Source: an uncultured Gammaproteobacteria bacterium
GTDB taxonomy: Bacteria > Pseudomonadota > Gammaproteobacteria > JACCXJ01
NCBI GenBank assembly: GCA_963764725.1
Contig: CAVXTM010000012.1
Span: forward strand, 192,001 to 256,000
Length of the DNA: 64,000 nucleotides
Direction of reading: 5' to 3'
Shown: positions 1 through 64,000 of the stretch, piece after piece
Numbering within the stretch: the first letter of the stretch is position 1
How the letters are laid out: each line of letters opens with the position of its first letter
The notes under the pieces: model-generated
What the model saw: only the letters and a program-made list of their open reading frames with translations
Told to the model about the DNA's origin: nothing
Databases searched by the model: none
Made by a program: the position numbers and the translations under genes

Positions 1-677
1 GCCCACCAACTCGCCGCGTCCCTCCCGTACCCTGGAAATAGCCCATCGTTGGCGCTGTGCATAATCATTACCGGGAGCGGTCTTGGGCACTCGAAACCGG
101 CGAGGTCTGCCTTGGTGAAGCCCACGGCACTCGCTGCGATCGCCGCGGGAATATGTTTCGTTCTATCGAGTATCGCCATAGCCAACGCAACGGTTCCACC
201 ATCCGAGTGCCCGGTTAAGTAGACGCGTGTCGTATCGATGCACCATTTTTTCGCGGCGACACTCGGAATTGCACTCAAATCCTCGATCGCGGAAATAGAG
301 TTTCGGACGTGATCTGCATAGGCGATCAGAAATCCTTGACCCGTGGCGATTGTTGTTAACCCCGTAATGCGTTCGCTAGCCGCGGCGGAGAGACCCGCTG
401 GAGCAAAAACGACGAGTAAGGGATGGGCGACGTTTGGTTGATAGTTCTCGGGAGTTCTTACGTTGAAACGAATACCCTTTGGGGTACTTTCGCTGTCAAT
501 GACCCCCGCGGGACCGATCCTCGAGTGGGGCTTGCAAACGACAGCCGTGCTGCCCTGAGGATATGCGTACACACCAAGGTCGATCGTCCCACGCTCCGTA
601 CACCCCATCAGCGCGAGGCCCGAGGCGAGAAGCAGACCTTTCAACAATACCTGACTGTTCGTTCTAGAATGAACCAC
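1..677 (-). CDS. PHB-depolymerase-like alpha/beta hydrolase (esterase), probable lipoprotein; runs off the left edge
   Basis: Manual translation: GTG at 677, lipobox LALMGC, then FNVRTPENY...PLLVVFAPAG...IDTTRVYLTGHSDGG (G-x-S-x-G), PLPVMIMHSAND. Not in the ORF track because it is truncated by the window. Confidence 0.75.
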   Translation of the reverse strand, partial: MVHSRTNSQVLLKGLLLASGLALMGCTERGTIDLGVYAYPQGSTAVVCKPHSRIGPAGVIDSESTPKGIRFNVRTPENYQPNVAHPLLVVFAPAGLSAAASERITGLTTIATGQGFLIAYADHVRNSISAIEDLSAIPSVAAKKWCIDTTRVYLTGHSDGGTVALAMAILDRTKHIPAAIAASAVGFTKADLAGFECPRPLPVMIMHSANDGLFPGYGRDAASWW

Positions 678-884
678 AAGAAAAGCTACTCGAGCGCAAC
701 AAAGGGTTTATAAAGTAAGCTTAGCCGTTATGGAACAAATAGTCAAGAATAGCGTTGGTGTTGGAGCGAGGCATACAACTCGATCAGGACGAAGAGTTAG
801 GAAAGAGTAGCAAGCAGGATCTTACCTGCCCTCTACCGTAGCTTGCGATCTCGGAATTCGGGCGAGTGCCGAGCGCCGGCAAAT

Positions 885-1169
885 CTAGGGATACGTCAGG
901 GTCAGGCCCGGCAAAGCGGACGGGATTACTTCGCGGCCGTCGGTCCGGTTTGAGATCAAAGTTACTCGAGGTGGAGTCGACGTTTTAGCTAGACATACAT
1001 GGTCGTGACATTCCGGGCAGCGATACTCCTGGACGTCCTTGTGAGACCGTGCTCTTTCAACCTCGACCCGGAAGACACAGCCACAAAAGCCGCAGGTTTG
1101 CCGAAACTCACTGCTGGGAGTGAATGCAGCGGTTGTTTCCGTCATTTCCGTCATTGTGTTACTCAACAT
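885..1169 (-). CDS. Small zinc-ribbon-like hypothetical protein
   Basis: 94 aa with CGFCGC...YRCPECHDHVC cysteine pairs. Confidence 0.5.
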   Translation of the reverse strand: MLSNTMTEMTETTAAFTPSSEFRQTCGFCGCVFRVEVERARSHKDVQEYRCPECHDHVCLAKTSTPPRVTLISNRTDGREVIPSALPGLTLTYP

Positions 1170-1636
1170 AGATTCTCGTAGGCATTGCTAATTGGCTCCA
1201 TATCCGCACAAAAAAGCGGATACATTGATTAATGATCCTCGGCGGTACGGTACAGCCGCCCATTGCAGGGCGGATCAGGGGCACGCAATCGGGCGTATTT
1301 CACGTAAGATGTGGCAATACCTTCGGGTGCTTTCCACAGGGAAAGCCACCAAATCCCCGTGGACATCCTTCGACCCGGGTCAATGATAACACGGTGTGAG
1401 GCCCTATGCCAGTTAGAGCTAGGACGGTAGAGGCGGACCTCGGGGACGCGCTAAATAGATCGCAAGGTCACACACGGTTCGGCCACCATGAGTGACCGCG
1501 CGTCCACTCGACCAGACCTATCAGTCCTTGGGATCGCGCACGAATCATGAATACAGAGACATCCGGGGCCGGTGACACGCGGTCTCGCCGGAGACGGAAC
1601 GAATTTGCGGCATCGAGGCGCCCCGCAATTCCCGAG

Positions 1637-2722
1637 CTACGCGGGCTCCGCCACGATCACGGTATTTCGCCCTTGCTGTTTTCCTCGATAAAGCGCATCG
1701 TCCGCTTGTTTGACGCATAGGTCCAACGGCCTATCTTGGTCGTAGCGGGTCATTCCAAAGGTAACGGTCACGGAATGCCTCGTACCGGCGAAGTCAAGGT
1801 ATGCCGCTTCGATGCCCATTCGCAATCGCTCCACCACCTCGATGGCGTGCTCCAGGGAAATTTCCGGCAGCACGATAAGAAACTCCTCGCCTCCCCAACG
1901 CCCTACGATATCGACTTTGCGCACGGTCCTTCGCATCACGCCTGCGACACGGCGCAGCACGGCATCACCGCAGTCGTGACCGTGGCTATCGTTGATCGTC
2001 TTGAACTGGTCTATGTCCGCCAGGACGAGAAAAAAGGGCCGGCCGCTCCGCTCGCACCGCAGGCGCTCGGTTTCGAGCAATTCCCAGAGCTTGCGCCGGT
2101 TCGGAAGCTGAGTCAGGGGATCGGTGTCGGCAAGTTCCTTGATCCGCTGCTCGGCTCTTGCCGAGGCTTGGCGGAAGAAGTAGGCCGTCATGGCCAGGGC
2201 CGCAAAGGTGACAACGGCATTGGCGTAATAAAGGGTCTCGAGTAGCGCCGGCGCAAGCGTCGTGTTCGGCGCCCGGATCGATAAGGCGTACAGCGCGCAA
2301 TAAAGCGCGCCAATCCCGATGCTCTCCAGAACGATGAGTTTCGTCTTCAGCGCGCTGTTAAACATCGTGAATGGAATCGCGGCCATGAGATAGTTCTGAA
2401 ATCCGGCATGCCAGCCTACGCAATACACGGCGACGATGGTATGTGCGACGACTTCGGTCGTAAGTAGCGTGATGGCCAAGGCATGATTCCCCTGTTGATT
2501 CGCGAGGTACCCGGCGAACCACGCTACGCTGCTGAAAATATTAAATACCGCCAGAACCGGAACACCCAAGAAAAAAAATAACGGAACGCAGACGACATGC
2601 ACGCCAAGGCCGAGGTACGCGATGTATCTAATGACCAGATACATCCGAAAATCCTCAGACGGCATGGCGGTATCCCCTCCTCGCTGGCTGAGCTCCGGCA
2701 TAAGCTTGGATTGATTAACCAC
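1637..2722 (-). CDS. Membrane-anchored diguanylate cyclase
   Basis: About 6 hydrophobic N-terminal helices; TDPLTQLPNRR, DIDQFKTINDSHGHDCGD, RWGGEEF. True start may be a downstream ATG. Confidence 0.92.
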   Translation of the reverse strand: MVNQSKLMPELSQRGGDTAMPSEDFRMYLVIRYIAYLGLGVHVVCVPLFFFLGVPVLAVFNIFSSVAWFAGYLANQQGNHALAITLLTTEVVAHTIVAVYCVGWHAGFQNYLMAAIPFTMFNSALKTKLIVLESIGIGALYCALYALSIRAPNTTLAPALLETLYYANAVVTFAALAMTAYFFRQASARAEQRIKELADTDPLTQLPNRRKLWELLETERLRCERSGRPFFLVLADIDQFKTINDSHGHDCGDAVLRRVAGVMRRTVRKVDIVGRWGGEEFLIVLPEISLEHAIEVVERLRMGIEAAYLDFAGTRHSVTVTFGMTRYDQDRPLDLCVKQADDALYRGKQQGRNTVIVAEPA

Positions 2723-2921
2723 TTTCTCGAACCGTGGCGATTATAGTGGGAGCGTCCTCCGCTCCCAATAGCAGGGGAATTGGAATGCGCTCGTCAAAGC
2801 GCGACAGCGGTTTCAGAGCGCGGCTCCAGCTATAGACTAGATCATTGGCCAATTTTTCCAGCCTGGCAAGAACCGTAGGGAGTACGGGTTGTACTTCGAG
2901 ATCGAATCGGGTGCCGGTCAT
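2715..2921 (-). pseudogene. N-terminal remnant of alpha-glucan (glycogen) phosphorylase
   Basis: MTGTRFDLEVQPVLPTVLARLEKLANDLVYSW matches GlgP-type N-termini; similarity is lost after about 33 codons. Confidence 0.7.
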
Positions 2922-2957
2922 CTTTTAGAGATTCCGATATTGTTGCCAAAGCTTCGC

Positions 2958-4157
2958 TTACTCCACGTGGACCTTGCGCAGACCGAAGCCGACGATGCGG
3001 GCGGGCAACCGGCGCAGCAACGGCAAACGAAAGAGCGCCGGGGGCGCAAATGAGGCATTGGGGTCGAGGGCGGTCCGGATGACGCGCTCTTGAATGAAGG
3101 CCTGAAAGCGCTGGATGAAGCGAGTCAGCCAATAGCGCTCACGTTGCACCCGCGCGAGATCGGCCTCCATGACCCGGCCACTGCGCAGTGCTTCGCTCAA
3201 GGCATTGGCCGCGACCACCGCGTCCTGTATGGCATAGTTGATCCCCACCCCACCGACCGGCGACATGACGTGGGCCGCATCACCGATTAAGAGCAAGCCC
3301 GGCAGATACCATTTCCTGAGGCAACTCGATTCTACCGGTAGTATAGAAAGGTCGCCCCAGTTCTTTAGCAAAGACACCCGGTCGGCAAACTCGGGCGCAA
3401 GCGCTACCAGCGAGGCGTGGAATTTCTCGATACCTTCTTCACGCAATGCTTGGTAGCTGCCTTTTAAAATCAGGTACCCTAATTGGAAGTGATCTTCCCG
3501 CGGCAGTATAGCTAGCATGTGGCCTTGACCGATACGGCCTCCGAAGCCTTGTGTATCGCCGGGAGACCTGGGTAACCGGAACCAGAGTACGTCCATCGGC
3601 GGGGAGCTTCGCACCGGCTCGAGTCCGGCGAGCTTGCGAAGGCGCGAGAATCGCCCGTCGGCGGCGACCGTCAAGAGCGCCCGCAGCTCGCGTTCAACGC
3701 CTGTCTCGTCCCAGTACCGGACACCGCGGCTGACCCCCTCCTCCATGATCAGCTCCCGCACGTGGGCGCCCATGAGGAGTCTAAAATGGGGATAGCGCCG
3801 CGCCTGTCCGGTGACAAATTCGAGGAACTTCGCCTGCGGCATGAGCGTGATATAGGGAAAGCGCGTTTTTAGCCGGGTAAAATCCACCATCTTGAATGCG
3901 GCCTGCTTAGTCCGCAGGGTGAGGTCGTGGAGCTTGGTGTGGGGAAGATCGAGTAAGGCGTCCGCAAGCCCGATCTCATCCATGATCTCCATGACCGAGG
4001 GGTGCAAGGTGTCGCCACGGAACTCGCGGTCGAAATCCTTATGCCCCTCGAGCAACGTGACCGGCACGCCGTTACGGGCCAAGAGCAGCGATAGCACCGC
4101 CCCCGCCGGACCGCCACCGACGACGCAACAGGAGGTCCTTTCAAGCTCAGCGCTCAT
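2958..4157 (-). CDS. FAD-dependent monooxygenase/oxidoreductase
   Basis: GGGPAG, AADGRFS, LIGDAAHVMSPVGGVGINYAIQD flavoprotein motifs. Confidence 0.9.
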   Translation of the reverse strand: MSAELERTSCCVVGGGPAGAVLSLLLARNGVPVTLLEGHKDFDREFRGDTLHPSVMEIMDEIGLADALLDLPHTKLHDLTLRTKQAAFKMVDFTRLKTRFPYITLMPQAKFLEFVTGQARRYPHFRLLMGAHVRELIMEEGVSRGVRYWDETGVERELRALLTVAADGRFSRLRKLAGLEPVRSSPPMDVLWFRLPRSPGDTQGFGGRIGQGHMLAILPREDHFQLGYLILKGSYQALREEGIEKFHASLVALAPEFADRVSLLKNWGDLSILPVESSCLRKWYLPGLLLIGDAAHVMSPVGGVGINYAIQDAVVAANALSEALRSGRVMEADLARVQRERYWLTRFIQRFQAFIQERVIRTALDPNASFAPPALFRLPLLRRLPARIVGFGLRKVHVE

Positions 4158-4250
4158 CCGACTAGCAGCTGTCGCGCTTCACCCGCTCCGTTCGCCCACC
4201 AGCCCAAGGCGCTGCAACTGAAATCCAGGCACCGACTCACCTCACAAAGA

Positions 4251-5009
4251 TCATGGTTGCTGAATACAATCCAAACAAGCGATGATTGCCTCGCTAACCC
4301 GCTTAGTCTCATTGGGATCTCTGACTTGGATAGAAACAACGCCTGCTTCCTTGGCCGGATAGTCGTTGCCACCGGGGAACAACGCATCCCCTATAAAAAT
4401 CATCTCGTTAATTGTAATGCCAAGGATGTCTCGGAGTTTTCTGATACCGTAGGCTTTGTCGATGCCAGGCTTTGTGACATCAACAGATGTCGTGCCACCC
4501 AGTCGGACGAAAAAGTCAGGAATAATGGTTTCAAGGATTGCTTTGATTTTCTTACGCTTGGCGAAATCCGGGTCCCATTTTTTCTTTTCTTCAATGGGGG
4601 CCTGCTGACCTAATGCCGAGAATGTAATCTGACTGCCCCGGTCTTCAATCACTTCTCCCCAGTGCTTTCCTGACTTGAAACCCGACAATTCAAGCGCCTT
4701 GTTCAGTGAACTGATGATGGTCTCCTTTTCGTTCTCGGTGAAGTCTTCTGAATAGATCTTTTCCCAAGCTCCTTCATAGCGGAAGAACTTTGTTCCACAT
4801 GTAGGGAGGAGAGATAGATTCTTTAGGCGTTGGTCATGGGGAAGATTGGAGAGCAGTTGTTTTTCGAACTGTGGCCAATCGCCTCCGGAAATGACGGCCA
4901 CTCTGACGATGCTGAGAAGGTCACGCAGAAGTGCTGACATTTCGGCATCAAGAGACGCTTTGCTTTCGGCAAGCGTACCATCCAGGTCGAAAACAATTAG
5001 CTTTTTCAT
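4251..5009 (-). CDS. HAD-IIB hydrolase, eukaryotic-type phosphomannomutase-like
   Basis: FDLDGTL, EDRGSQITFSALGQQAP, GGTTSVD, FIGDALFPGGNDYP; visibly more AT-rich than its neighbours. Confidence 0.88.
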   Translation of the reverse strand: MKKLIVFDLDGTLAESKASLDAEMSALLRDLLSIVRVAVISGGDWPQFEKQLLSNLPHDQRLKNLSLLPTCGTKFFRYEGAWEKIYSEDFTENEKETIISSLNKALELSGFKSGKHWGEVIEDRGSQITFSALGQQAPIEEKKKWDPDFAKRKKIKAILETIIPDFFVRLGGTTSVDVTKPGIDKAYGIRKLRDILGITINEMIFIGDALFPGGNDYPAKEAGVVSIQVRDPNETKRVSEAIIACLDCIQQP

Positions 5010-5304
5010 TGTTACTTATTCCGCATTCGGCGCAACTTATAACAAGCTCGCAGTACCTCGCGGCGGACAGACACACGCTCCGACCACGGCCGGCAAGAGC
5101 AAACCGTCCCACCCACCCGCCACAGCCATTCCATCCTCCGGGGGCCCAGCAGGCAACGTCCTGTGCCTGGCTTTCCATCCTCAGGGCGCAGGACGATTAA
5201 TTGCCCGAAAACGCCCGAGCCTTGGACCGAGGGCCAGCGTGTTTGACAACTCACTGGGCCATCCGTACCCTTCTGCTTGACGAAAATGGCGTATATTTTT
5301 ATAG

Positions 5305-5400
5305 CCTCCCGCTGCCTCCGGACGGTCACGCGCAGGACGCAGAAGCCACTCTCGAGACTACTTAAGGTCGCCCGCTCGATGGTCCCCGATGAACGCTCCG
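5305..5400 (-). pseudogene. Remnant of RecD2-like helicase N-terminus
   Basis: Manual translation ERSSGTIERATLSSLESGFCVLRVTVRRQRE resembles the G.IERVTF....GFCVLRVK.RG.R start of RecD2; no continuation. Confidence 0.55.
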
Positions 5401-5488
5401 TTTTCTAGCGAACCGGCCGTGTGCATGCTGCCGATGATACCTGGTGTTGGCTGTCCTTTGCAGCTTTACGACCTAACCTCGTGGGGTG

Positions 5489-5578
5489 GGTTCTAAATGC
5501 TGCATGGCGCTCGAGCCAGAAATGCTCAGCCTCGATGAGGGCGAGAACCCCGAACTGTTGGACTTCCGGCGGCGATTC
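5489..5578 (+). pseudogene. Remnant of CopA-type heavy-metal P-type ATPase
   Basis: KCCMALEPEMLSLDEGENPELLDFRRRF resembles the CPKCGMALEP...ENPEL.DF.RRF segment of Cu-ATPases. Confidence 0.65.
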
Positions 5579-5752
5579 ATCAATGGTCGTAGGGATCGGT
5601 CTGCGTCCGCTTGCCCGCGTCACCCACGCTTATCCGACCCAGGTCCGAAGCGATTAAGAAAGCGGCGGACGCCTACAACCGCACGCGTCTGACGCCGACG
5701 ATCCAATCGCTGCAGCGCTGGTTGAAGTAGTAACCGCCAACAAGGAGATGAT

Positions 5753-6659
5753 ATGAAACTCGGCATGATCGGTTTGGGGCGCATGGGCGCCAACATGGCG
5801 CAGCGTCTGATACGCGGCGGACATCAACTGGTCGGGCTTCGATCCGAAACCCGAAGCACGCAAGGACCTTAAGAACAAGGGCGCCGAATCCGCGGATTCG
5901 CTTGCCACGCTGGTAGCGACACTGCCAGCCCCACGCACGCTATGGCTGATGGTGCCCGCCGGCGAAATCACCGAAGCCACCCTCACGAATCTTCTGCCTC
6001 TGCTGGCCACAGGCGACACGGTCATCGACGGCGGCAATTCCAATTACAAGGACACGCTGCGCCGGGCCAAGACATTCGCCGACAAAAACATCCACTACAT
6101 CGACTGCGGTACCAGCGGCGGCGTGTGGGGTCTGGCCGAGGGCTTCAGCATGATGATCGGCGGCGACGAAGCGGCTGTCGAACGGCTGACGCCGATCTTC
6201 GAAACATTAGCACCCGCCAAGGATCAAGGCTGGGGCCGCGTCGGCCCCGTGGGCTCCGGCCACTTCACCAAGATGGTCCACAACGGCATCGAATACGGTC
6301 TGATGCAGGCCTACGCCGAAGGCTTTTCGATCCTGCAGCACAAGCGCGAGTTCGGCCTCGACTTGCATCAGATCGCCGAGATCTGGCGCCACGGCAGCGT
6401 GGTGCGCTCGTGGCTCCTGGACCTCACGGCGGCGGTGTTGGAGAAGAATCCGGCGATGACCGGGATCGCTCCTTACGTCGACGATTCCGGCGAAGGGCGC
6501 TGGACCGTGGCCGAGGCGATCGACCTGGATGTACCCGCGCCGGTCATCACGCTGTCGCTGCTCGAGCGCCTGCGCTCGCGCGACGCGGACTCGTACTCCG
6601 ACAAGCTGCTGGCGGCCATGCGCAACCGGTTCGGCGGGCACGCGATCAAGAAGGAATGA
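5753..6659 (+). pseudogene. gnd: Decarboxylating 6-phosphogluconate dehydrogenase (short type) with one +1 frameshift near 5835
   Basis: AAGGAG RBS and ATG at 5753 (MKLGMIGLGRMGANM). An extra G in GTCGGGCTTC shifts the frame. Downstream DGGNS, SGGVWG, KMVHNGIEYG, DSGEGRW, RNRFGGH are intact. May be a sequencing error. Confidence 0.9.
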
Positions 6660-7387
6660 GCGCTACGGACGCGCAGGACGCTGCCGCCCCCCGCAGCGTG
6701 CGCTGGATCGGCGTCGCCGACGCCGCGGCGCTGCGGCAGATCGCGTACCGGCGCATCCTCGACGCCGCCGCGCACGCGATCGAACGGCGCGACCGGTTCC
6801 TGATCGTGCTCGCCGGCGGCAACACGCCGCGCGGCATCTACCGGATGCTGCGCGCCGCGGCCACCGACTGGTCGCGCTGGCAGGTGTACTTCGGCGACGA
6901 GCGCTGCCTGCCGGCGGACGACGCCGAGCGCAACAGCCGGATGGCGGCCGATGCCTGGCTCAATCGCGTGCCGATTCCGCCAGACCAGGTGCACGCGATT
7001 CCCGCCGAGCTCGGCGCGGCTGCGGCGGCACTCGCCTACGCGGAAACGCTGCGCGGCGCCGGTAATTTCGACCTGGTCCTGCTCGGCCTCGGCGAGGACG
7101 GCCACACCGCCAGTCTGTTTCCGAACCACGACTGGGGTTCCAACGCAGATGCCGCGGACGCACTGGCCGTGTTCGACGCACCCAAGCCGCCGCCGCAGCG
7201 CGTATCGCTCAGCGCGGCGCGCTTGAGCCTCACGCGCGAGGTGCTGTTCCTGGTCGAAGGCGCAGCCAAGCGCGATGCAGTGACGCGCTGGCGCGCAGGC
7301 GAGCGGTTGCCAACGGGTGCGATCCAGCCCGCGGGCGGCGCCGATGTACTGGTTGAGTCTGCGCTACTCACGTCACCTGCCGGATAG
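6656..7387 (+). CDS. pgl: 6-phosphogluconolactonase
   Basis: ATG overlaps the gnd TGA; LAGGNTP, FGDERC, LLGLGEDGHTASLFP, PKPPPQRVSL. Confidence 0.92.
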   Translation: MSATDAQDAAAPRSVRWIGVADAAALRQIAYRRILDAAAHAIERRDRFLIVLAGGNTPRGIYRMLRAAATDWSRWQVYFGDERCLPADDAERNSRMAADAWLNRVPIPPDQVHAIPAELGAAAAALAYAETLRGAGNFDLVLLGLGEDGHTASLFPNHDWGSNADAADALAVFDAPKPPPQRVSLSAARLSLTREVLFLVEGAAKRDAVTRWRAGERLPTGAIQPAGGADVLVESALLTSPAG

Positions 7388-7410
7388 GCTGCACATCTCG
7401 GTGAACCAGC

Positions 7411-7578
7411 CGTGACGTTTGGCAATAGGACGCAGCGCGTCCCTCAGTGCAAGATTTCTACCGAGGTTAGGTTCCTGGAATTCGTCAGCGCGCCGCCGCC
7501 AGTCATCAGGCGCAAGCGTAGCGACGCGCCCGGCATCGAAGCTGTCAGTCAGCAGCCCGGACTGCATCGGGCTGTACG
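7411..7578 (-). pseudogene. Internal fragment of an aldo/keto reductase
   Basis: YSPMQSGLLT...DDWRR...F.EPNL.RNLALRDALRPIAKRHG. Confidence 0.7.
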
Positions 7579-7990
7579 GTGATCAATCCGGACCGGACGG
7601 TAATGGCCTTGGTGGGTCGTTTCTCGCTGTCACCCTCGAACTCGGTGTATACCCTCACTCGACATTAGGTATGCCCCTTGCAGTAAGGAAGCGCGAACGG
7701 TCAAGCGCGCCCCTGTGGTGGAGTTACCACCCATAGAGACCCAATTAACTTACCAAAGGAAGGTTAGAAAATGAGAGCGTTAATAGCAGTTATCTACGTG
7801 CTTTCAACAACAGCAGTTACGATATTTGTTCAGGCTATAGTATTGTAACAAATGGAATTATCGGTAGGTCGGTTACCGTAGAGACATTCATGGTTATGTC
7901 CTGCCTGCCTGCCGTTTATGTACCGTATTGTGCTCCCTGTTCCAACAAGCGGGACTCAAACGCACCGAAGCCGCCGGGGGGCACGACACC

Positions 7991-8340
7991 GTGACCGAAG
8001 AACCAATCACCAGTGCAGCCGACGCGGCTTCTCGTCCTGTTCGGCTTGAGGTTGTCGCGGACGGCACGATCGGATACGCCTCGCTTCAGAACGATGTCCC
8101 GATAGTTCGCGAGCTGCGGGTTTCCAGCAATTCACCAGACGCGATCAACGACGTTGAGGGCATCGTTGAATCGGATCCTCCCTTCGCTGAAGGCGCGAAG
8201 CTAAGGTTCGATCGGCTCGCTGTCGGCGAGAGTCGCCGGATCACCCCGGTCGATACTCGGGTTCATCACAGCTACCCATCCGCTCTGACGGAGCTAGAGC
8301 GCGCGAAACTCAAGATAAGCGTTCGCGCAGGAGGTGAACT
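7991..8340 (+). pseudogene. N-terminal remnant of a DUF4011/DUF3320-type large helicase-nuclease, in frame with the next gene
   Basis: IGYASLQNDVPIVRELRV...ESDPPFA...DRL..GE...LTELERA resembles the N-terminal domain of these giant SF1 helicases; the rest is absent. Confidence 0.55.
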
Positions 8341-8365
8341 CAAACTTAACGGTAGGAACCAATCG

Positions 8366-9973
8366 ATGACGGGCTCGGCATCCTTGCAAATGGGCGCCAT
8401 TGCCGCGGTCTACCTTCTTTGGTTCGTTAGCTGGCTGGTGCTGGGGCACGAAGCCTTTGGGCCGGCGCGCTACAACTGGGACGAGACCCTGGTGGCGACC
8501 GTCGCAGCCATTGCGGCTTTCAACGCATCTCGGCAAGCCCCCAAGCCGTATCCAGTTTTCCTCATCATGATAGGGATCGGCCTCGCGATGCTCACGGCAT
8601 CGTGGTTCACCTATGACCCCGACGACACTCGCCCTTTTCTTCGCTTTCCCGGACAAGGCGCGCCGAATTACTCGGCAATCAGCTATGCGCTGTTTGTGTT
8701 CGTCTGGGTCTGCGCCTGGGGCTATCTGGCTCTCAAGCAGTGGCAACGGCGGCCTCCATCGGTGCTCACCGGCGTGGTCTTTGCCGTCCTGATCTTCGGT
8801 TTGGCCGTCATCCTCGCGAACTTCTACTATCCGCAATATAGGTCTTCGCTGGATACGATCGCGGGGCGGCTCGACGCCGCCACCTCCGGCCTCGAGTTCG
8901 CCGCACTGGTCATCGGCTTGGCCTGTATTCTGCTCGGTGAGCGGGCCGTGTTGACCTGGATGCTCTTTGCAACGGCGCTGCTAGTGGCGAGCGATATGGC
9001 ATATAGCGAGGCGGATGTTCCCAGCGCCATCGAGCCGGTTTGGATGCTGGGGCAATTTCTGCTGCTGTCCGCTCTGCTCGTTCTTCCCGGTGCGACGGAG
9101 GCTGTCCCGCCTCAGTCGACGACACGATCCTCACTGGAGGAGGTGGCTGCAAGGCAGCGGTCCGGGTTATCGGGGGTTCTCATCCTTCTTTCGCTCGGGG
9201 GTGTGCTCCTATCGGTGGCCGTTGGACTCGTCCCGGTGCACCCGGTTTGGAAGTCGTTTTTCTCTGTCCTGTTTGTGGTGGCGCTGGTGGTGGCCCTGGT
9301 GTGGCTCACGGATCGCTTCGATGAAGCGGTACAGTACCTGAAAACCTACACGACGAGACTGCATCAGAAGCGGCTTCAGACCGAGGATTGGCGAGAAGCG
9401 GATACTCGCATTCGGACTACACTACAATCCACCGGCCTTGGCGTGTACTTGAACTCGCTCTGCGACTCTGCTGGTCGGCTGAGGCAAGACGTTCTGTTTT
9501 TGGGACCCGAGCGTCTTTATCCCGCGCCAAAACTTCCGGGCGCACAAGGCAGAGTTCGCTGTTTCATCGTCATGCCCTTCAGCCTTGAGTGGTCGAACGA
9601 TGTCCACCGCACTTTGTCCGGTGCGTGCAAAGCCACGTCCGTCCAGCCCGTGCGCGGAGACGACGTGTTTACCCCCACCGACATCCTCGTTGATATCTGG
9701 CATAGCATAAACGGCGCAGACTTCGTAATCGCCGACATCACGGGTAGGAACCCGAACGTTCTATACGAACTCGGTATCGCCCACACATTGGCAAAACCTG
9801 TGCTGATCATCTCCCGGAATGCCGCAGATATTCCGATCGACCTCAGCACCCGGCGTATGATCTTATACGGTCAATCAGAGGGCGACTGGCGCGAAGACCT
9901 CGGGATCAAGGTCACCAAGGCGATCAAGGAAATCCTCGGCACGTATAGCTTGAATTGCACAGAGGACGAGTGA
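8366..9973 (+). CDS. Multi-pass membrane protein with a C-terminal nucleoside 2-deoxyribosyltransferase/TIR-like domain
   Basis: ATG at 8366 after GGTAGGA; about 9-10 hydrophobic helices, then CFIVMPF...VRGDD...IWHSINGADFVIADITGRNPNVLYELGIAHTLAKPVLII. Confidence 0.8.
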   Translation: MTGSASLQMGAIAAVYLLWFVSWLVLGHEAFGPARYNWDETLVATVAAIAAFNASRQAPKPYPVFLIMIGIGLAMLTASWFTYDPDDTRPFLRFPGQGAPNYSAISYALFVFVWVCAWGYLALKQWQRRPPSVLTGVVFAVLIFGLAVILANFYYPQYRSSLDTIAGRLDAATSGLEFAALVIGLACILLGERAVLTWMLFATALLVASDMAYSEADVPSAIEPVWMLGQFLLLSALLVLPGATEAVPPQSTTRSSLEEVAARQRSGLSGVLILLSLGGVLLSVAVGLVPVHPVWKSFFSVLFVVALVVALVWLTDRFDEAVQYLKTYTTRLHQKRLQTEDWREADTRIRTTLQSTGLGVYLNSLCDSAGRLRQDVLFLGPERLYPAPKLPGAQGRVRCFIVMPFSLEWSNDVHRTLSGACKATSVQPVRGDDVFTPTDILVDIWHSINGADFVIADITGRNPNVLYELGIAHTLAKPVLIISRNAADIPIDLSTRRMILYGQSEGDWREDLGIKVTKAIKEILGTYSLNCTEDE

Positions 9974-10092
9974 AGGCCAAAGGGGATGGCCGGCTCAGGC
10001 GACGGGGCGGTGGGCTAAACCCCGTGCCTGGCAGCAGATCGAATCAGACTACACATCTGAAGTACGAGGGACCCGTTTCGTCAACGAATCCA

Positions 10093-10419
10093 ATGATCAA
10101 AATCAACAACAACTTTTACCTGACTATCGCAGTGGCCGTGAGCATCGGCATTTTTTTTGTGGCCGGACAGATAAGCGGAACGCTGAACGGCACCGGCCTG
10201 CACTCGATTGCACATATTGCTGCCTATGCTATTCTCGGAGCCTGCTTCGCCAAGGGCCTGCCGCGTTCTACCGTGGTCATGGTAACGCTTCTAACTGCGG
10301 GCATCGGTGGTCTGCACGAACTCTATGAAGTCGGGAGGTACGGCATCGATCTCGAACTTCACGACCTGTTTTATGACATAGTCGGCGCCTTTGCCGGCGC
10401 GCTTCTTGTCAGTCGGTAG
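10093..10419 (+). CDS. VanZ-like small membrane protein
   Basis: HIAAYAILG...GGLHELYE...DLFYDIVGAFAG pattern with 3-4 TM segments. Confidence 0.65.
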   Translation: MIKINNNFYLTIAVAVSIGIFFVAGQISGTLNGTGLHSIAHIAAYAILGACFAKGLPRSTVVMVTLLTAGIGGLHELYEVGRYGIDLELHDLFYDIVGAFAGALLVSR

Positions 10420-10544
10420 AGAATCCGCCTTTCTCCAACGCCTCGGCCAACTCCATGGTTTGACAACCCCCTCAGCGCGAGCGCATCCTGCAGTCGCCAT
10501 GCACGGCGAGGTACAGTGGGTTATCCAAAACAGAGAAGATTCTT

Positions 10545-11528
10545 ATGCCACGCGTAGTGCGTTTCCATCAAACCGGCGGCCCCGAAGTTTGCAAATCGAA
10601 ACCATCGACGTGCCGCCGCCGGGCGCCGGCGAGGTTCGGATTGCAGTCAAAGCGTTGGGCTTGAACCGCGCCGAGTCGATGTTCCGATTAGGCCAGTATC
10701 TTGAGCAACCTACCTTCCCCGCACGGCTGGGTTACGAAGCCGCGGGAACCGTCGAAGCGGTCGGACCGGGTGTTAGGGCTTAAAGCCCGGCGATGCCGTG
10801 AGCACGGTGCCGGCATTCTCGCAAAATCAATACGGTGTCTACGGCGACGGGCACTGTACCGGCCGCGGCAGTCGCAAAGCATCCCCCTTCCTTATCTTGG
10901 ACCGAAGCGGCCGCGATCTGGATGCAATACCTGACGGCCTATGGCGCCTGATCGAAATCGCCAGACTGGGTGCAGGCGACACAGTGCTCATTCCGGCGGC
11001 CTCGAGCAGTGTTGGCATCGCGGCGATTCAAATCGCTAGTATGGTCGGCGCAACGCCCATCGCGCTAACCCGCAAACACGACAAGCGCACCGCGCTCACA
11101 AAACTGGGAGCAGCTCATGTAATCGCCACCCAGGAGCAGGATGTCGTCGCAGAAGTCGACAAACTGACCGAGGGCCAAGGTGCTGAGTGGTATTCGACCC
11201 CGTCGGCGGCCCCAATGTCGCCAAGCTGATGGCGGCAATGTCTCGGCTAGGCATTTTGTTTCAATATGGTGCTCTCAGCCCGGAACCAACTGTTCTGCCG
11301 GTAATCGATCTGCTCGGCAAATCGCTTACCGTTCGTGGCTATGTCCTGTTCGAGATCACCGGCGACCCGGCCAGCCTCGAGCGCGGCAAGGAATTTGTGG
11401 TCAGCGGTCTGGCGTTGGGCAAGCTCAAGCCGGTCATCGCGAAGACATTTACTTTTGATCAGATCGTTGATGCGCACCGGTTCTTGGAGTCGAACCAACA
11501 AATCGGAAAGATTGTGGTCACCGTGTGA
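10545..11528 (+). pseudogene. MDR-family NADPH:quinone reductase / zinc-ADH-like, several frameshifts
   Basis: MPRVVRFHQTGGPEV, GLNRAE, LGYEAAG, AASSSVG, FDPVGG, ESNQQIGKIVV are spread over at least 3 frames. Confidence 0.88.
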
Positions 11529-11908
11529 TCGCAATCAGCGGTTGTTGTTGTTCACGTTTCCCTTCAAGGTTTCTCCTCATTCGTGTTTGGGATGAAGCGA
11601 AGCCATTGGTCTTGATTCATAAGCTTATCCATCGACTGCGCAGTTTCACATGCGAAAGTGAGTGTCGCTTTCAGCTCTAAACGACGTCCGGCAGCGTTAA
11701 GGCTTGTTAGACGGCTGCCCGGTTAGTGCTTTGCCACGCATCATGCGCTCGCTGCACGGGCAGACATCTAACAACCCTTAACGAATTGCGACTCTCAGTG
11801 ATCTGCTTCCGTCACAAGCGGTGGCGGGTTTCGGGCGGTGTGCACAATTGCCTTGAGGCGCTGCCTACGGACCTGCCGCGGACGCGCGCAACGAGCAGTG
11901 GCAATCTT

Positions 11909-13964
<2,056 letters not shown>

Positions 13965-14123
13965 GGCTCCTCCTGTCAGGGCTTGTGAAAATTTCTACTG
14001 CGCTCGGCATCTCGCGTTGCATCTAGGCGCGCGAGGCCGGCAACATCCCTGTGCCGCGCTTTCGCTGGCGCTCGGGTACTCGTCCCTGGGCCTGGCTTTT
14101 CGGCGGTGCTCGGAATCCTCATT

Positions 14124-14168
14124 GTCGAAGATCGTCGGGTTCGAGGTCAGGCCGGTCATCGAGAACTC
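14124..14168 (-). pseudogene. Tiny transaldolase remnant
   Basis: Manual translation EFSMTGLTSNPTIFD (G.TSNPTIF signature) directly after the zwf stop. Confidence 0.6.
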
Positions 14169-15560
14169 CTAGCACGGCGCGGTCTCCTCGGGCTTCGGAT
14201 CGTGCCAACCCTCGTCGCCGCTCACGATGCGCGCCGCGACGGCCGGTCCCCAGGTGCCGGGCTCGTACTCGTGCACAGGCTCGGCATTGCCGAGCACCGG
14301 GTCGATTACTCGCCACGCCGCTTCCACGCTGTCGTCGCGCGTGAATAGCGAGGGATCACCGCGCAGCGCATCGCGCAGCAGGCGCTCGTACGGCAAGTTG
14401 TCGCTGCGCGGCTGACGGCGGGCGATCAGCTCCACCGGCTCGCCGCGCATTGCCTCGCCGGGCAGCTTGACCCGCGCACCAGTCGAGATCACCACCTCGG
14501 GGCTGAGCCGGAAGCGGAAATAGTTCGAGGTCGCCAGGCTGATCTCGTCGAAAATCGGCAGCGGCGGGCATTTCAGATTCACCATGACTTCGGTGGCGGT
14601 GATCGGCAGGCATTTGCCGGCGCGGATGTAAAACGGCACGCCAGCCCAGCGCCAGGTGTCGATGTGCAGGCACAGCGCTACGAAGGTCTCGATCCGCGAA
14701 TCCGCGGTCACGCCCACCTCGTCGCGATAGCCGCAGAACTGGCCGCGCACCACCTGGACCGGATCCAGCGGCCGCATCGCGCGGAACAGCCGCAGCTTCT
14801 CGGCGCGCATGGACTCGGGATCGCGCCCGACCGGCGCATCCATCGCCAGCAGCGCGATCACCTGCAGCAGGTGGTTCTGCACCACGTCGCGGATCGTGCC
14901 GACTTCGTCGTAGAACGCGCCGCGGCCCTGCACGCCGAAGCTCTCGGCCATCGTGATCTGCACGTTGTAGACGTAGTGGCGGTTCCAGATCGGATCGAGG
15001 AAGGCGTTGGCGAAGCGGAAGTACAACAGGTTCTGTACCGCCTCCTTGCCCAGATAGTGATCGATCCGGAACACCGCCGATTCCTGGAAGACCTCGTGCA
15101 GCGTGCGGTTGAGCGCCTGCGCGGAGGCGAGGTCGCGACCGAACGGCTTTTCGACGATGACCCGGGCATCTTTGGCACCGCCAGCGTTCGCGAGCCCCTG
15201 CACCACGGTGCCGAACATGCTGGGCGGAATCGCGAGGTAATTCAGCGGGCGCGCGGCGCCGCCCAGAGCCTGCTTCAGGCGCTCGTAGGTTGCGGGATCC
15301 CGGTAGTCGCCGTCGACGTACTTCAGTTGCGCCGACAGCCTGGCGAACGCATCCGCGTCGACGCCGCCGTTTTGCTCCAGGCTGTCGCGCGCGCGCTCGC
15401 GTAGCTTGTCCAGCGTCCAGCCGGAGCGGCCCATGCCAATGACCGGCATGTCCAACTCGCCGCGCCGGATCATCGCCTGCAGCGCGGGAAAGATCTTCTT
15501 GTGGGCCAGGTCGCCAGTGGCGCCAAAGAAAACGAAGGCGTCGGAACTGGATATCGTCAT
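14169..15560 (-). CDS. zwf: Glucose-6-phosphate 1-dehydrogenase
   Basis: [42 protein letters not shown]. Confidence 0.96.
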
Positions 15561-15836
15561 CTCGATCCGTCCTCTCCGCGGTCGGCATCGGCGCGTCTAT
15601 GCAACGACGGCAGCGGGTACTGACGATCTGACGCCATCACGGGCCAGCGAGCACAGTTGATTGTCTCCTCGACCCAGGGCTCCCGATGATCGTCAATCAA
15701 TGGGATGCCCTACCCGCTCTGTTCGCGCGGTAGCAGGAGGTCCTCGATAAAGAAGGCGGAAAGCGCCGCTCGCCCACTGAGATTCGCCTTCCCATAGATT
15801 GCTTGCGCCTGCTGGCGAATCGTCCGCTCGCTGGTG

Positions 15837-16226
15837 TCATGCGCGAGCACAATCTCCTTGTGACTGAGACAGGAGCGCTATCTCCCGTTCGGCGGCCGTC
15901 AACTGCCAGCGATCGAACTGAGAGTCGATGGCCGAACCGAGGCCCTTCAGCAGCTCGCGCATGTCGGCCTGCCACTGCGCCCCCTCGGCGCGCGCCACAT
16001 CGAGATCCCGCATCAGCGAGAGCTGTTCCAGGTGCTGACGTTGCATGCGTCCGAGCAGGTGCACCACTCCCGCCACGGCCAGCACGATGAGGACGGGCTC
16101 GGCAAGCTCCATGAGGATCTGGCCCGGCGTCATGTCGGGCTCCTCTATGATCTCGATGGTCATCAGGCCCGCGATGATGCCGGCCACGGCCCAGATCGGG
16201 TTCCACGCTCTTCGTAATATCTGCAT
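15837..16226 (-). pseudogene. Membrane-anchored LuxR-family regulator, HTH truncated
   Basis: 2 TM helices plus coiled coil, then QFDRWQLTAAEREIALL, ending before the LuxR HTH. Confidence 0.7.
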
Positions 16227-16305
16227 TGCTGTTCACCTCCGCCCCGGCTGAGCGGCGGTTGCTGATCTTAATTCTAAGCTTGCACGGGTCTGCGATGCTA
16301 ACGGA

Positions 16306-16340
16306 GCCGGACCGGGCGGCTCGCAACCGCCCGGTCCGGC
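16306..16340. terminator. GC-rich hairpin between the secreted-protein gene and luxR
   Basis: GCCGGACCGGGCGG / CCGCCCGGTCCGGC 14-bp perfect stem; no clear U-tract. Confidence 0.5.
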
Positions 16341-16357
16341 ACTTCAGTGACTCACGG

Positions 16358-17317
16358 TCAGCATAGGGAGCAACCGACCAACTCGAGCCTCTCGCCCGTC
16401 TCCGGATCCACCTCGAGCACGAACCCGATGCCCGGAACGTAGAATTTGAACTCCACGGCTCCGGGTTCGATCGGAACGAAGTCCCGGGTTTTGAGAACCG
16501 GACGCCCGTTCGCGAAAGGGACGATTTCCTGGGCCTTCAGGCGCAATACCTCGACCACGTCCTCAGCCTCGTTGTTGAGCGCATACTCTTGCCGGTAGAA
16601 CTCGCCCTTCCGCGGTTTCGCCTTGACCCAGAAGCCCGGCTTAGCGCCGTCCTTGCCTGCCTCCCAAGAGCCATCGAGGCTCGCGAGCAGACCATCCTCA
16701 AAGCTCTTGGAGATCTCGCCGAAATACCAGACGTTCCCAGCCTTGTCCTGAGCCACCCAATCGATGGTGTCTTCGATCACCTCGCCGTCCAGCGTGACAG
16801 TGTCTCGAAGGGTGGTCACGGTGACGCCCAGGATCTTCCGCCGCTTCTTGAGCACTTTGACGCGGATCCGCTCCAGCCCATTTTCGGTCTGCTTCTCATA
16901 TTCCCACCACATTCCCGGCGTGAACGGTGCGTAGGGATTGGTGATTTTAGAGACAAAGTTCACCGGAGCGATGACCGGGTCGTACGGGCCGGGACCGAGC
17001 TCTGCACAGACCTCGTCGCGGGTCTCTCGAATATCTCTGCACTCTTCCAAGGCCTCCGAACGAGCCTCTCGCGTGGCGCGCATGCAGGTCTCCAAGGCCT
17101 GGCGGTCACTCAGGTTCAAGCAAATTGCGGTTCCGACTCGGTAGTCGTCGCCAGCCTCAAGCTGGCATGCCTTCAAGAGCTGCCCCGTCGTCTGCCCGCA
17201 GATGTTCGGGCCCGCGCCCGCCGCCAGCGCCCCTCCGGGGCAGAGTCCAATGAGGGCGCAGGCTACAGCCAGGAGCACCGCACGCCCCTCTCTCCAGTCA
17301 TTTCGTGTCGAAATCAT
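16358..17317 (-). CDS. Secreted hypothetical protein with a Cys-rich helical N-terminus
   Basis: Signal peptide, spaced Cys residues, then ITNPY.P, DWVAQDKAGNVWYFGE, SWEAGKDGAKPG, YRQEY; GGAGG RBS. Confidence 0.8.
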   Translation of the reverse strand: MISTRNDWREGRAVLLAVACALIGLCPGGALAAGAGPNICGQTTGQLLKACQLEAGDDYRVGTAICLNLSDRQALETCMRATREARSEALEECRDIRETRDEVCAELGPGPYDPVIAPVNFVSKITNPYAPFTPGMWWEYEKQTENGLERIRVKVLKKRRKILGVTVTTLRDTVTLDGEVIEDTIDWVAQDKAGNVWYFGEISKSFEDGLLASLDGSWEAGKDGAKPGFWVKAKPRKGEFYRQEYALNNEAEDVVEVLRLKAQEIVPFANGRPVLKTRDFVPIEPGAVEFKFYVPGIGFVLEVDPETGERLELVGCSLC

Positions 17318-17330
17318 CTTACACCTCCAG

Positions 17331-17958
17331 TTGAATCACCCCCGGCAAAGCCGGGGGCTTATTGGGTGAGCGCCTCAAAGGCGCCATAACAGCATGAGCC
17401 GCCCAAGGCGGCGGGTCTACATTCCAAGCTTCATCTGCTCGTAGCGCTCGTCTTCTTCCTCTTGGTTGCGTATGTAGGCTCGGACCATGTTTTCCTCCAA
17501 ACCCACCGTGGAGACGAAGTAACCGCGTGCCCAAAAGTTCTCACCGGCGAAATTGCGCTGTCGGCCACCAAACGTTCTGGCTATCTGAATAGCACTCTTC
17601 CCCTTGATGTATCCGACCACATTCGCCACCGCATACTTCGGCGGAATACTCAGACACACATGCACGTGATCCCCCATCAGGTGCCCTTCGACGATCTTCG
17701 ATTCCTTGTGCCTCGCTAGCTCGTGGAATATCTCCCCCAACTGTCGACGCAGCACCCCGAATATCCGCTTCTTCCTTCGCTTCGGTATAAACACTACGTG
17801 ATATTTGCAGTCCATCTCGAGAAAACTCTGATATTCTTTCATCTGTGAATCCCTCTTCTCTTGGCGGAGATCGGAGATTCACACCGACCGTAGTACAGGT
17901 CAAACCACGGTGAGTCCCCCGGCAAAGCCTGGCAAAGCCGGGGGCTTACCTCACTGAG
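17331..17958 (-). mobile_element. IS200-type insertion sequence (tnpA only)
   Basis: CCCCCGGCAAAGCCGGGGG hairpins at both ends (the upstream one with a duplicated GGCAAAGCC); the downstream end finishes ...GGGGGTGATTCAA on the minus strand. Upstream boundary is approximate. Confidence 0.9.
17417..17842 (-). CDS. tnpA: IS200/IS605 Y1 (HUH) transposase
   Basis: CKYHVVFIPK, DHVH, IKGKSA, FWARGYFVSTVG, YIRNQ. Confidence 0.95.
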   Translation of the reverse strand: MKEYQSFLEMDCKYHVVFIPKRRKKRIFGVLRRQLGEIFHELARHKESKIVEGHLMGDHVHVCLSIPPKYAVANVVGYIKGKSAIQIARTFGGRQRNFAGENFWARGYFVSTVGLEENMVRAYIRNQEEEDERYEQMKLGM

Positions 17959-18294
17959 TTATTCATATGTCAGTAGCCCGAGGAGCACGGAACGCGCCTC
18001 AGGATGCGCGTCCGCTACCACCTCGGCCCTAGCAGAGTGCGGCCTCCCCAGGGTTTGCGCCATCCGACAAGTGACCCATGCCGGGCTGGACAACCTCGGC
18101 CGTCCACCGGATTTTTGGGTCCCGGCGGCGAAAGGCCGATGCATCTGCTACCGGCCCCCTTTATTTCGGCCCCTTCCTTTCCAAAATATCACGCGTCACG
18201 CGGCTGACTATCCCGGCGACGGTTGCCAGGGTGTAGACTTCAGGAACCCCCGGGGACTCAGGCCTAAAACAAGCCCAGGGCATCGCATAGAGCC

Positions 18295-19212
18295 ATGTTC
18301 ATCCGCCAACTCCAATACCTCGTGGCGCTGGCCAGGACGCGCCACTTCGCGCGCGCCGCAGAGCTGTGCCACGTCTCGCAGCCGGCCCTGTCGGCGGCCA
18401 TTCAGCACCTCGAGGAAGAGCTAGGCATCGCCATCGTTCGTCGTGATCAGCGCTTCCAGGGCCTCACCCCGGAAGGCGAACGGCTCCTCGGCTGGGCACA
18501 GCGCGTCCTGGCCGACTGGGAGGGGCTGCGGCAGGAGGCGACGCGCTCGCGCGGTGAGATCACCGGAACCTTGCGCATCGGCACCATCCCCACCACGATG
18601 CCGGTCGTCCCATTGCTCACCTCGCAGAGCCGGGCGGCTTATCCCGGCATCCACCAGGCGGTCTTCTCGCTCTCCGCCGAAGAGATCATCCGCAAGCTCG
18701 ACGTTTTCGAGTTGGACCTCGGTCTCACCTACCTCGAAGACCAACGGCTGGGCGGTTTCCGCGTTCTTGCCTTGTACCGGGAGCGCTACCTGTTGCTGGC
18801 ACCGAACCGTGGGGCGTTTCGCGGGCGGGCAGCAATGACTTGGTCCGAGGCTGCCGAGCTGCCTCTTTGCCTGCTCACCCCCAATATGCAGAACCGCCGC
18901 ATCATCGACGCGGCCTTCCGGCAGGCGGGGACCGCACCGAATGTTGCGGTCGAGACCGACTCTGCCTTTGCGCTCTATTCCCACGTCCGCTGCGCCGGGC
19001 TGCACACTATCGTGCCCCACAGCATCCTGTTCCTCCTCGACCTGCGCGAAGAGGTCACCGCCATCCCCTTGTCCCCGGAGTTGTCGCGGCCCATTGGGCT
19101 TATCGCGCTCGGCCGTGAGCCGCCACCACCGCTCATTGCCGCCGTCTGGGAGGTGTTTGCGGGCCTCGAACTCCAGAGCCGCTTCGATACGCTGATAAGC
19201 CCCGCAAATTGA
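18295..19212 (+). CDS. LysR-family transcriptional regulator
   Basis: HFARAAELCHVSQPALSAAIQHLEEELG HTH plus substrate-binding domain. Confidence 0.95.
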   Translation: MFIRQLQYLVALARTRHFARAAELCHVSQPALSAAIQHLEEELGIAIVRRDQRFQGLTPEGERLLGWAQRVLADWEGLRQEATRSRGEITGTLRIGTIPTTMPVVPLLTSQSRAAYPGIHQAVFSLSAEEIIRKLDVFELDLGLTYLEDQRLGGFRVLALYRERYLLLAPNRGAFRGRAAMTWSEAAELPLCLLTPNMQNRRIIDAAFRQAGTAPNVAVETDSAFALYSHVRCAGLHTIVPHSILFLLDLREEVTAIPLSPELSRPIGLIALGREPPPPLIAAVWEVFAGLELQSRFDTLISPAN

Positions 19213-19343
19213 CCCATCCAAACAAACGATTAGACCGACCGGCCGTCCACGCCTGAGGATCTCGCACACCGATAGCCCCGGGACAAGCACAGGGCTTATG
19301 CCCTTAATTCTTTCACGATTCTAAGAACTATAGGAGGTCCATC

Positions 19344-20546
19344 ATGGCCAAGGTTGTTTGCGTGCTTTATGACGATCCCGTTACCGGTTACCCGAAATCC
19401 TACGCCCGCGATGATGTCCCCAAGCTCGAGCGCTACCCTGACGGGCAGAGCCTGCCCACTCCCAAGGGCATCGATTTCCAGCCTGGTCAACTGCTAGGCA
19501 GCGTCTCGGGTGCTCTCGGCCTGCGCAAGTTCCTGGAAGGGAACGGTCACAAGCTCGTCGTCACCTCGGACAAGGACGGTCCCGACTCGGTCCTGGAACG
19601 GGAGTTGCCCGATGCGGACATCGTCATCTCGCAGCCCTTCTGGCCGGCCTACATGACCGCGGCGCGCATCGCCAAGTCACCGAAGCTCAAGCTCATCGTC
19701 ACCGCCGGCATCGGTTCGGACCATACCGATCTGCAGGCGGCGATCGAACGCGGGATCACGGTGGCCGAGGTCACCTATTGCAACAGCATCAGCGTCTCTG
19801 AGCACGTGGTGATGATGATCCTCTCGCTCGTGCGCAACTACATCCCCTCATATCAGTGGGTGATCGACAAGGGCTGGAACATCGCCGACTGCGTCGCGCG
19901 TTCGTATGATCTCGAAGGCATGGCGGTCGGGACCGTGGCGGCCGGGCGCATCGGCCTCGCCGTGCTGCGCAGGCTCAAACCCTTCGATGTCAAGCTCCAC
20001 TACACCGATCGACATCGTCTCTCACCGGACATCGAACGGGAACTAGGCCTCACCTTCCATGCCAACACGGAGTCGATGGTGCGGGTCTGCGATGTGGTCA
20101 CCATCAACTGCCCGCTGCACCCGGAGACCGAACATCTCTTCAACGAAGCGCTGATCGGCAAAATGAAGCGCGGCGCCTATATCGTCAACACCGCGCGCGG
20201 TAAGATCTGCGATCGCGATGCGATCGCCCGCGCGCTCGAGAGCGGTCGGCTGGCCGGTTACGCTGGGGACGTGTGGTTTCCGCAGCCGCCTCCCAAGGAC
20301 CACCCATGGCGCACCATGCCCCACCACGGCATGACCCCGCACATCTCTGGCACCAGCCTCTCGGCGCAAGCGCGCTACGCGGCCGGCGTGCGCGAGATCC
20401 TGGAGTGCTGGTTCGAAGGCCGACCCATCCGCAACGAGTACCTGGTCGTCGATGGCGGCAAGCTTGCCGGTGTCGGCGCGCACTCCTACAGCGCCGGCGA
20501 CGCTACGGGCGGGTCCGACGAAGCGGCCCGCTTCAAGCGGGCCTAA
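19344..20546 (+). CDS. fdh: NAD-dependent formate dehydrogenase (metal-free, Pseudomonas 101 type)
   Basis: MAKVVCVLYDDPV, SQPFWPAY, AGIGSDH, AAGRIG, NTARG, GDVWFPQP, TPHISG. Confidence 0.96.
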   Translation: MAKVVCVLYDDPVTGYPKSYARDDVPKLERYPDGQSLPTPKGIDFQPGQLLGSVSGALGLRKFLEGNGHKLVVTSDKDGPDSVLERELPDADIVISQPFWPAYMTAARIAKSPKLKLIVTAGIGSDHTDLQAAIERGITVAEVTYCNSISVSEHVVMMILSLVRNYIPSYQWVIDKGWNIADCVARSYDLEGMAVGTVAAGRIGLAVLRRLKPFDVKLHYTDRHRLSPDIERELGLTFHANTESMVRVCDVVTINCPLHPETEHLFNEALIGKMKRGAYIVNTARGKICDRDAIARALESGRLAGYAGDVWFPQPPPKDHPWRTMPHHGMTPHISGTSLSAQARYAAGVREILECWFEGRPIRNEYLVVDGGKLAGVGAHSYSAGDATGGSDEAARFKRA

Positions 20547-20635
20547 AGGTTCGATTCCCGGCGCCTTACGAGCAGCAGCGCAGCGAGCGCCGGGATGGCG
20601 AACCCGCTGACGGACGATCGCGGGTACAGCAAGTC

Positions 20636-20677
20636 ATCCGGCCGGGCCGACGGGATTTCCCGTCGGCCCGGCCGGAT
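20636..20677. terminator. Perfect ~19-bp hairpin between convergent fdh and desaturase genes
   Basis: ATCCGGCCGGGCCGACGGG-ATTT-CCCGTCGGCCCGGCCGGAT. Confidence 0.6.
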
Positions 20678-20809
20678 CGCACGTCGTACGAAAGACCGCG
20701 TCGCTCTTGCCATGTCACGCCATAGGCCCTCCTTCCATTAACAGATTCAATTCACTGCGCTCCACGCTACCGATTAGGAGCGAGATCGGTCGATAAAGCC
20801 GCGCTAAGC

Positions 20810-21574
20810 TCAGGAAGAATTCCGCATCGGCTTCGGCGCAATCTTTTTAACACGAGCGAGACCGAGCGCGCAGAGAGCTCGTATATGCATCCAGCCTAGA
20901 TCGAGCTCCCACCATTTCGATGAAAACTTCGCGGAGCTCGGAAACGCGTGGTGGTTATTATGCAACTCCTCGCCCCCGATCAAGATCCCCCAGGGCATAA
21001 AATTGGTGGAGGCGTCGGCAAGCTCGTAATTCCTATATCCCCAATAATGGCCGAGCCCGTTGACCACACCCGCGGCGAAGAAGGGGATCCAAGCCATTTG
21101 GATCGCCCAGATGGAGAGCCCAAGTGGGCCGAATAAGATGAGGTCGATCACGAGCATGACGGGGGTACCGTACTCGAAACGCGTGCTATAAATATTCCGT
21201 TCCAACCAATCGTCGGGTGTGCCATGCCCGTATTTCTCCGCGATCGCAGGATCCCTGGCTTCGGCCCGATAAAGCTCGGCTCCCTCTAAAAGCACCTTCC
21301 TGATGCCGAATACCACTGGGCTGTGCGGATCCTCGGCCGTTTCGACCCGCGCATGATGTTTGCGATGGACCGCGACCCACTGTCTTGTAACCATCGCTGT
21401 CGTTAGCCACAACCAAAAACGAAAGAAATGGGAGACGATAGGATGCAAATCGATGGCTCTGTGAGCCTGATGGCGATGTAGGTAAATGGTGACGGCGGCG
21501 ATGGTGATATGTGTGAGGAGAAGCGTATAAGCAATGTAACCCCACCAAGGCAGGTCCCAAATGCCACCCATCAT
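20810..21574 (-). CDS. Delta-9 acyl-CoA/fatty acid desaturase, short form without the C-terminal extension
   Basis: His boxes HRHQAH, HRKHH, HNNHH; ends shortly after KKIAPKP. Confidence 0.88.
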   Translation of the reverse strand: MMGGIWDLPWWGYIAYTLLLTHITIAAVTIYLHRHQAHRAIDLHPIVSHFFRFWLWLTTAMVTRQWVAVHRKHHARVETAEDPHSPVVFGIRKVLLEGAELYRAEARDPAIAEKYGHGTPDDWLERNIYSTRFEYGTPVMLVIDLILFGPLGLSIWAIQMAWIPFFAAGVVNGLGHYWGYRNYELADASTNFMPWGILIGGEELHNNHHAFPSSAKFSSKWWELDLGWMHIRALCALGLARVKKIAPKPMRNSS

Positions 21575-21611
21575 AGAATTTCCCAAATCCTTGTAGCGTT
21601 CCGCTTAATTG

Positions 21612-22556
21612 CTACCAGGCAATCCCGACGGCATCGCCCCGTGCTTGCCTGTCGGCGTGGTAAGACGAACGCACCATCGGCCCGCTCGCGACCCGGCTAA
21701 ATCCGAGCGCTTTAGCATGATCGCCGAGCGCGCGAAACTCCTCCGGCGTGACGAACCGCTCGACGGGCAAGTGATAGCGGCTCGGTTGCAGGTATTGACC
21801 GAGCGTCAGCATGTCGCACGCATGCGCGCGCAAGTCTTGCAGGGTCTGCTTCACTTCGTCCAGTGTTTCTCCCAAGCCTAGCATTAGGCCGGATTTCGTC
21901 GGGATCAAGGGGTGTGCCTGCTTGAAGCGCTGGAGGAGATGCAGCGAGCCCGCATAGTCGGCGCCGGGGCGAACCTTGCGGTACAAGCGCGGAACGGTCT
22001 CAAGATTATGATTGAAGACATCTGGGAGCGCCGCATAAAGCCGCTCCAATGCCAGGTCCATGCGCCTGCGGAAATCGGGCACCAAGATTTCTATGGTGAT
22101 CCCGGGAAGGCGTTGGCGCAGCGCCGCGATGCACGCGGCGAAATGGCCGGCGCCGCGATCTTCCAAATCGTCGCGATCGACCGAGGTGATGACCACATAG
22201 GAAAGCCCCATAACCGCCACCGCCTCCGCCAGGCGTTGCGGCTCGAGGGGATCGACCGCGTCCGGCCGCCCGTGGGCGACATCGCAAAACGGACAGCGCC
22301 GGGTACAGATGTCTCCGAGGATCATGAAGGTGGCGGTTCCGTGCGCGAAACACTCGCCGAGATTCGGGCAGGCGGCTTCTTCGCACACGGTGTGGAGACG
22401 CCGTTCCCTGAGCAGTTCCTTCAACCGCAAAACCGAGGGCGCCACCGGGAACCGGGCGCGGATCCAAGGCGGCTTGCGAGCCAAGGGCGGGCTTGTTGTA
22501 GCAGGCGCGATCTTACGCCGGCCGGTGAGTGATGGGTGGGTCTCGTCGAGTGACAT
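21612..22556 (-). CDS. lipA: Lipoyl synthase
   Basis: [27 protein letters not shown]. Confidence 0.97.
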
Positions 22557-22593
22557 CGATTAACGGGCCTCGCGTCCCGGTGAACGCATTAAA

Positions 22594-22713
22594 TTTATTC
22601 CCCGCGGTCTGTCGCGGGATCCTTAGCCATGGGGTTTCCAAAGGGAAGAAGCGCAGCTCTCCTCTTTGGTCGCCCTACGGGGATCATACCCCGTAGGGCG
22701 AAATCAAATTGAT
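22594..22713 (-). repeat. Dispersed three-hairpin repeat, copy A (inside the lipB 3' end)
   Basis: Shares ATGGGGTTTCCAAAGGG...CTTTGGTC and flanking hairpins with copies B-D. Confidence 0.85.
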
Positions 22714-23323
22714 CGTCATAACCGAGATTATCGAGGAGGCTCGCAACCAGGGGTTTCTTGACCACGCTCATGCTTTCCGCGACGCCCTGGTCGTAAAGCT
22801 GGGTCACTGGCAACCCTGCGTAACCGCAGGGGTTAATTCTACGAAACGGGCTGAGGTCCATGTTCACGTTGAGCGCGAGCCCATGGAACGTACAACCCCG
22901 CCGCACCCGCAAACCCACCGCCGCCACCTTCGCGCCGTCGAGGTAGACCCCAGGCGCACCGGAACGTCTCCGCGCGAGGATCCGCCAAGTCTCGCACAGG
23001 TCGATCACCGCTTGCTCCAGCGCGTTGACGAAGCGCTTGACTCCCCAACCCATGCGCCGCAAATCGGCAAGCACATAAACGACCAATTGCCCAGGCCCAT
23101 GGTGGGTCACCTGGCCGCCGCGATCACAACGGACCACGGGGATTGCGCCCGGATCCAGAAGATGCTCCTCTTTGCCGCCTAATCCGAGCGTGAACACCGG
23201 CGAATGTTCAAGCAGCCAGATCTCATCCACCGTCGCCTCGGTGCGCCGGTCCGTGAATCGGCGCATCGCCTCCCATGTGGCGGTGTATTCCGTTAATCCG
23301 AGATCCCGGATGAGAGGCCGCAT
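22595..23323 (-). CDS. lipB: Octanoyltransferase with a repeat-derived C-terminal tail
   Basis: ATG at 23323 (MRPLIRDLG); EHSPVFTLG, DRGGQVTHHGPGQ, HGLALNV, INPCG. Confidence 0.95.
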   Translation of the reverse strand: MRPLIRDLGLTEYTATWEAMRRFTDRRTEATVDEIWLLEHSPVFTLGLGGKEEHLLDPGAIPVVRCDRGGQVTHHGPGQLVVYVLADLRRMGWGVKRFVNALEQAVIDLCETWRILARRRSGAPGVYLDGAKVAAVGLRVRRGCTFHGLALNVNMDLSPFRRINPCGYAGLPVTQLYDQGVAESMSVVKKPLVASLLDNLGYDDQFDFALRGMIPVGRPKRRAALLPFGNPMAKDPATDRGE

Positions 23324-23325
23324 CG

Positions 23326-23607
23326 CTACAGCACCAGAACCACGCGCCTGTGACGGCTCAACTCGTGGTAGATGGCGTCGAGCTGGGCCTGGCTCTCGGC
23401 CTCGACCGTTACGGTCACGGCCAGATAGCGACCGCCGCGGCTCCGGCGCGTCGTTACCGCCGTTTCGCTGAGACTGCGCACGTGCTTGCGCACGATCCCG
23501 ACGACCAGCACGTCGAAGTCCTCCGCCGCATGTCCCATGGCCTTGATCGGGAACGAACACGGGAAAACGAACGGGGATTCGCGCTGCGGATACATGGTTT
23601 CGGCCAT
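23326..23607 (-). CDS. ybeD: YbeD (DUF493) family protein
   Basis: FPCSFPIKAMG, SRGGRYLAVTV, QLDAIY; lies upstream of lipB. Confidence 0.92.
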   Translation of the reverse strand: MAETMYPQRESPFVFPCSFPIKAMGHAAEDFDVLVVGIVRKHVRSLSETAVTTRRSRGGRYLAVTVTVEAESQAQLDAIYHELSRHRRVVLVL

Positions 23608-23630
23608 AGTGATGACTCGCGGAAAGAATG

Positions 23631-24314
23631 TTACTTGATCGTTCTGAACGTGAGATTAATCCTCGGGCCGCAAGGCACGTTCGATTTGGGCACGCGGTGG
23701 CGCCAGTGGTGTTGCGTCGACCCGGACATGAGGAGGAGGCTGCCGTCGGTCAGATCGATAACCGAACGGTAGGTCTTGCAGCGCTTGTGCTGTAGCTGGA
23801 AGGTCCGGGTGGCCCCGAAGCTCACCGAGCCAATGACCGGGCCTAAACTCGGCTCGTCGTCGCTATGCCAGCCCATGGAATCCGCCTCATTGCGATAGAG
23901 GTTCAGCAACACGCTATTGAAGATCGTCCCCGCGGCCTGCCCTACCCGCTCCCGAATGCTCAAGAGCGCCGGGAACCAGCCCCCCGCGATCAAGCTTAGG
24001 CCCGAGTACCCGTAGGTCACGCCCGCATCACCGTACCAGGCCGTCAGGCGTGGTGAGTTAAGCGTGCGGCCGAAGAGCGTGATGCGATCCTGCCGCCAGT
24101 CCACGCCGTCCGATAAGCTCTGAGAATAGCCCGCGCTCTCCGAGCCGGTAAACAATTCGCGCCACAGCAGCAGCTCCGAATCGGGCAGCGTGATCCGCTC
24201 CGGCGCCTTGATCGGCGGTCGAAGCTCGCTTGCTGGCGCATACCGGCCGCCCGGCCTCATCATTTCGTCAATTTGAGCGCCTACATCGAAACTCATGGAG
24301 CCGGCAACCTCCAT
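23631..24314 (-). CDS. AlkB-like 2-oxoglutarate/Fe(II) dioxygenase
   Basis: PRLTAWYG, LNLYR, GWHSDDE, HRVPK, RINLTFR. Confidence 0.92.
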   Translation of the reverse strand: MEVAGSMSFDVGAQIDEMMRPGGRYAPASELRPPIKAPERITLPDSELLLWRELFTGSESAGYSQSLSDGVDWRQDRITLFGRTLNSPRLTAWYGDAGVTYGYSGLSLIAGGWFPALLSIRERVGQAAGTIFNSVLLNLYRNEADSMGWHSDDEPSLGPVIGSVSFGATRTFQLQHKRCKTYRSVIDLTDGSLLLMSGSTQHHWRHRVPKSNVPCGPRINLTFRTIK

Positions 24315-24476
24315 CAGGGAGCTTTGTTTCCCCCGTCATCGTAGTCGGGTGACCTATTTGACCGCAGCCGGCCGGATAAAGAAAGCGGTGCTAACCAAGA
24401 TCACTGCTTCGCTTGACACGGTATTGCTGCTTGAATAAAGAATAATAACGGATGGAAATCGCGAGGCGCTCATTCG

Positions 24477-25760
24477 TTGCCTGATGTCCCGATCGGCGCA
24501 TTGTTTGCCGGTCTGATCGTTCTCATTCTATTGTCGGCCTTTTTCTCGGGGTCCGAGACCGCGTTGATGACCGTCAACCGCTATCGGTTACGGCACCTCG
24601 CGGATCAACACCATCGCGGCGCCGCGCGCGTCAGCGCGCTTCTGGAGCGGCCCGACCGCTTGATCGGGCTCATCCTGCTCGGTAACAATTTCGTCAATAA
24701 CCTCGCCTCATCCCTGGCGACGGTCATCGCGCTCAGCCTCATGGGGCGAGCGGGGATCGCGCTCGCCGCGGCCCTCCTGACCCTGGTCATGCTGATCTTC
24801 TCTGAGGTCGCTCCGAAGACCCTAGCGGTCTTGTACCCGGAAAAGGTGGCCTTCCCGGCCAGTACGATCCTGGCACCGCTTCTGCGGCTGTTGTACCCGG
24901 TCGTCTGGATCGTGAACCTGTTCGCCAACGGGCTGTTGCGGCTCATGGGAGTCCGGCTTGACGAGGGCACGGCCATGCCGCTGAGCCGTGAGGAACTGCG
25001 CACCGTCGTTGTGGAAGCGGGCGCCTTGATCCCGAAACGCCATCAACAGATGTTGGTCGGGATCCTCGATCTCGAGAAGATCTCGGTGCAAGATGTCATG
25101 GTGCCGCGCAACGAGATCGTGGCGATTGACTTGGAGGAGGACGCCGCGATCGTGACCGAGCATCTCAGGAACTGCCGGCACACTCGCACGCCGGTTTACC
25201 GTGGAACCATCGACAACGTGCTGGGATTAGTCCACGCGCGCCAGATCCCGCGCATCATCGGCCCTGACCAGAGCGCCGATAAGGAGGTCTTGGAGAAGCT
25301 CCTGTTACCGGCGTACTACGTCCCGTTCGGCACACCGCTCCATACGCAGCTTGCGAATTTCCAGCGCCAGCGGCAACGGCTCGGGGTCATCGTCGATGAG
25401 TACGGTGATGTCCAGGGTCTGCTGACGCTCGAGGATATTCTGGAAGAGATCGTCGGAAAATTTACCACCGATCCACAACAGTTAGGACGCGGGGTATTAG
25501 CCGATGTGGCGGGCGGCTATCTCATCGAGGGTGGGGCCAATGTCCGCGAGCTCAACCGCAAGCTGCGCTGGCGCTTGCCGACTACCGGACCAAAAACGCT
25601 CAACGGCTTGATTCTAGAGGCATTGGAAAGCATCCCTGAAGCGGGGACGGCCTTACGGATCGGGGGCTATACGATTGAAATCATGCAAACCAACGATCAT
25701 TCGGTCAAGACGGCGCGCGTGACGCCACCCGCGGGGAGCCGATTAGCTGACGCGAAATAA
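24477..25760 (+). CDS. HlyC/CorC (CNNM) family transporter
   Basis: SAFFSGSETA, ILLGNN, EVAPK, CBS pair with VDEYG, TLNGLILE. Confidence 0.93.
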   Translation: MPDVPIGALFAGLIVLILLSAFFSGSETALMTVNRYRLRHLADQHHRGAARVSALLERPDRLIGLILLGNNFVNNLASSLATVIALSLMGRAGIALAAALLTLVMLIFSEVAPKTLAVLYPEKVAFPASTILAPLLRLLYPVVWIVNLFANGLLRLMGVRLDEGTAMPLSREELRTVVVEAGALIPKRHQQMLVGILDLEKISVQDVMVPRNEIVAIDLEEDAAIVTEHLRNCRHTRTPVYRGTIDNVLGLVHARQIPRIIGPDQSADKEVLEKLLLPAYYVPFGTPLHTQLANFQRQRQRLGVIVDEYGDVQGLLTLEDILEEIVGKFTTDPQQLGRGVLADVAGGYLIEGGANVRELNRKLRWRLPTTGPKTLNGLILEALESIPEAGTALRIGGYTIEIMQTNDHSVKTARVTPPAGSRLADAK

Positions 25761-25770
25761 CGGCACACGA

Positions 25771-27141
25771 TTAAATCGACGCTAGGGCCGCTTCCAACCG
25801 CTCGGGCGCGGTGATCTCGAGGCCGACCATTTCGCCCCGCGGGGCATTTGCCTTCGGGACCAGCGCGCGCCGGAAGCCGTGTTTTGCCGCTTCGCGTAGC
25901 CGCTCGCTACCGTTCGGAACCGGCCGCAGCTCGCCGGACAAGCCCACCTCGCCGAAAACCACCATATCCGCCGGAAGCGGACGGCCCCGCAGACTCGACA
26001 GCACCGCCAGGATGACCGCCAGATCGGCGCCGGTCTCGGTGACTCGTATCCCGCCGACCACATTGACGAAAATATCTTGGTCATGGGTCACGATCCCGCC
26101 GTGTCGGTGTAAAACGGCGAGCAGCATAGCGAGGCGGTTGGGGTCTAAACCGACCGCGACCCGGCGCGGATTCGCGAGGAACGACTGATCGACCAGAGCC
26201 TGCACCTCGATCAATAACGGACGGCTCCCCTGGCGGCATACCATCACCACGCTCCCGGCGGCGCCTTGGGCATGCCGTTGCAGAAAGATCGCCGAGGGAT
26301 TGGTCACCGGCCGCAGACCACCCTCGGTCATGGCGAAAATACCCAGCTCGTGGACTGGCCCATAGCGATTCTTGGTCGAGCGCAAGATCCGGAAGCGGCT
26401 GCTGTCATCGCCCTCGAAATAGAGCACCGTATCGACCATGTGCTCGAGCACGCGCGGCCCGGCGATCATGCCTTCCTTGGTCACGTGCCCGACCAGGAAC
26501 ACGGAGGCGCCGGAATTCTTCGCGTAGCGGATGAGTTGGGCAGCGCTTTCGCGCACTTGACCGACGCTTCCCGGCGCCGAGGCCAAGGCTTCCGTAAAAA
26601 CGGTCTGAATCGAGTCGATAATCATGACCCTCGGCGCTTCTTGCGCGGCCACGCCGAGGATCGACTCCAGGCGGGTTTCGGTTAGGAGCTTGATGCGCGC
26701 GGTTTCGATCCCAAGCCGGCGGCTGCGCAGAGCGACTTGCTGAGCCGACTCCTCGCCGCTCACATACAGGCCGGAACACTTGCCCCCGCCAGTCGCCGCG
26801 GCCAGCATCTGCAGCAACAAGGTGGATTTCCCGATGCCCGGGTCACCTCCGATCAATACCACGGCGCCCGCCACGATGCCCCCGCCCAAGACCCGGTCCA
26901 CCTCTCCCACACCGCTTGGGATCCCCGCTTCATTGGCGGAAGAAATCGCCTCGAGCATGCAGGCGCGGGCGGGCTCTGCGGCTCCGGGACGGTTTTCCGC
27001 CGCGCCCGACCGCTCTGAATAGGCTATTTCGACCAGCGTATTCCAGGCGCCGCAATCGCCGCACTGACCCGACCACTTGGGCGCGAGCGCGCCGCAACCG
27101 TGGCATTGATACGCGAATTTAGCCCGCGTGCCCATAGGCAT
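25771..27141 (-). CDS. radA: DNA repair protein RadA/Sms
   Basis: C4 zinc finger, GDPGIGKST, KNRYG, GEVGLSGELR. Confidence 0.96.
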   Translation of the reverse strand: MPMGTRAKFAYQCHGCGALAPKWSGQCGDCGAWNTLVEIAYSERSGAAENRPGAAEPARACMLEAISSANEAGIPSGVGEVDRVLGGGIVAGAVVLIGGDPGIGKSTLLLQMLAAATGGGKCSGLYVSGEESAQQVALRSRRLGIETARIKLLTETRLESILGVAAQEAPRVMIIDSIQTVFTEALASAPGSVGQVRESAAQLIRYAKNSGASVFLVGHVTKEGMIAGPRVLEHMVDTVLYFEGDDSSRFRILRSTKNRYGPVHELGIFAMTEGGLRPVTNPSAIFLQRHAQGAAGSVVMVCRQGSRPLLIEVQALVDQSFLANPRRVAVGLDPNRLAMLLAVLHRHGGIVTHDQDIFVNVVGGIRVTETGADLAVILAVLSSLRGRPLPADMVVFGEVGLSGELRPVPNGSERLREAAKHGFRRALVPKANAPRGEMVGLEITAPERLEAALASI

Positions 27142-27250
27142 CGGCCTTGATGATGGCCATGATCTTTTGCCGCGGCGCCAGAGCGCGTACGCGCTCGAGG
27201 TTGGCCTTGGCGGCCTCTACGTCATAGTCGACGCGGGCGGGACGGCTCAT
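27119..27250 (-). pseudogene. alr: Alanine racemase truncated to 43 aa
   Basis: Manual translation MSRPARVDYDVEAAKANLERVRALAPRQKIMAIIKADAYGHAG*; PLP-lysine motif KADAYGH; ATG overlaps the dnaB TGA at the usual dnaB-alr-radA position. Confidence 0.85.
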
Positions 27251-28680
27251 CCATAATCCCTCGCCGGCCGCCCGTAGCTCTCTGCGGTAAAGCTCTCGAA
27301 GCGCGTGTATTCCCCCAAGAAGGTCATAGGCACCATGCCGATGGGACCGTTGCGTTGTTTCGCCACGATGATCTCGGCTTTCCCTTTGTCGGCGCTGTTC
27401 TCGTTGTAGACCTCGTCGCGGTAAATGAACACGATGAGATCGGCGTCTTGTTCGATGGCGCCGGATTCGCGCAGATCCGCCATGCGCGGGCGCTTATCCG
27501 GCCGCTGCTCCAAACCGCGATTCAACTGCGACAAAGCGACGACCGGAACACGCAGCTCTTTTGCGAGGGCCTTGAGCGTACGCGATATTTCCGAGATCTC
27601 GGTCGCCCGGTTTTCCTTGATTCCCGGGACCTGCATGAGCTGCAGATAATCGACGATCACAAGGCCGAGCCCATGTTCGCGGGCAATGCGCCGGCACTTG
27701 CCGCAAAGCTCGCCTGGCGACAGGGCCGGCGTGTCGTCGATAAACATCTTGGCTTTGTCCAAGATCGCCACCGTCGAGGTGACGCGGGGCCAATCATCAT
27801 CGCTCAGCTTCCCCGTCCGCACCTTTCTCTGGTCGATGCGCCCGAGCGAGGCGATCATGCGCATCGCCAGTTGCTCGCCCGACATCTCCATGGAAAAAAT
27901 CGCGACCGGCAGGTCATCCTTGATCGCCGCGTGTTCCGCGATGTTGATGGCAAAAGCGGTCTTGCCCATCGATGGCCGCCCGGCGATGATGACTAAATCC
28001 GAGGGCTGGAGTCCCGCCGTAAGCTCATCGAAATCAGTAAAGCCGGTTGCAATGCCCGTGATCGCGCTGCCCTTGCGAAACAACGTGTCGATGCGGTCCA
28101 AGGCATGGGCCAATAGCTCCTGAACCTTCAGGTAGCCGCGGCGGCCGCGCTGTTGGTGGTCGGCGATCTCGAAGACCACGCGTTCCGCGGCATCGAGCAA
28201 CTCCTCGGAGCTGCGTCCTTCGGTATTGAAGGCGCCGTGAGCGATCTCCGTGCCGGCATGGATGAGTTGCCGCAGCACTGCGCGTTCCCGGACAATGTCC
28301 GCATAGGCGGCGATATTGGCGGCGCTGGGCGTATTCTCGACCAGTGCGACAAGATAAGCGAGTCCACCGGCCTTTTCGAGCTCCGCCGCGGTCGCGAGCC
28401 ATTCGGACAGCGTGATCACATCGTAAGGCCTGCTCTCCGCCGCAAGCCGCTCGATCGCGCGGAAGATCAGCCGGTGCTCTAAACGATAAAAGTCATGCTC
28501 GGTGAGGCGCTCGACGACCTGGGTCCAGCTTTCGTTGTCGAGCAACAAACCGCCCAATACGGACTGTTCGGCCTCCACGGAGTGCGGCGGGACCTTAAGA
28601 CCTTCTCGAACAGCGTCCCGGGGATTGGAAGCGCGATACTCCACGCTAGCCGGCCCGCGCTCGTAGACCGGCCGCTCCAA
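27247..28680 (-). CDS. dnaB: Replicative DNA helicase
   Basis: PPHSVEAEQSVLG, GRPSMGKT, VDYLQLM, DLRESGAIEQDAD, KQRNGP. Confidence 0.97.
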   Translation of the reverse strand: MERPVYERGPASVEYRASNPRDAVREGLKVPPHSVEAEQSVLGGLLLDNESWTQVVERLTEHDFYRLEHRLIFRAIERLAAESRPYDVITLSEWLATAAELEKAGGLAYLVALVENTPSAANIAAYADIVRERAVLRQLIHAGTEIAHGAFNTEGRSSEELLDAAERVVFEIADHQQRGRRGYLKVQELLAHALDRIDTLFRKGSAITGIATGFTDFDELTAGLQPSDLVIIAGRPSMGKTAFAINIAEHAAIKDDLPVAIFSMEMSGEQLAMRMIASLGRIDQRKVRTGKLSDDDWPRVTSTVAILDKAKMFIDDTPALSPGELCGKCRRIAREHGLGLVIVDYLQLMQVPGIKENRATEISEISRTLKALAKELRVPVVALSQLNRGLEQRPDKRPRMADLRESGAIEQDADLIVFIYRDEVYNENSADKGKAEIIVAKQRNGPIGMVPMTFLGEYTRFESFTAESYGRPARDYG

Positions 28681-28751
28681 GGCGTAGCGCTGCAGGGCGA
28701 GGGGCTCGCCGCCACAGTGTGGCTGACATGCGCTTATCCGTGTTTAAGCGC

Positions 28752-29213
28752 TTAGGAGGTTCCTTCATCCTCCGCCGCGATGACGACTTTGATGGCCACA
28801 TCCACGTCCGGGTGCAGATGCACTCGGATTTCGTGCACGCCAATTTCGCGCAGAGGCCCTTGCGGTAGCCTGATCTGTTTCTTTTCCATTGCCACCCCCG
28901 CTGCCGTCACCGCTGTCGCGATGTCCAGCGTACCGACCGACCCAAACAGCTTCCCCTCGGATCCGGCACGGGCTCGAACAGTAACGGACAAGTTTTCCAG
29001 GGCCTTAGCCAGCGACCGCGCCTCCGCTAGCGCGAGCTCCTGGGACTTAATCAACTCGCCGCGGGCGGTTTCAAACCTGGCTAAGCTGGCGGCCGTTGCC
29101 GGCACTGCTTTCCTGCTTGGAATTAGAAAGTTACGTGCATACCCTGGTCTCACCTTCACGCGGTCGCCGAGATCACCGAGCCGGTGCACTCTCTCGATTA
29201 GAATGACTTCCAT
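28752..29213 (-). CDS. rplI: 50S ribosomal protein L9
   Basis: MEVILIE..LG..GD.VKVRPGYARNFLIP, GKLFGSV. Confidence 0.97.
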   Translation of the reverse strand: MEVILIERVHRLGDLGDRVKVRPGYARNFLIPSRKAVPATAASLARFETARGELIKSQELALAEARSLAKALENLSVTVRARAGSEGKLFGSVGTLDIATAVTAAGVAMEKKQIRLPQGPLREIGVHEIRVHLHPDVDVAIKVVIAAEDEGTS

Positions 29214-29352
29214 TACCTCACCTCATTGCTTTCGCTAAACGCTTTTTGATCGCCGGATGCGCCGAGACACCACGCAATACCATGCTCGCCTATCGTGTGA
29301 TATGTCTCTTAGTTCGCTCCGTGGCTCCTGGCGCTCCGGCTGCTCGCGACGA

Positions 29353-29476
29353 TTTATTCGGTAATACCCCGCCGCTTGCGGAGGGCACTCTAGCATTGGG
29401 GTTTCCAAAGGGGAGCAGTGCAAGTCTCCTCTTTGGTCCCCTGCGGGGTAAATGCTCCACAGGCGAAATATATTGA
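29353..29476 (-). repeat. Dispersed three-hairpin repeat, copy B
   Basis: TTTATTC...ATACCCCGCCGCTTGCGG...CATTGGGGTTTCCAAAGGGG...CTTTGGTC...GCGAAAT. Confidence 0.85.
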
Positions 29477-29487
29477 CTCACAAGATC

Positions 29488-30414
29488 TCAAGCCGCAGCG
29501 CCCCCGCGAAAACTTGGCGGCGGTAGTCCTCTGAAATTGACCGCCCGGTCCAGCAGGCCGCAAGCGGCAAGACCGAACACGGTGTAGTGCGGGGTGATAA
29601 ACAGCACGACATAGAGAATCACGAGCCAAGCTTTGGAATATCCCCGGGCCCGATGCTGGTGGTGCACGACTGCGAGCCCCTGAAAGCAATAAAGCACACA
29701 GGCCACGACCACCAGATCCACGATCATGCCATAGGGACGCGCCCGGCGCACGATTTCGAATACCAAGTAGATTATCATCGCAACAGTCGGAAACGCCAGC
29801 ACCCCGGGCAAGCGCAGCACCTCGAACTCCGTGCGGAAGCCTCCCGGGTTATAGAGCGCCGCCTGCCACCAGCGTGCTAGGAGCAGTGTAACGACGATGC
29901 TGAATTCTATGGCTGCGGCGATAAGCGGATTCATCACCGCGGCAAGCTCCACGAGCATTTCCTCCGGGACGAGAACATCGCGATCGGACTCGGCCTGCCG
30001 AAACACGCGCTTCAGTATATCCTCCCACCAGGCATCGACGTCGCTCAGCGTAACGCGCATCGCAACGACGAAAAGCCCCGCCATCACGCCGACGGCTGAA
30101 AGCATCACGCCCTGCTCGCGCGAGACGCGCAACACCAGGGCACCGAGCCATACCGGCAGCCACAGCGCCACGAGGAGCGAAACCACCGGCAGGAGGTTAC
30201 GAAAACCGCCGAACGCCACCGCGCCGCTCAGAAAGGCGGCGCCGGCAATGACAAACGTTCCCTCGCGCGCACCGTGCCGGAGCGCGACCAGACCGACGGC
30301 AGCGCCGCTCAGGTAGGAAACCGGGGGCATGAGCCAGCTCAAAACACCGCATAGACCCGCGACCCCCGCGGCCTGCAAGCGCCCGCGCATCACATATTCG
30401 GCGAGGACCTTCAC
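29488..30414 (-). CDS. DUF2232/YybS-like membrane protein
   Basis: LAEYVMRGRLQA, LARWWQAALYNPGGFRTEF; sits between rpsR and rplI. Confidence 0.85.
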   Translation of the reverse strand: MKVLAEYVMRGRLQAAGVAGLCGVLSWLMPPVSYLSGAAVGLVALRHGAREGTFVIAGAAFLSGAVAFGGFRNLLPVVSLLVALWLPVWLGALVLRVSREQGVMLSAVGVMAGLFVVAMRVTLSDVDAWWEDILKRVFRQAESDRDVLVPEEMLVELAAVMNPLIAAAIEFSIVVTLLLARWWQAALYNPGGFRTEFEVLRLPGVLAFPTVAMIIYLVFEIVRRARPYGMIVDLVVVACVLYCFQGLAVVHHQHRARGYSKAWLVILYVVLFITPHYTVFGLAACGLLDRAVNFRGLPPPSFRGGAAA

Positions 30415-30458
30415 GCCATCACGCCGGACCGAGCAGGCGGCGGCCGGGCGTGGCGCTT

Positions 30459-30683
30459 TTAATGAGAGTCACAATAGGGAAGCAGCGCGAGGAACCTCGC
30501 CCGCTTGATGGCCGTTGCCAGTTGGCGTTGATAACGCGCCTTCGTGCCCGAGATGCGGCTCGGCATGATCTTGCCGGTCTCTGTAAGATAAGCCTTGAGC
30601 GTGTTTAGATCCTTGTAATCGATCTCCTTGACGCCTTCGGCCGTGAACCGGCAAAACCGCTTACGACGAAAAAATCGTGACAT
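30459..30683 (-). CDS. rpsR: 30S ribosomal protein S18
   Basis: [33 protein letters not shown]. Confidence 0.98.
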
Positions 30684-30687
30684 ACCT

Positions 30688-31125
30688 TCACCTCATCTGG
30701 ACAACATCTGCTATTTCCTCTCCTGCATTCGAATCCGCGCGATCCGGACTTTCAACCACGCTCGGTTCCGGTGTGGGTCTTGAGCCCTCGACCGGCTCTT
30801 CGTCCTCCGCGCGTCTTGCCAAGAGCGAAGGCTCGGTCACCGCTTCATCCCGGCGCATTACCAGATTGCGGATGACCGCGTCATTGAATCGGAAAGCGTT
30901 GTTCAGCTCGCTTAAGGTCTCCCCGTCGCACTCCACATTCATCAATACGTAATGCGCCTTGTGAACCTTTTCGATGAGGTAAGCTAATTGCCTGCGGCCC
31001 CAATCCTCGAGCCGATGGATAGCGCCACCCCGCGTTTCGATCATTGAACGGTAGCGGTTGATCATAGCGGGGACTTGCTCACTCTGATCGGGGTGAACAA
31101 GAAATACAATCTCGTAGTGTCGCAT
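30688..31125 (-). CDS. rpsF: 30S ribosomal protein S6
   Basis: [28 protein letters not shown]; GAGGAG RBS; no priB follows. Confidence 0.98.
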
Positions 31126-31253
31126 TAGTCGCTCCTCACGGGTTATCACCTCCCGGCTGACGCTCTCGGCGCGTCGCGGTGAGGCAAGGAGAGTTGCTAC
31201 AAACGCGGCCCGCAGGCGGGCGCGCTGTTTTCAGCGCCGCGAATTCTATTTCA

Positions 31254-32207
31254 TTAACCTCCGTCGCGCAATTTTCTAGTTGGATTATGTGCCATCGCAA
31301 TTGCTTCCGAGACACGTTCGGGAGCGCGCATCGAGCCGTACAGCGAGTCCAGGTATTTCCTGAAGTCCGACTCCTCCTCTGGGTGTTTCAGCGCGTATCC
31401 TACCGTCGCTTGTAGAAAACCGAGCTTTGATCCGCAATCGTAGCGTTTCCCTTCGAACTCTAACGACAGGACGGTTTTCTTGGCGAGAAGCTTCGCGATA
31501 GCGTCGGTGAGTTGAATCTCGCCGCGAGCGTCCTCTGCCGTGTGTTCGAGGACCGACATGATGTCGGGCGTAAGAATGTAACGGCCGACCACAGCGAGGT
31601 TCGAGGGGGCGTCCTCGGGCCGGGGTTTCTCGACGATGCTGTGTACCTTGCCGACCCGTGGTTCAATGGCTTGAGAGACCACAATGCCGTATCGGCCAGT
31701 CTCCTCTTGCGGTACGGGTTCGACGGCGAGCACCCCGCAGTTATAGCGCGAATACAGATCGACCATCTGTGAAAGGCAGCCGGCATGATTAGCGTCAATC
31801 AGGTCATCGGCGAGCACGACGGCAAACGGTTCTTTGCCAATCACGGGTCTCGCGCAAAGGACGGCGTGACCGAGCCCTAAAGCTTCGGGTTGGCGAATAT
31901 AGATACAGGACACACCCGGCGGGAGAATGTTGGTGGCGAGGTCCAGCATCTTGGTCTTATTGTGTTTCTTTAGCTCGGCTTCCAGCTCATAAGCCTTGTC
32001 GAAATGATCCTCTATCGCGCGTTTATTGCGGCCGGTAATGAATACGAGCTCCGTCACGCCCGCCGCTACCGCTTCTTCGACGGCATATTGAATGAGCGGT
32101 TTGTCCACGATGGGCAGCATCTCTTTCGGGTTGGCTTTCGTCGCCGGGAGGAAACGTGTCCCTAGACCGGCCACGGGGAAGACTGCTTTTTTCACCAGTC
32201 TACTCAT
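31254..32207 (-). CDS. galU: UTP-glucose-1-phosphate uridylyltransferase
   Basis: [39 protein letters not shown]. Confidence 0.96.
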
Positions 32208-32251
32208 GGTGTTGCCTCCATAATTTTATAAGAATAGCGCAGCACTGACCG

Positions 32252-33736
32252 CTACACGCGATGGTATGCGTCCGCGAAGCGCACGATATCGTCTTCTCCC
32301 AGGTACGCGCCCGATTGCACCTCAATGATCTCGAGCGGGATCGTCCCAGGGTTTTCCAGTCTGTGTTGGACGCCGAGGGGAATATAGGTCGATTGATTCT
32401 CCGTCAGCAGGAATTCCTCCTCCCCGCGCGTCACGCGCGCCGTGCCTTTGACGACGATCCAGTGCTCCGCCCGGTGATGGTGCATCTGCAGCGACAGCTT
32501 CGCGCCAGGCTGAACGACGATGCGCTTGACCTGAAACCGCTCTCCCTGGTCAATGCTCTCATAGCTTCCCCAAGGACGGTAGACGCGGCGGTGATTCACG
32601 CGCTCTTCCCGGGCGTGTTCCTGCATCCACGCGATCACCTGCTTCACCCCCTGGGCCTTGTCTTTGGGGAGCACGAGCACGGCATCCGCGGTCTCCACGA
32701 CGACCAGATCATCACACCCGAGCACGGCGAGGAGACGCGATTCCGACAGCAACAAGTTGTTCCGCGCATCGAGCGCGCAGACATCGCCAAAAACAGCATT
32801 ACCGTCGCTATCACGCTCGGCAATGTCCCACAGACTCGACCAGGCCCCGACATCCGACCACCCTGCATCGAGTGGCACCATTGCGGTACGGAAAAAAAAG
32901 TCGCTGGAAACCTTCTCCATCACCGCGTAATCGATCGAATCGCTGGGGCAGGCTTCGAACTCTTGGCGTTGCATACGGTAAAACCCGCCGTCGAGTTGCG
33001 CCTCGCCACAGGCGCGCTCGCACGCGGCCAAAATATCCGGCCGGTAATGCCCGATGGCTTGAAGCCACTGCGACGTCTTCATCATGAAGATCCCGCTGTT
33101 CCAGAGATAATTCCCGGCGCTGACGTAAAATTGCGCGCGCTCCGCGTCGGGCTTTTCGGCAAAGGCCTTTACATGAAAGGCTTTGTGCGGAGCGATTGCA
33201 TCGCGACCCCTATCGATCTCCGCACCGCGTTCGATATATCCGTACCCGGCTTCGGGTTTGGTGGGCGCTACCCCGAAGGTAACTAAATAGTCATCCTGGG
33301 CCAAGCTGATGCCTCTGAGTACAGCCCGGCAAAACGCCGCGGGGTTTTGAATGACGTGATCGGCCGGCATCATAAGGACGACACACTCGGGGCTGCGCGC
33401 TTGGCACACCAGTGCGGCGCAGGTGAGCGCGGGCGCCGTGTTGCGGCCCACCGGCTCAAGCATGATGCTGCTTGGCTCTACCTCCACCTGACGGGCCTGT
33501 TCGGTCACGAGAAACCGGTGGTCCTCGTTACATACGACGATCGGCGGCGGCAATGTCAGAGAATAGGAGGCGCTGTCCGGCATCGAAGCCAGACCATCCA
33601 GCCGCCGCAGTGTCTGCTGCAATAAAGTCGCCGCCCTCCCGAGCTTCAAAAACTGCTTCGGGTACTGCTCGCGGGACAGCGGCCAAAGGCGCGTCCCGCC
33701 GCCCCCAGCAAGTATGATCGGAAATAGCGTGGTCAT
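32252..33736 (-). CDS. manC: Mannose-1-phosphate guanylyltransferase / mannose-6-phosphate isomerase
   Basis: GGGGTRLWPLSR, SIDYAVME, WSDVGAW, C-terminal cupin RPWG...HHHRAEHW. Confidence 0.94.
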   Translation of the reverse strand: MTTLFPIILAGGGGTRLWPLSREQYPKQFLKLGRAATLLQQTLRRLDGLASMPDSASYSLTLPPPIVVCNEDHRFLVTEQARQVEVEPSSIMLEPVGRNTAPALTCAALVCQARSPECVVLMMPADHVIQNPAAFCRAVLRGISLAQDDYLVTFGVAPTKPEAGYGYIERGAEIDRGRDAIAPHKAFHVKAFAEKPDAERAQFYVSAGNYLWNSGIFMMKTSQWLQAIGHYRPDILAACERACGEAQLDGGFYRMQRQEFEACPSDSIDYAVMEKVSSDFFFRTAMVPLDAGWSDVGAWSSLWDIAERDSDGNAVFGDVCALDARNNLLLSESRLLAVLGCDDLVVVETADAVLVLPKDKAQGVKQVIAWMQEHAREERVNHRRVYRPWGSYESIDQGERFQVKRIVVQPGAKLSLQMHHHRAEHWIVVKGTARVTRGEEEFLLTENQSTYIPLGVQHRLENPGTIPLEIIEVQSGAYLGEDDIVRFADAYHRV

Positions 33737-33861
33737 GAGATTTTATGCACAGCAATCGGTATGCCGGTGAACCCCTCTTCCCGTACGTTAATCTCGATCG
33801 GGCGCGAAAATATAAATATATTAACCCGCGCGCGCCCTCGGATGCGCCTGCGCTGGCGCCG

Positions 33862-34479
33862 TCAAAGCGCGTAAACGACGCGGCTTCCGGGCGGATACCG
33901 TTCCTCCATGATGGCGCCAATATCCGCGTAGTGCGAGCGATCGACCCACCACGTCGTGTACGACGCATCCCTCAGAAGCCCAGGCAATGCCGCGTCCACG
34001 ATTCCCTCGCGCACCAACTCCGACACCTCCCTATCTCCTGGCAGCGCCGGTACCGATTTAACCAACAGCAGATGCCGAGCGGCGAGCGTATGGGCCAACC
34101 AAGCGGCAAGACTATCGGAGGTCACGCCCCAGCAGTGCGGAATTCCATCTTGCCCCCGCATCATATCCCGCGGCAGCCACACTGCGACGCGCCCCGAGGC
34201 GAGCGCATTCGTGATTTGCGCCCGATCTCGCACTGGCGCAAGACGGGGTTCGATCCCGGTCATCATCAGACCGAACTGTTCCATCGCAAGCACCGCCATT
34301 GCGTGCCCGGCCTCATCCGAAAACTTCCACTCGGATTGGGCATGGCGCACCTGGTCGGCAAACGGCCCGCCACCCGGCACGATGATCGCCCTCCCCCCGG
34401 CCTCTTCGACTAGCGCGCTGAGCCACCGCGGTAGCTCGCTCGCCCATGCTAGGCTGCCGCCTAACTTAACCACCCACAT
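33862..34479 (-). CDS. Amino-acid-kinase family protein of the H4MPT/MFR cluster (Orf21/MfnE-like)
   Basis: VVKLGGSL, VPGGGPFADQVR, WGVTSDSLAAW. Confidence 0.85.
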   Translation of the reverse strand: MWVVKLGGSLAWASELPRWLSALVEEAGGRAIIVPGGGPFADQVRHAQSEWKFSDEAGHAMAVLAMEQFGLMMTGIEPRLAPVRDRAQITNALASGRVAVWLPRDMMRGQDGIPHCWGVTSDSLAAWLAHTLAARHLLLVKSVPALPGDREVSELVREGIVDAALPGLLRDASYTTWWVDRSHYADIGAIMEERYPPGSRVVYAL

Positions 34480-35848
34480 GGGTTGCGGGCGCGGCGCTCA
34501 GCAGCTTGAGCATGGCCTCGGCTTTGTCCAAGGATTCCTGGTATTCGGCGCTCGCCTCGGAATCGTTGACGATGCCCCCGCCTGCCCAGCCGTAGATCCA
34601 GTCATCTTTGATCGCCAGTGTTCTGATGGCGATGTTGGTGTCCATGCGGCCGTCAAAGCCGATGTACCCGACGGCGCCGCAGTAAACGTTGCGGCGATGC
34701 GGCTCCAGCTCCTCGATGATCTCCATCGCGCGTAGTTTGGGCGCTCCGGTGATCGATCCGCCTGGAAAGCAGCCGGCGAGTAAATCGAGCGCATGCCGTC
34801 CGGTCTCTAAGCGCCCGGTCACGGTGCTGACGAGATGGTGCACGGTGGCGAAGCTTTCCACCTCGAACAACGCCGGCGCCTTGACAGATCCTAGCACCGA
34901 GTTCTTGCCCAAATCGTTACGCAACAGATCGACGATCATTAGATTCTCGGCGCGATCCTTCGCGCTCATGCGGAGCTCCTCCGCCAGCGCTTGGTCGCGA
35001 AGCTTGCTCGCCGACCGCGGGCGCGTGCCCTTGACGGGCCGCGTCTCGATTACGCCGTCGCGCACGTGCAGAAACCGCTCGGGCGACGAGCTTAGCACCA
35101 CCAGATCGGGCAGGCGCAGGTAGGCCGAAAACGGCGCGGGATTGAGGTACTGGAGCGCACGATAGGCAAGCCAGGGATCGCCCTCTACGCAGGCGGAAAA
35201 GCGCTGAGAAAAATTGACTTGATAACAATCCCCGTCGCGGAGGTAGCGCTTGATACGCTGAAAGCCGCGGCCGTACTCGTGCCGGGTCATATTGAAGTGC
35301 ACCGACGAGACAACCCTAAACGACCGTCTGACGGTATCGCTCGCCGAGCGCCCCAATGCCGCTCGAATCTCGAGCAACACAGCGCGGGAACCGTGATCCG
35401 AGGCGACCAAAAAGCTTCGCCGCTCGACATGATCGACCACCACCGCCCAGTCATAGATACCGACGGCCATATCGGCCACATCCAAATCGGATGTCGCCAT
35501 GACCGGCAGGCGTTCTAGCCGGCGCGCCAGGTCATAGCCGAAATAGCCCATGGCCCCGCCGGCGAACGGGAGACCCATCGGCGCAGGATGCGGATCTCCC
35601 AGCGATCGCTTGACCAACTCGAAGGGACACTCTTCTGAGATCGCCAGCGCGCGCGGAGTCTTGATTTCAGTCTGAAGACCCCGAGTCGTCAGGGTCACCG
35701 AGGGTTCAGCCGAAAAAATATCGTACCGGGCGCGCTCACCGCCGTAAGCGCCGCTATCGAGAAAGATCGACCACGGCCGGTCGGCGAAGGCAGCAAACAC
35801 CGCCCCGGTATCCTGCGTATAATTAAGCTCCTCTATGCTCGCACCCAT
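34466..35848 (-). CDS. pabB: Aminodeoxychorismate synthase component I
   Basis: GDCYQVN, SSSPERF, ENLMIVDLLRND, FPGGSITGAPK; start taken at MGASIEEL. Confidence 0.9.
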   Translation of the reverse strand: MGASIEELNYTQDTGAVFAAFADRPWSIFLDSGAYGGERARYDIFSAEPSVTLTTRGLQTEIKTPRALAISEECPFELVKRSLGDPHPAPMGLPFAGGAMGYFGYDLARRLERLPVMATSDLDVADMAVGIYDWAVVVDHVERRSFLVASDHGSRAVLLEIRAALGRSASDTVRRSFRVVSSVHFNMTRHEYGRGFQRIKRYLRDGDCYQVNFSQRFSACVEGDPWLAYRALQYLNPAPFSAYLRLPDLVVLSSSPERFLHVRDGVIETRPVKGTRPRSASKLRDQALAEELRMSAKDRAENLMIVDLLRNDLGKNSVLGSVKAPALFEVESFATVHHLVSTVTGRLETGRHALDLLAGCFPGGSITGAPKLRAMEIIEELEPHRRNVYCGAVGYIGFDGRMDTNIAIRTLAIKDDWIYGWAGGGIVNDSEASAEYQESLDKAEAMLKLLSAAPATHVGG

Positions 35849-36894
35849 GGGTGATCCTGGATGAGATACGCGACGGCAACGGCCGGTGCGCATAGGGCCG
35901 CTCCCTCTGCGTAGGCGCCGGCCTCGGGCAGCAAGTCGGAGAAATCGATGTATGGATGGTTCAATTGGCGCGCGAGATCACGGACAATAAATCGACCGAC
36001 CCCGGCGCCGACCAAGGGCAGGGCCTGCGCCGCGGGCCGTCTGGAAAACATGCGCTCCAGGGCCTGCTGGATCCGATCCCGCTGCACCCCGGCAATATAA
36101 CGTGCCAGCCCACGCCATTTGTCCGGTTCACCTGCATCGGCATCGCGCCCTAGCATCCGCGCCAGGCGCCGCGCACACGCCTCGATGTCGCTACCCCCGC
36201 CGTCGGCGGTCTCACGCGGTACTAGAACCCCCAGTGCGGCTGCGTGCAGATCTCCGGTAAGCGTGTAGACATCGGCCATGGTCGCGAAACGCTCCGCGGT
36301 GACGGACTGCCATTCGCCCCGGAACGGCGCCCGCGACACCACAGCAAAAACCGGAGTTCGAATGACCCCGGTGTACACAAGCTCCTCGCTGCCGAGCCTT
36401 TCAGCATCTGTGTAACCGCGAAAACAAACGTTGCCCCGGCTGAACTCGACGATATCGGTGGTCGTGCTGCCGATATCCACCAAGATCCCACAATCACAAT
36501 GCCTTGCCGCGAGGTGCCCGCTTGCATGCCAATTGGCCGATGCGATCTCGTAACAATAGCGCGCAGAGTCCGCCGCGGCGACGAAACCGGCCTTCCCCGC
36601 GTACACGCTCAATGGGACATCGCCGAGGACCGCCATCGACCTTTCCAACAAGCACCGCACACCCTCGCAGCGATCAGGGAAGATGTCTGCGAGCTCGCCG
36701 GTCATGGTCACCGCATGTGCGTCCCCGTGGATCTCGTTGACCACCGACGCTAGCGCCTGATCGAACACATCCAAGCCCTGCCATAGGGGGCATGGAATTT
36801 GTCTGACCCCGAGGAGGCGTCCACTGTTTCCCACCTTAGCCACCTTGAGGTGAGCTCCGCCAAAGTCCCACCCCATGTACGCGTTTACTGCCAT
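35833..36894 (-). CDS. H4MPT-linked C1 pathway protein Orf9 (hydantoinase/oxoprolinase family, MfnF-like)
   Basis: GWDFGGAHLK, CPLWQG, VTMTGELADIF, ASANW, DIGSTTTD, ELVYTG..RTP. Confidence 0.88.
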   Translation of the reverse strand: MAVNAYMGWDFGGAHLKVAKVGNSGRLLGVRQIPCPLWQGLDVFDQALASVVNEIHGDAHAVTMTGELADIFPDRCEGVRCLLERSMAVLGDVPLSVYAGKAGFVAAADSARYCYEIASANWHASGHLAARHCDCGILVDIGSTTTDIVEFSRGNVCFRGYTDAERLGSEELVYTGVIRTPVFAVVSRAPFRGEWQSVTAERFATMADVYTLTGDLHAAALGVLVPRETADGGGSDIEACARRLARMLGRDADAGEPDKWRGLARYIAGVQRDRIQQALERMFSRRPAAQALPLVGAGVGRFIVRDLARQLNHPYIDFSDLLPEAGAYAEGAALCAPAVAVAYLIQDHPWVRA

Positions 36895-36907
36895 CGTGTC
36901 CTGCACG

Positions 36908-37030
36908 TGATTCTGAATACCCCGCCGTTTACGGCGCGACACTTTAGCATTGGGGTTTCCAAAGGGAAGTAGTGCAACTCTCCTCTTTGATCAAGGGCGG
37001 GCTTCATACTCCGCCCGCGAAGTAAAATTT
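36908..37030 (-). repeat. Dispersed three-hairpin repeat, copy C
   Basis: Closely similar to copy D over about 120 bp. Confidence 0.9.
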
Positions 37031-37997
37031 ATATTGCGCCACGGGACGAATACGCGCTTACAGCACCGGGGATCCGCATACAGGCATCCACTACCGGTGC
37101 GGCGGGATTAAACCCCAGAGACTGCCGCAAACCCACGTACGCCTCTGTAAGGCGCGGATTGATCTCCATCACCATGGGACCCGACTCCGTGATCACTAGA
37201 TCGATCCCTATATAGCCCCGCAGCCCCGGCATCGCTTCCAGAATTCGGCTTACTAATTCCTCGAACTCATGCCGGCGATGCGCTAGCGCATTCACCGCCA
37301 CGCCAGAATATACGAGCCGGTGGTCGGTTATCTGTATTCGCTGCGCGTTGCATGCGAGTAAGCTATGCGATCCATCATAGCACAGCACGCTCAGACTGGC
37401 CGGGATCCCGGGTATATACGGCTGAACAACTAAGCCATGGGCCCACTTTCCGGAACTGATGACGTCCTCCGCGCGCCGGAAATAATAGGTTTCTTCACAC
37501 CCAGCGCCATCGTCCGGTTTGATTACCCAACCGCCATCGCTTGAGGGTAATTCCGTGTTCAGGTACATGGTGTCCGCCACCGGGACATGATGCCTCTTAA
37601 GCGCGCGCGCCGTGCGAAACTTGCTAGCCGTAACCTGGACCGCTCGGGGATGGCACCCGATCAAGATCCGGTTTTTATCGAGCACGCAGCGGTTCAAACG
37701 TTCTAAAACACCCCCCGTCTCGGGTGCGATCGGCCATACGGCATCGGCAGCCTCGATACATTGCTCCCAGCGCTCCCAAACCGATCGCTGAGGCAAAATG
37801 ACCCGCGTCTCGATGCCGGGATCCAAAGATGCGAGACGTGCGTCACGTGTGGTCGCTGTCTTGACCGTGGGGATCGCGCGGAGATCGTCGAGGAGTGCCC
37901 GTAACATTGCATCGCCCGCCGCGGCGAGCGCGACCGGAAGCGCCTCGCCCGCGAGCCCGCCGCCGGTAATATACTCGCACACGAAGATGCGCGGCAT
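37029..37997 (-). CDS. ATP-grasp protein Orf1 (MfnD-like tyramine-glutamate ligase)
   Basis: CEYITGGG, IAPETGGVL, IKPDDGAGC, GYIGIDL, EINPRLT. Confidence 0.85.
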   Translation of the reverse strand: MPRIFVCEYITGGGLAGEALPVALAAAGDAMLRALLDDLRAIPTVKTATTRDARLASLDPGIETRVILPQRSVWERWEQCIEAADAVWPIAPETGGVLERLNRCVLDKNRILIGCHPRAVQVTASKFRTARALKRHHVPVADTMYLNTELPSSDGGWVIKPDDGAGCEETYYFRRAEDVISSGKWAHGLVVQPYIPGIPASLSVLCYDGSHSLLACNAQRIQITDHRLVYSGVAVNALAHRRHEFEELVSRILEAMPGLRGYIGIDLVITESGPMVMEINPRLTEAYVGLRQSLGFNPAAPVVDACMRIPGAVSAYSSRGAI

Positions 37998-38002
37998 CTC
38001 GG

Positions 38003-38038
38003 AAAAAACATGCCCCGGTATTGACTACCGGGGCATGT
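38003..38038 (-). terminator. Intrinsic terminator/attenuator after fae
   Basis: Minus strand ACATGCCCCGGTA-GTCAA-TACCGGGGCATGT followed by a T-run. Confidence 0.75.
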
Positions 38039-38078
38039 CACACAATCAACGTCGTGTCGGGGAGACCACGACTACCCG

Positions 38079-38588
38079 TTACACGTGGTCAGCAAAGGGA
38101 TGTGCCGTATTCTTCTTGGCGACGACGTCCATCGCCTTCGGCAAACGCTTGACCGCACGTTCGATGGATTCCTTGGTCGCCTGGTAGTTGAAATCCTGGA
38201 TTTTCTTGTTGTCCTCGGCTTCCCAGTGAATGAACACGCCCACGCAGATAAAAATATCCTCCGCCTCGCTGGCGGGGATAATGCCGCTTTGGACCGAATC
38301 AACGACGGCCATGGCGACCGCGCGTTGCGCCGGACCGAACATCTGCACGGCCTGCTTAGCGCCCTTGATGGTGACCTTGTTAAAAAGGATGGTGTTGGGT
38401 TTACACGGCAAGTTTGGCGATACGACCGCCAGCAAGGTGCTGCACCCGTCCTTCTGGTTGGTCAAGGCATTGCAGAACGCGGCCTCGGCGGCGCTTCCCC
38501 GCGGTCCCATGATAAGATCGACGTGCGCGATCTCGTTGCCATCCCCGACTAAGGATTCCCCGACTAATACTCTGTCAACGACTGCCAT
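38079..38588 (-). CDS. fae: Formaldehyde-activating enzyme
   Basis: [46 protein letters not shown]; AGGAG RBS before ATG 38588. Confidence 0.96.
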
Positions 38589-38692
38589 AGTTTTAGCTCC
38601 TATTACTTCTCCAGTTGAAGTTTGTCCGACAAGTGTTCTGAAGATAGACATCGCTTGCCACCTTATTTATTACGGAAAAGGATCTCACCCCA

Positions 38693-40513
38693 TTACCGAG
38701 CTACTGCAGCCGCAACAGCCTGATCGCGATTGAGCCCCGCCAGGAGGTATTCTAAATGGAACGCCAGCAGGCTCGCCACGGTCAGATCGGCGCTGGTCCC
38801 GGGATTGAGCCCCTCCCGTTTTAAATTATTATCGAATTCCTGCAACAAAGGCATTGCATTGATTAAATTTTCGCACGCCTTGAACTGGGATTCCACTTCT
38901 TTTGCAATTCGACGCACTCCTTCGGCCCGTTCTGGTCCGTATTTGCGCTCGATATGGCTGTCCCGAAACGCCGCCAGAAAGTGTAAGTAACAGGCCACGG
39001 TCGCCCACCGCAGCGCCATCGCATCGTTGCACCCCGGCTTGATGTAGCGCTCGATACAGGGCACGCCGATGTTAAAAATCTCAATAAAATCGTTAGCGTA
39101 TTGGAAGGCGATCCTATCCCAGGCCTGAGCTTCGGCCATCGCTGCGCGCAAGCTAACAGTGGGATCGCTGCGCACATCGAAATGCTCACGCCGGCCAAGC
39201 CCCGCGGGCGCGGCCAGCGCGATTGCAGCAAAGACCCGACTTGTGTCACCGTGTGTCAGCGAGCGCAGTACTGCTTTGAGCCGCGGCCGCAGCCGCCCTT
39301 GCGGCGATTCCATGAGGACAGAATGCACCAGCGGCGCGCATAGCAGCACTATGCCGAGATTGGTGTTACATCCGACGGCCCGCTGCGTTGCTTCAATGCT
39401 ACGCAGGATGCGTTCGCCAACGCTAAAATCCTGCGCGCAGAGCAGCGGCGCCGCCGCTTCGGCGCTACGAATAAAATCGGCGGCGCTCATTCCGTGCCCG
39501 GGCGCCTGCACGCTGACGTTTCCCGGCTTCAACGCCTCGAGATCCAGCCGGCAGCTCCAGAGCCAAGCCTCGGCGACCGCGGGCGCGGCGATCCGGATCA
39601 TGATGAACGCACCCCATGGCGGGGCCGGACCGCGTCCATGCAGCGCCAGAAAATGGTCCACGAGCCGCTCGGCGATATCGAAGCTCGTGACGCCTTGCAG
39701 GCCCTGCCAGGCCGGAACGCTATTGACCTCGGTGACCAAGAAACGCCCGTCTCGGTCCTGCATCAAATCGACGCCGGCGTAATCGATGACCACCGCCCGC
39801 GCAGCCTCCTCGGCCAGCATGGCCAGCGGCGCATCGAGAGGGACGGCAAAGCAACGGCCCCCGCGCGCCCGATTGGTGATCCAGTGCGCGCTGCGGCGCT
39901 GCATCACCGCCACGGCGTGGCCATCGATCACCAACACCCGCCAATCGCGCCACGCGCCGTCGCGGCTGTCGATATATCGCTGGAGGTAATACACCTGGCC
40001 GAAGGCTTCCGGATCCGGTAAGGCCTCGGCGCGATCGACCAAGGTGACACCGACCCCTTGGGAGCCGAACAAGGGTTTCATCACCAGCGGCGTATTTCTC
40101 GCCAGCTCGCGTTCGACCAACGCGCGCGCTTCCGACTCGGCTTCGAGCACCCAGGTGTCCGGCGTCGGGATCCCGGCTCGGTTGAGCAAAAAACTGGTCA
40201 TCGCTTTGTCGACCGTACGCTCAATTGCGCGTCCATCGTTGTAAACCACGACTCCGAGCTCCCGCAAGGCATGGAGCAAATCAAGCCGCAGGATGACCTG
40301 TTCCAAGGTGCCTCCGGGGACACCGCGTATGAACACCCCCGCGGGCGGCTCACGTTCGAATCCGGGGATGACGACCGGCTTCGGACGGTTGAGATCGAAT
40401 CGGCATGCCGTCAAGGACACGGTGAGGCACTCGAAACCCCGCGCTTTGAGGGCGCGTTTCAATACCGCGCCGTGCCAACCGGGATCATCCGTGACAATAG
40501 CCACGCAGGGCAT
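38693..40513 (-). CDS. Single ORF joining Orf5 (RimK-like glutamate ligase) and Orf7 (CitG-like)
   Basis: N-half KPLFGSQG, GVDLM, EVNSVPAW; C-half KPGNV, NTNLG, DSHIERKYG, LNPGTSADL. Confidence 0.85.
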   Translation of the reverse strand: MPCVAIVTDDPGWHGAVLKRALKARGFECLTVSLTACRFDLNRPKPVVIPGFEREPPAGVFIRGVPGGTLEQVILRLDLLHALRELGVVVYNDGRAIERTVDKAMTSFLLNRAGIPTPDTWVLEAESEARALVERELARNTPLVMKPLFGSQGVGVTLVDRAEALPDPEAFGQVYYLQRYIDSRDGAWRDWRVLVIDGHAVAVMQRRSAHWITNRARGGRCFAVPLDAPLAMLAEEAARAVVIDYAGVDLMQDRDGRFLVTEVNSVPAWQGLQGVTSFDIAERLVDHFLALHGRGPAPPWGAFIMIRIAAPAVAEAWLWSCRLDLEALKPGNVSVQAPGHGMSAADFIRSAEAAAPLLCAQDFSVGERILRSIEATQRAVGCNTNLGIVLLCAPLVHSVLMESPQGRLRPRLKAVLRSLTHGDTSRVFAAIALAAPAGLGRREHFDVRSDPTVSLRAAMAEAQAWDRIAFQYANDFIEIFNIGVPCIERYIKPGCNDAMALRWATVACYLHFLAAFRDSHIERKYGPERAEGVRRIAKEVESQFKACENLINAMPLLQEFDNNLKREGLNPGTSADLTVASLLAFHLEYLLAGLNRDQAVAAAVAR

Positions 40514-40523
40514 AGGCTGGGAA

Positions 40524-41489
40524 CTAGGAAAATGACTGATCGAGCAAGGCTTCGTTGAATTTGCCGCCGTGGTAGGTCTTTCCGGTCCGGACCGAGCTTA
40601 TCGTGATCCGCGCCGGGCTGAACAGCCCCGGATCGATCGCGTAGAAATTATAATTGTAATCCTTAAATATCGCGGCAAAAGGTTTCCCGTAGTCACGCGA
40701 GGAACTGCTCGGCAGCTTGTGCGCCAGATCCTGCGCGTCGCCATCGCTACAGTCGACATAAAGCGTTACGTAACCTCCATACAGGATGGCATCGTTGGTG
40801 CGGCCCATCGCAGTGATTAGGTCTTTAGAGGGTGGACAGACCGGCGCCGTCGCCATGCCATCGACGATCGTGGACAGCGGGAAGCCAAGCGTGTGCACCC
40901 GATGCAACGACACCTCGAGGGAGCGCGCCACAACTTGCACCGCCCCGCATAGGCTCGTGGTCGGCGTGAGGATAAGGGTCAGGTCCTGAGGTTTGATGGC
41001 GCAGAAGTTCGCGACTTTCTCTGCGATTTCGACCGGAGGCCGTTCCTTGACCTCCAAGACCAAACAGGCCTGGTCGAAAGCGTCTCGATACCCGAGCTCT
41101 TGAAACAGGGGCTCGTGGCTGCCGATGGCCCGGGCCGGACCGGATCCCAACGCTTTAAAGGCACCCTTGCCCTCCCCGTATTCGAGGCTCCACCCCGCGT
41201 ATTGGCTCGCCAAGCAGGCCAGCACCGCGTTCGAGGTATACACATCAAGCTGCCACGGCGAATGCGGAAAGTCCCCCCCGGCGCGAATACTAACCCGCCC
41301 GAGGCCGCCCAGACAGATCTCGGCGATGCGCCGCCCGGCCTCGATCCCGCCCAAAACCGCGATTCCGGCGTCCACAACGACAGTCCCGTTCGTTAAGGAA
41401 TCCACCGCCAATCTCAGCGCCACGGCATCGGCGATCAGAGCTTGCACCAAAGGCTGCGCTAAAGCATTCACACTGGGTTGGTTATTCAT
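40524..41489 (-). CDS. mch: Methenyl-H4MPT cyclohydrolase
   Basis: CLASQYAGW, GSGPARA, MGRTNDAILYGG, PSSSSRDYGKPF, LFSPA; start at MNNQPSVN. Confidence 0.96.
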   Translation of the reverse strand: MNNQPSVNALAQPLVQALIADAVALRLAVDSLTNGTVVVDAGIAVLGGIEAGRRIAEICLGGLGRVSIRAGGDFPHSPWQLDVYTSNAVLACLASQYAGWSLEYGEGKGAFKALGSGPARAIGSHEPLFQELGYRDAFDQACLVLEVKERPPVEIAEKVANFCAIKPQDLTLILTPTTSLCGAVQVVARSLEVSLHRVHTLGFPLSTIVDGMATAPVCPPSKDLITAMGRTNDAILYGGYVTLYVDCSDGDAQDLAHKLPSSSSRDYGKPFAAIFKDYNYNFYAIDPGLFSPARITISSVRTGKTYHGGKFNEALLDQSFS

Positions 41490-41490
41490 C

Positions 41491-41614
41491 TTTATTCTGA
41501 ATACCCCGCCGTTTACGGCGGGCACTTTACCATTGGGGTTTCCAAAGGGGAGTAGTGCAACTCCCCCTTTGGTCAAGGGCGGGGATCATACTCCGCCCGC
41601 GAAGTAAAATTGAT
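41491..41614 (-). repeat. Dispersed three-hairpin repeat, copy D (abuts the mch start)
   Basis: TTTATTCTGAATACCCCGCCGTTTACGGCGGG...GGGGTTTCCAAAGGGGAGTAGTGCAACTCCCCCTTTGG...GGGCGGGGATCATACTCCGCCC...AAATTGAT. Confidence 0.9.
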
Positions 41615-41638
41615 TAATTTCACGCCATCGCCCGGTTT

Positions 41639-42736
41639 CTAGCCCGCTGTAAGCACCGCCAGCAACTTTTGACATCGGGTATCCAGGAACCGAGTCACAG
41701 CACCCGGTTCACACCCCGCTGCGTGCACCGTACAGATTGGCTCGCCCGCGCGCACGCGCGAACCCGCTGCCGGCCGATCACGGCTCCAGCGGGGCCATGG
41801 ATGCCGGATCTGCAGCGCATGCGGCGCGTAGAGAACCCGCACCGCGGCGATCTTGTTTTCTTGCGGGCCGGCCCGGGCCGGCAATCGCCCGCGGCAGGCG
41901 TCGACGTGGACTGTGAATAATCCGCCATCCCTCTCGTGCAATTCAAAGCTCGCGGTCGGACGCGGGTTGATCTCGAGGAGAGTCCAGCGCTCGTCATCAT
42001 CGACAATGAAATCCGCGCCGCAAAGACCGCGCAAACCAAACGCCGAGGTAAGCTCCGGGACGACCTGCGCCAGATCCTTACGCACTCGCGCGGGTAAACT
42101 TCGATCCGCGATTGCGCCGCGATGCGTGAACGTGCCAGGCTCCTGCCAGATCGCGTTATAGCCGACGATCGTCGCTCCGCGCCCGTTCGCCGCGAAGACC
42201 ACCGACTGTACCCGCCCGGCGACGGCGCGCTGTAAAAAATACCCCGGCGGACATTGGCGGTCCGCTCCTAAAGGCCGGACGTGCATGCCGCCTGAGCCGC
42301 CGATGCGCTTCCGTAACCACCCGCGCGAGTCGCCGGGGAGGCTCGAGCGTGTGTCTGGATGCGGGATCCCCAACCGCGACAAAGCGGCAAAAAAACTTGC
42401 AGGTTCTTTGACAGAACGGACAATCTCCGCCGCGTTACCGAGTAACTCCGCGCTCGCTGGCAGAGCGTCCAACAACGCTGGGTCCTGTTCGAAACCGCTG
42501 CCGGCGACCACGCCTGCGATGCGATCGCGTGCGCCCACCTTTTCGACCGCGGTGCATAAGGTCTCGCGATCGAAACCTTGGGGTCCCGGACGAACGCGCG
42601 CTGCGCTCCGCGCGAACGCATGCGTATCGCGATCGGCGAAGAGATCGACCACGTGCACCGCAGCACGGCTCCGCTGCGCGGACTGAGCGAGAGCGCGGCC
42701 CGATTGGCCGATGATGAGGTAGGCGGACTCAGCCAG
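41639..42736 (-). CDS. ATP-grasp protein OrfY (methanopterin/methylofuran biosynthesis), probable CTG start
   Basis: SGRALAQSA..., DLFADRDT, GSGFE, GGSGG, EINPRPTAS; the frame is open upstream to CTG at 42736 with GGGAGA 6 nt before it. Confidence 0.85.
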   Translation of the reverse strand: MAESAYLIIGQSGRALAQSAQRSRAAVHVVDLFADRDTHAFARSAARVRPGPQGFDRETLCTAVEKVGARDRIAGVVAGSGFEQDPALLDALPASAELLGNAAEIVRSVKEPASFFAALSRLGIPHPDTRSSLPGDSRGWLRKRIGGSGGMHVRPLGADRQCPPGYFLQRAVAGRVQSVVFAANGRGATIVGYNAIWQEPGTFTHRGAIADRSLPARVRKDLAQVVPELTSAFGLRGLCGADFIVDDDERWTLLEINPRPTASFELHERDGGLFTVHVDACRGRLPARAGPQENKIAAVRVLYAPHALQIRHPWPRWSRDRPAAGSRVRAGEPICTVHAAGCEPGAVTRFLDTRCQKLLAVLTAG

Positions 42737-43637
42737 CGGCGATCTCCCGGGCTATTTCAAAGGCCTTGATGTGATCCAGATACACGGGTTTCTCCGCCTG
42801 AATCATGAGTTGAAACAGGCGATAATGAACCTGGTATTTGACATTGCCGATCGCCAAGGCGCCGATGCCGAGGGCCTTGGCCGGAGTCGATTCAAGCACC
42901 TTACCCTTGTCATTAACGCCGACGCCCTCGATCCCGGCCGGGGGCACCGCGTTCACGTCGGCTGCCACCAGAAGCTCAGACGCGGTCCCGAGTTGATCGC
43001 GCGACAGCACTTGAAATCCGGCCTTGGCGGCGCCGACGACCACATGGGCCCGCGGTAGGAACGCGCGTATGGACGCGTCATTGCTGCTGTCGGCGCCCTG
43101 AAGTTTGACACCGTAACGTTCGTTGTAGGGCGCCGCCGCCTTCACGGCGGCGTCGGCACCCCGCTGGCTCGCGAGAAACATATTGGCGCCGCTGTTCGAT
43201 CCCAATATTCCCGCGCATACACCGACGGGTCCCGTCCCGCCGAAGACATAGACGTTGGCGCCGGACAATCCCTGCGCGCGGCCTTTCTTCTTAAGCGCCG
43301 TTTCCACGCAGGCCATGAGCGCCGCGGCCGTAGTGATCGCCCCGCTCGGATCGGCGAATACAGAAACCTCGAAAGGAGGCACCATGGCCTTTTTCGCCTC
43401 CTCCAACATATCGATCGCGAGCCCGAAGTCGCGGCCCCCGAGAAAGATACCGGTCCGCTTCACGCCGGTGGGGCTGCGAGAAAATATCGTGTCTTGGGTC
43501 AACGCGTAGATATCCTCCAGGGCAACGTTGGTATAGGGGATCACACCGTTGAACTCTGCCTCATAGGCCATATTGACGTCGAACGGGCTCACGTTCTTCG
43601 TCGGGTTGAACATGTGTAATAAATAGGGGTCTTTCAT
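42729..43637 (-). CDS. mtdB: NAD(P)-dependent methylene-H4MPT dehydrogenase
   Basis: SPFDVNMAY, QDTIFSR, VPPFEVSVFADPSGA, DVNAVPPAGI, GALAIGNVKY. Confidence 0.93.
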   Translation of the reverse strand: MKDPYLLHMFNPTKNVSPFDVNMAYEAEFNGVIPYTNVALEDIYALTQDTIFSRSPTGVKRTGIFLGGRDFGLAIDMLEEAKKAMVPPFEVSVFADPSGAITTAAALMACVETALKKKGRAQGLSGANVYVFGGTGPVGVCAGILGSNSGANMFLASQRGADAAVKAAAPYNERYGVKLQGADSSNDASIRAFLPRAHVVVGAAKAGFQVLSRDQLGTASELLVAADVNAVPPAGIEGVGVNDKGKVLESTPAKALGIGALAIGNVKYQVHYRLFQLMIQAEKPVYLDHIKAFEIAREIAAG

Positions 43638-43711
43638 TTTACCGTCCGTTTATTTTTAATGAATTCCGCTGCGGGCTTATGGTCGCGGCCTGCGCTACTT
43701 CGGTCTTGAAA

Positions 43712-44725
43712 TTACGCGGCCTTTCTACGCACGCCGATCTCGGCGCCGCTATTGCGCCCGCCGCAGACCGAGAAGCCTAAGGGTGCTCCCCACTGCTGGG
43801 TCGCCCGTTGCCATAGGCCGTGCGCGCGAGAAGCGCTGTCGACGAGCGCAAATCCGGTCGGGCCCCAGGAACTTTGTCCCACCCCTCGCAGGCCCTCGTC
43901 CTGCAACCAGCGCAACACCTCCGCAACTCGCGGACTGCTATAACGGCCGCCCTGGTAGGGGGCGAAATAGTCACCGACTGCCTCTTGAATCGCGGTGATT
44001 CCGGCGCCGAAGGCCTCGAAGTCATGCTCGGCCAAGGCCGGTAGGACCTGCATCAAAAGCACTCGGCAAAGATGCGCCGATACCTGCGTGGCCATTGGCG
44101 GCATCTGTTTAAACGCCGCGGCCTCCTCGCTGCCGTTCAACCCTGTCCGGGCTTGGTCGGAAATGAGCAGGATTCGCCATGGCGGCGGAAACGCGACCTG
44201 ACACAGCACCGGCGGCACCACCGTCGCACGTCCGCGACCGCCGTCGACCAAAAATCCGCCGCTCTCGAACGCAGCCAGGCCGATCCCCGAGCGCACTCCC
44301 CGCTCCGCGAGCTTCGCAAGCTGACAAAGATCGCTATCGAGATCGAACAGGCGTACGAACGCAGCGCAGATCGCCAACGCCAATTGGGTTCCCGAACCGA
44401 GACCCACGTGCTCCGGGATCGCCTCCTCGATAGCAATCGACACCCCGCTCTTCAAGCCCAAGGTCCGCAGCAGCATCCGCGCGCACTGCTCCGCGCGCCC
44501 GCTCGATGGACCGTTAGCATGGACGCCCGGCGAGCGCGTGACGCTCAGGCGTGTCTGGATACCGCTCAAGGTCAACCCGAGCCCCCCGAACCGCCGTCCG
44601 AGATCGCCGCTCATGTCGATAAAGCCCAAGTGTAAGCGCGCCGGCGCGGTGACGGTGACGGTCAGGCCATCGTACTGAGCGCCGAGCGCTTGCTCCGGTA
44701 GCGGCGTTGCGGAAGGGTCAGGCAT
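43712..44725 (-). CDS. mptG: Beta-ribofuranosylaminobenzene 5'-phosphate synthase (GHMP fold)
   Basis: PARLHLGF, HVGLGSGTQ, RSGIG..AF..GGFLVDGG, GQSSWGPTGF. Confidence 0.93.
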   Translation of the reverse strand: MPDPSATPLPEQALGAQYDGLTVTVTAPARLHLGFIDMSGDLGRRFGGLGLTLSGIQTRLSVTRSPGVHANGPSSGRAEQCARMLLRTLGLKSGVSIAIEEAIPEHVGLGSGTQLALAICAAFVRLFDLDSDLCQLAKLAERGVRSGIGLAAFESGGFLVDGGRGRATVVPPVLCQVAFPPPWRILLISDQARTGLNGSEEAAAFKQMPPMATQVSAHLCRVLLMQVLPALAEHDFEAFGAGITAIQEAVGDYFAPYQGGRYSSPRVAEVLRWLQDEGLRGVGQSSWGPTGFALVDSASRAHGLWQRATQQWGAPLGFSVCGGRNSGAEIGVRRKAA

Positions 44726-44927
44726 AGCGCGGGAAATTCATTCGATGGGTTAATGATATAATACCCAAGACTCCGATACCTAACACAGACTCGCCTTATC
44801 GGCGCGGCAGAACGTTGACGGGTTAGCAGGGAAATGTTAGAAGTGCCATCACGAAATGTAGTCCTTGCGAAGGCCATCCCAGCGCCCGAGAGACGACCCT
44901 TCGAGGCGCAGTAATTAACTATTGACC

Positions 44928-45284
44928 ATGGCCGAAATGATGATCCTGGTCCCGGGGCGGACCAACAAACAGGGCACGTCATTAAACGCGGGCAAGCTCA
45001 AGAAAGAGTACCGGGACGTGACCTCCACGGTGGAAATGAACACCGATGACATGGCGCGGCTCGGCATAAAAGAGGGTGACGCCGTGCGCTTAGCCACGGA
45101 CATCGGCGAGACCGTCGTGCGCTGCAAGGGACGCAAACCCACCGACCTTCCCGCGGGCATGTTGTTTATCCCCTATGGCCCGCCGAGCTCTCAGCTCATG
45201 GGCGGCGATACCGCGGGGAGCGGTATGCCTTTGTCCAAGAATTTCGAGGTCAGTGTGGAACTTGTCGAAGGCCCCGTCGCTTGA
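44928..45284 (+). CDS. fwdD: Formylmethanofuran dehydrogenase subunit D-like (molybdopterin dinucleotide-binding)
   Basis: GRT.KQG...GK...Y......EMN..DM..LG..EGD.V, FIPYGP, T..SGMP.SK. Confidence 0.88.
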   Translation: MAEMMILVPGRTNKQGTSLNAGKLKKEYRDVTSTVEMNTDDMARLGIKEGDAVRLATDIGETVVRCKGRKPTDLPAGMLFIPYGPPSSQLMGGDTAGSGMPLSKNFEVSVELVEGPVA

Positions 45285-45362
45285 TCGAGCCGGCCATTTT
45301 ATTCCGGCGAATTCCGGCGCCGATTAAACGATCACACAGCATAGGATTTCCGAGGTAAAAAT

Positions 45363-46700
45363 ATGAGTGACAATATTCGGACAGTGGAGCATGCCACCTG
45401 CACCTTTTGCGGTTGCGTGTGCGACGACATGGACCTGACAGTCGATGTGGATGCGAAGCGCATCACCAAGGCTAAGAACGCGTGCACGCTTGGACGCGCC
45501 TGGTTCGCGGAGCATACTATCGAAGACCGTCCGTTCGCCTTAATCGACGGCAAAGCCACCACCACCGAGGAGGCGGTCGAGGCCGCCGCGCACATCCTCG
45601 TCGCGGCGCGGCTGCCGATCATCTACGGCTTGAGCGACACCACCTGCGAGGCCCAGCGCCAAGCGGTGGCGATCTGCGATCTCATGCACGGCAATATCGA
45701 CACCACCACCTCGGTCTGCCACGGTCCCTCCGGCATCGCGTTCCAAGGCGTCGGCGAAAGCACGGCGACACTGGGTGAAATCAAGAACCGCGCGGATTTG
45801 GTCGTCTACTGGGGCGGTAACCCCGCGGAATCGCATCCGCGCCACTTCACCCGCTACGCGGTCACCCCCAAGGGACGGTATATCCCCAATGGCAGGAAAG
45901 ACCGCTACGTGGTCTTGGTCGATGTGCGGCGCACACCGAGTGCGCCGGTGGCGGACCTCTTCATCCAAATCAAGCCAGGACATGACTTCGAGCTTTTGTG
46001 GGCCCTGCGTGCGTTTGTCAAAGGCCGCAAGGTCGATCCGAACCTGGCCGAGCGCACGGGCGTGCCCCTGGCGACCATGGAGAATCTAGTACAGCGGATG
46101 AAGAGTTGCCGCTACGGGGTCTTGTTCTTCGGCATGGGGCTGACGATGACCCGCGGGCGCCATTTCAACTCCGGCGCCGTGCTGGCGCTCGCTACGGACC
46201 TGAATGAATTTACCCATTTCGTGGCCAAGCCCGTACGCGGCCACGGCAATGTCACCGGGGCCGACAACGTCGTCTCCTGGCAAACCGGCTATCCGTTCGG
46301 GGTCAACTTCAGCCGCGGTTACCCGCGCTTCAATCCCGGCGAGTACACGACCGTCGATCTGCTCACCCGCGGCGACGCGGATGCGGCCATGATCATCGCG
46401 AGCGATCCGGCGTCCAATTTTCCGCGCCCGGCCATCGAGCACATGAAGCGCATCCCGGTGATCGCCTTGGACACCAAACCGACCGATACCACCCAGTTGG
46501 CCAAGGTCGCCTTCACCACTTCGACCTATGGCATCAATACCTCGGGGACGGTATATCGCATGGACGATGTGCCGCTTACCTTGCGCCCGGCCTTTGAGTC
46601 GCCTTATCCGAGCGACGAAGAGGTGCTCACCGCGATCAAGAACCGGGTGCGCGAGTTGCTGACTGAGAAACGCGCGCGGTTCTACGCAAAGGTGGCTTAG
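45363..46700 (+). CDS. fwdB: Formylmethanofuran dehydrogenase subunit B (FwdB/FmdB type; FhcB homologue)
   Basis: CTFCGCVCDD...NAC, TSVCHGPS, TLGEIKNRAD, WGGNPAESHPRH, RGHGNVTG, YRMDDVP. Confidence 0.93.
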   Translation: MSDNIRTVEHATCTFCGCVCDDMDLTVDVDAKRITKAKNACTLGRAWFAEHTIEDRPFALIDGKATTTEEAVEAAAHILVAARLPIIYGLSDTTCEAQRQAVAICDLMHGNIDTTTSVCHGPSGIAFQGVGESTATLGEIKNRADLVVYWGGNPAESHPRHFTRYAVTPKGRYIPNGRKDRYVVLVDVRRTPSAPVADLFIQIKPGHDFELLWALRAFVKGRKVDPNLAERTGVPLATMENLVQRMKSCRYGVLFFGMGLTMTRGRHFNSGAVLALATDLNEFTHFVAKPVRGHGNVTGADNVVSWQTGYPFGVNFSRGYPRFNPGEYTTVDLLTRGDADAAMIIASDPASNFPRPAIEHMKRIPVIALDTKPTDTTQLAKVAFTTSTYGINTSGTVYRMDDVPLTLRPAFESPYPSDEEVLTAIKNRVRELLTEKRARFYAKVA

Positions 46701-46714
46701 GCAACCAAGCACCG

Positions 46715-48355
46715 ATGCTACGCATATCGAATGGCCGGATCTACGATCCGGCCAACGGAGTGAACGGCGCGATCCGGGATATCTGCATCAACGCGGGAAA
46801 GATCGTCGCAGACGTCCCCGCGGCCGCGAAACGCATGGACGCGCAAGGCATGGTGATCATGCCGGGGGGCATCGACATCCATTGTCATATCGCCGGACCC
46901 AAGGTCAATCTCGCGCGCAAGCTTCAGCCCGAGGACCACCGACTCGACGTGCATCCCGGCACGGCGTTCACCCGCTCGGGCACCGGGGGCGTGGTGCCTT
47001 CTACTTTTGCCACCGGCTACCGTTACGCGGCGCTCGGGTACACCACGGCGATGGAGGCCGCGGTCACCCCCATCGGCGCCCGTCACGTACTGGAGGAATT
47101 TCACGACATCCCCGTCATCGACAAGGGGTTCTATGTGCTCCTCGGGAACAACGTTTTCTTGTACGATTTGCTTAAAGCCGGGCGGCGCGAGGACTTTCGC
47201 CAAGCGGTGGCCTGGTGGGTCAATGCGACCAAGGCGTATGCGGTTAAGTTGGTCAACCCGGGGAGCGATGAGCTTTGGAAGGGACACCGCAACGCGAACA
47301 TTACCAGCGTAAACGAGAAAATCGACAACTTCGATCTCACGCCGCTCGGCGTGATCAAGGCGTTTATCGAGACCGTCGACGATCTCGGTCTTCCCCACCC
47401 TCCGCATATTCATTGCAACAACCTGGGCCGCAGCGGCAACTATACGACTACCCTCGAGACCATGCGGGCCGCCGAGGGACGGCGGGTGCACATCGCGCAC
47501 GTACAGTTCCATAGCTACGGCGGGGAACCCGGGAAAAACCCGACCTCGAAAGGTCCCGAGATTGCCGATTACATCAACAAACATCCGAATATTACCGCCG
47601 ATGTCGGCCAGGTCATGTTCGGGAAGGCCACGGCGATGACCGCCGACGCGCCCCTCGGCTACTTGTTGCGCGGAATCAGCGGCAACAAATGGATAAACGC
47701 CGATACCGAGTGTGAGAGCGGGTGCGGGATCGTACCCTTCACCTATCACGAAAAAGCCTACATGCACGCGCTGCAGTGGGCGATCGGACTGGAGCTGTTC
47801 CTGTTATCCGAGGATCCGTGGCGGATTGTTTTATCGACCGACCATCCCAATGGCGGCTCCTTCATGATGTACCCGCGTTTGATCCGGCTGCTCATGGATC
47901 GCGATTTTCGCAACCAAGAGATCCGGAAAGTGAATCAAAAGGCGATTCGCAATACCGTGCTGGCCGACAAGCTCGACCGGGAGTATACCCTGGAGGAGAT
48001 CGCGATCATCACCCGAGCCGGTCCCGCGCGCGCGCTTGGGCTGAAAGACAAGGGGCACCTCGGCGTCGGGGCAGACGCCGACATCACCATTTACGACGAG
48101 CACGACGACAAGGAGCGCATGTTCAGCACGCCGCGCTACGTGATCAAGGACGGCGTCGCGGTCATCGAAGACCACGAATTCCGCTGCGACCACGAGGGGC
48201 GTGTCCTGCATACGGCGCCCGCGTACGATGCCGCGATCGAAAACAGCATTAAACCATTCTTCGAGGATAACTATAGTATTGTTTTTGAGAACTACGCGGT
48301 CACGGACCGGTATCTGCACCACCATCAGGTGATACCGACGGTCCTCGAACGATAA
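46715..48355 (+). CDS. fwdA: Formylmethanofuran dehydrogenase subunit A / FhcA amidohydrolase
   Basis: GGIDIHCHIAG, VKLVNPG, HIHCNNLG, HVQFHSYG, STDHPNGG. Confidence 0.94.
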   Translation: MLRISNGRIYDPANGVNGAIRDICINAGKIVADVPAAAKRMDAQGMVIMPGGIDIHCHIAGPKVNLARKLQPEDHRLDVHPGTAFTRSGTGGVVPSTFATGYRYAALGYTTAMEAAVTPIGARHVLEEFHDIPVIDKGFYVLLGNNVFLYDLLKAGRREDFRQAVAWWVNATKAYAVKLVNPGSDELWKGHRNANITSVNEKIDNFDLTPLGVIKAFIETVDDLGLPHPPHIHCNNLGRSGNYTTTLETMRAAEGRRVHIAHVQFHSYGGEPGKNPTSKGPEIADYINKHPNITADVGQVMFGKATAMTADAPLGYLLRGISGNKWINADTECESGCGIVPFTYHEKAYMHALQWAIGLELFLLSEDPWRIVLSTDHPNGGSFMMYPRLIRLLMDRDFRNQEIRKVNQKAIRNTVLADKLDREYTLEEIAIITRAGPARALGLKDKGHLGVGADADITIYDEHDDKERMFSTPRYVIKDGVAVIEDHEFRCDHEGRVLHTAPAYDAAIENSIKPFFEDNYSIVFENYAVTDRYLHHHQVIPTVLER

Positions 48356-48378
48356 GAATTAGAATTAAATCCTTCTGC

Positions 48379-49272
48379 ATGCATATTCAATCCACCGAGG
48401 TCATCGATACCTTCGCGGAGGCTTTTGCCATGTGGGGCGCACGGGTGATCATCACCGCGGCCAGCCCCGCGTGGGCCCTCGCCGCCGCACGCTCGATGAC
48501 CGGATTCGCGACATCGGTGATCGGCTGTAAATGCGAGGCCGGGATCGAGCGGGAGCTGGCCGCCGAGGAAACGCCCGACGCACGCCCCGGGATCAGCGTG
48601 TTGCTGTTTTCGACCAGTTTGGAGGGGGCCGGCAAACGGCTCCTCGAGCGGATCGGCCAGTGCGTGATGACCTGCCCGAGCACTTCGTGTTTCAACGGTC
48701 TCGCCTCGGGCGAGAGCGTGAGCGTCGGCGGCAAGCTCCGCTACTTCGGCGACGGCTATCAGATCGGCAAGTCCCTGGACGGGCGTCGCTATTGGCGCAT
48801 TCCGGTGATGGATGGCGAATTCGTGGTCGAAGACCGCTTCAATATCCAGCCGGCGGTGGGCGGCGGGAATCTTCTAATCCACGGCCTGGATCAAACCCGG
48901 ACTTTGGAAACCGCCGAGGCCGCGGCCAGCGCGATGCGTGCCGTTCCCGGCGTGATTCTGCCGTTTCCGAATGGTGTCGTGCGCAGTGGCAGCAAGGTCG
49001 GATCGCGGTACAAGGGCTTGCCGGCCTCCACCAACGATGCTTACTGTCCAACCTTGCGGGCGTTTTCCGCGGCAACCGAAGTCCCGGCCGAGGCCGCTTG
49101 CGTGTTGGAAATCGTGATCGATGGGCTCGAACTGCGGGGGGTCCAAGACGCTATGCGCGTTGGCATCAACGCGGCTTCCGGGAACGGCGCCTTGCGGATC
49201 TCTGCCGGAAACTACGGCGGGGACCTCGGCCAGTACCGGATCGGTCTGTACGACCTTCTTCAAGCGACCTGA
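48379..49272 (+). CDS. ftr: Formylmethanofuran:H4MPT formyltransferase (Ftr/FhcD)
   Basis: DTFAEAF, GFATSVIGCKCEAGIE, RSGSKVGS, SAGNYGG. Confidence 0.95.
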   Translation: MHIQSTEVIDTFAEAFAMWGARVIITAASPAWALAAARSMTGFATSVIGCKCEAGIERELAAEETPDARPGISVLLFSTSLEGAGKRLLERIGQCVMTCPSTSCFNGLASGESVSVGGKLRYFGDGYQIGKSLDGRRYWRIPVMDGEFVVEDRFNIQPAVGGGNLLIHGLDQTRTLETAEAAASAMRAVPGVILPFPNGVVRSGSKVGSRYKGLPASTNDAYCPTLRAFSAATEVPAEAACVLEIVIDGLELRGVQDAMRVGINAASGNGALRISAGNYGGDLGQYRIGLYDLLQAT

Positions 49273-49285
49273 ACGACTCGCTACG

Positions 49286-50104
49286 ATGAGCCTCAAGCTC
49301 GTGCTCAAGCACGAACCGGAAGTCCCACTAGAAGCCGAGGTCATCACGCCAGCGAAGCTCAACGGTTTGAGTATCGGTGAGATCACGAAGCTTCCGCTGC
49401 AATACGGGAACGAACGCATCGAGCTGGGCGAGTTTTTTCGCGTCGAGGGTAGCTATAGCGGTGAAATCCGCGTGGAAGGTGATCTTGCGCGCGTCAAGCT
49501 GGTCGGCGCGGGGATGAGCGAAGGCCGGATCGTGATACATGGTCGCATCGGGATGCATCTCGGCGCCGGGATTTCGGGCGGGGAGATCCTTGTCGAAGGC
49601 GACGCCGGCGATTGGGTCGCGCCCGAGATGTCCGGAGGCCGGATCGTCATCAAGGGCAATGCCGGGCACATGATCGGCAGCGCCTATCGGGGAAGTCCGG
49701 CCGGCATTCGCGGCGGGGAAATCATCATCCACGGCAATGCCGGCAACGAGATCGGTCACGCCATGCGCAAAGGTCTGATCGCGATCGGCGGAGACTCCGG
49801 CGACTTTACCGGGGTCGACATGCTCGCGGGAACCATCATCGTGATCGGCGATCTCGGCAACCGCACGGGGGCGGGGATGAAACGCGGTTCCATCGTCTCG
49901 ATGCGGCCCGCGCAGATGCTGCCGACCTTCAGCTATGCGTGCAGCTATCAGCCGCAGTTCCTGCGCCTGTACCTATTGCATTTGTCACGGCTGGGCTTGC
50001 CGGTCACGCCGGCTTATCTCAATGGCCATTACCAACGCTGGAGCGGGGATGCCCTCGAGATGAACCGCGGCGAGGTGTTGCTGCTCAGCGGCGAGGCCGC
50101 GTAG
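49286..50104 (+). CDS. fwdC: Formylmethanofuran dehydrogenase subunit C / FhcC
   Basis: Beta-helix repeats G.GM..G.I.I.G.AG; start at MSLKLVLK. Confidence 0.93.
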   Translation: MSLKLVLKHEPEVPLEAEVITPAKLNGLSIGEITKLPLQYGNERIELGEFFRVEGSYSGEIRVEGDLARVKLVGAGMSEGRIVIHGRIGMHLGAGISGGEILVEGDAGDWVAPEMSGGRIVIKGNAGHMIGSAYRGSPAGIRGGEIIIHGNAGNEIGHAMRKGLIAIGGDSGDFTGVDMLAGTIIVIGDLGNRTGAGMKRGSIVSMRPAQMLPTFSYACSYQPQFLRLYLLHLSRLGLPVTPAYLNGHYQRWSGDALEMNRGEVLLLSGEAA

Positions 50105-50180
50105 ATCGGCGATGCGCGCCTGAGCAAGTACTCCAAGCCGAAACAATAAACCACTTTCACTGCGTCGCGAGGAGATCCAC

Positions 50181-50486
50181 ATGACCACGATCGTAACCGA
50201 AAATTGCCTCCGGTGCCGCTTCACCGATTGCGTCACGGTCTGCCCGGTGAACTGCTTCCATGGGGACGATGACATGCTGTATATCGACCCCGAGGTCTGC
50301 ATCGACTGTAGCGCCTGCGTACCCGAGTGTCCGGTACATGCCATCCATGAGGGAGAAGACATTCCCGACAACCTGAAACACTGGACAGAGATCAACGCCG
50401 AACGCGCCCCGAACTTACCCGTGATCGAAAGCAAACAAGATCCGCTGCCCACGGCCGAGGCGCGCCGAGCGGAGTTAGGATATTGA
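50181..50486 (+). CDS. FdxA-like (7Fe type) ferredoxin
   Basis: ENCLRCRFTDCVTVCPVNCF...IDPEVCIDCSACVPECPVHAI, the Azotobacter FdI pattern; GAGGAG RBS. Confidence 0.93.
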   Translation: MTTIVTENCLRCRFTDCVTVCPVNCFHGDDDMLYIDPEVCIDCSACVPECPVHAIHEGEDIPDNLKHWTEINAERAPNLPVIESKQDPLPTAEARRAELGY

Positions 50487-50519
50487 TAGAAGTATATTGC
50501 GCGTGCGCAGAGACTGTAG

Positions 50520-51896
50520 ATGAATACCGTAGGAACTCCTGAAAACCCATTGCAGGTTGCCGTCGTCGGCAGCGGCCCGAGCGGCTTCTACGCCGCCGAA
50601 GCCCTGATCAAGTCCGGGCGCGCCGTGCGCGTGGACATGTTCGAGCGGCTCGCCTCGCCCTTCGGGCTCGTACGCAGCGGCGTCGCGCCCGATCACCCCA
50701 AGCTCAAACAAGCCATCCTCGTCTACGACAAGATCGCGCGCTCGCCCGAGTTTTCATTTTTCGGCAATATCAACGTGGGCAAGGACATCACGCTCGGCGA
50801 GCTGCGCCAGAACTATCACGCGATCCTATTCACCTGCGGGGCGGAAACGGACCGGCGGCTGGGGATCCCGGGCGAGGATCTCGGCGGCAGCCATACTGCC
50901 ACCGAATTCGTCGGCTGGTACAACGGTCATCCCGATTATCGCGACCGGGTGTTTGATCTATCGCACGAGGTCGCGGTCATCATCGGCCAGGGTAACGTGG
51001 CCGCGGATGTTTGCCGCATCCTGGCCAAAACGGCGGACGAGTTAAAACATACCGATATCTCGGAGCACGCGCTTGATACGCTGGCCGAGAGCAAAGTGCG
51101 GGAAATCCATGCAATCGGACGCCGCGGACCGGCGCAAGCGAAATTCACCAGTCGCGAATTGCGCGAGTTCGGTGAGCTTGGCGATTGCGATCCCTTCGTC
51201 GACGCGCTGGAGTTAACGCTGAATCCGGAAAGCGAGGCCGAGCTCGTCGACAAGAACAACATGGTCAGCGCTAAGAATGTCGAGATCTTCCGTGATTTCG
51301 CCCGGCGCACGCCGGGTAAGCACCGCCGCTGTATTTTCCAGTTCCTGCGCAGTCCCGTGCGGCTCGAAGGCGCGGGGCGGCTTGAACGCGTGGTGCTGGA
51401 ACGCAATCGGCTACAAGGGGCGCCGTTTCAGCAGTCGGCACGGAGCACGGGGGAGATCAGCACGCTCGAGTGCGGGATCTTGTTCCGCAGCATCGGCTAT
51501 AAAGGGGTGGCCGTTTCCGAGGTGCCCTTCGACGAGCGCAACGGCGTGATCACCAACCGCGCCGGGCGCGTGCTCGATAGTGACGGCAGTGTCGTTTCCG
51601 GTCTTTATTGCGCGGGATGGATTAAGCGCGGTCCGACCGGGATCATCGGGACCAATCGCGCTTGCAGCGTGGAGACCGTCGGTTCGCTGCTTGCGGATCT
51701 AGACGCACTCGCGACACCGGGCGCAAAAAGCGGGACGCATGGTATCCGAGCGCTCATCGAGGAGCGCGGTTTGCGCGCGGTCAACTACGACGGTTGGCTG
51801 AAGCTAGACGCCGCCGAAGTGGAGCGCGGTAAACCCAAGGGAAAACCGCGCGAAAAATTCACCCGGCTGCATGAAATGCTGGCGCTGCTCGGATGA
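50520..51896 (+). CDS. Ferredoxin-NADP+ reductase, FprA/adrenodoxin-reductase type
   Basis: GSGPSGFY, FGLVRSGVAPDH, FVGWYNGHP, IGQGNVAAD, GWIKRGPTGIIGTN. Confidence 0.93.
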   Translation: MNTVGTPENPLQVAVVGSGPSGFYAAEALIKSGRAVRVDMFERLASPFGLVRSGVAPDHPKLKQAILVYDKIARSPEFSFFGNINVGKDITLGELRQNYHAILFTCGAETDRRLGIPGEDLGGSHTATEFVGWYNGHPDYRDRVFDLSHEVAVIIGQGNVAADVCRILAKTADELKHTDISEHALDTLAESKVREIHAIGRRGPAQAKFTSRELREFGELGDCDPFVDALELTLNPESEAELVDKNNMVSAKNVEIFRDFARRTPGKHRRCIFQFLRSPVRLEGAGRLERVVLERNRLQGAPFQQSARSTGEISTLECGILFRSIGYKGVAVSEVPFDERNGVITNRAGRVLDSDGSVVSGLYCAGWIKRGPTGIIGTNRACSVETVGSLLADLDALATPGAKSGTHGIRALIEERGLRAVNYDGWLKLDAAEVERGKPKGKPREKFTRLHEMLALLG

Positions 51897-52414
51897 AGCT
51901 CGCGCAGAGCGGAGTTCGCGATCGCCTTCTGCGCCGCCAGCGCATGCCCCAGCTAGCTTAGGGTACGCTGTGCGCACGCGGATTATTCGTCCGGTTCGCC
52001 GTAACCGCCTTCGGTTCGTGGCAGCCCGGCACCTGCCCAATCCTGTAGATACAGACCGGTCCGAACATAACGATGAAACGTTGACTACCGCCAATCACGG
52101 ACCTCGGCCGGAGGCGCGCCAAGTTAGCCGCCCCCACCCTATGTGCTGAAGCGCACAGACGTGGAATTCAGCAAGCACTATTCTGCGTTGAGAAAGCGTC
52201 AACCTTATGGAAGCTAAAAGCCCTTCCCCGCGTACCGGCTCGGCTATGCCCAGAGGCGCCCGGTGACGGGTATAACCTGTTTCTGCAAACGGAGCGGTTT
52301 TGTGTTGGAATTTTATTGGGCCAGGCTCGTGTTGTCCGGTTCCGGCGTTATGCATGGGCCTTGTGCAGGCGGGAAAGTCATTGCTCAACTGCAGACCACG
52401 CAAAGAGTACTACT

Positions 52415-53687
52415 ATGTTTAGCGGAACACTGAATTTCTCTATGTGGGGGATTGTTGGCGTGGGATTGATCCTGACCCACATTACCATTGCAAGCGTTAC
52501 CATCTATCTGCATCGTCACCAGGCCCACAAAGCCCTGGACCTGCATCCCCTCGCCAGCCACTTTTTTCGCTTTTGGCTCTGGCTCACCACCGGCATGATC
52601 ACGAAGGAATGGGTGGCGGTGCATCGCAAGCATCACGCGAAATGCGACATCGAGGGCGATCCTCATAGTCCCCAGGTATTTGGCCTTCGCAAAGTGTTGC
52701 TGGAAGGCGCGGAGCTTTACGGCAAAGAAAAGGACGATAGACAAACGATCGAGAAGTATGGCAAGGGCACCCCGGAGGACTGGGTTGAGCGCCATCTCTA
52801 CAGCCGGTTTCATCATCTCGGTCTTGGCCTTCTGCTTCCGATAGAGATCATACTGTTCGGCCCACTCGGCCTCTCGCTGTGGGCGATACAAATGCTTTGG
52901 ATACCCTTCTGGGCAGCCGGCGTGATCAACGGCCTAGGCCACACTTGGGGCTACCGTAGCTATGAAACACCGGATGCCTCTACCAATATCGCCCCTATCG
53001 GCCTATTGATTGGCGGAGAGGAATTCCATAATAATCACCACGCCTATCCTTGGTCCGCCCGGCTGTCGACCCAGTGGTGGGAATTAGATATCGGTTGGCT
53101 TTATATACGTCTCCTCGCGATGTGCAAGCTGGCGCGGGTCAAGAGGCAGGCGCCCAAGCCAGCAATCGAGTGGGGCAAACTTGTGGCTAATCGGGAAACC
53201 CTGCGAGCCGTGGTCCAAAACCGCTTTCATGTGATGGCACTCTATGGCCGCAGAGTCGTGCTGCCGGCCCTGCGCCTGGAGTCGAAACGTGCGGATGCAG
53301 CCACACGCAAATTGCTCAGGGAAGTTAAGCCACAGATTATGCGAGCCTATGTGCGTGCCGACGAGGGTGCGCGTCTGGCCTTAAGCAGTGCGTTAGCCGC
53401 GAATTCAACTCCGGCCACGGTTTCTCATTTTGGCTCTTCAGCAGAATCTGTGGGTCATTTTCAGACCTCGCGATGGCAAATACCCCGTGGACTTGTGGAT
53501 AACGTCCCTGTTAACCACACGGTCTCAGAGTGAAGCTGTCGGTATGTGGTCCAACGCACGACTCAGCCGAGAGACACAACTGGACACTCTGCACGAATGG
53601 TGTCGAAGAGCCGAAGCCACCGGCATAGAGGGCTTAAAGATATTCGCAGGCGGGTTGCGCGGTTATTCGATGGTCCAAAGAGGATAA
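52415..53687 (+). pseudogene. Second delta-9 desaturase; catalytic part intact, C-terminal region frameshifted near 53430
   Basis: Three His boxes; the C-terminal WCRRAEATGI..L..F...LRGY lies in another frame and follows a 96-bp insert. Confidence 0.85.
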
Positions 53688-53774
53688 GGACGAGCGCCGA
53701 ATATTTAGACCACCAGAGAGCGCGTGTGTGCGCACGATGGTGCCCATAAAGCACCGGCGAAGCGAGAACGACCG

Positions 53775-54467
53775 TTACCCTAACAGTCGCTCAAACTCAT
53801 TTCTGACCACTTGATAGCACTCGCAGGCGCGTGCCTCGAGGCCTGCCCGATCACTTATCGTGATCTTACCGCGATTGTAGTGAATTAGGCCGGCCGCTTG
53901 GAGATGTCCAGCCGCCACCGTGACACCCTCGCGGCGCACCCCCAGCATGTTGGCGATGAGTTCTTGCGTCATCGTTAGTTCGTTCGAATCGAGCCGGTCG
54001 TGACTCAAGAGCAGCCAGCGGCACAGTTGCTGATCGACGGTGTGCAACCGGTTACAGACCGCCGTCTGCGACATCTGGGTAATGAGCGCTTGAGTGTAGC
54101 GCAGTAGCACCAACTGCAACGGCCCGCCGCGCCTGAATTCTTCCTGAAGCACTTTTGGCTTCATTCGGAGGCTGTATCCTGCACTTTGGACCACGGCCCG
54201 GTTGGGCGTGGTCTCGCCCCCCATGAACAAGGCAATACCCACGACACCGTCGTTGCCGACGACACCGATCTCGGCAGACGTCCCGTCCTCCATGGTGTAG
54301 AGCAAGGAAACGATGGAAGTCGTCGGAAAATAGATATGGTCGAGCCGCTCTCCAGATTCGTATATCACCTGACCGAGCAATAGGGAGACCTCTTCCAAAT
54401 GAGGATAGAGGCGTTCATGTACTTCCTCGGGGAGGGTTGCGAGCAGACGGTTCTGCGGTTTCGACAT
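53775..54467 (-). CDS. Crp/Fnr-family transcriptional regulator
   Basis: NRLLATLP, YFPTTSIVSLLY, QTAVCNRLH, TQELIANMLGVRREGVT, CECY. Confidence 0.95.
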   Translation of the reverse strand: MSKPQNRLLATLPEEVHERLYPHLEEVSLLLGQVIYESGERLDHIYFPTTSIVSLLYTMEDGTSAEIGVVGNDGVVGIALFMGGETTPNRAVVQSAGYSLRMKPKVLQEEFRRGGPLQLVLLRYTQALITQMSQTAVCNRLHTVDQQLCRWLLLSHDRLDSNELTMTQELIANMLGVRREGVTVAAGHLQAAGLIHYNRGKITISDRAGLEARACECYQVVRNEFERLLG

Positions 54468-54813
54468 GCCAAGTACCCAGTCGATTGAAGATCTCGCCAG
54501 ACGCGCTTCAGGAGCGGAGGATCTGGTTTACTCCTCGAGTGCAATCCTCAGGCCACCGCTCGCGTACGCCGGACCAAACTTCTGGCACCAGAGTCTGCGA
54601 TCATGGTACACGAATGCCTGCCAATTTGACAGAGCCGCCGCGATTCGTCCTGCGTCCGCAGCGTCGCACCACTGCGCGGTGCGACACAGCTCCCACAATG
54701 ACTTTACGGCGCGATGCGTCTCATGCTTCGTCCGTCGACGCGCGCCTATCGCGGGCTCCCCAACTTCGCCTTCAGCCTTCCATGTCTCGTCGCAGGAACG
54801 GATAGCGTCATGT

Positions 54814-55128
54814 TTACGGAAGCTCCCTGGCATACATCAAGCGCCCGTCGATGAACTTCACTGTAACCATCTGCCGCATGTATGCCGGCTTAAAGGGGAA
54901 TTCTTTCAACGGCGTATCCAGCACCATGCGCTGGCCCTTGGCGTCATACTTGGAGCACATTAGAGTGAGCTCGGGGGCTTCCACACGTATACCTGAGACC
55001 ACACACGCGATTTCCTCCGCGATTGGGATAACAACCGGCACCTTGAAAAGCTCCGCCACACCCACGATGGGATAGGCAAACAGTAACAGTAGCGTGATAC
55101 CGGGTCCTACAATGGGTCCTTTCTTCAT
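54814..55128 (-). CDS. Hypothetical exported protein
   Basis: GGGAGA RBS and signal-peptide-like N-terminus; no family recognised. Confidence 0.5.
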   Translation of the reverse strand: MKKGPIVGPGITLLLLFAYPIVGVAELFKVPVVIPIAEEIACVVSGIRVEAPELTLMCSKYDAKGQRMVLDTPLKEFPFKPAYMRQMVTVKFIDGRLMYARELP

Positions 55129-55274
55129 TTTATTTCTCCCTGGCGACGCAGGTAAACTCCACCACGCTGGAAATCTCCGTTGCCACGGGGGTTATCACTC
55201 CCGCTGCCGCAGTGATGGTCGTAGCGTTGGCCGCGCCAGGGTGGGGCAAGGCGTTCCCGCGTGTTACTGCCAGG

Positions 55275-55499
55275 CTATTTTTTATCTTTGCCGATCTGGT
55301 TGCCTATCAGGCCGCCGACCGCCGCGCCGCCGACGGTTCCGAGCGCGCTGCCGCCCGTAAGGACGGCACCCGCGACGCCACCAGCTCCGGCGCCCATCGC
55401 GGTGTCCTTGTCCCGCGTTGACATCCCGCTACAACCACCCAAGCCGAGCAGCACTGCCACGGCAACCGCACTGACTGCAAATCCATGCATCATTTTCAT
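55275..55499 (-). CDS. OsmB-like glycine-zipper 2TM lipoprotein
   Basis: Lipobox LGGC, TAMGAGAGGVAGAVLTGGSALGTVGGAAVGGLIG. Confidence 0.9.
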   Translation of the reverse strand: MKMMHGFAVSAVAVAVLLGLGGCSGMSTRDKDTAMGAGAGGVAGAVLTGGSALGTVGGAAVGGLIGNQIGKDKK

Positions 55500-55756
55500 T
55501 GGAATTCCTCTTTCTCAAACTTCAGTTATGAAACAGTTGATTGATGATCGGAACCGGTCGCAACTCCGGCAGCCTGATAGAGATGCCCGCAATCAAGAAC
55601 ACCAAGCAGGGGGATTCTGCTTAGAGAGTGCGGCTACGCAACAAGCGCCCGCGAGGACACTCCATCATTACGGCAATTGTCACCTTCTCCCAGGATCTTC
55701 TCAGTGCGCTGGCGCGCATAGGGCAAATTTGCCGACATTGCCTCGGTTGTCAGCGT

Positions 55757-56020
55757 TCAAGCCGCGCCGACCGGTTTGAGCGATTCGACGCGATAGCAGA
55801 TCACTTTGGCGATGGCGACCAGCGGCGCACCGAGCAGCAGACTCCACACTCCCCACTAACACCCAAAAAACAGTAAAGCAATGAACAACACTGCGGCGTT
55901 CACGCGTGCGAACCGGCTTTGCAGCCAGGTCCATGAACACAAACCCAATGGCGCATGCCGCCAGCAGCGACACGCCTGCGACCGCGAGCGCATTGAGCAG
56001 CGAGCCGAATTGCAGGAAGG
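55757..56020 (-). pseudogene. C-terminal remnant of an AI-2E (UPF0118) transporter
   Basis: Manual translation RVNAAVLFIALLFFGC*WGVWSLLLGAPLVAIAKVICYRVESLKPVG with an internal stop and frameshift. Confidence 0.7.
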
Positions 56021-56095
56021 CACGTCGCTCGCCCCGCCGTTTCCACCGAGCGGCTGTCACCGACGCCGCAAGGTCTTATCCACTGCCTGTCCTTA

Positions 56096-56138
56096 CGGTT
56101 GGTAGCCCGAGGTAGGCAACTACCCGGGCTACCAACCG
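56096..56138. repeat. REP-like (GTAG-type) palindrome
   Basis: CGGTTGGTAGCCCG-A-GGTAG-GCAA-CTACC-CGGGCTACCAACCG. Confidence 0.5.
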
Positions 56139-56236
56139 GTACCACACCTTCGAATGCCTTTTTTATTGCCCCTTGTCCAATTGCGTTAGGCCGATCGCTT
56201 ACTTCGGGCTGGATTGTGAAATTTCTTTGACCATTC

Positions 56237-56801
56237 AGCGATGGCGCCTTGGGTTTTTGGAAGCGCTGCCCCAGGTCTTCGGCACCACGGTAGGCCAACG
56301 TTGCTGGTGCATAAGACGGCCAACGTGCTGAACAAGCTGCCGAAGCACCAACAGCCCAAGGCGAAATCAGCGCTGCATGAGATCTGGATGGCGGCGACGC
56401 GGCAGGATGCCGAACATGCGTTCGATCACTTCCTGACGGTCTATCGTCCCAAGTACCCAAAGGTCTCGGAATGCCTGGAGAAGGACCGTGAGTCGCTGTT
56501 GGCGTTCTATGATTTCCCAGCGGAGCACTGGATTCATATCCGGACCACCAACCCGATCGAATCCACCTTCGCCACGGTGCGGCTGCGCACCGATAAAACT
56601 CAGGGCTGTGTGTCCCGTGACAGCATCCTGGCCATGGTATCCAAGCTGGTGAAAACTGCCGAACAGCGGTGGCTCAAGCTCCGTGGCACGGAGCGCCTGG
56701 CCGATGTGATTCAAGGAGTATCTTTCAAGGATGGAGTACGGGAAGACCAAGAGAAATTAGCCGCCTGAGCCCAAGCCCGTACACAACATTTGACTATTTC
56801 T
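56237..56801 (+). mobile_element. Partial IS256-family element (3' half of transposase plus right end)
   Basis: DGALGFW, RCWVHKTANVL, FYDFPAEHWIHIRTTNPIESTFATVR; terminal ACACAACATTTGACTATTTCTC. Confidence 0.88.
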
Positions 56802-56965
56802 CTTTGGGATCACGCCCATCGGCAACCACTTTTAAAGCCAGATCGCGATCGGTCACGATGCCGACTAATTTTTTAGTCTGTTCGTTTTCGAATGACAAGA
56901 ATCGGACCGATATTTTCGTTCTTCATCGATTGCGCCGCCCCTGCCACCGCCTCGTTTGGCAGGCA
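56802..56965 (-). pseudogene. CBS-domain protein remnant cut by IS256
   Basis: AAQSMKNENIGPILVI/ENEQTKKLVGIVTDRDLALKVVADGRDPK. Confidence 0.75.
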
Positions 56966-56989
56966 CGCTGATTCAATCTCCTTTCGCGA

Positions 56990-57148
56990 CTAGATTTTGC
57001 CCATTAACACCAGGATCAGTAAGATGAGGAGCACCAGCCCGAGTCCGCCGCTGGGTCCATAACCCCATGCCCGGCTATGTGGCCAGGTTGGCAATACTCC
57101 CACAAGCATCAGAATCAGGATAACGAGTAAAATTGTACCAAGTGACAT
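56990..57148 (-). CDS. DUF3309 small membrane protein, copy 1
   Basis: MSLGTILLVILILMLVGVLPTWPHSRAWGYGPSGGLGLV (52 aa, below the ORF cutoff). Confidence 0.88.
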   Translation of the reverse strand: MSLGTILLVILILMLVGVLPTWPHSRAWGYGPSGGLGLVLLILLILVLMGKI

Positions 57149-57222
57149 GTTCGTGCTCCCGTTAAATAAGGTTAAAAAAAGGGGCTAAAGTACATTACAA
57201 CGTACATTGGCTTTTAGCCAGT

Positions 57223-57540
57223 TCATTTCACGACTAGGCTGTCCTTAACAGATTTGACTCCCTTGGCAGATCTGGCTAATTCCACGGCCCTGGTGGCAGC
57301 CTGCCTGGAATCGACGAAGCCGCTCAACTGCACGACTCCTTTGTGGGTTTCAACACTGATCTGACCGACCTTGAGCATTGGATCATTGTATATCGCCCCT
57401 TTCACCGAGGCAGTGATGCCACTGTCGTCAATGTACTCACCCGTGCTTTCTTGGGTTGCACTGCCCGCACAACCTGCCATCAAGGCAACCAATAACAGTC
57501 CCATGACAAAGCGTGTTATCGAAGGGCTTCTATTGATCAT
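57223..57540 (-). CDS. BON-domain lipoprotein, copy 1
   Basis: Lipobox MAGC, STGEYIDDSGITASVK, GVVQLSGFV. Confidence 0.92.
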   Translation of the reverse strand: MINRSPSITRFVMGLLLVALMAGCAGSATQESTGEYIDDSGITASVKGAIYNDPMLKVGQISVETHKGVVQLSGFVDSRQAATRAVELARSAKGVKSVKDSLVVK

Positions 57541-57651
57541 TGCTTAGCTCCTAAGATAAGGTTGTATTGCATCAACTTGACTCGCCTTCCTCGGCTTCGT
57601 AGCCGTTCCCAAGGTGGCCGTAGACGTTACTCTCGACCTCTTCACGTTAGG

Positions 57652-57798
57652 CTATCGATGCATTAGCCCCAGAATACCGACGGCAATCAAATACACGGCC
57701 ACGAGATAATTTAATAGCCTTGGCACAAGCAAGATTAATATGCCTATCACCAACGCAAGGACGGGCTCGATAGGTACATTGATGATAGGTACATTCAT
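57652..57798 (-). CDS. DUF3096 small membrane protein
   Basis: PVLALVIGILILLVPRLLNYLVAVYLIAVGILGL. Confidence 0.85.
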   Translation of the reverse strand: MNVPIINVPIEPVLALVIGILILLVPRLLNYLVAVYLIAVGILGLMHR

Positions 57799-58032
57799 GG
57801 GGAAGGCCTCCTTAATGGTCACGTGCATGCGCGTGCGTTACCGTAGTGTTGAAATGAAGGTGCCGCTAGTTCTGGCGAGCGGCACGGCTTCAGAATCGCC
57901 ATTAAATATAGCCTCTCGCCATTGAACCAACAAGCCCTCGCGGGCGGATATTAAACGTGCCACGAATTGTTCCGATTTTTTTCACGGTTTTCTCCATAGC
58001 GCCGTCCCCAAAGGACCTGTTAGTCCAAGTTA

Positions 58033-58482
58033 TTATTCGGAAGGCTGAATAGGTGATTTCTTCGCTCGTTCGGCTGCTTTCAGATGGAGGAGGCCCAATT
58101 GTTCCAACGGAAGCTCGTGCATAGAAGGCTCAGTGGCCACCTCTTCACATCGCTTGAGCCACGCCAAAAGTTCTTCAAGGGACAATAAGCCATTTTTATA
58201 TTGCGTTGCAGCGAAGTCTAGGGTACGCCACGCACGAATCAAACCCAGATAGCGCCGTTCGGGAGATACGAAACCGATCACCGCAAAACAGCAGGCGGAT
58301 ACCACAGCGAACAGAGTCACCAACCAAGAAACAGGTAAGGCCGCAGCGAGCGCACTCGATAAGACGCCCACTACGCCAAGAGCATAATGCAGCCAAAGAA
58401 ATACCCGCCACAGAGGCCTCCACGTATCGAGTCGTCGCCGCACCTCCGGCGGGATCGGCAATTCTGGGTGTTGATCTTCCAT
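58033..58482 (-). CDS. Two-TM protein, possibly SLATT/DUF4231-like
   Basis: W...HYALGVVGVLSSALAA, a second helix, then P.RRY....RAWRTL; AGGAG RBS. Confidence 0.55.
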   Translation of the reverse strand: MEDQHPELPIPPEVRRRLDTWRPLWRVFLWLHYALGVVGVLSSALAAALPVSWLVTLFAVVSACCFAVIGFVSPERRYLGLIRAWRTLDFAATQYKNGLLSLEELLAWLKRCEEVATEPSMHELPLEQLGLLHLKAAERAKKSPIQPSE

Positions 58483-58555
58483 ACAGCTTCTCCTTTCGAG
58501 CCCGTCCGTAAGTCACTACGCATACCGAAGAGGAGCGCCACGCCTGCCCCGTCGG

Positions 58556-58636
58556 TCAGTCGCAGCCGCGCAGGAGGAAGATGACGAGCAGGATCGGGAT
58601 GGGCACACCCAGGAGCCACAACAGGATGTAACCCAT
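58556..58636 (-). CDS. Small membrane peptide (LLWLLGVPIP type)
   Basis: MGYILLWLLGVPIPILLVIFLLRGCD after GGAAGGGAAG; start uncertain. Confidence 0.6.
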   Translation of the reverse strand: MGYILLWLLGVPIPILLVIFLLRGCD

Positions 58637-59038
58637 CTTCCCTTCCTGTAACTTCATCGGCGTGGCATGCTTCATCGAGCGGAGCCCTTGCCCGAGGCGT
58701 CTCAAGTATCCAATGCCTGTCATCATGATCTCCTCCTCTACTATGAGGCCTTTTTCATCTCTGTGCCGCAACAACAGCGAGGAGGCCCCTCACCACCTCC
58801 GCCGGACTTCGAGCCCTGCGTGACCTTCGTTTCGCACCCGCATTTCGGGTTCGTTGTCATCGCCATCATCCACGTCCTGATTGAACGCCGCTTCGCGACT
58901 CGCGCCTACTCGAGAACTTTAGGACCTTGCTTAAGGGCGATATCGTTTCGGACCTCCTCGACGCCAGTAACTTCCTTGCTGCCTGTGCAGCAGGCTAGCC
59001 TGTCTGGATTCGGTTGCACAGCTCAGCAGTGCTCGTTT

Positions 59039-59215
59039 TTAGCTGCCTTTCTTAATATCCTCCTTGATATCACCAAAGCCCGCTTGGACCTTGCCGAGGT
59101 TCTTTTGGACATTTCCTTCTACCTCCATACCCTTGTCGTCCAGTATCTTGCCGGCGACTTCCTTGACTGTACCTTTCGCTTCTTCGATTCGGCCTTTCGT
59201 TTGATCTTTGTTCAT
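59039..59215 (-). CDS. CsbD-family stress protein
   Basis: MNKDQTKGRIEEAKGTVKEVAGKILDDKGMEVEGNVQKNLGKVQAGFGDIKEDIKK; AGGAG RBS. Confidence 0.9.
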   Translation of the reverse strand: MNKDQTKGRIEEAKGTVKEVAGKILDDKGMEVEGNVQKNLGKVQAGFGDIKEDIKKGS

Positions 59216-59451
59216 GAGGGTCTCCTGATAACTAATTTAGCCATGACCAAAGCGTGGAATAATGTTTCCCATCGCTCAAGCAAAACAATACACGCAAAAC
59301 TGAACGCGGTCCGTGTGGTAACGCACAGATACGGATTAAGCCTACACGACTGCCTACTCGCTTTTGATCCAAAAAATCCTTAAGCCGGCGGGACGACAAA
59401 ATCGGGGACGGCCTCATGAACCGCAGAATACGCCTCCAACGTTTGGCGCCA

Positions 59452-59715
59452 CTAGAATCCTTGAGCCAAGGGCATGTTTACAAACAGGTCAAATTTCGGC
59501 AGGAGTCAACTTTACCCGCTGAATGTGTTGTTTGATGGCCTCCTCTAGGCGGTTGAGCGCCGGCGCAATGAGCTCCCGCAGCGTGGCATTGCGGAAGCCC
59601 TGGGGGAGCCAGCAGAAGAGACGCAGCGCTTGGAATAACGCCATGGCCCGTGGATCGCCGAATTTCAAGGCCGCCGCGTGTTGGCCTTCGACCCTCTGCC
59701 CGTTCAGACTCATTG
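59452..59715 (-). mobile_element. Internally deleted remnant of an unclassified transposase-like element
   Basis: ALKFGDPRAMALFQAL..F...PQGFRNATLR resembles the LRFGDPRV.AL...GF.N..LR segment of a widespread IS-like ORF. Confidence 0.5.
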
Positions 59716-59864
59716 ACTGAAATCTATGCCAGTTTGTCGGCGCGTGTGTGCGATAGCGCACCGATCTGGATTCGCAAAACGACTAAATTCGTCCAATGCT
59801 GGCTTGACGTGTCTGCCCGCCAGACAACCACCGAGGTATTGGCCAGGCGGATACGAATAGGGGT

Positions 59865-60899
59865 ATGCAGATGGCGGGCTATAAGAGGGTCCGGGGTCGT
59901 GATGTCCAGGTCCTTGGACTGTATCCGCCGGTGCAGGCCGCGCAGCGTGAGCAGATGGACCGGCTGAAGCGCGCGGTCGAGCAAAACGCTGATGCAGTCT
60001 ATATCACCGACCCGACAGGCCGCATCGAGTACGTGAATCCGGCCTTCGAGGCGCTCACAGGCTTCAGCCGCGCGGAGGCCGTAGGCCGGCACGCCGCCTT
60101 CCTCAATGCCGATGACCCCGGCTTACAGGCGTGGCGTGGTGTGCAGCTCCAGGCCGCTAAGACGTTTTCCGCCGTGGTCGTCCAGCGCCGAAAACAGGGC
60201 GAGACCTTCCACGCGGAAATCAACATCCGGCCGTTCGTCGACATGCTCGGGAGCATCACCCATTTCGTCGCCACCGGCCACGATGTCAGCACGCGCATAA
60301 TGGCCATGCGACGCCTCGAACATCTGGCCCATCACGATTACCTGACTGACCTGCCCAACCGCACCCTGTTCGAGGATCGCGTGCAGCGGGCGCTCGTCCA
60401 TGCCGTCCGCCACGCCGAAGGATTCGCGCTGATGTATCTCGATGTCGACCAATTTAAGCCGGTCAATGATCGGCAGGGCCACGCCGCGGGCGATCGGCTG
60501 CTCCAAGAGGTCGCGACCTGCCTGCGCAACAGTGTACGGGAGGAGGACACCGTCGCACGGCTGGGTGGTGACGAGTTTGTGGTGATTGCCACCCAGGTTG
60601 GGTGCCGGGGCTCTGCCCGCAAGGTGCTGGATAAAATCCTCGCTGCCTTCCGCGGCGGGACGGTTCTTCCCGGTGGCCGGCTGCCCTTGTCGGTCAGCAT
60701 CGGCGTTGCGATATACCCTAGAGACGGCGACGACGATTCCGCCCTGTTGCGGCACGCGGATCAAGCAATGTACCGTGCGAAGGCGGCGGGCGGCAACGGC
60801 TATTGCTTCTTCGAGGCGGGCCGAACCCCAATCCAGGTCCCACGAGTCGCCAGTATCGGGTGTTTGTCGCGCATTCCTAAGGAACCTCTGAATAGGTAG
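59865..60899 (+). CDS. PAS-GGDEF diguanylate cyclase
   Basis: ITDPTGRIEYVNPAF PAS; HDYLTDLPNR, RLGGDEF. Confidence 0.9.
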   Translation: MQMAGYKRVRGRDVQVLGLYPPVQAAQREQMDRLKRAVEQNADAVYITDPTGRIEYVNPAFEALTGFSRAEAVGRHAAFLNADDPGLQAWRGVQLQAAKTFSAVVVQRRKQGETFHAEINIRPFVDMLGSITHFVATGHDVSTRIMAMRRLEHLAHHDYLTDLPNRTLFEDRVQRALVHAVRHAEGFALMYLDVDQFKPVNDRQGHAAGDRLLQEVATCLRNSVREEDTVARLGGDEFVVIATQVGCRGSARKVLDKILAAFRGGTVLPGGRLPLSVSIGVAIYPRDGDDDSALLRHADQAMYRAKAAGGNGYCFFEAGRTPIQVPRVASIGCLSRIPKEPLNR

Positions 60900-61031
60900 C
60901 GAAATTCACTGGCGATATCTGCATACGTAATGATGGCAGCTGAAAAAGTGGTGGCGATGCCTGTTTTTCGTTGTCCTCGGGGCCTTCCTCCTCTACCTCT
61001 TCTGGCGTCCTACGGACACACTACGCCCCTA

Positions 61032-61508
61032 TTAATCGCTGGGCTTGTGGTCGGGAGCCTTCTGCTTGGTGGGTTTACTCTCAATCTTGACCTCGGTGGT
61101 ACCTTCCTCTTCCATGCCTAGCCTTTTAGCCGCTGCGCGGGAGACATCGATGACACGATCCTCCGCATACGGCCCACGATCATTGATCCTTACTTCTACT
61201 TTCTTGCCATTCTCAAGGTTTGTTACTTCGGCTTTGGTCCCCAACGGCAAATTCGGATGGGCGGCCGTCATCTTATTTTGATTGAAGGTCTCGCCATTGG
61301 CGGTCTCTTTGCCGTGAAATCCCGGCCCGTACCAAGACGCCTCGCCGATCTCTTTGCGGTTCGGTTTGGCGGCGGGAGTCCCCTTTTCTTGCGATGTTTG
61401 TTTGCCTTGCTCACCTAAGCGGTCCGAGGCACAGCCTCCAAATGCTAGCGTGCCAATCAAGGCTCCTCGCCAAAAACGAGAACGACACTTGCGATAGTCT
61501 ATAGACAT
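61032..61508 (-). CDS. RlpA-like lytic transglycosylase lipoprotein
   Basis: Lipobox FGGC; GEASWYGPGFHG..TANGE, TAAHP.LP, INDRGPY. Confidence 0.9.
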   Translation of the reverse strand: MSIDYRKCRSRFWRGALIGTLAFGGCASDRLGEQGKQTSQEKGTPAAKPNRKEIGEASWYGPGFHGKETANGETFNQNKMTAAHPNLPLGTKAEVTNLENGKKVEVRINDRGPYAEDRVIDVSRAAAKRLGMEEEGTTEVKIESKPTKQKAPDHKPSD

Positions 61509-61739
61509 CCTAAATGCTCCGAAGAATTGATGCAGAAATTCCCCGCAGGTCACAAATACACGCTGCCCTAGCTACGCCTGCTAAGGGAAGCGGTGGCCTT
61601 CTGACGGCCCATGAATACAAGTCCCTCAAAGAGGCTGTCCTGTCCATCGCCTTTTCCCTCAGGCGGTCTAATCAATACGGGAGGCGAAACTGATAAAGCC
61701 GCCCTCCTTCCCAAGTGCCTACGCCATCATGCGTTAGCA

Positions 61740-62174
61740 CTAACCGGCACCCTTAACCATGAGGTTGTTTTGTACTGATTTCACACCTTTGACGAGACCG
61801 GCGATTTCCCCAGCCCGGTCGATACTTGGCTTGGCATCAACGGTGCCCTCCAGTATCACGACGCCGTTTACCGTCCTTACGCTTATCTCCGATACCTTGG
61901 CGTCTTAGCTTATCTCCGATACCAACATCGGATCACTCATGATGTCGCCTTTTATCTTTGCGGTAATAGCCACGTCATCTAAGTAGTCGCCGGCTTTCTC
62001 GATCTTATCGCCGACCGCGGTTCCTACTTCTTTGGCTTTGTCGCCCGCCTGTTCAGTTGCTTGATCGATTTGTCGCCCGGCTTGTTCCGCAGGCCCTTGT
62101 TGTTCGCACCCAGCGAAGGTCAGAACGACTCCTAAGGAGATACTAGCCACAACGATTCTCAGTAATACGTTCAT
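61740..62174 (-). pseudogene. BON-domain lipoprotein interrupted by an in-frame TAA within a local duplication
   Basis: FAGCEQQGPAE...DDVAITAKIK...VSEIS*DAKVSEISVRTVNGVVILEG...KGVKSVQNNL. Confidence 0.8.
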
Positions 62175-62193
62175 TTTGAATATCCTCTTACGA

Positions 62194-62352
62194 CTAAAGT
62201 TTGCCCAATAGCACCAGGACCAGTAAGACAACCACCACGGTCCCTAGCGCGCCGCTAGGTCCGTAACCCCATGCCTGACTGTGCGGCCAGGTTGGCAGGA
62301 CACCCACAAGCATCAGGATCAGGATGACAAGTAAGATTGTGTAAAGTGACAT
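62194..62352 (-). CDS. DUF3309 small membrane protein, copy 2
   Basis: MSLYTILLVILILMLVGVLPTWPHSQAWGYGPSGALG. Confidence 0.88.
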   Translation of the reverse strand: MSLYTILLVILILMLVGVLPTWPHSQAWGYGPSGALGTVVVVLLVLVLLGKL

Positions 62353-62434
62353 GTTCGCGCTCCTGTTAAATAAGACTTCGAAAACGGAAGAACACCCTTA
62401 AATGCAGCCCAAGCTACCTGAGCGGTTCGCGACG

Positions 62435-62750
62435 TCATTTCACGATCAGGCTGTTCTCTACCGCCTTGACCCCTTTGACTGAACTCGCTATCTGCGTGGC
62501 CTTGGCAACCGCCTGCTGGGAATCGACAAAACCGCTCAGCTGCACGACTCTTTTGTAACTTTCAACACTGATCTGACCGACCTTGAGCGTGGGATCGTTA
62601 TATATCGCCGTTTTCACCTTTGCCGTGATGGCACTATCATCAATGTACTCGCCCCGTGCTTGATTGAGTTGGGCTCGACGCGCAGCCTGCCATCAAGGCA
62701 GCTACTAACATTCCGGTGCCAATGCGTTTTGTCAACGTGGTTTTGTTCAT
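62435..62750 (-). pseudogene. BON-domain lipoprotein, copy 2, +1 frameshift near 62653
   Basis: Paralogue of 57223-57540; length is 3n+1. Confidence 0.85.
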
Positions 62751-63021
62751 CCTTGCTTTGCTCCTAGCTAAACATTTCAATATTGTTGTGCAGCGGTCTT
62801 ATGTCGCTGCTGACATTAGTCTCGACCACCTTCATGTTAGGCTATCGACCCATAAGTCCCAGGCCGCGCAAGTATCGCTTGAATCGCGATAGTCGTCATG
62901 AGAGAACTCCTTGCCGCGGTCACGCCCGCGCGTAGTGATTGACTGTTTAAGGCGCCGCCCGTTGGGCGAGCGGCACGGATTTACTCGGTGCTACGTCAGT
63001 TTAATTAACGCAAACCGATGA

Positions 63022-63242
63022 CTAACAGTGGGTCTTATCGAACTTGTGGGTGGTCTCGAAATCCTTGACCTGCTGTTCAGCGGCCTCTTGCGCGATCCCA
63101 TATTTCGTCTGGATCTGACCCACGAAGCACGTCGCGTTTACCGGCAATTTGGTCAAGTTCATCATCCGTGAGCTTACGCCCACGTTTGTTTGACCTTGCC
63201 GGTGAATTCCTTCCAGTTACCTTGTACTTGATTCCAGTTCAT
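63022..63242 (-). pseudogene. CsbD/YjbJ-family protein with two frameshifts
   Basis: MNWNQVQGNWKEFTGKVKQTW / KLTDDELDQIAGKRD / GQIQTKYGIAQEAAEQQV. Confidence 0.85.
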
Positions 63243-63306
63243 AACATTCTCCTCTTACAGTGTTTGGTGAGATTAGATTCCTCGAATCGCAGGGCCGTCC
63301 TACGCG

Positions 63307-63477
63307 TTACCACAACGGACGCCGACCCCAGCCCATCACGAGGCTGACAATAAGCATTGCGAGGAAGACCCAAAAAAGGATCTGCGCCATCCCGGCCAGG
63401 CTCGCAGCGATACCACCAAAGCCAAGCAGCGCGGCTATCAGTGCGAAAACCATAAAAATAACAGCATAATTCAACAT
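63307..63477 (-). CDS. DUF1328 (YtjA) small membrane protein
   Basis: [24 protein letters not shown]....AQILF; GAGGAG RBS. Confidence 0.9.
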
Positions 63478-63521
63478 AACGACACTCCTCATTACCCGAA
63501 TACGGGTGGTTTCCATGGAGA

Positions 63522-63647
63522 CTAGGTATCTCTGCCATAGTCAGAGCGTTGAAGATCCGAGCGACTTGCCACCGCCCGAACTCTGCGCGTACTTACATGC
63601 ATGGCGATCACGGCGGTCAACACGACAATGAGCATCTGTATAATCAT
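63522..63647 (-). CDS. Small hypothetical membrane peptide
   Basis: AGGAG RBS and [17 protein letters not shown]. Confidence 0.4.
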
Positions 63648-63727
63648 GACAGCTACTCCTGATTGCGTATGCAGGGTGTAGATTACGTTAGCCGACGAGG
63701 ACTGTCGGTACGCTACCCCACATAGCA

Positions 63728-63955
63728 ATGAAGCAGCTGGAAGCGGGTCAAAAGCCCGTCACGCAGATTGCGTTGGAATTGGGCATTCGCCGCCATCAGC
63801 TGCACAAGTGGCAGGCGCAGCTACGGTCCAAGGGAGAGGCTGGGGCGTTTCGAGGCCGCCAAGCCGTTGGCTGAATATTCCGAAGTTGAGCGTCTTTGCC
63901 GCGAATTGAAGCGCGTCAGCGAGGAGCGCGACATTTTAAAAAAAGCCGCGGCACA
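63728..63955 (+). mobile_element. IS3-family OrfA remnant
   Basis: KPVTQIALELGIRRHQLHKW...EVERLCRELKRVSEERDILKKAAA, frameshifted. Confidence 0.8.
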
Positions 63956-64000
63956 CCGTATCGTACCCAGCATGAACGGCAGGAAGGCGCCGCAGGACGA

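Follow-up and report, generated by a model that had tools for sequence, protein, structure and literature searches.

The 64,000-nucleotide stretch of DNA analysed here (the window) contains a run of seven closely spaced genes on the + strand, at positions 44928-51896, in the order fwdD-fwdB-fwdA-ftr-fwdC-fdxA-fprA-type. Gaps between neighbouring genes are 14-78 nt. This run, described in the initial annotation, was borne out by open reading frames (ORFs) and family scans. It is real, and lies beyond chance because the family matches are each far above chance and the gene order is repeated in relatives. A block of H4MPT/methanofuran genes on the - strand (37029-44725) is divergent from the fwd operon, and the same neighbours recur in relatives; context genes were identified by Pfam and NCBIfam scans.

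19344-20546: metal-free NAD-formate dehydrogenase
37029-37997, - strand: mfnD-like gene
38079-38651, - strand: fae
38693-40513, - strand: mptN-citG fusion
40524-41576, - strand: mch
41639-42658, - strand: ATP-grasp gene
42729-43637, - strand: mtdB
43712-44725, - strand: RFAP synthase
44928-45284, + strand: fwdD, 118 aa from ATG; small molybdopterin-dinucleotide-binding 'cap' subunit (PF01568, 49 bits, 6.6e-13)
45363-46700, + strand: fwdB, 445 aa; predicted catalytic Mo/W-bisPGD subunit with N-terminal [4Fe-4S] motif (TIGR03129, 507 bits; cut-off 328 bits)
46715-48355, + strand: fwdA, 546 aa; amidohydrolase subunit interconverting formyl-methanofuran with formate and methanofuran (TIGR03121, 697 bits; cut-off 393 bits)
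48379-49272, + strand: ftr, formylmethanofuran:H4MPT formyltransferase (PF01913, PF02741; TIGR03119, 405 bits)
49292-50104, + strand: fwdC, 270 aa; beta-helix subunit (TIGR03122, 267 bits, above cut-off)
50181-50486, + strand: fdxA, 101 aa; 7Fe ([3Fe-4S]+[4Fe-4S]) ferredoxin of the Azotobacter FdI type (NF045490, 118 bits)
50520-51896, + strand: fprA-type gene, 458 aa; predicted NADPH:ferredoxin reductase of the adrenodoxin-reductase family (PDB phmmer)
52316-53533: desA (desaturase), 420 nt past fprA

The longest ORF of fwdD opens at TTG 44922, and the alignments of relatives begin at ATG 44928. Similarly, the longest ORF of fwdC (from 49121) runs into ftr, and the family match and relatives favour ATG 49292. 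No terminator-like sites were found in the fwdC-fdxA (76 nt) or fdxA-fprA (33 nt) gaps of the window, and the seven genes are predicted to form a single transcript.

The translation of fwdB contains an N-terminal cluster motif (C13-x2-C16-x3-C20...N-A-C41; CTFCGCVCDD...NAC), the motif S-V-C119-H120-G-P-S at 45711-45731 and the motif R292-G-H-G-N-V-T-G at 46236-46259. All three had been recognised in the initial annotation, the last of them with positions one base off. In HMMER alignments, the cluster cysteines and the Cys-His and Arg motifs line up with their counterparts in the solved archaeal FwdB chains 8rja_B and 5t5i_B; in the third alignment displayed, with 9sfi_Q, the Cys column reads x. 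The metal-ligand and catalytic residues of M. wolfeii FwdB are Cys118, His119 and Arg288, according to the available text of PMC6926001. Across all 96 Fwd-type B sequences from relatives (84 distinct), no change was seen at C13, C16, C20, C41, C119, H120, R292 or G293-N296. Comparison with solved chains places FwdB far nearer archaeal FwdB (8rja_B, E-value 3.2e-115; 5t5i_B, 2.5e-108) than M. extorquens FhcB (6s6y_B, only 2e-17).

The presence of a D subunit was upheld by the PF01568 match and by phmmer matches to PDB FwdD chains (2ki8_A, 1.6e-17; 5t5i_D, 1.1e-15; 8rja_D, 1.2e-15); its score against the archaeal exception-level model NF042908 is only 85 bits, under the cut-off of 175. This separate cap subunit corresponds to the fourth domain of formate dehydrogenases. 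Furthermore, FwdD directly precedes FwdB in 78 of 80 public loci. FwdA matched 8rja_A (492 bits, 2e-146) and 5t5i_A (483 bits) ahead of FhcA (6s6y_A, 371 bits). The ftr gene sits between fwdA and fwdC, as in fhcBADC, and the top PDB match of its product is FhcD (6s6y_D, 323 bits), followed by M. kandleri Ftr (1ftr_A, 296 bits). An AlphaFold2 model of FwdC (pLDDT 94.8) has helices at residues 222-233 and 240-244, and its best TM-score is to FhcC (6s6y_C, 0.91, rmsd 2.0) as against 0.83 (rmsd 3.4) for 5t5i_C, with similar Foldseek E-values. In this model, the FwdC C-terminus is an Fhc-like helix-loop-helix, which in Fhc is the platform for the formyltransferase.

Several features that mark a Mo/W-bisPGD Fwd/Fmd enzyme are encoded in the window: a TIGR03129 B subunit with cluster motif, Cys-His and Arg, a separate FwdD, and FwdA plus FwdC. 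The FwdF/FwdG (poly)ferredoxins, which connect B to the electron donor in such enzymes, were not seen among the ORFs scanned. Two features of Fhc also occur: the operon includes a formyltransferase gene, and the C subunit is modelled with a helix-loop-helix at its C-terminus. A third, a B subunit devoid of pterin and cluster motifs with no D partner, is absent, since the window B retains the motifs and follows a D gene. In M. extorquens, FhcB is set apart by the loss of the cluster cysteines, Cys-His, Arg and the separate FwdD (available text of PMC6926001); the window has them all, which argues for a redox-active enzyme, and FwdB/FwdD are predicted to bind a Mo/W-bisPGD cofactor.

Many relatives' genomes also carry a second, canonical FhcB as a separate gene, and a formate-releasing Fhc set adjoins the cassette in most relatives. 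Of 37 such genes compared (36 distinct), none has the catalytic Cys or the His, and two have the Arg. The N-terminal cysteines are present in 34-37 of the 37, so the cluster motif alone is no proof of redox function, which weighs against a redox-active reading of FwdB. At 33 loci with both copies, the Fwd-type B had a median pairwise identity of 78%, compared with 40% for its second-copy counterpart, and was the better conserved in 527 of 528 pairs. The high identity of the cassette between phyla may, however, be due to recent lateral spread as well as to constraint.

The top PDB matches of FdxA are A. vinelandii ferredoxin I chains (~2e-28), which cover residues 4-93 and align every FdI Cys, and the protein ends in a DUF3470 tail as a C-terminal extension. 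Its score against NF045490, the FdxA_Protbact equivalog, lies under the cut-off of 135 bits, as expected of a specialised paralogue. A second FdxA-like gene, 48% identical to the operon FdxA, is located elsewhere in the genome (C11:325679). FprA, encoded by one copy in the genome, matches M. tuberculosis FprA (1lqt_A, 2.2e-108, residues 10-455) and bovine adrenodoxin reductase (1cjc_A, 1.1e-106) over its full length in a phmmer search of the PDB, and has an N-terminal FAD-binding fold (Pfam NAD_binding_8 and Pyr_redox_2). The window ORFs scanned, all of 90 aa or more, yielded no FwdF or FwdG; among them only the 7Fe fdxA is of ferredoxin type. Its product is no FwdG homologue, and FdxA matches to FwdF chains (5t5i_F, 9sw6_H) span only ~22 residues.

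The fwdC-fdxA-fprA linkage proved to be widespread. It is found in all 11 assessable loci of close relatives, and of the 48 public loci that could be assessed, from several phyla, 44 have fdxA-fprA beside the fwd genes, on one side or the other. A script scan of 80 public loci placed the module 3' of fwdC in 34 and 5' of fwdD in nine, and one locus added by eye (L099) brings the count to 44. The linkage has been kept despite the rearrangement that places the module upstream of fwdD, and median gaps (n=41) are 53 nt for fwdC-fdxA and 55 nt for fdxA-fprA. Trees of FprA and of FwdB agree on the deepest split, with an SH-aLRT support of 100 each, and both recover the 'upstream' group (SH-aLRT 88 and 96). 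FprA occurs in 17 of 18 sampled genomes that have this FwdB and in none of 23 that do not. Adjacent fdxA-fprA is missing from four of the 48 loci (two Chloroflexota, two Gemmatimonadota), and one Chloroflexota locus checked gene by gene has no nearby ferredoxin gene.

The host is an upland-soil-cluster-gamma methanotroph, an uncultured soil methane oxidiser, with three or four pmoA matches in its genome. Three genes for supply of the bisPGD cofactor, on which a redox-active complex would depend, score over their cut-offs (MobA, 239 bits; MoaA, 378 bits; ModA, 194 bits). The genome also encodes a formate-tetrahydrofolate ligase (FtfL, 887 bits), and no canonical Fhc was found in the assembly.

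We consider it fairly likely, from sequence and gene context, that the operon encodes a bacterial redox-active formyl-methanofuran dehydrogenase with a formyltransferase and its own electron outlet, which would convert formyl-H4MPT via formyl-methanofuran to CO2 and pass electrons through FdxA and FprA to NADP+. Ftr, probably docked on the Fhc-like FwdC, would transfer the formyl group from formyl-H4MPT to methanofuran or methylofuran, and FwdA would hydrolyse formyl-methanofuran to formate within the complex. Formate would then be oxidised to CO2 by FwdB/FwdD at a Mo- or W-bisPGD centre with Cys119 as ligand. FdxA, the dedicated 7Fe ferredoxin, would collect the two electrons by way of the N-terminal [4Fe-4S] cluster in FwdB, and the FprA-type flavoprotein would hand them on to NADP+. 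The net reaction would be formyl-H4MPT + NADP+ + H2O -> CO2 + H4MPT + NADPH, with no free formate. The direction of the reaction, FdxA as direct acceptor and the operation of FprA towards NADP+ are each predictions. The potentials of CO2/formyl-MFR (about -530 mV) and NADP+/NADPH (about -320 mV) make the oxidation direction downhill. The initial annotation's interpretation of the complex is supported, each of its suggested checks at the level of sequence having turned out favourably; the function itself is inferred. The textbook bacterial complex is formate-releasing; if the proposed reading is true, the formyl group would instead be burnt directly to CO2 in a bacterium. Among the points that tell against this reading, the operon has no gene for an FwdG-like subunit that would bridge the FwdB cluster and FdxA, and the hosts are aerobes whereas the archaeal enzymes are oxygen-sensitive.

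An unlikely variant keeps the oxidation of the formyl group to CO2 and makes reduced FdxA the key product, destined for other low-potential reactions, with FprA balancing the ferredoxin and NADPH pools or running from NADPH to ferredoxin. Known pairs of FprA and 7Fe ferredoxin do pass electrons from NADPH to ferredoxin, opposite to the sense proposed here, FdxA, small and of the soluble FdI type, is a free-standing protein, and the four loci that lack the adjacent module also count against a dedicated outlet. However, FprA moves with the cassette across phyla and is exclusive to it in the sampled genomes, a co-travel that a dedicated outlet fits better than a general pool-balancing enzyme, and housekeeping is covered by the separate FdxA paralogue.

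It is rather improbable that FwdB/D act mainly on free formate, as a formate:ferredoxin/NADP+ oxidoreductase, or as a branch point from which formate escapes when acceptors are reduced and is burnt when they are oxidised. With FtfL and an NAD-formate dehydrogenase in the genome and no Fhc found, formate must arise somewhere; it seems to be a host metabolite, some of which the complex may set free, contrary to the preferred reading. Most relatives have the formate-releasing Fhc set beside the cassette. The conservation of FwdA and Ftr alongside the B/D module nevertheless argues for a coupled reaction, and the solved archaeal Fwd has an internal A-B formate tunnel, as described in the available text of PMC6926001.

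The initial annotation had also allowed for operation in reverse. Electrons would then pass from NADPH through FprA and FdxA to FwdBD, with CO2 reduced to formyl-methanofuran for reductive C1 entry. FprA normally draws electrons from NADPH, but this route would have to climb ~200 mV from NADPH, no coupling device is encoded, and redox potentials make it very unlikely. Furthermore, the hosts oxidise methane or methanol and make formyl-H4MPT in bulk, with pmoA present and fae, mtdB and mch adjoining. What speaks for reversal is that archaeal Fwd is reversible and that the active sites of oxidative and reductive enzymes are nearly identical (available text of PMC11493965). Finally, it is barely credible that the complex is a mere second Fhc-like hydrolase with B as scaffold and with fdxA-fprA serving something else, such as the downstream desaturase gene: DesA-family desaturases take ferredoxin-type donors and desA lies close to fprA, but desA adjoins fprA in none of the relatives' loci scanned with desA as query, FwdD is retained, and the catalytic residues are invariant, whereas genuine scaffold copies encoded in those very genomes have lost them.

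The preferred reading, a formyl-oxidising complex with its own outlet to NADP+, can be set against known systems. As the initial annotation correctly held, fwdD had been seen before in certain bacteria: fmdD-B-A-C or fwdDBA-ftr-fwdC operons occur in planctomycete P2, a Lake Washington fosmid and Ca. Methylomirabilis oxyfera (PMC4807772) and in Hakuba Actinobacteria (PMC7325909), and 149 bacterial FwdB homologues have been listed (PMC10100899). In the available parts of these genome-based, not biochemical, accounts, the operons resemble that of the window in having fwdD and a B subunit with Cys or Sec, and are described as possibly active. The available text of published accounts of bacterial fwd operons contains no mention of a linked ferredoxin and FprA-type reductase. 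Bacterial fwdD/B operons have already appeared as gene lists, and the fdx-fpr module was not found in the literature. A 2016 opinion article, in its available part, states that fwdD is absent from Proteobacteria (PMC5020050), which the cassette in the window contradicts.

Like M. wolfeii FwdABCDFG (5T5I), the window encodes A, B, C and D subunits. Unlike that system, the operon lacks FwdF/FwdG polyferredoxin genes and has an embedded ftr, FwdC has an Fhc-like C-terminus, the host is an aerobe and the presumed direction is oxidative. Among solved structures, FwdB and FwdA both match best to 8RJA, the F420-reducing, CO2-generating Fwd from Ca. Ethanoperedens thermophilum, which serves as a precedent for the preferred reading. 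In the available text of PMC11493965, this enzyme is oxidative, another acceptor module replaces the polyferredoxin FwdF, and the authors hold that the electron partner sets direction. The 8RJA module is, as far as that text goes, a bound F420-reductase subunit, FwdI, reached by way of FwdG, whereas the window has a separate 7Fe ferredoxin and an adrenodoxin-reductase-family FAD enzyme with NADP+ as predicted end acceptor.

Methylorubrum extorquens FhcABCD (6S6Y) shares with the window the order B-A-ftr-C, a bacterial H4MPT neighbourhood, an Ftr nearest FhcD and a FwdC model nearest FhcC by TM-score. Its FhcB has Ser for the catalytic Cys and lacks the His, the Arg, the N-terminal cluster domain and a D subunit, and Fhc releases formate (available text of PMC6926001). 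The initial annotation agrees with this text on the missing D subunit, the cofactor-less FhcB and the release of formate. In contrast, the window B has Cys, His, Arg, cluster motif and a D partner. M. tuberculosis FprA (1LQT) and A. vinelandii 7Fe ferredoxin I are full-length homologues of the window pair and serve other acceptors; unlike them, the window FdxA and FprA are a dedicated paralogue set, co-inherited with the fwd genes.

A run of seven closely spaced genes on the forward strand of the window encodes homologues of subunits A to D of formyl-methanofuran dehydrogenase (Fwd), a formyltransferase, a ferredoxin and an FprA-type flavoprotein. Gene starts were refined by family matches and by the relatives' alignments.

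Genes of the cassette and its divergent neighbours
44928-45284, +, fwdD (PF01568)
45363-46700, +, fwdB (TIGR03129, 507 bits)
46715-48355, +, fwdA (TIGR03121, 697 bits)
48379-49272, +, ftr (TIGR03119, 405 bits)
49292-50104, +, fwdC (TIGR03122, 267 bits)
50181-50486, +, fdxA, 101-aa ferredoxin
50520-51896, +, fprA-type gene, 458-aa flavoprotein
upstream, divergent, -, H4MPT/methanofuran genes from Pfam/NCBIfam scans: RFAP synthase, mtdB, ATP-grasp gene, mch, mptN-citG fusion, fae, mfnD-like

The intergenic gaps from fwdD to fprA are, in order, 78, 14, 23, 19, 76 and 33 nt, and no terminator-like sites were seen from fwdC to fprA. A promoter scan returned four sites against 2.4 ± 1.7 expected, which is chance level. 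The cassette would be read as one transcript.

A ~120 bp repeat with internal palindromes, apparently of the REP or MITE kind, occurs at window positions ~41494-41616, ~36910-37029 and ~29363-29423, and accounts for 43 blastn rows across the host genome, the query's own site counted. A copy separates the ATP-grasp gene from mch; because it takes in the opening ~30 codons of the longest mch ORF, the true mch start is probably further in. Elsewhere in the window, G+C reaches 70.6% at 12001-14000 against ~60% nearby, and a 364-aa ORF (12870-13964) has a transketolase match confined to its first 143 residues. A PIG3-type quinone oxidoreductase gene (10391-11229) is probably broken, as it is split into two adjacent ORFs of 130 and 143 aa. 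There are two DesA-family desaturase genes (20810-21586 and 52316-53533), the former aligning to just positions 1-247 of a family model of 385 positions; together with an IS200/IS605 transposase gene at 17417-17842, they hint at local rearrangement.

The translated FwdB carries the motifs C13-x2-C16-x3-C20, N-A-C41, S-V-C119-H120-G-P-S and R292-G-H-G-N-V-T-G. These lie where the initial annotation had placed them, save for the last, which was one base off. Judged on phmmer scores, the protein is far closer to archaeal FwdB (top structure matches 8rja_B, 3.2e-115; 9sfi_Q, 3.2e-111; 5t5i_B, 2.5e-108) than to FhcB of the formate-releasing Methylorubrum-type bacterial complex Fhc of M. extorquens (6s6y_B, only 2.2e-17). 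Its motifs superpose on the equivalent motifs in the 8rja_B and 5t5i_B alignments; in the one to 9sfi_Q, an x stands in the Cys column. For FwdD, E-values to solved FwdD chains range from 1e-15 to 2e-17. According to PMC6926001, FhcB has lost Cys118 (Ser in FhcB), His119, Arg288, the N-terminal [4Fe-4S] domain and the FwdD cap; in contrast, every one of these features is kept in the window's FwdB and FwdD. FwdB is thus predicted to bind a Mo/W-pterin cofactor. Among the 10 nearest non-cassette FwdB relative clusters looked up, one belongs to Pirellulales.

Many relatives carry a second, FhcB-like B subunit, which provides a control within the same genome. Searching 40 relatives, together with the fetched loci, showed two sets in all eight sampled same-genus genomes and in five of six same-family genomes; the sixth (G014, 76% complete) gave a single match only. 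One of the two sets is the orthologue of the window's cassette. The other is B-A-ftr-C without a D gene, fdx or fpr, and its B subunit is ~30% identical to the window's. Both sets stand in tandem in many other genomes. The alignment took in 96 sequences of Fwd-type B, 84 of them distinct, and 37 second copies, of which 36 are distinct. Residues C13, C16, C20, C41, C119, H120, R292 and G293-N296 are invariant in 96/96 of the former; among the second copies the catalytic Cys and His are each found in 0/37 and the Arg in 2/37. The N-terminal cysteines are kept in 34-37 of the 37 second copies, so this motif alone does not prove redox function. Where a locus has both copies (33 loci), Fwd-type B sequences share a median pairwise identity of 78% and second copies one of 40%. 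In 527 of the 528 pairs, which are drawn from kin and are not independent, conservation is higher for Fwd-type B, and lateral spread may explain part of this gap.

In many genomes a canonical fhcB-A-D-C lies directly 3′ of fprA (e.g. locus L045:11859-16498 and locus L069:16756-21400), which places both formyl-methanofuran enzymes in one block. The FhcB copies adjoining the cassette retain four N-terminal cysteines that are missing from M. extorquens FhcB.

The host is an upland-soil-cluster-gamma genome; the ability to take up atmospheric methane is attributed to this lineage. The nearest named homologue (97%) is from 'Chromatiales bacterium USCg_Taylor'. The assembly comprises 4.21 Mb in 19 contigs, is 96.9% complete and contains AMO-family matches at three loci, four in all, of which two are adjacent pieces on contig C3. 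Genes for bisPGD biosynthesis, on which the initial annotation's proposal depends, are present, with MobA, MoaA and ModA all exceeding cut-offs. The only other MopB gene in this genome is narG (contig C11:154114-156268), which reads as at least two ORFs beside a whole narH, owing either to pseudogenisation or to a frameshift in the assembly. In the former case, FwdB would be the sole intact bisPGD enzyme served by MobA. Also beside narGH on this contig, and away from the main C1 cluster, are MfnB-like and dihydropteroate-synthase-like genes (locus L138:981-1778 and 2303-3739) for further methanofuran/methanopterin biosynthesis.

Searches of the host genome with TIGR03129 and TIGR03121 gave a single B and a single A subunit, and neither these models nor tblastn with a relative's second set found a second Fhc set there. 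In a synteny comparison with the single relative G008, the flank of the second set maps inside host contig C5 without the set. The host encodes formate-tetrahydrofolate ligase, and a metal-free NAD-dependent formate dehydrogenase (window 19344-20546; NF005750, 716 bits) is encoded ~25 kb from the fwd operon, adjoined by a LysR-type regulator gene (18295-19212). Given these two enzymes and no Fhc found by the above searches, free formate is apparently used in the host, and the complex may therefore also release formate.

Residues 4-93 of FdxA align with Azotobacter vinelandii 7Fe ferredoxin I, every cysteine being matched. The FprA-type flavoprotein has full-length matches to M. tuberculosis FprA (1lqt, 2.2e-108) and to bovine adrenodoxin reductase (1cjc, 1.1e-106). 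The host genome holds a second FdxA-like gene (48% identity), and a search of it found no second FprA. The desA gene 420 nt 3′ of fprA was considered as a client of fdxA-fprA and rejected, as this adjacency was seen only in the host and in none of the relatives' loci scanned with desA as a query. The idea that Chloroflexota loci hold a small ferredoxin gene in the fwdD-fwdB interval was also rejected, since the 68-aa ORF at that place matches no Pfam family.

The initial annotation had proposed surveying genomes for the fwdC-fdxA-fprA linkage, and it proves to be widely kept. In 11 of 11 close-relative loci long enough, fdxA-fprA lies directly 3′ of fwdC; five further loci stop at a contig edge. 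Seven of the 11 come from genomes flagged unpublished (the flagged genomes being G001, G002, G005, G007, G008, G009, G010, G012 and G014). At least 587 public species-level genomes encode a close relative of the cassette's B subunit, among them Gammaproteobacteria, Alphaproteobacteria, Betaproteobacteria, Gemmatimonadota and Chloroflexota. The best 80 of these (74-97% identity) are all metagenome-assembled genomes, bearing the same labels and that of Planctomycetota. A script placed fdxA-fprA after fwdC in 34 of the 80 loci and directly before fwdD in nine, to which a tenth (L099) was added by eye. The adjacent pair is missing in four assessable loci (two Chloroflexota, two Gemmatimonadota), and 32 of the 80 could not be judged. 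Most assessable public loci thus repeat the linkage independently of the unpublished genomes. The two locus sets overlap, since 10 of the 16 Fwd-type loci from our sampled relatives and one second-copy locus contain sequences identical to public ones. Median gaps are 53 nt for fwdC-fdxA and 55 nt for fdxA-fprA (n = 41).

Trees of FwdB and FprA (41 loci plus the window; quick IQ-TREE search, SH-aLRT support) share their deepest split, with support of 100 in both, and in each a single branch (support 88 and 96) sets apart the loci with fdxA-fprA before fwdD. Both trees group the window's family with Alphaproteobacteria, Betaproteobacteria and Gemmatimonadota and not with 26 other Gammaproteobacteria. 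The fdxA-fprA module has therefore moved together with the fwd genes, between phyla too. FprA was detected in 17 of the 18 sampled genomes with this FwdB and in 0 of the 23 without it (41 in all), counts that draw on about six genus-level lineages; the sole miss is a 75%-complete genome, where the contig ends. These counts, those of genomes with two sets and the second-set tblastn queries rest partly on unpublished genomes.

From these comparisons we infer cofactor binding, activity, direct docking of FdxA and co-transcription. In the proposed mechanism, Ftr, FwdA and FwdBD would convert formyl-H4MPT to formyl-methanofuran, then to enclosed formate and finally to CO2, and the FwdB cluster would hand electrons to FdxA, from which they would reach NADP+ by way of FprA. 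The oxidative direction is proposed because the CO2/formyl-methanofuran potential is ~ -530 mV and that of NADP+ is -320 mV.

A tentative wider reading, which we consider possible and rather doubtful as a whole, is that the cassette is an extant intermediate linking archaeal Fwd with bacterial Fhc. Working as one machine, it would have retained the archaeal metal-pterin dehydrogenase, carried its formyltransferase on an Fhc-like C subunit and replaced the polyferredoxin by FprA and a soluble 7Fe ferredoxin, yielding CO2 and NADPH from formyl-H4MPT. It would have been transferred between phyla as one seven-gene unit, and would be its host's sole exit from the H4MPT pathway, a redox-gated branch at which formate goes to assimilation or, alternatively, CO2 and NADPH are made for energy.

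In the textbook bacterial H4MPT route, the Fhc hydrolase releases formate and a separate formate dehydrogenase oxidises it to CO2. A true Fwd whose electrons drain to NADP+ would shift how methanotrophs and methylotrophs balance electrons and NADPH, and would affect flux models that take formate as an obligatory branch point. The cassette is common, judging by the number of genomes with a close B relative, and in a lineage that takes up atmospheric methane each reducing equivalent matters. Such an enzyme would also alter the account of Fwd-to-Fhc evolution set out in PMC6926001.

Core bacterial fwd operons are already in print. In the portions of the literature available, a fwdD homologue is stated to be missing from Planctomycetes and Proteobacteria (PMC5020050), fmdD-B-A-C with a selenocysteine B is described from a planctomycete, a lake fosmid and Ca. 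M. oxyfera (PMC4807772), and fwdDBA-ftr-fwdC with Cys118 and the cluster domain is reported in Actinobacteria (PMC7325909). One such source counts 149 bacterial FwdB homologues (PMC10100899) and another notes no bacterial representatives yet (PMC7331816). In the same partial coverage, which is poor for subscription journals, no mention was found of a ferredoxin/FprA module linked to bacterial Fwd.

Compared with solved complexes, the cassette combines Fwd and Fhc traits. FwdA is nearer archaeal FwdA (492 bits) than FhcA (371 bits), whereas Ftr is nearest FhcD (323 bits, versus 296 bits for M. kandleri Ftr), and the B-A-ftr-C gene order is that of fhcBADC. FwdC aligns to FhcC through its C-terminal part, whereas archaeal FwdC matches end near residue 220. 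According to PMC6926001, an FhcC helix-loop-helix (216-246) is the platform for FhcD, and archaeal FwdC has a β-hairpin there. The FwdC model (pLDDT 94.8) has two helices, 222-233 and 240-244; its top TM-score is with FhcC (0.91, rmsd 2.0), against 0.83 (rmsd 3.4) for 5t5i_C from M. wolfeii Fwd, the Foldseek E-values of the two being similar. The closest solved relative is Ca. Ethanoperedens Fwd (8RJA), described in PMC11493965 as an oxidative enzyme in which the polyferredoxin is replaced by another acceptor module, and for which the authors hold that the reaction direction is set by the partner.
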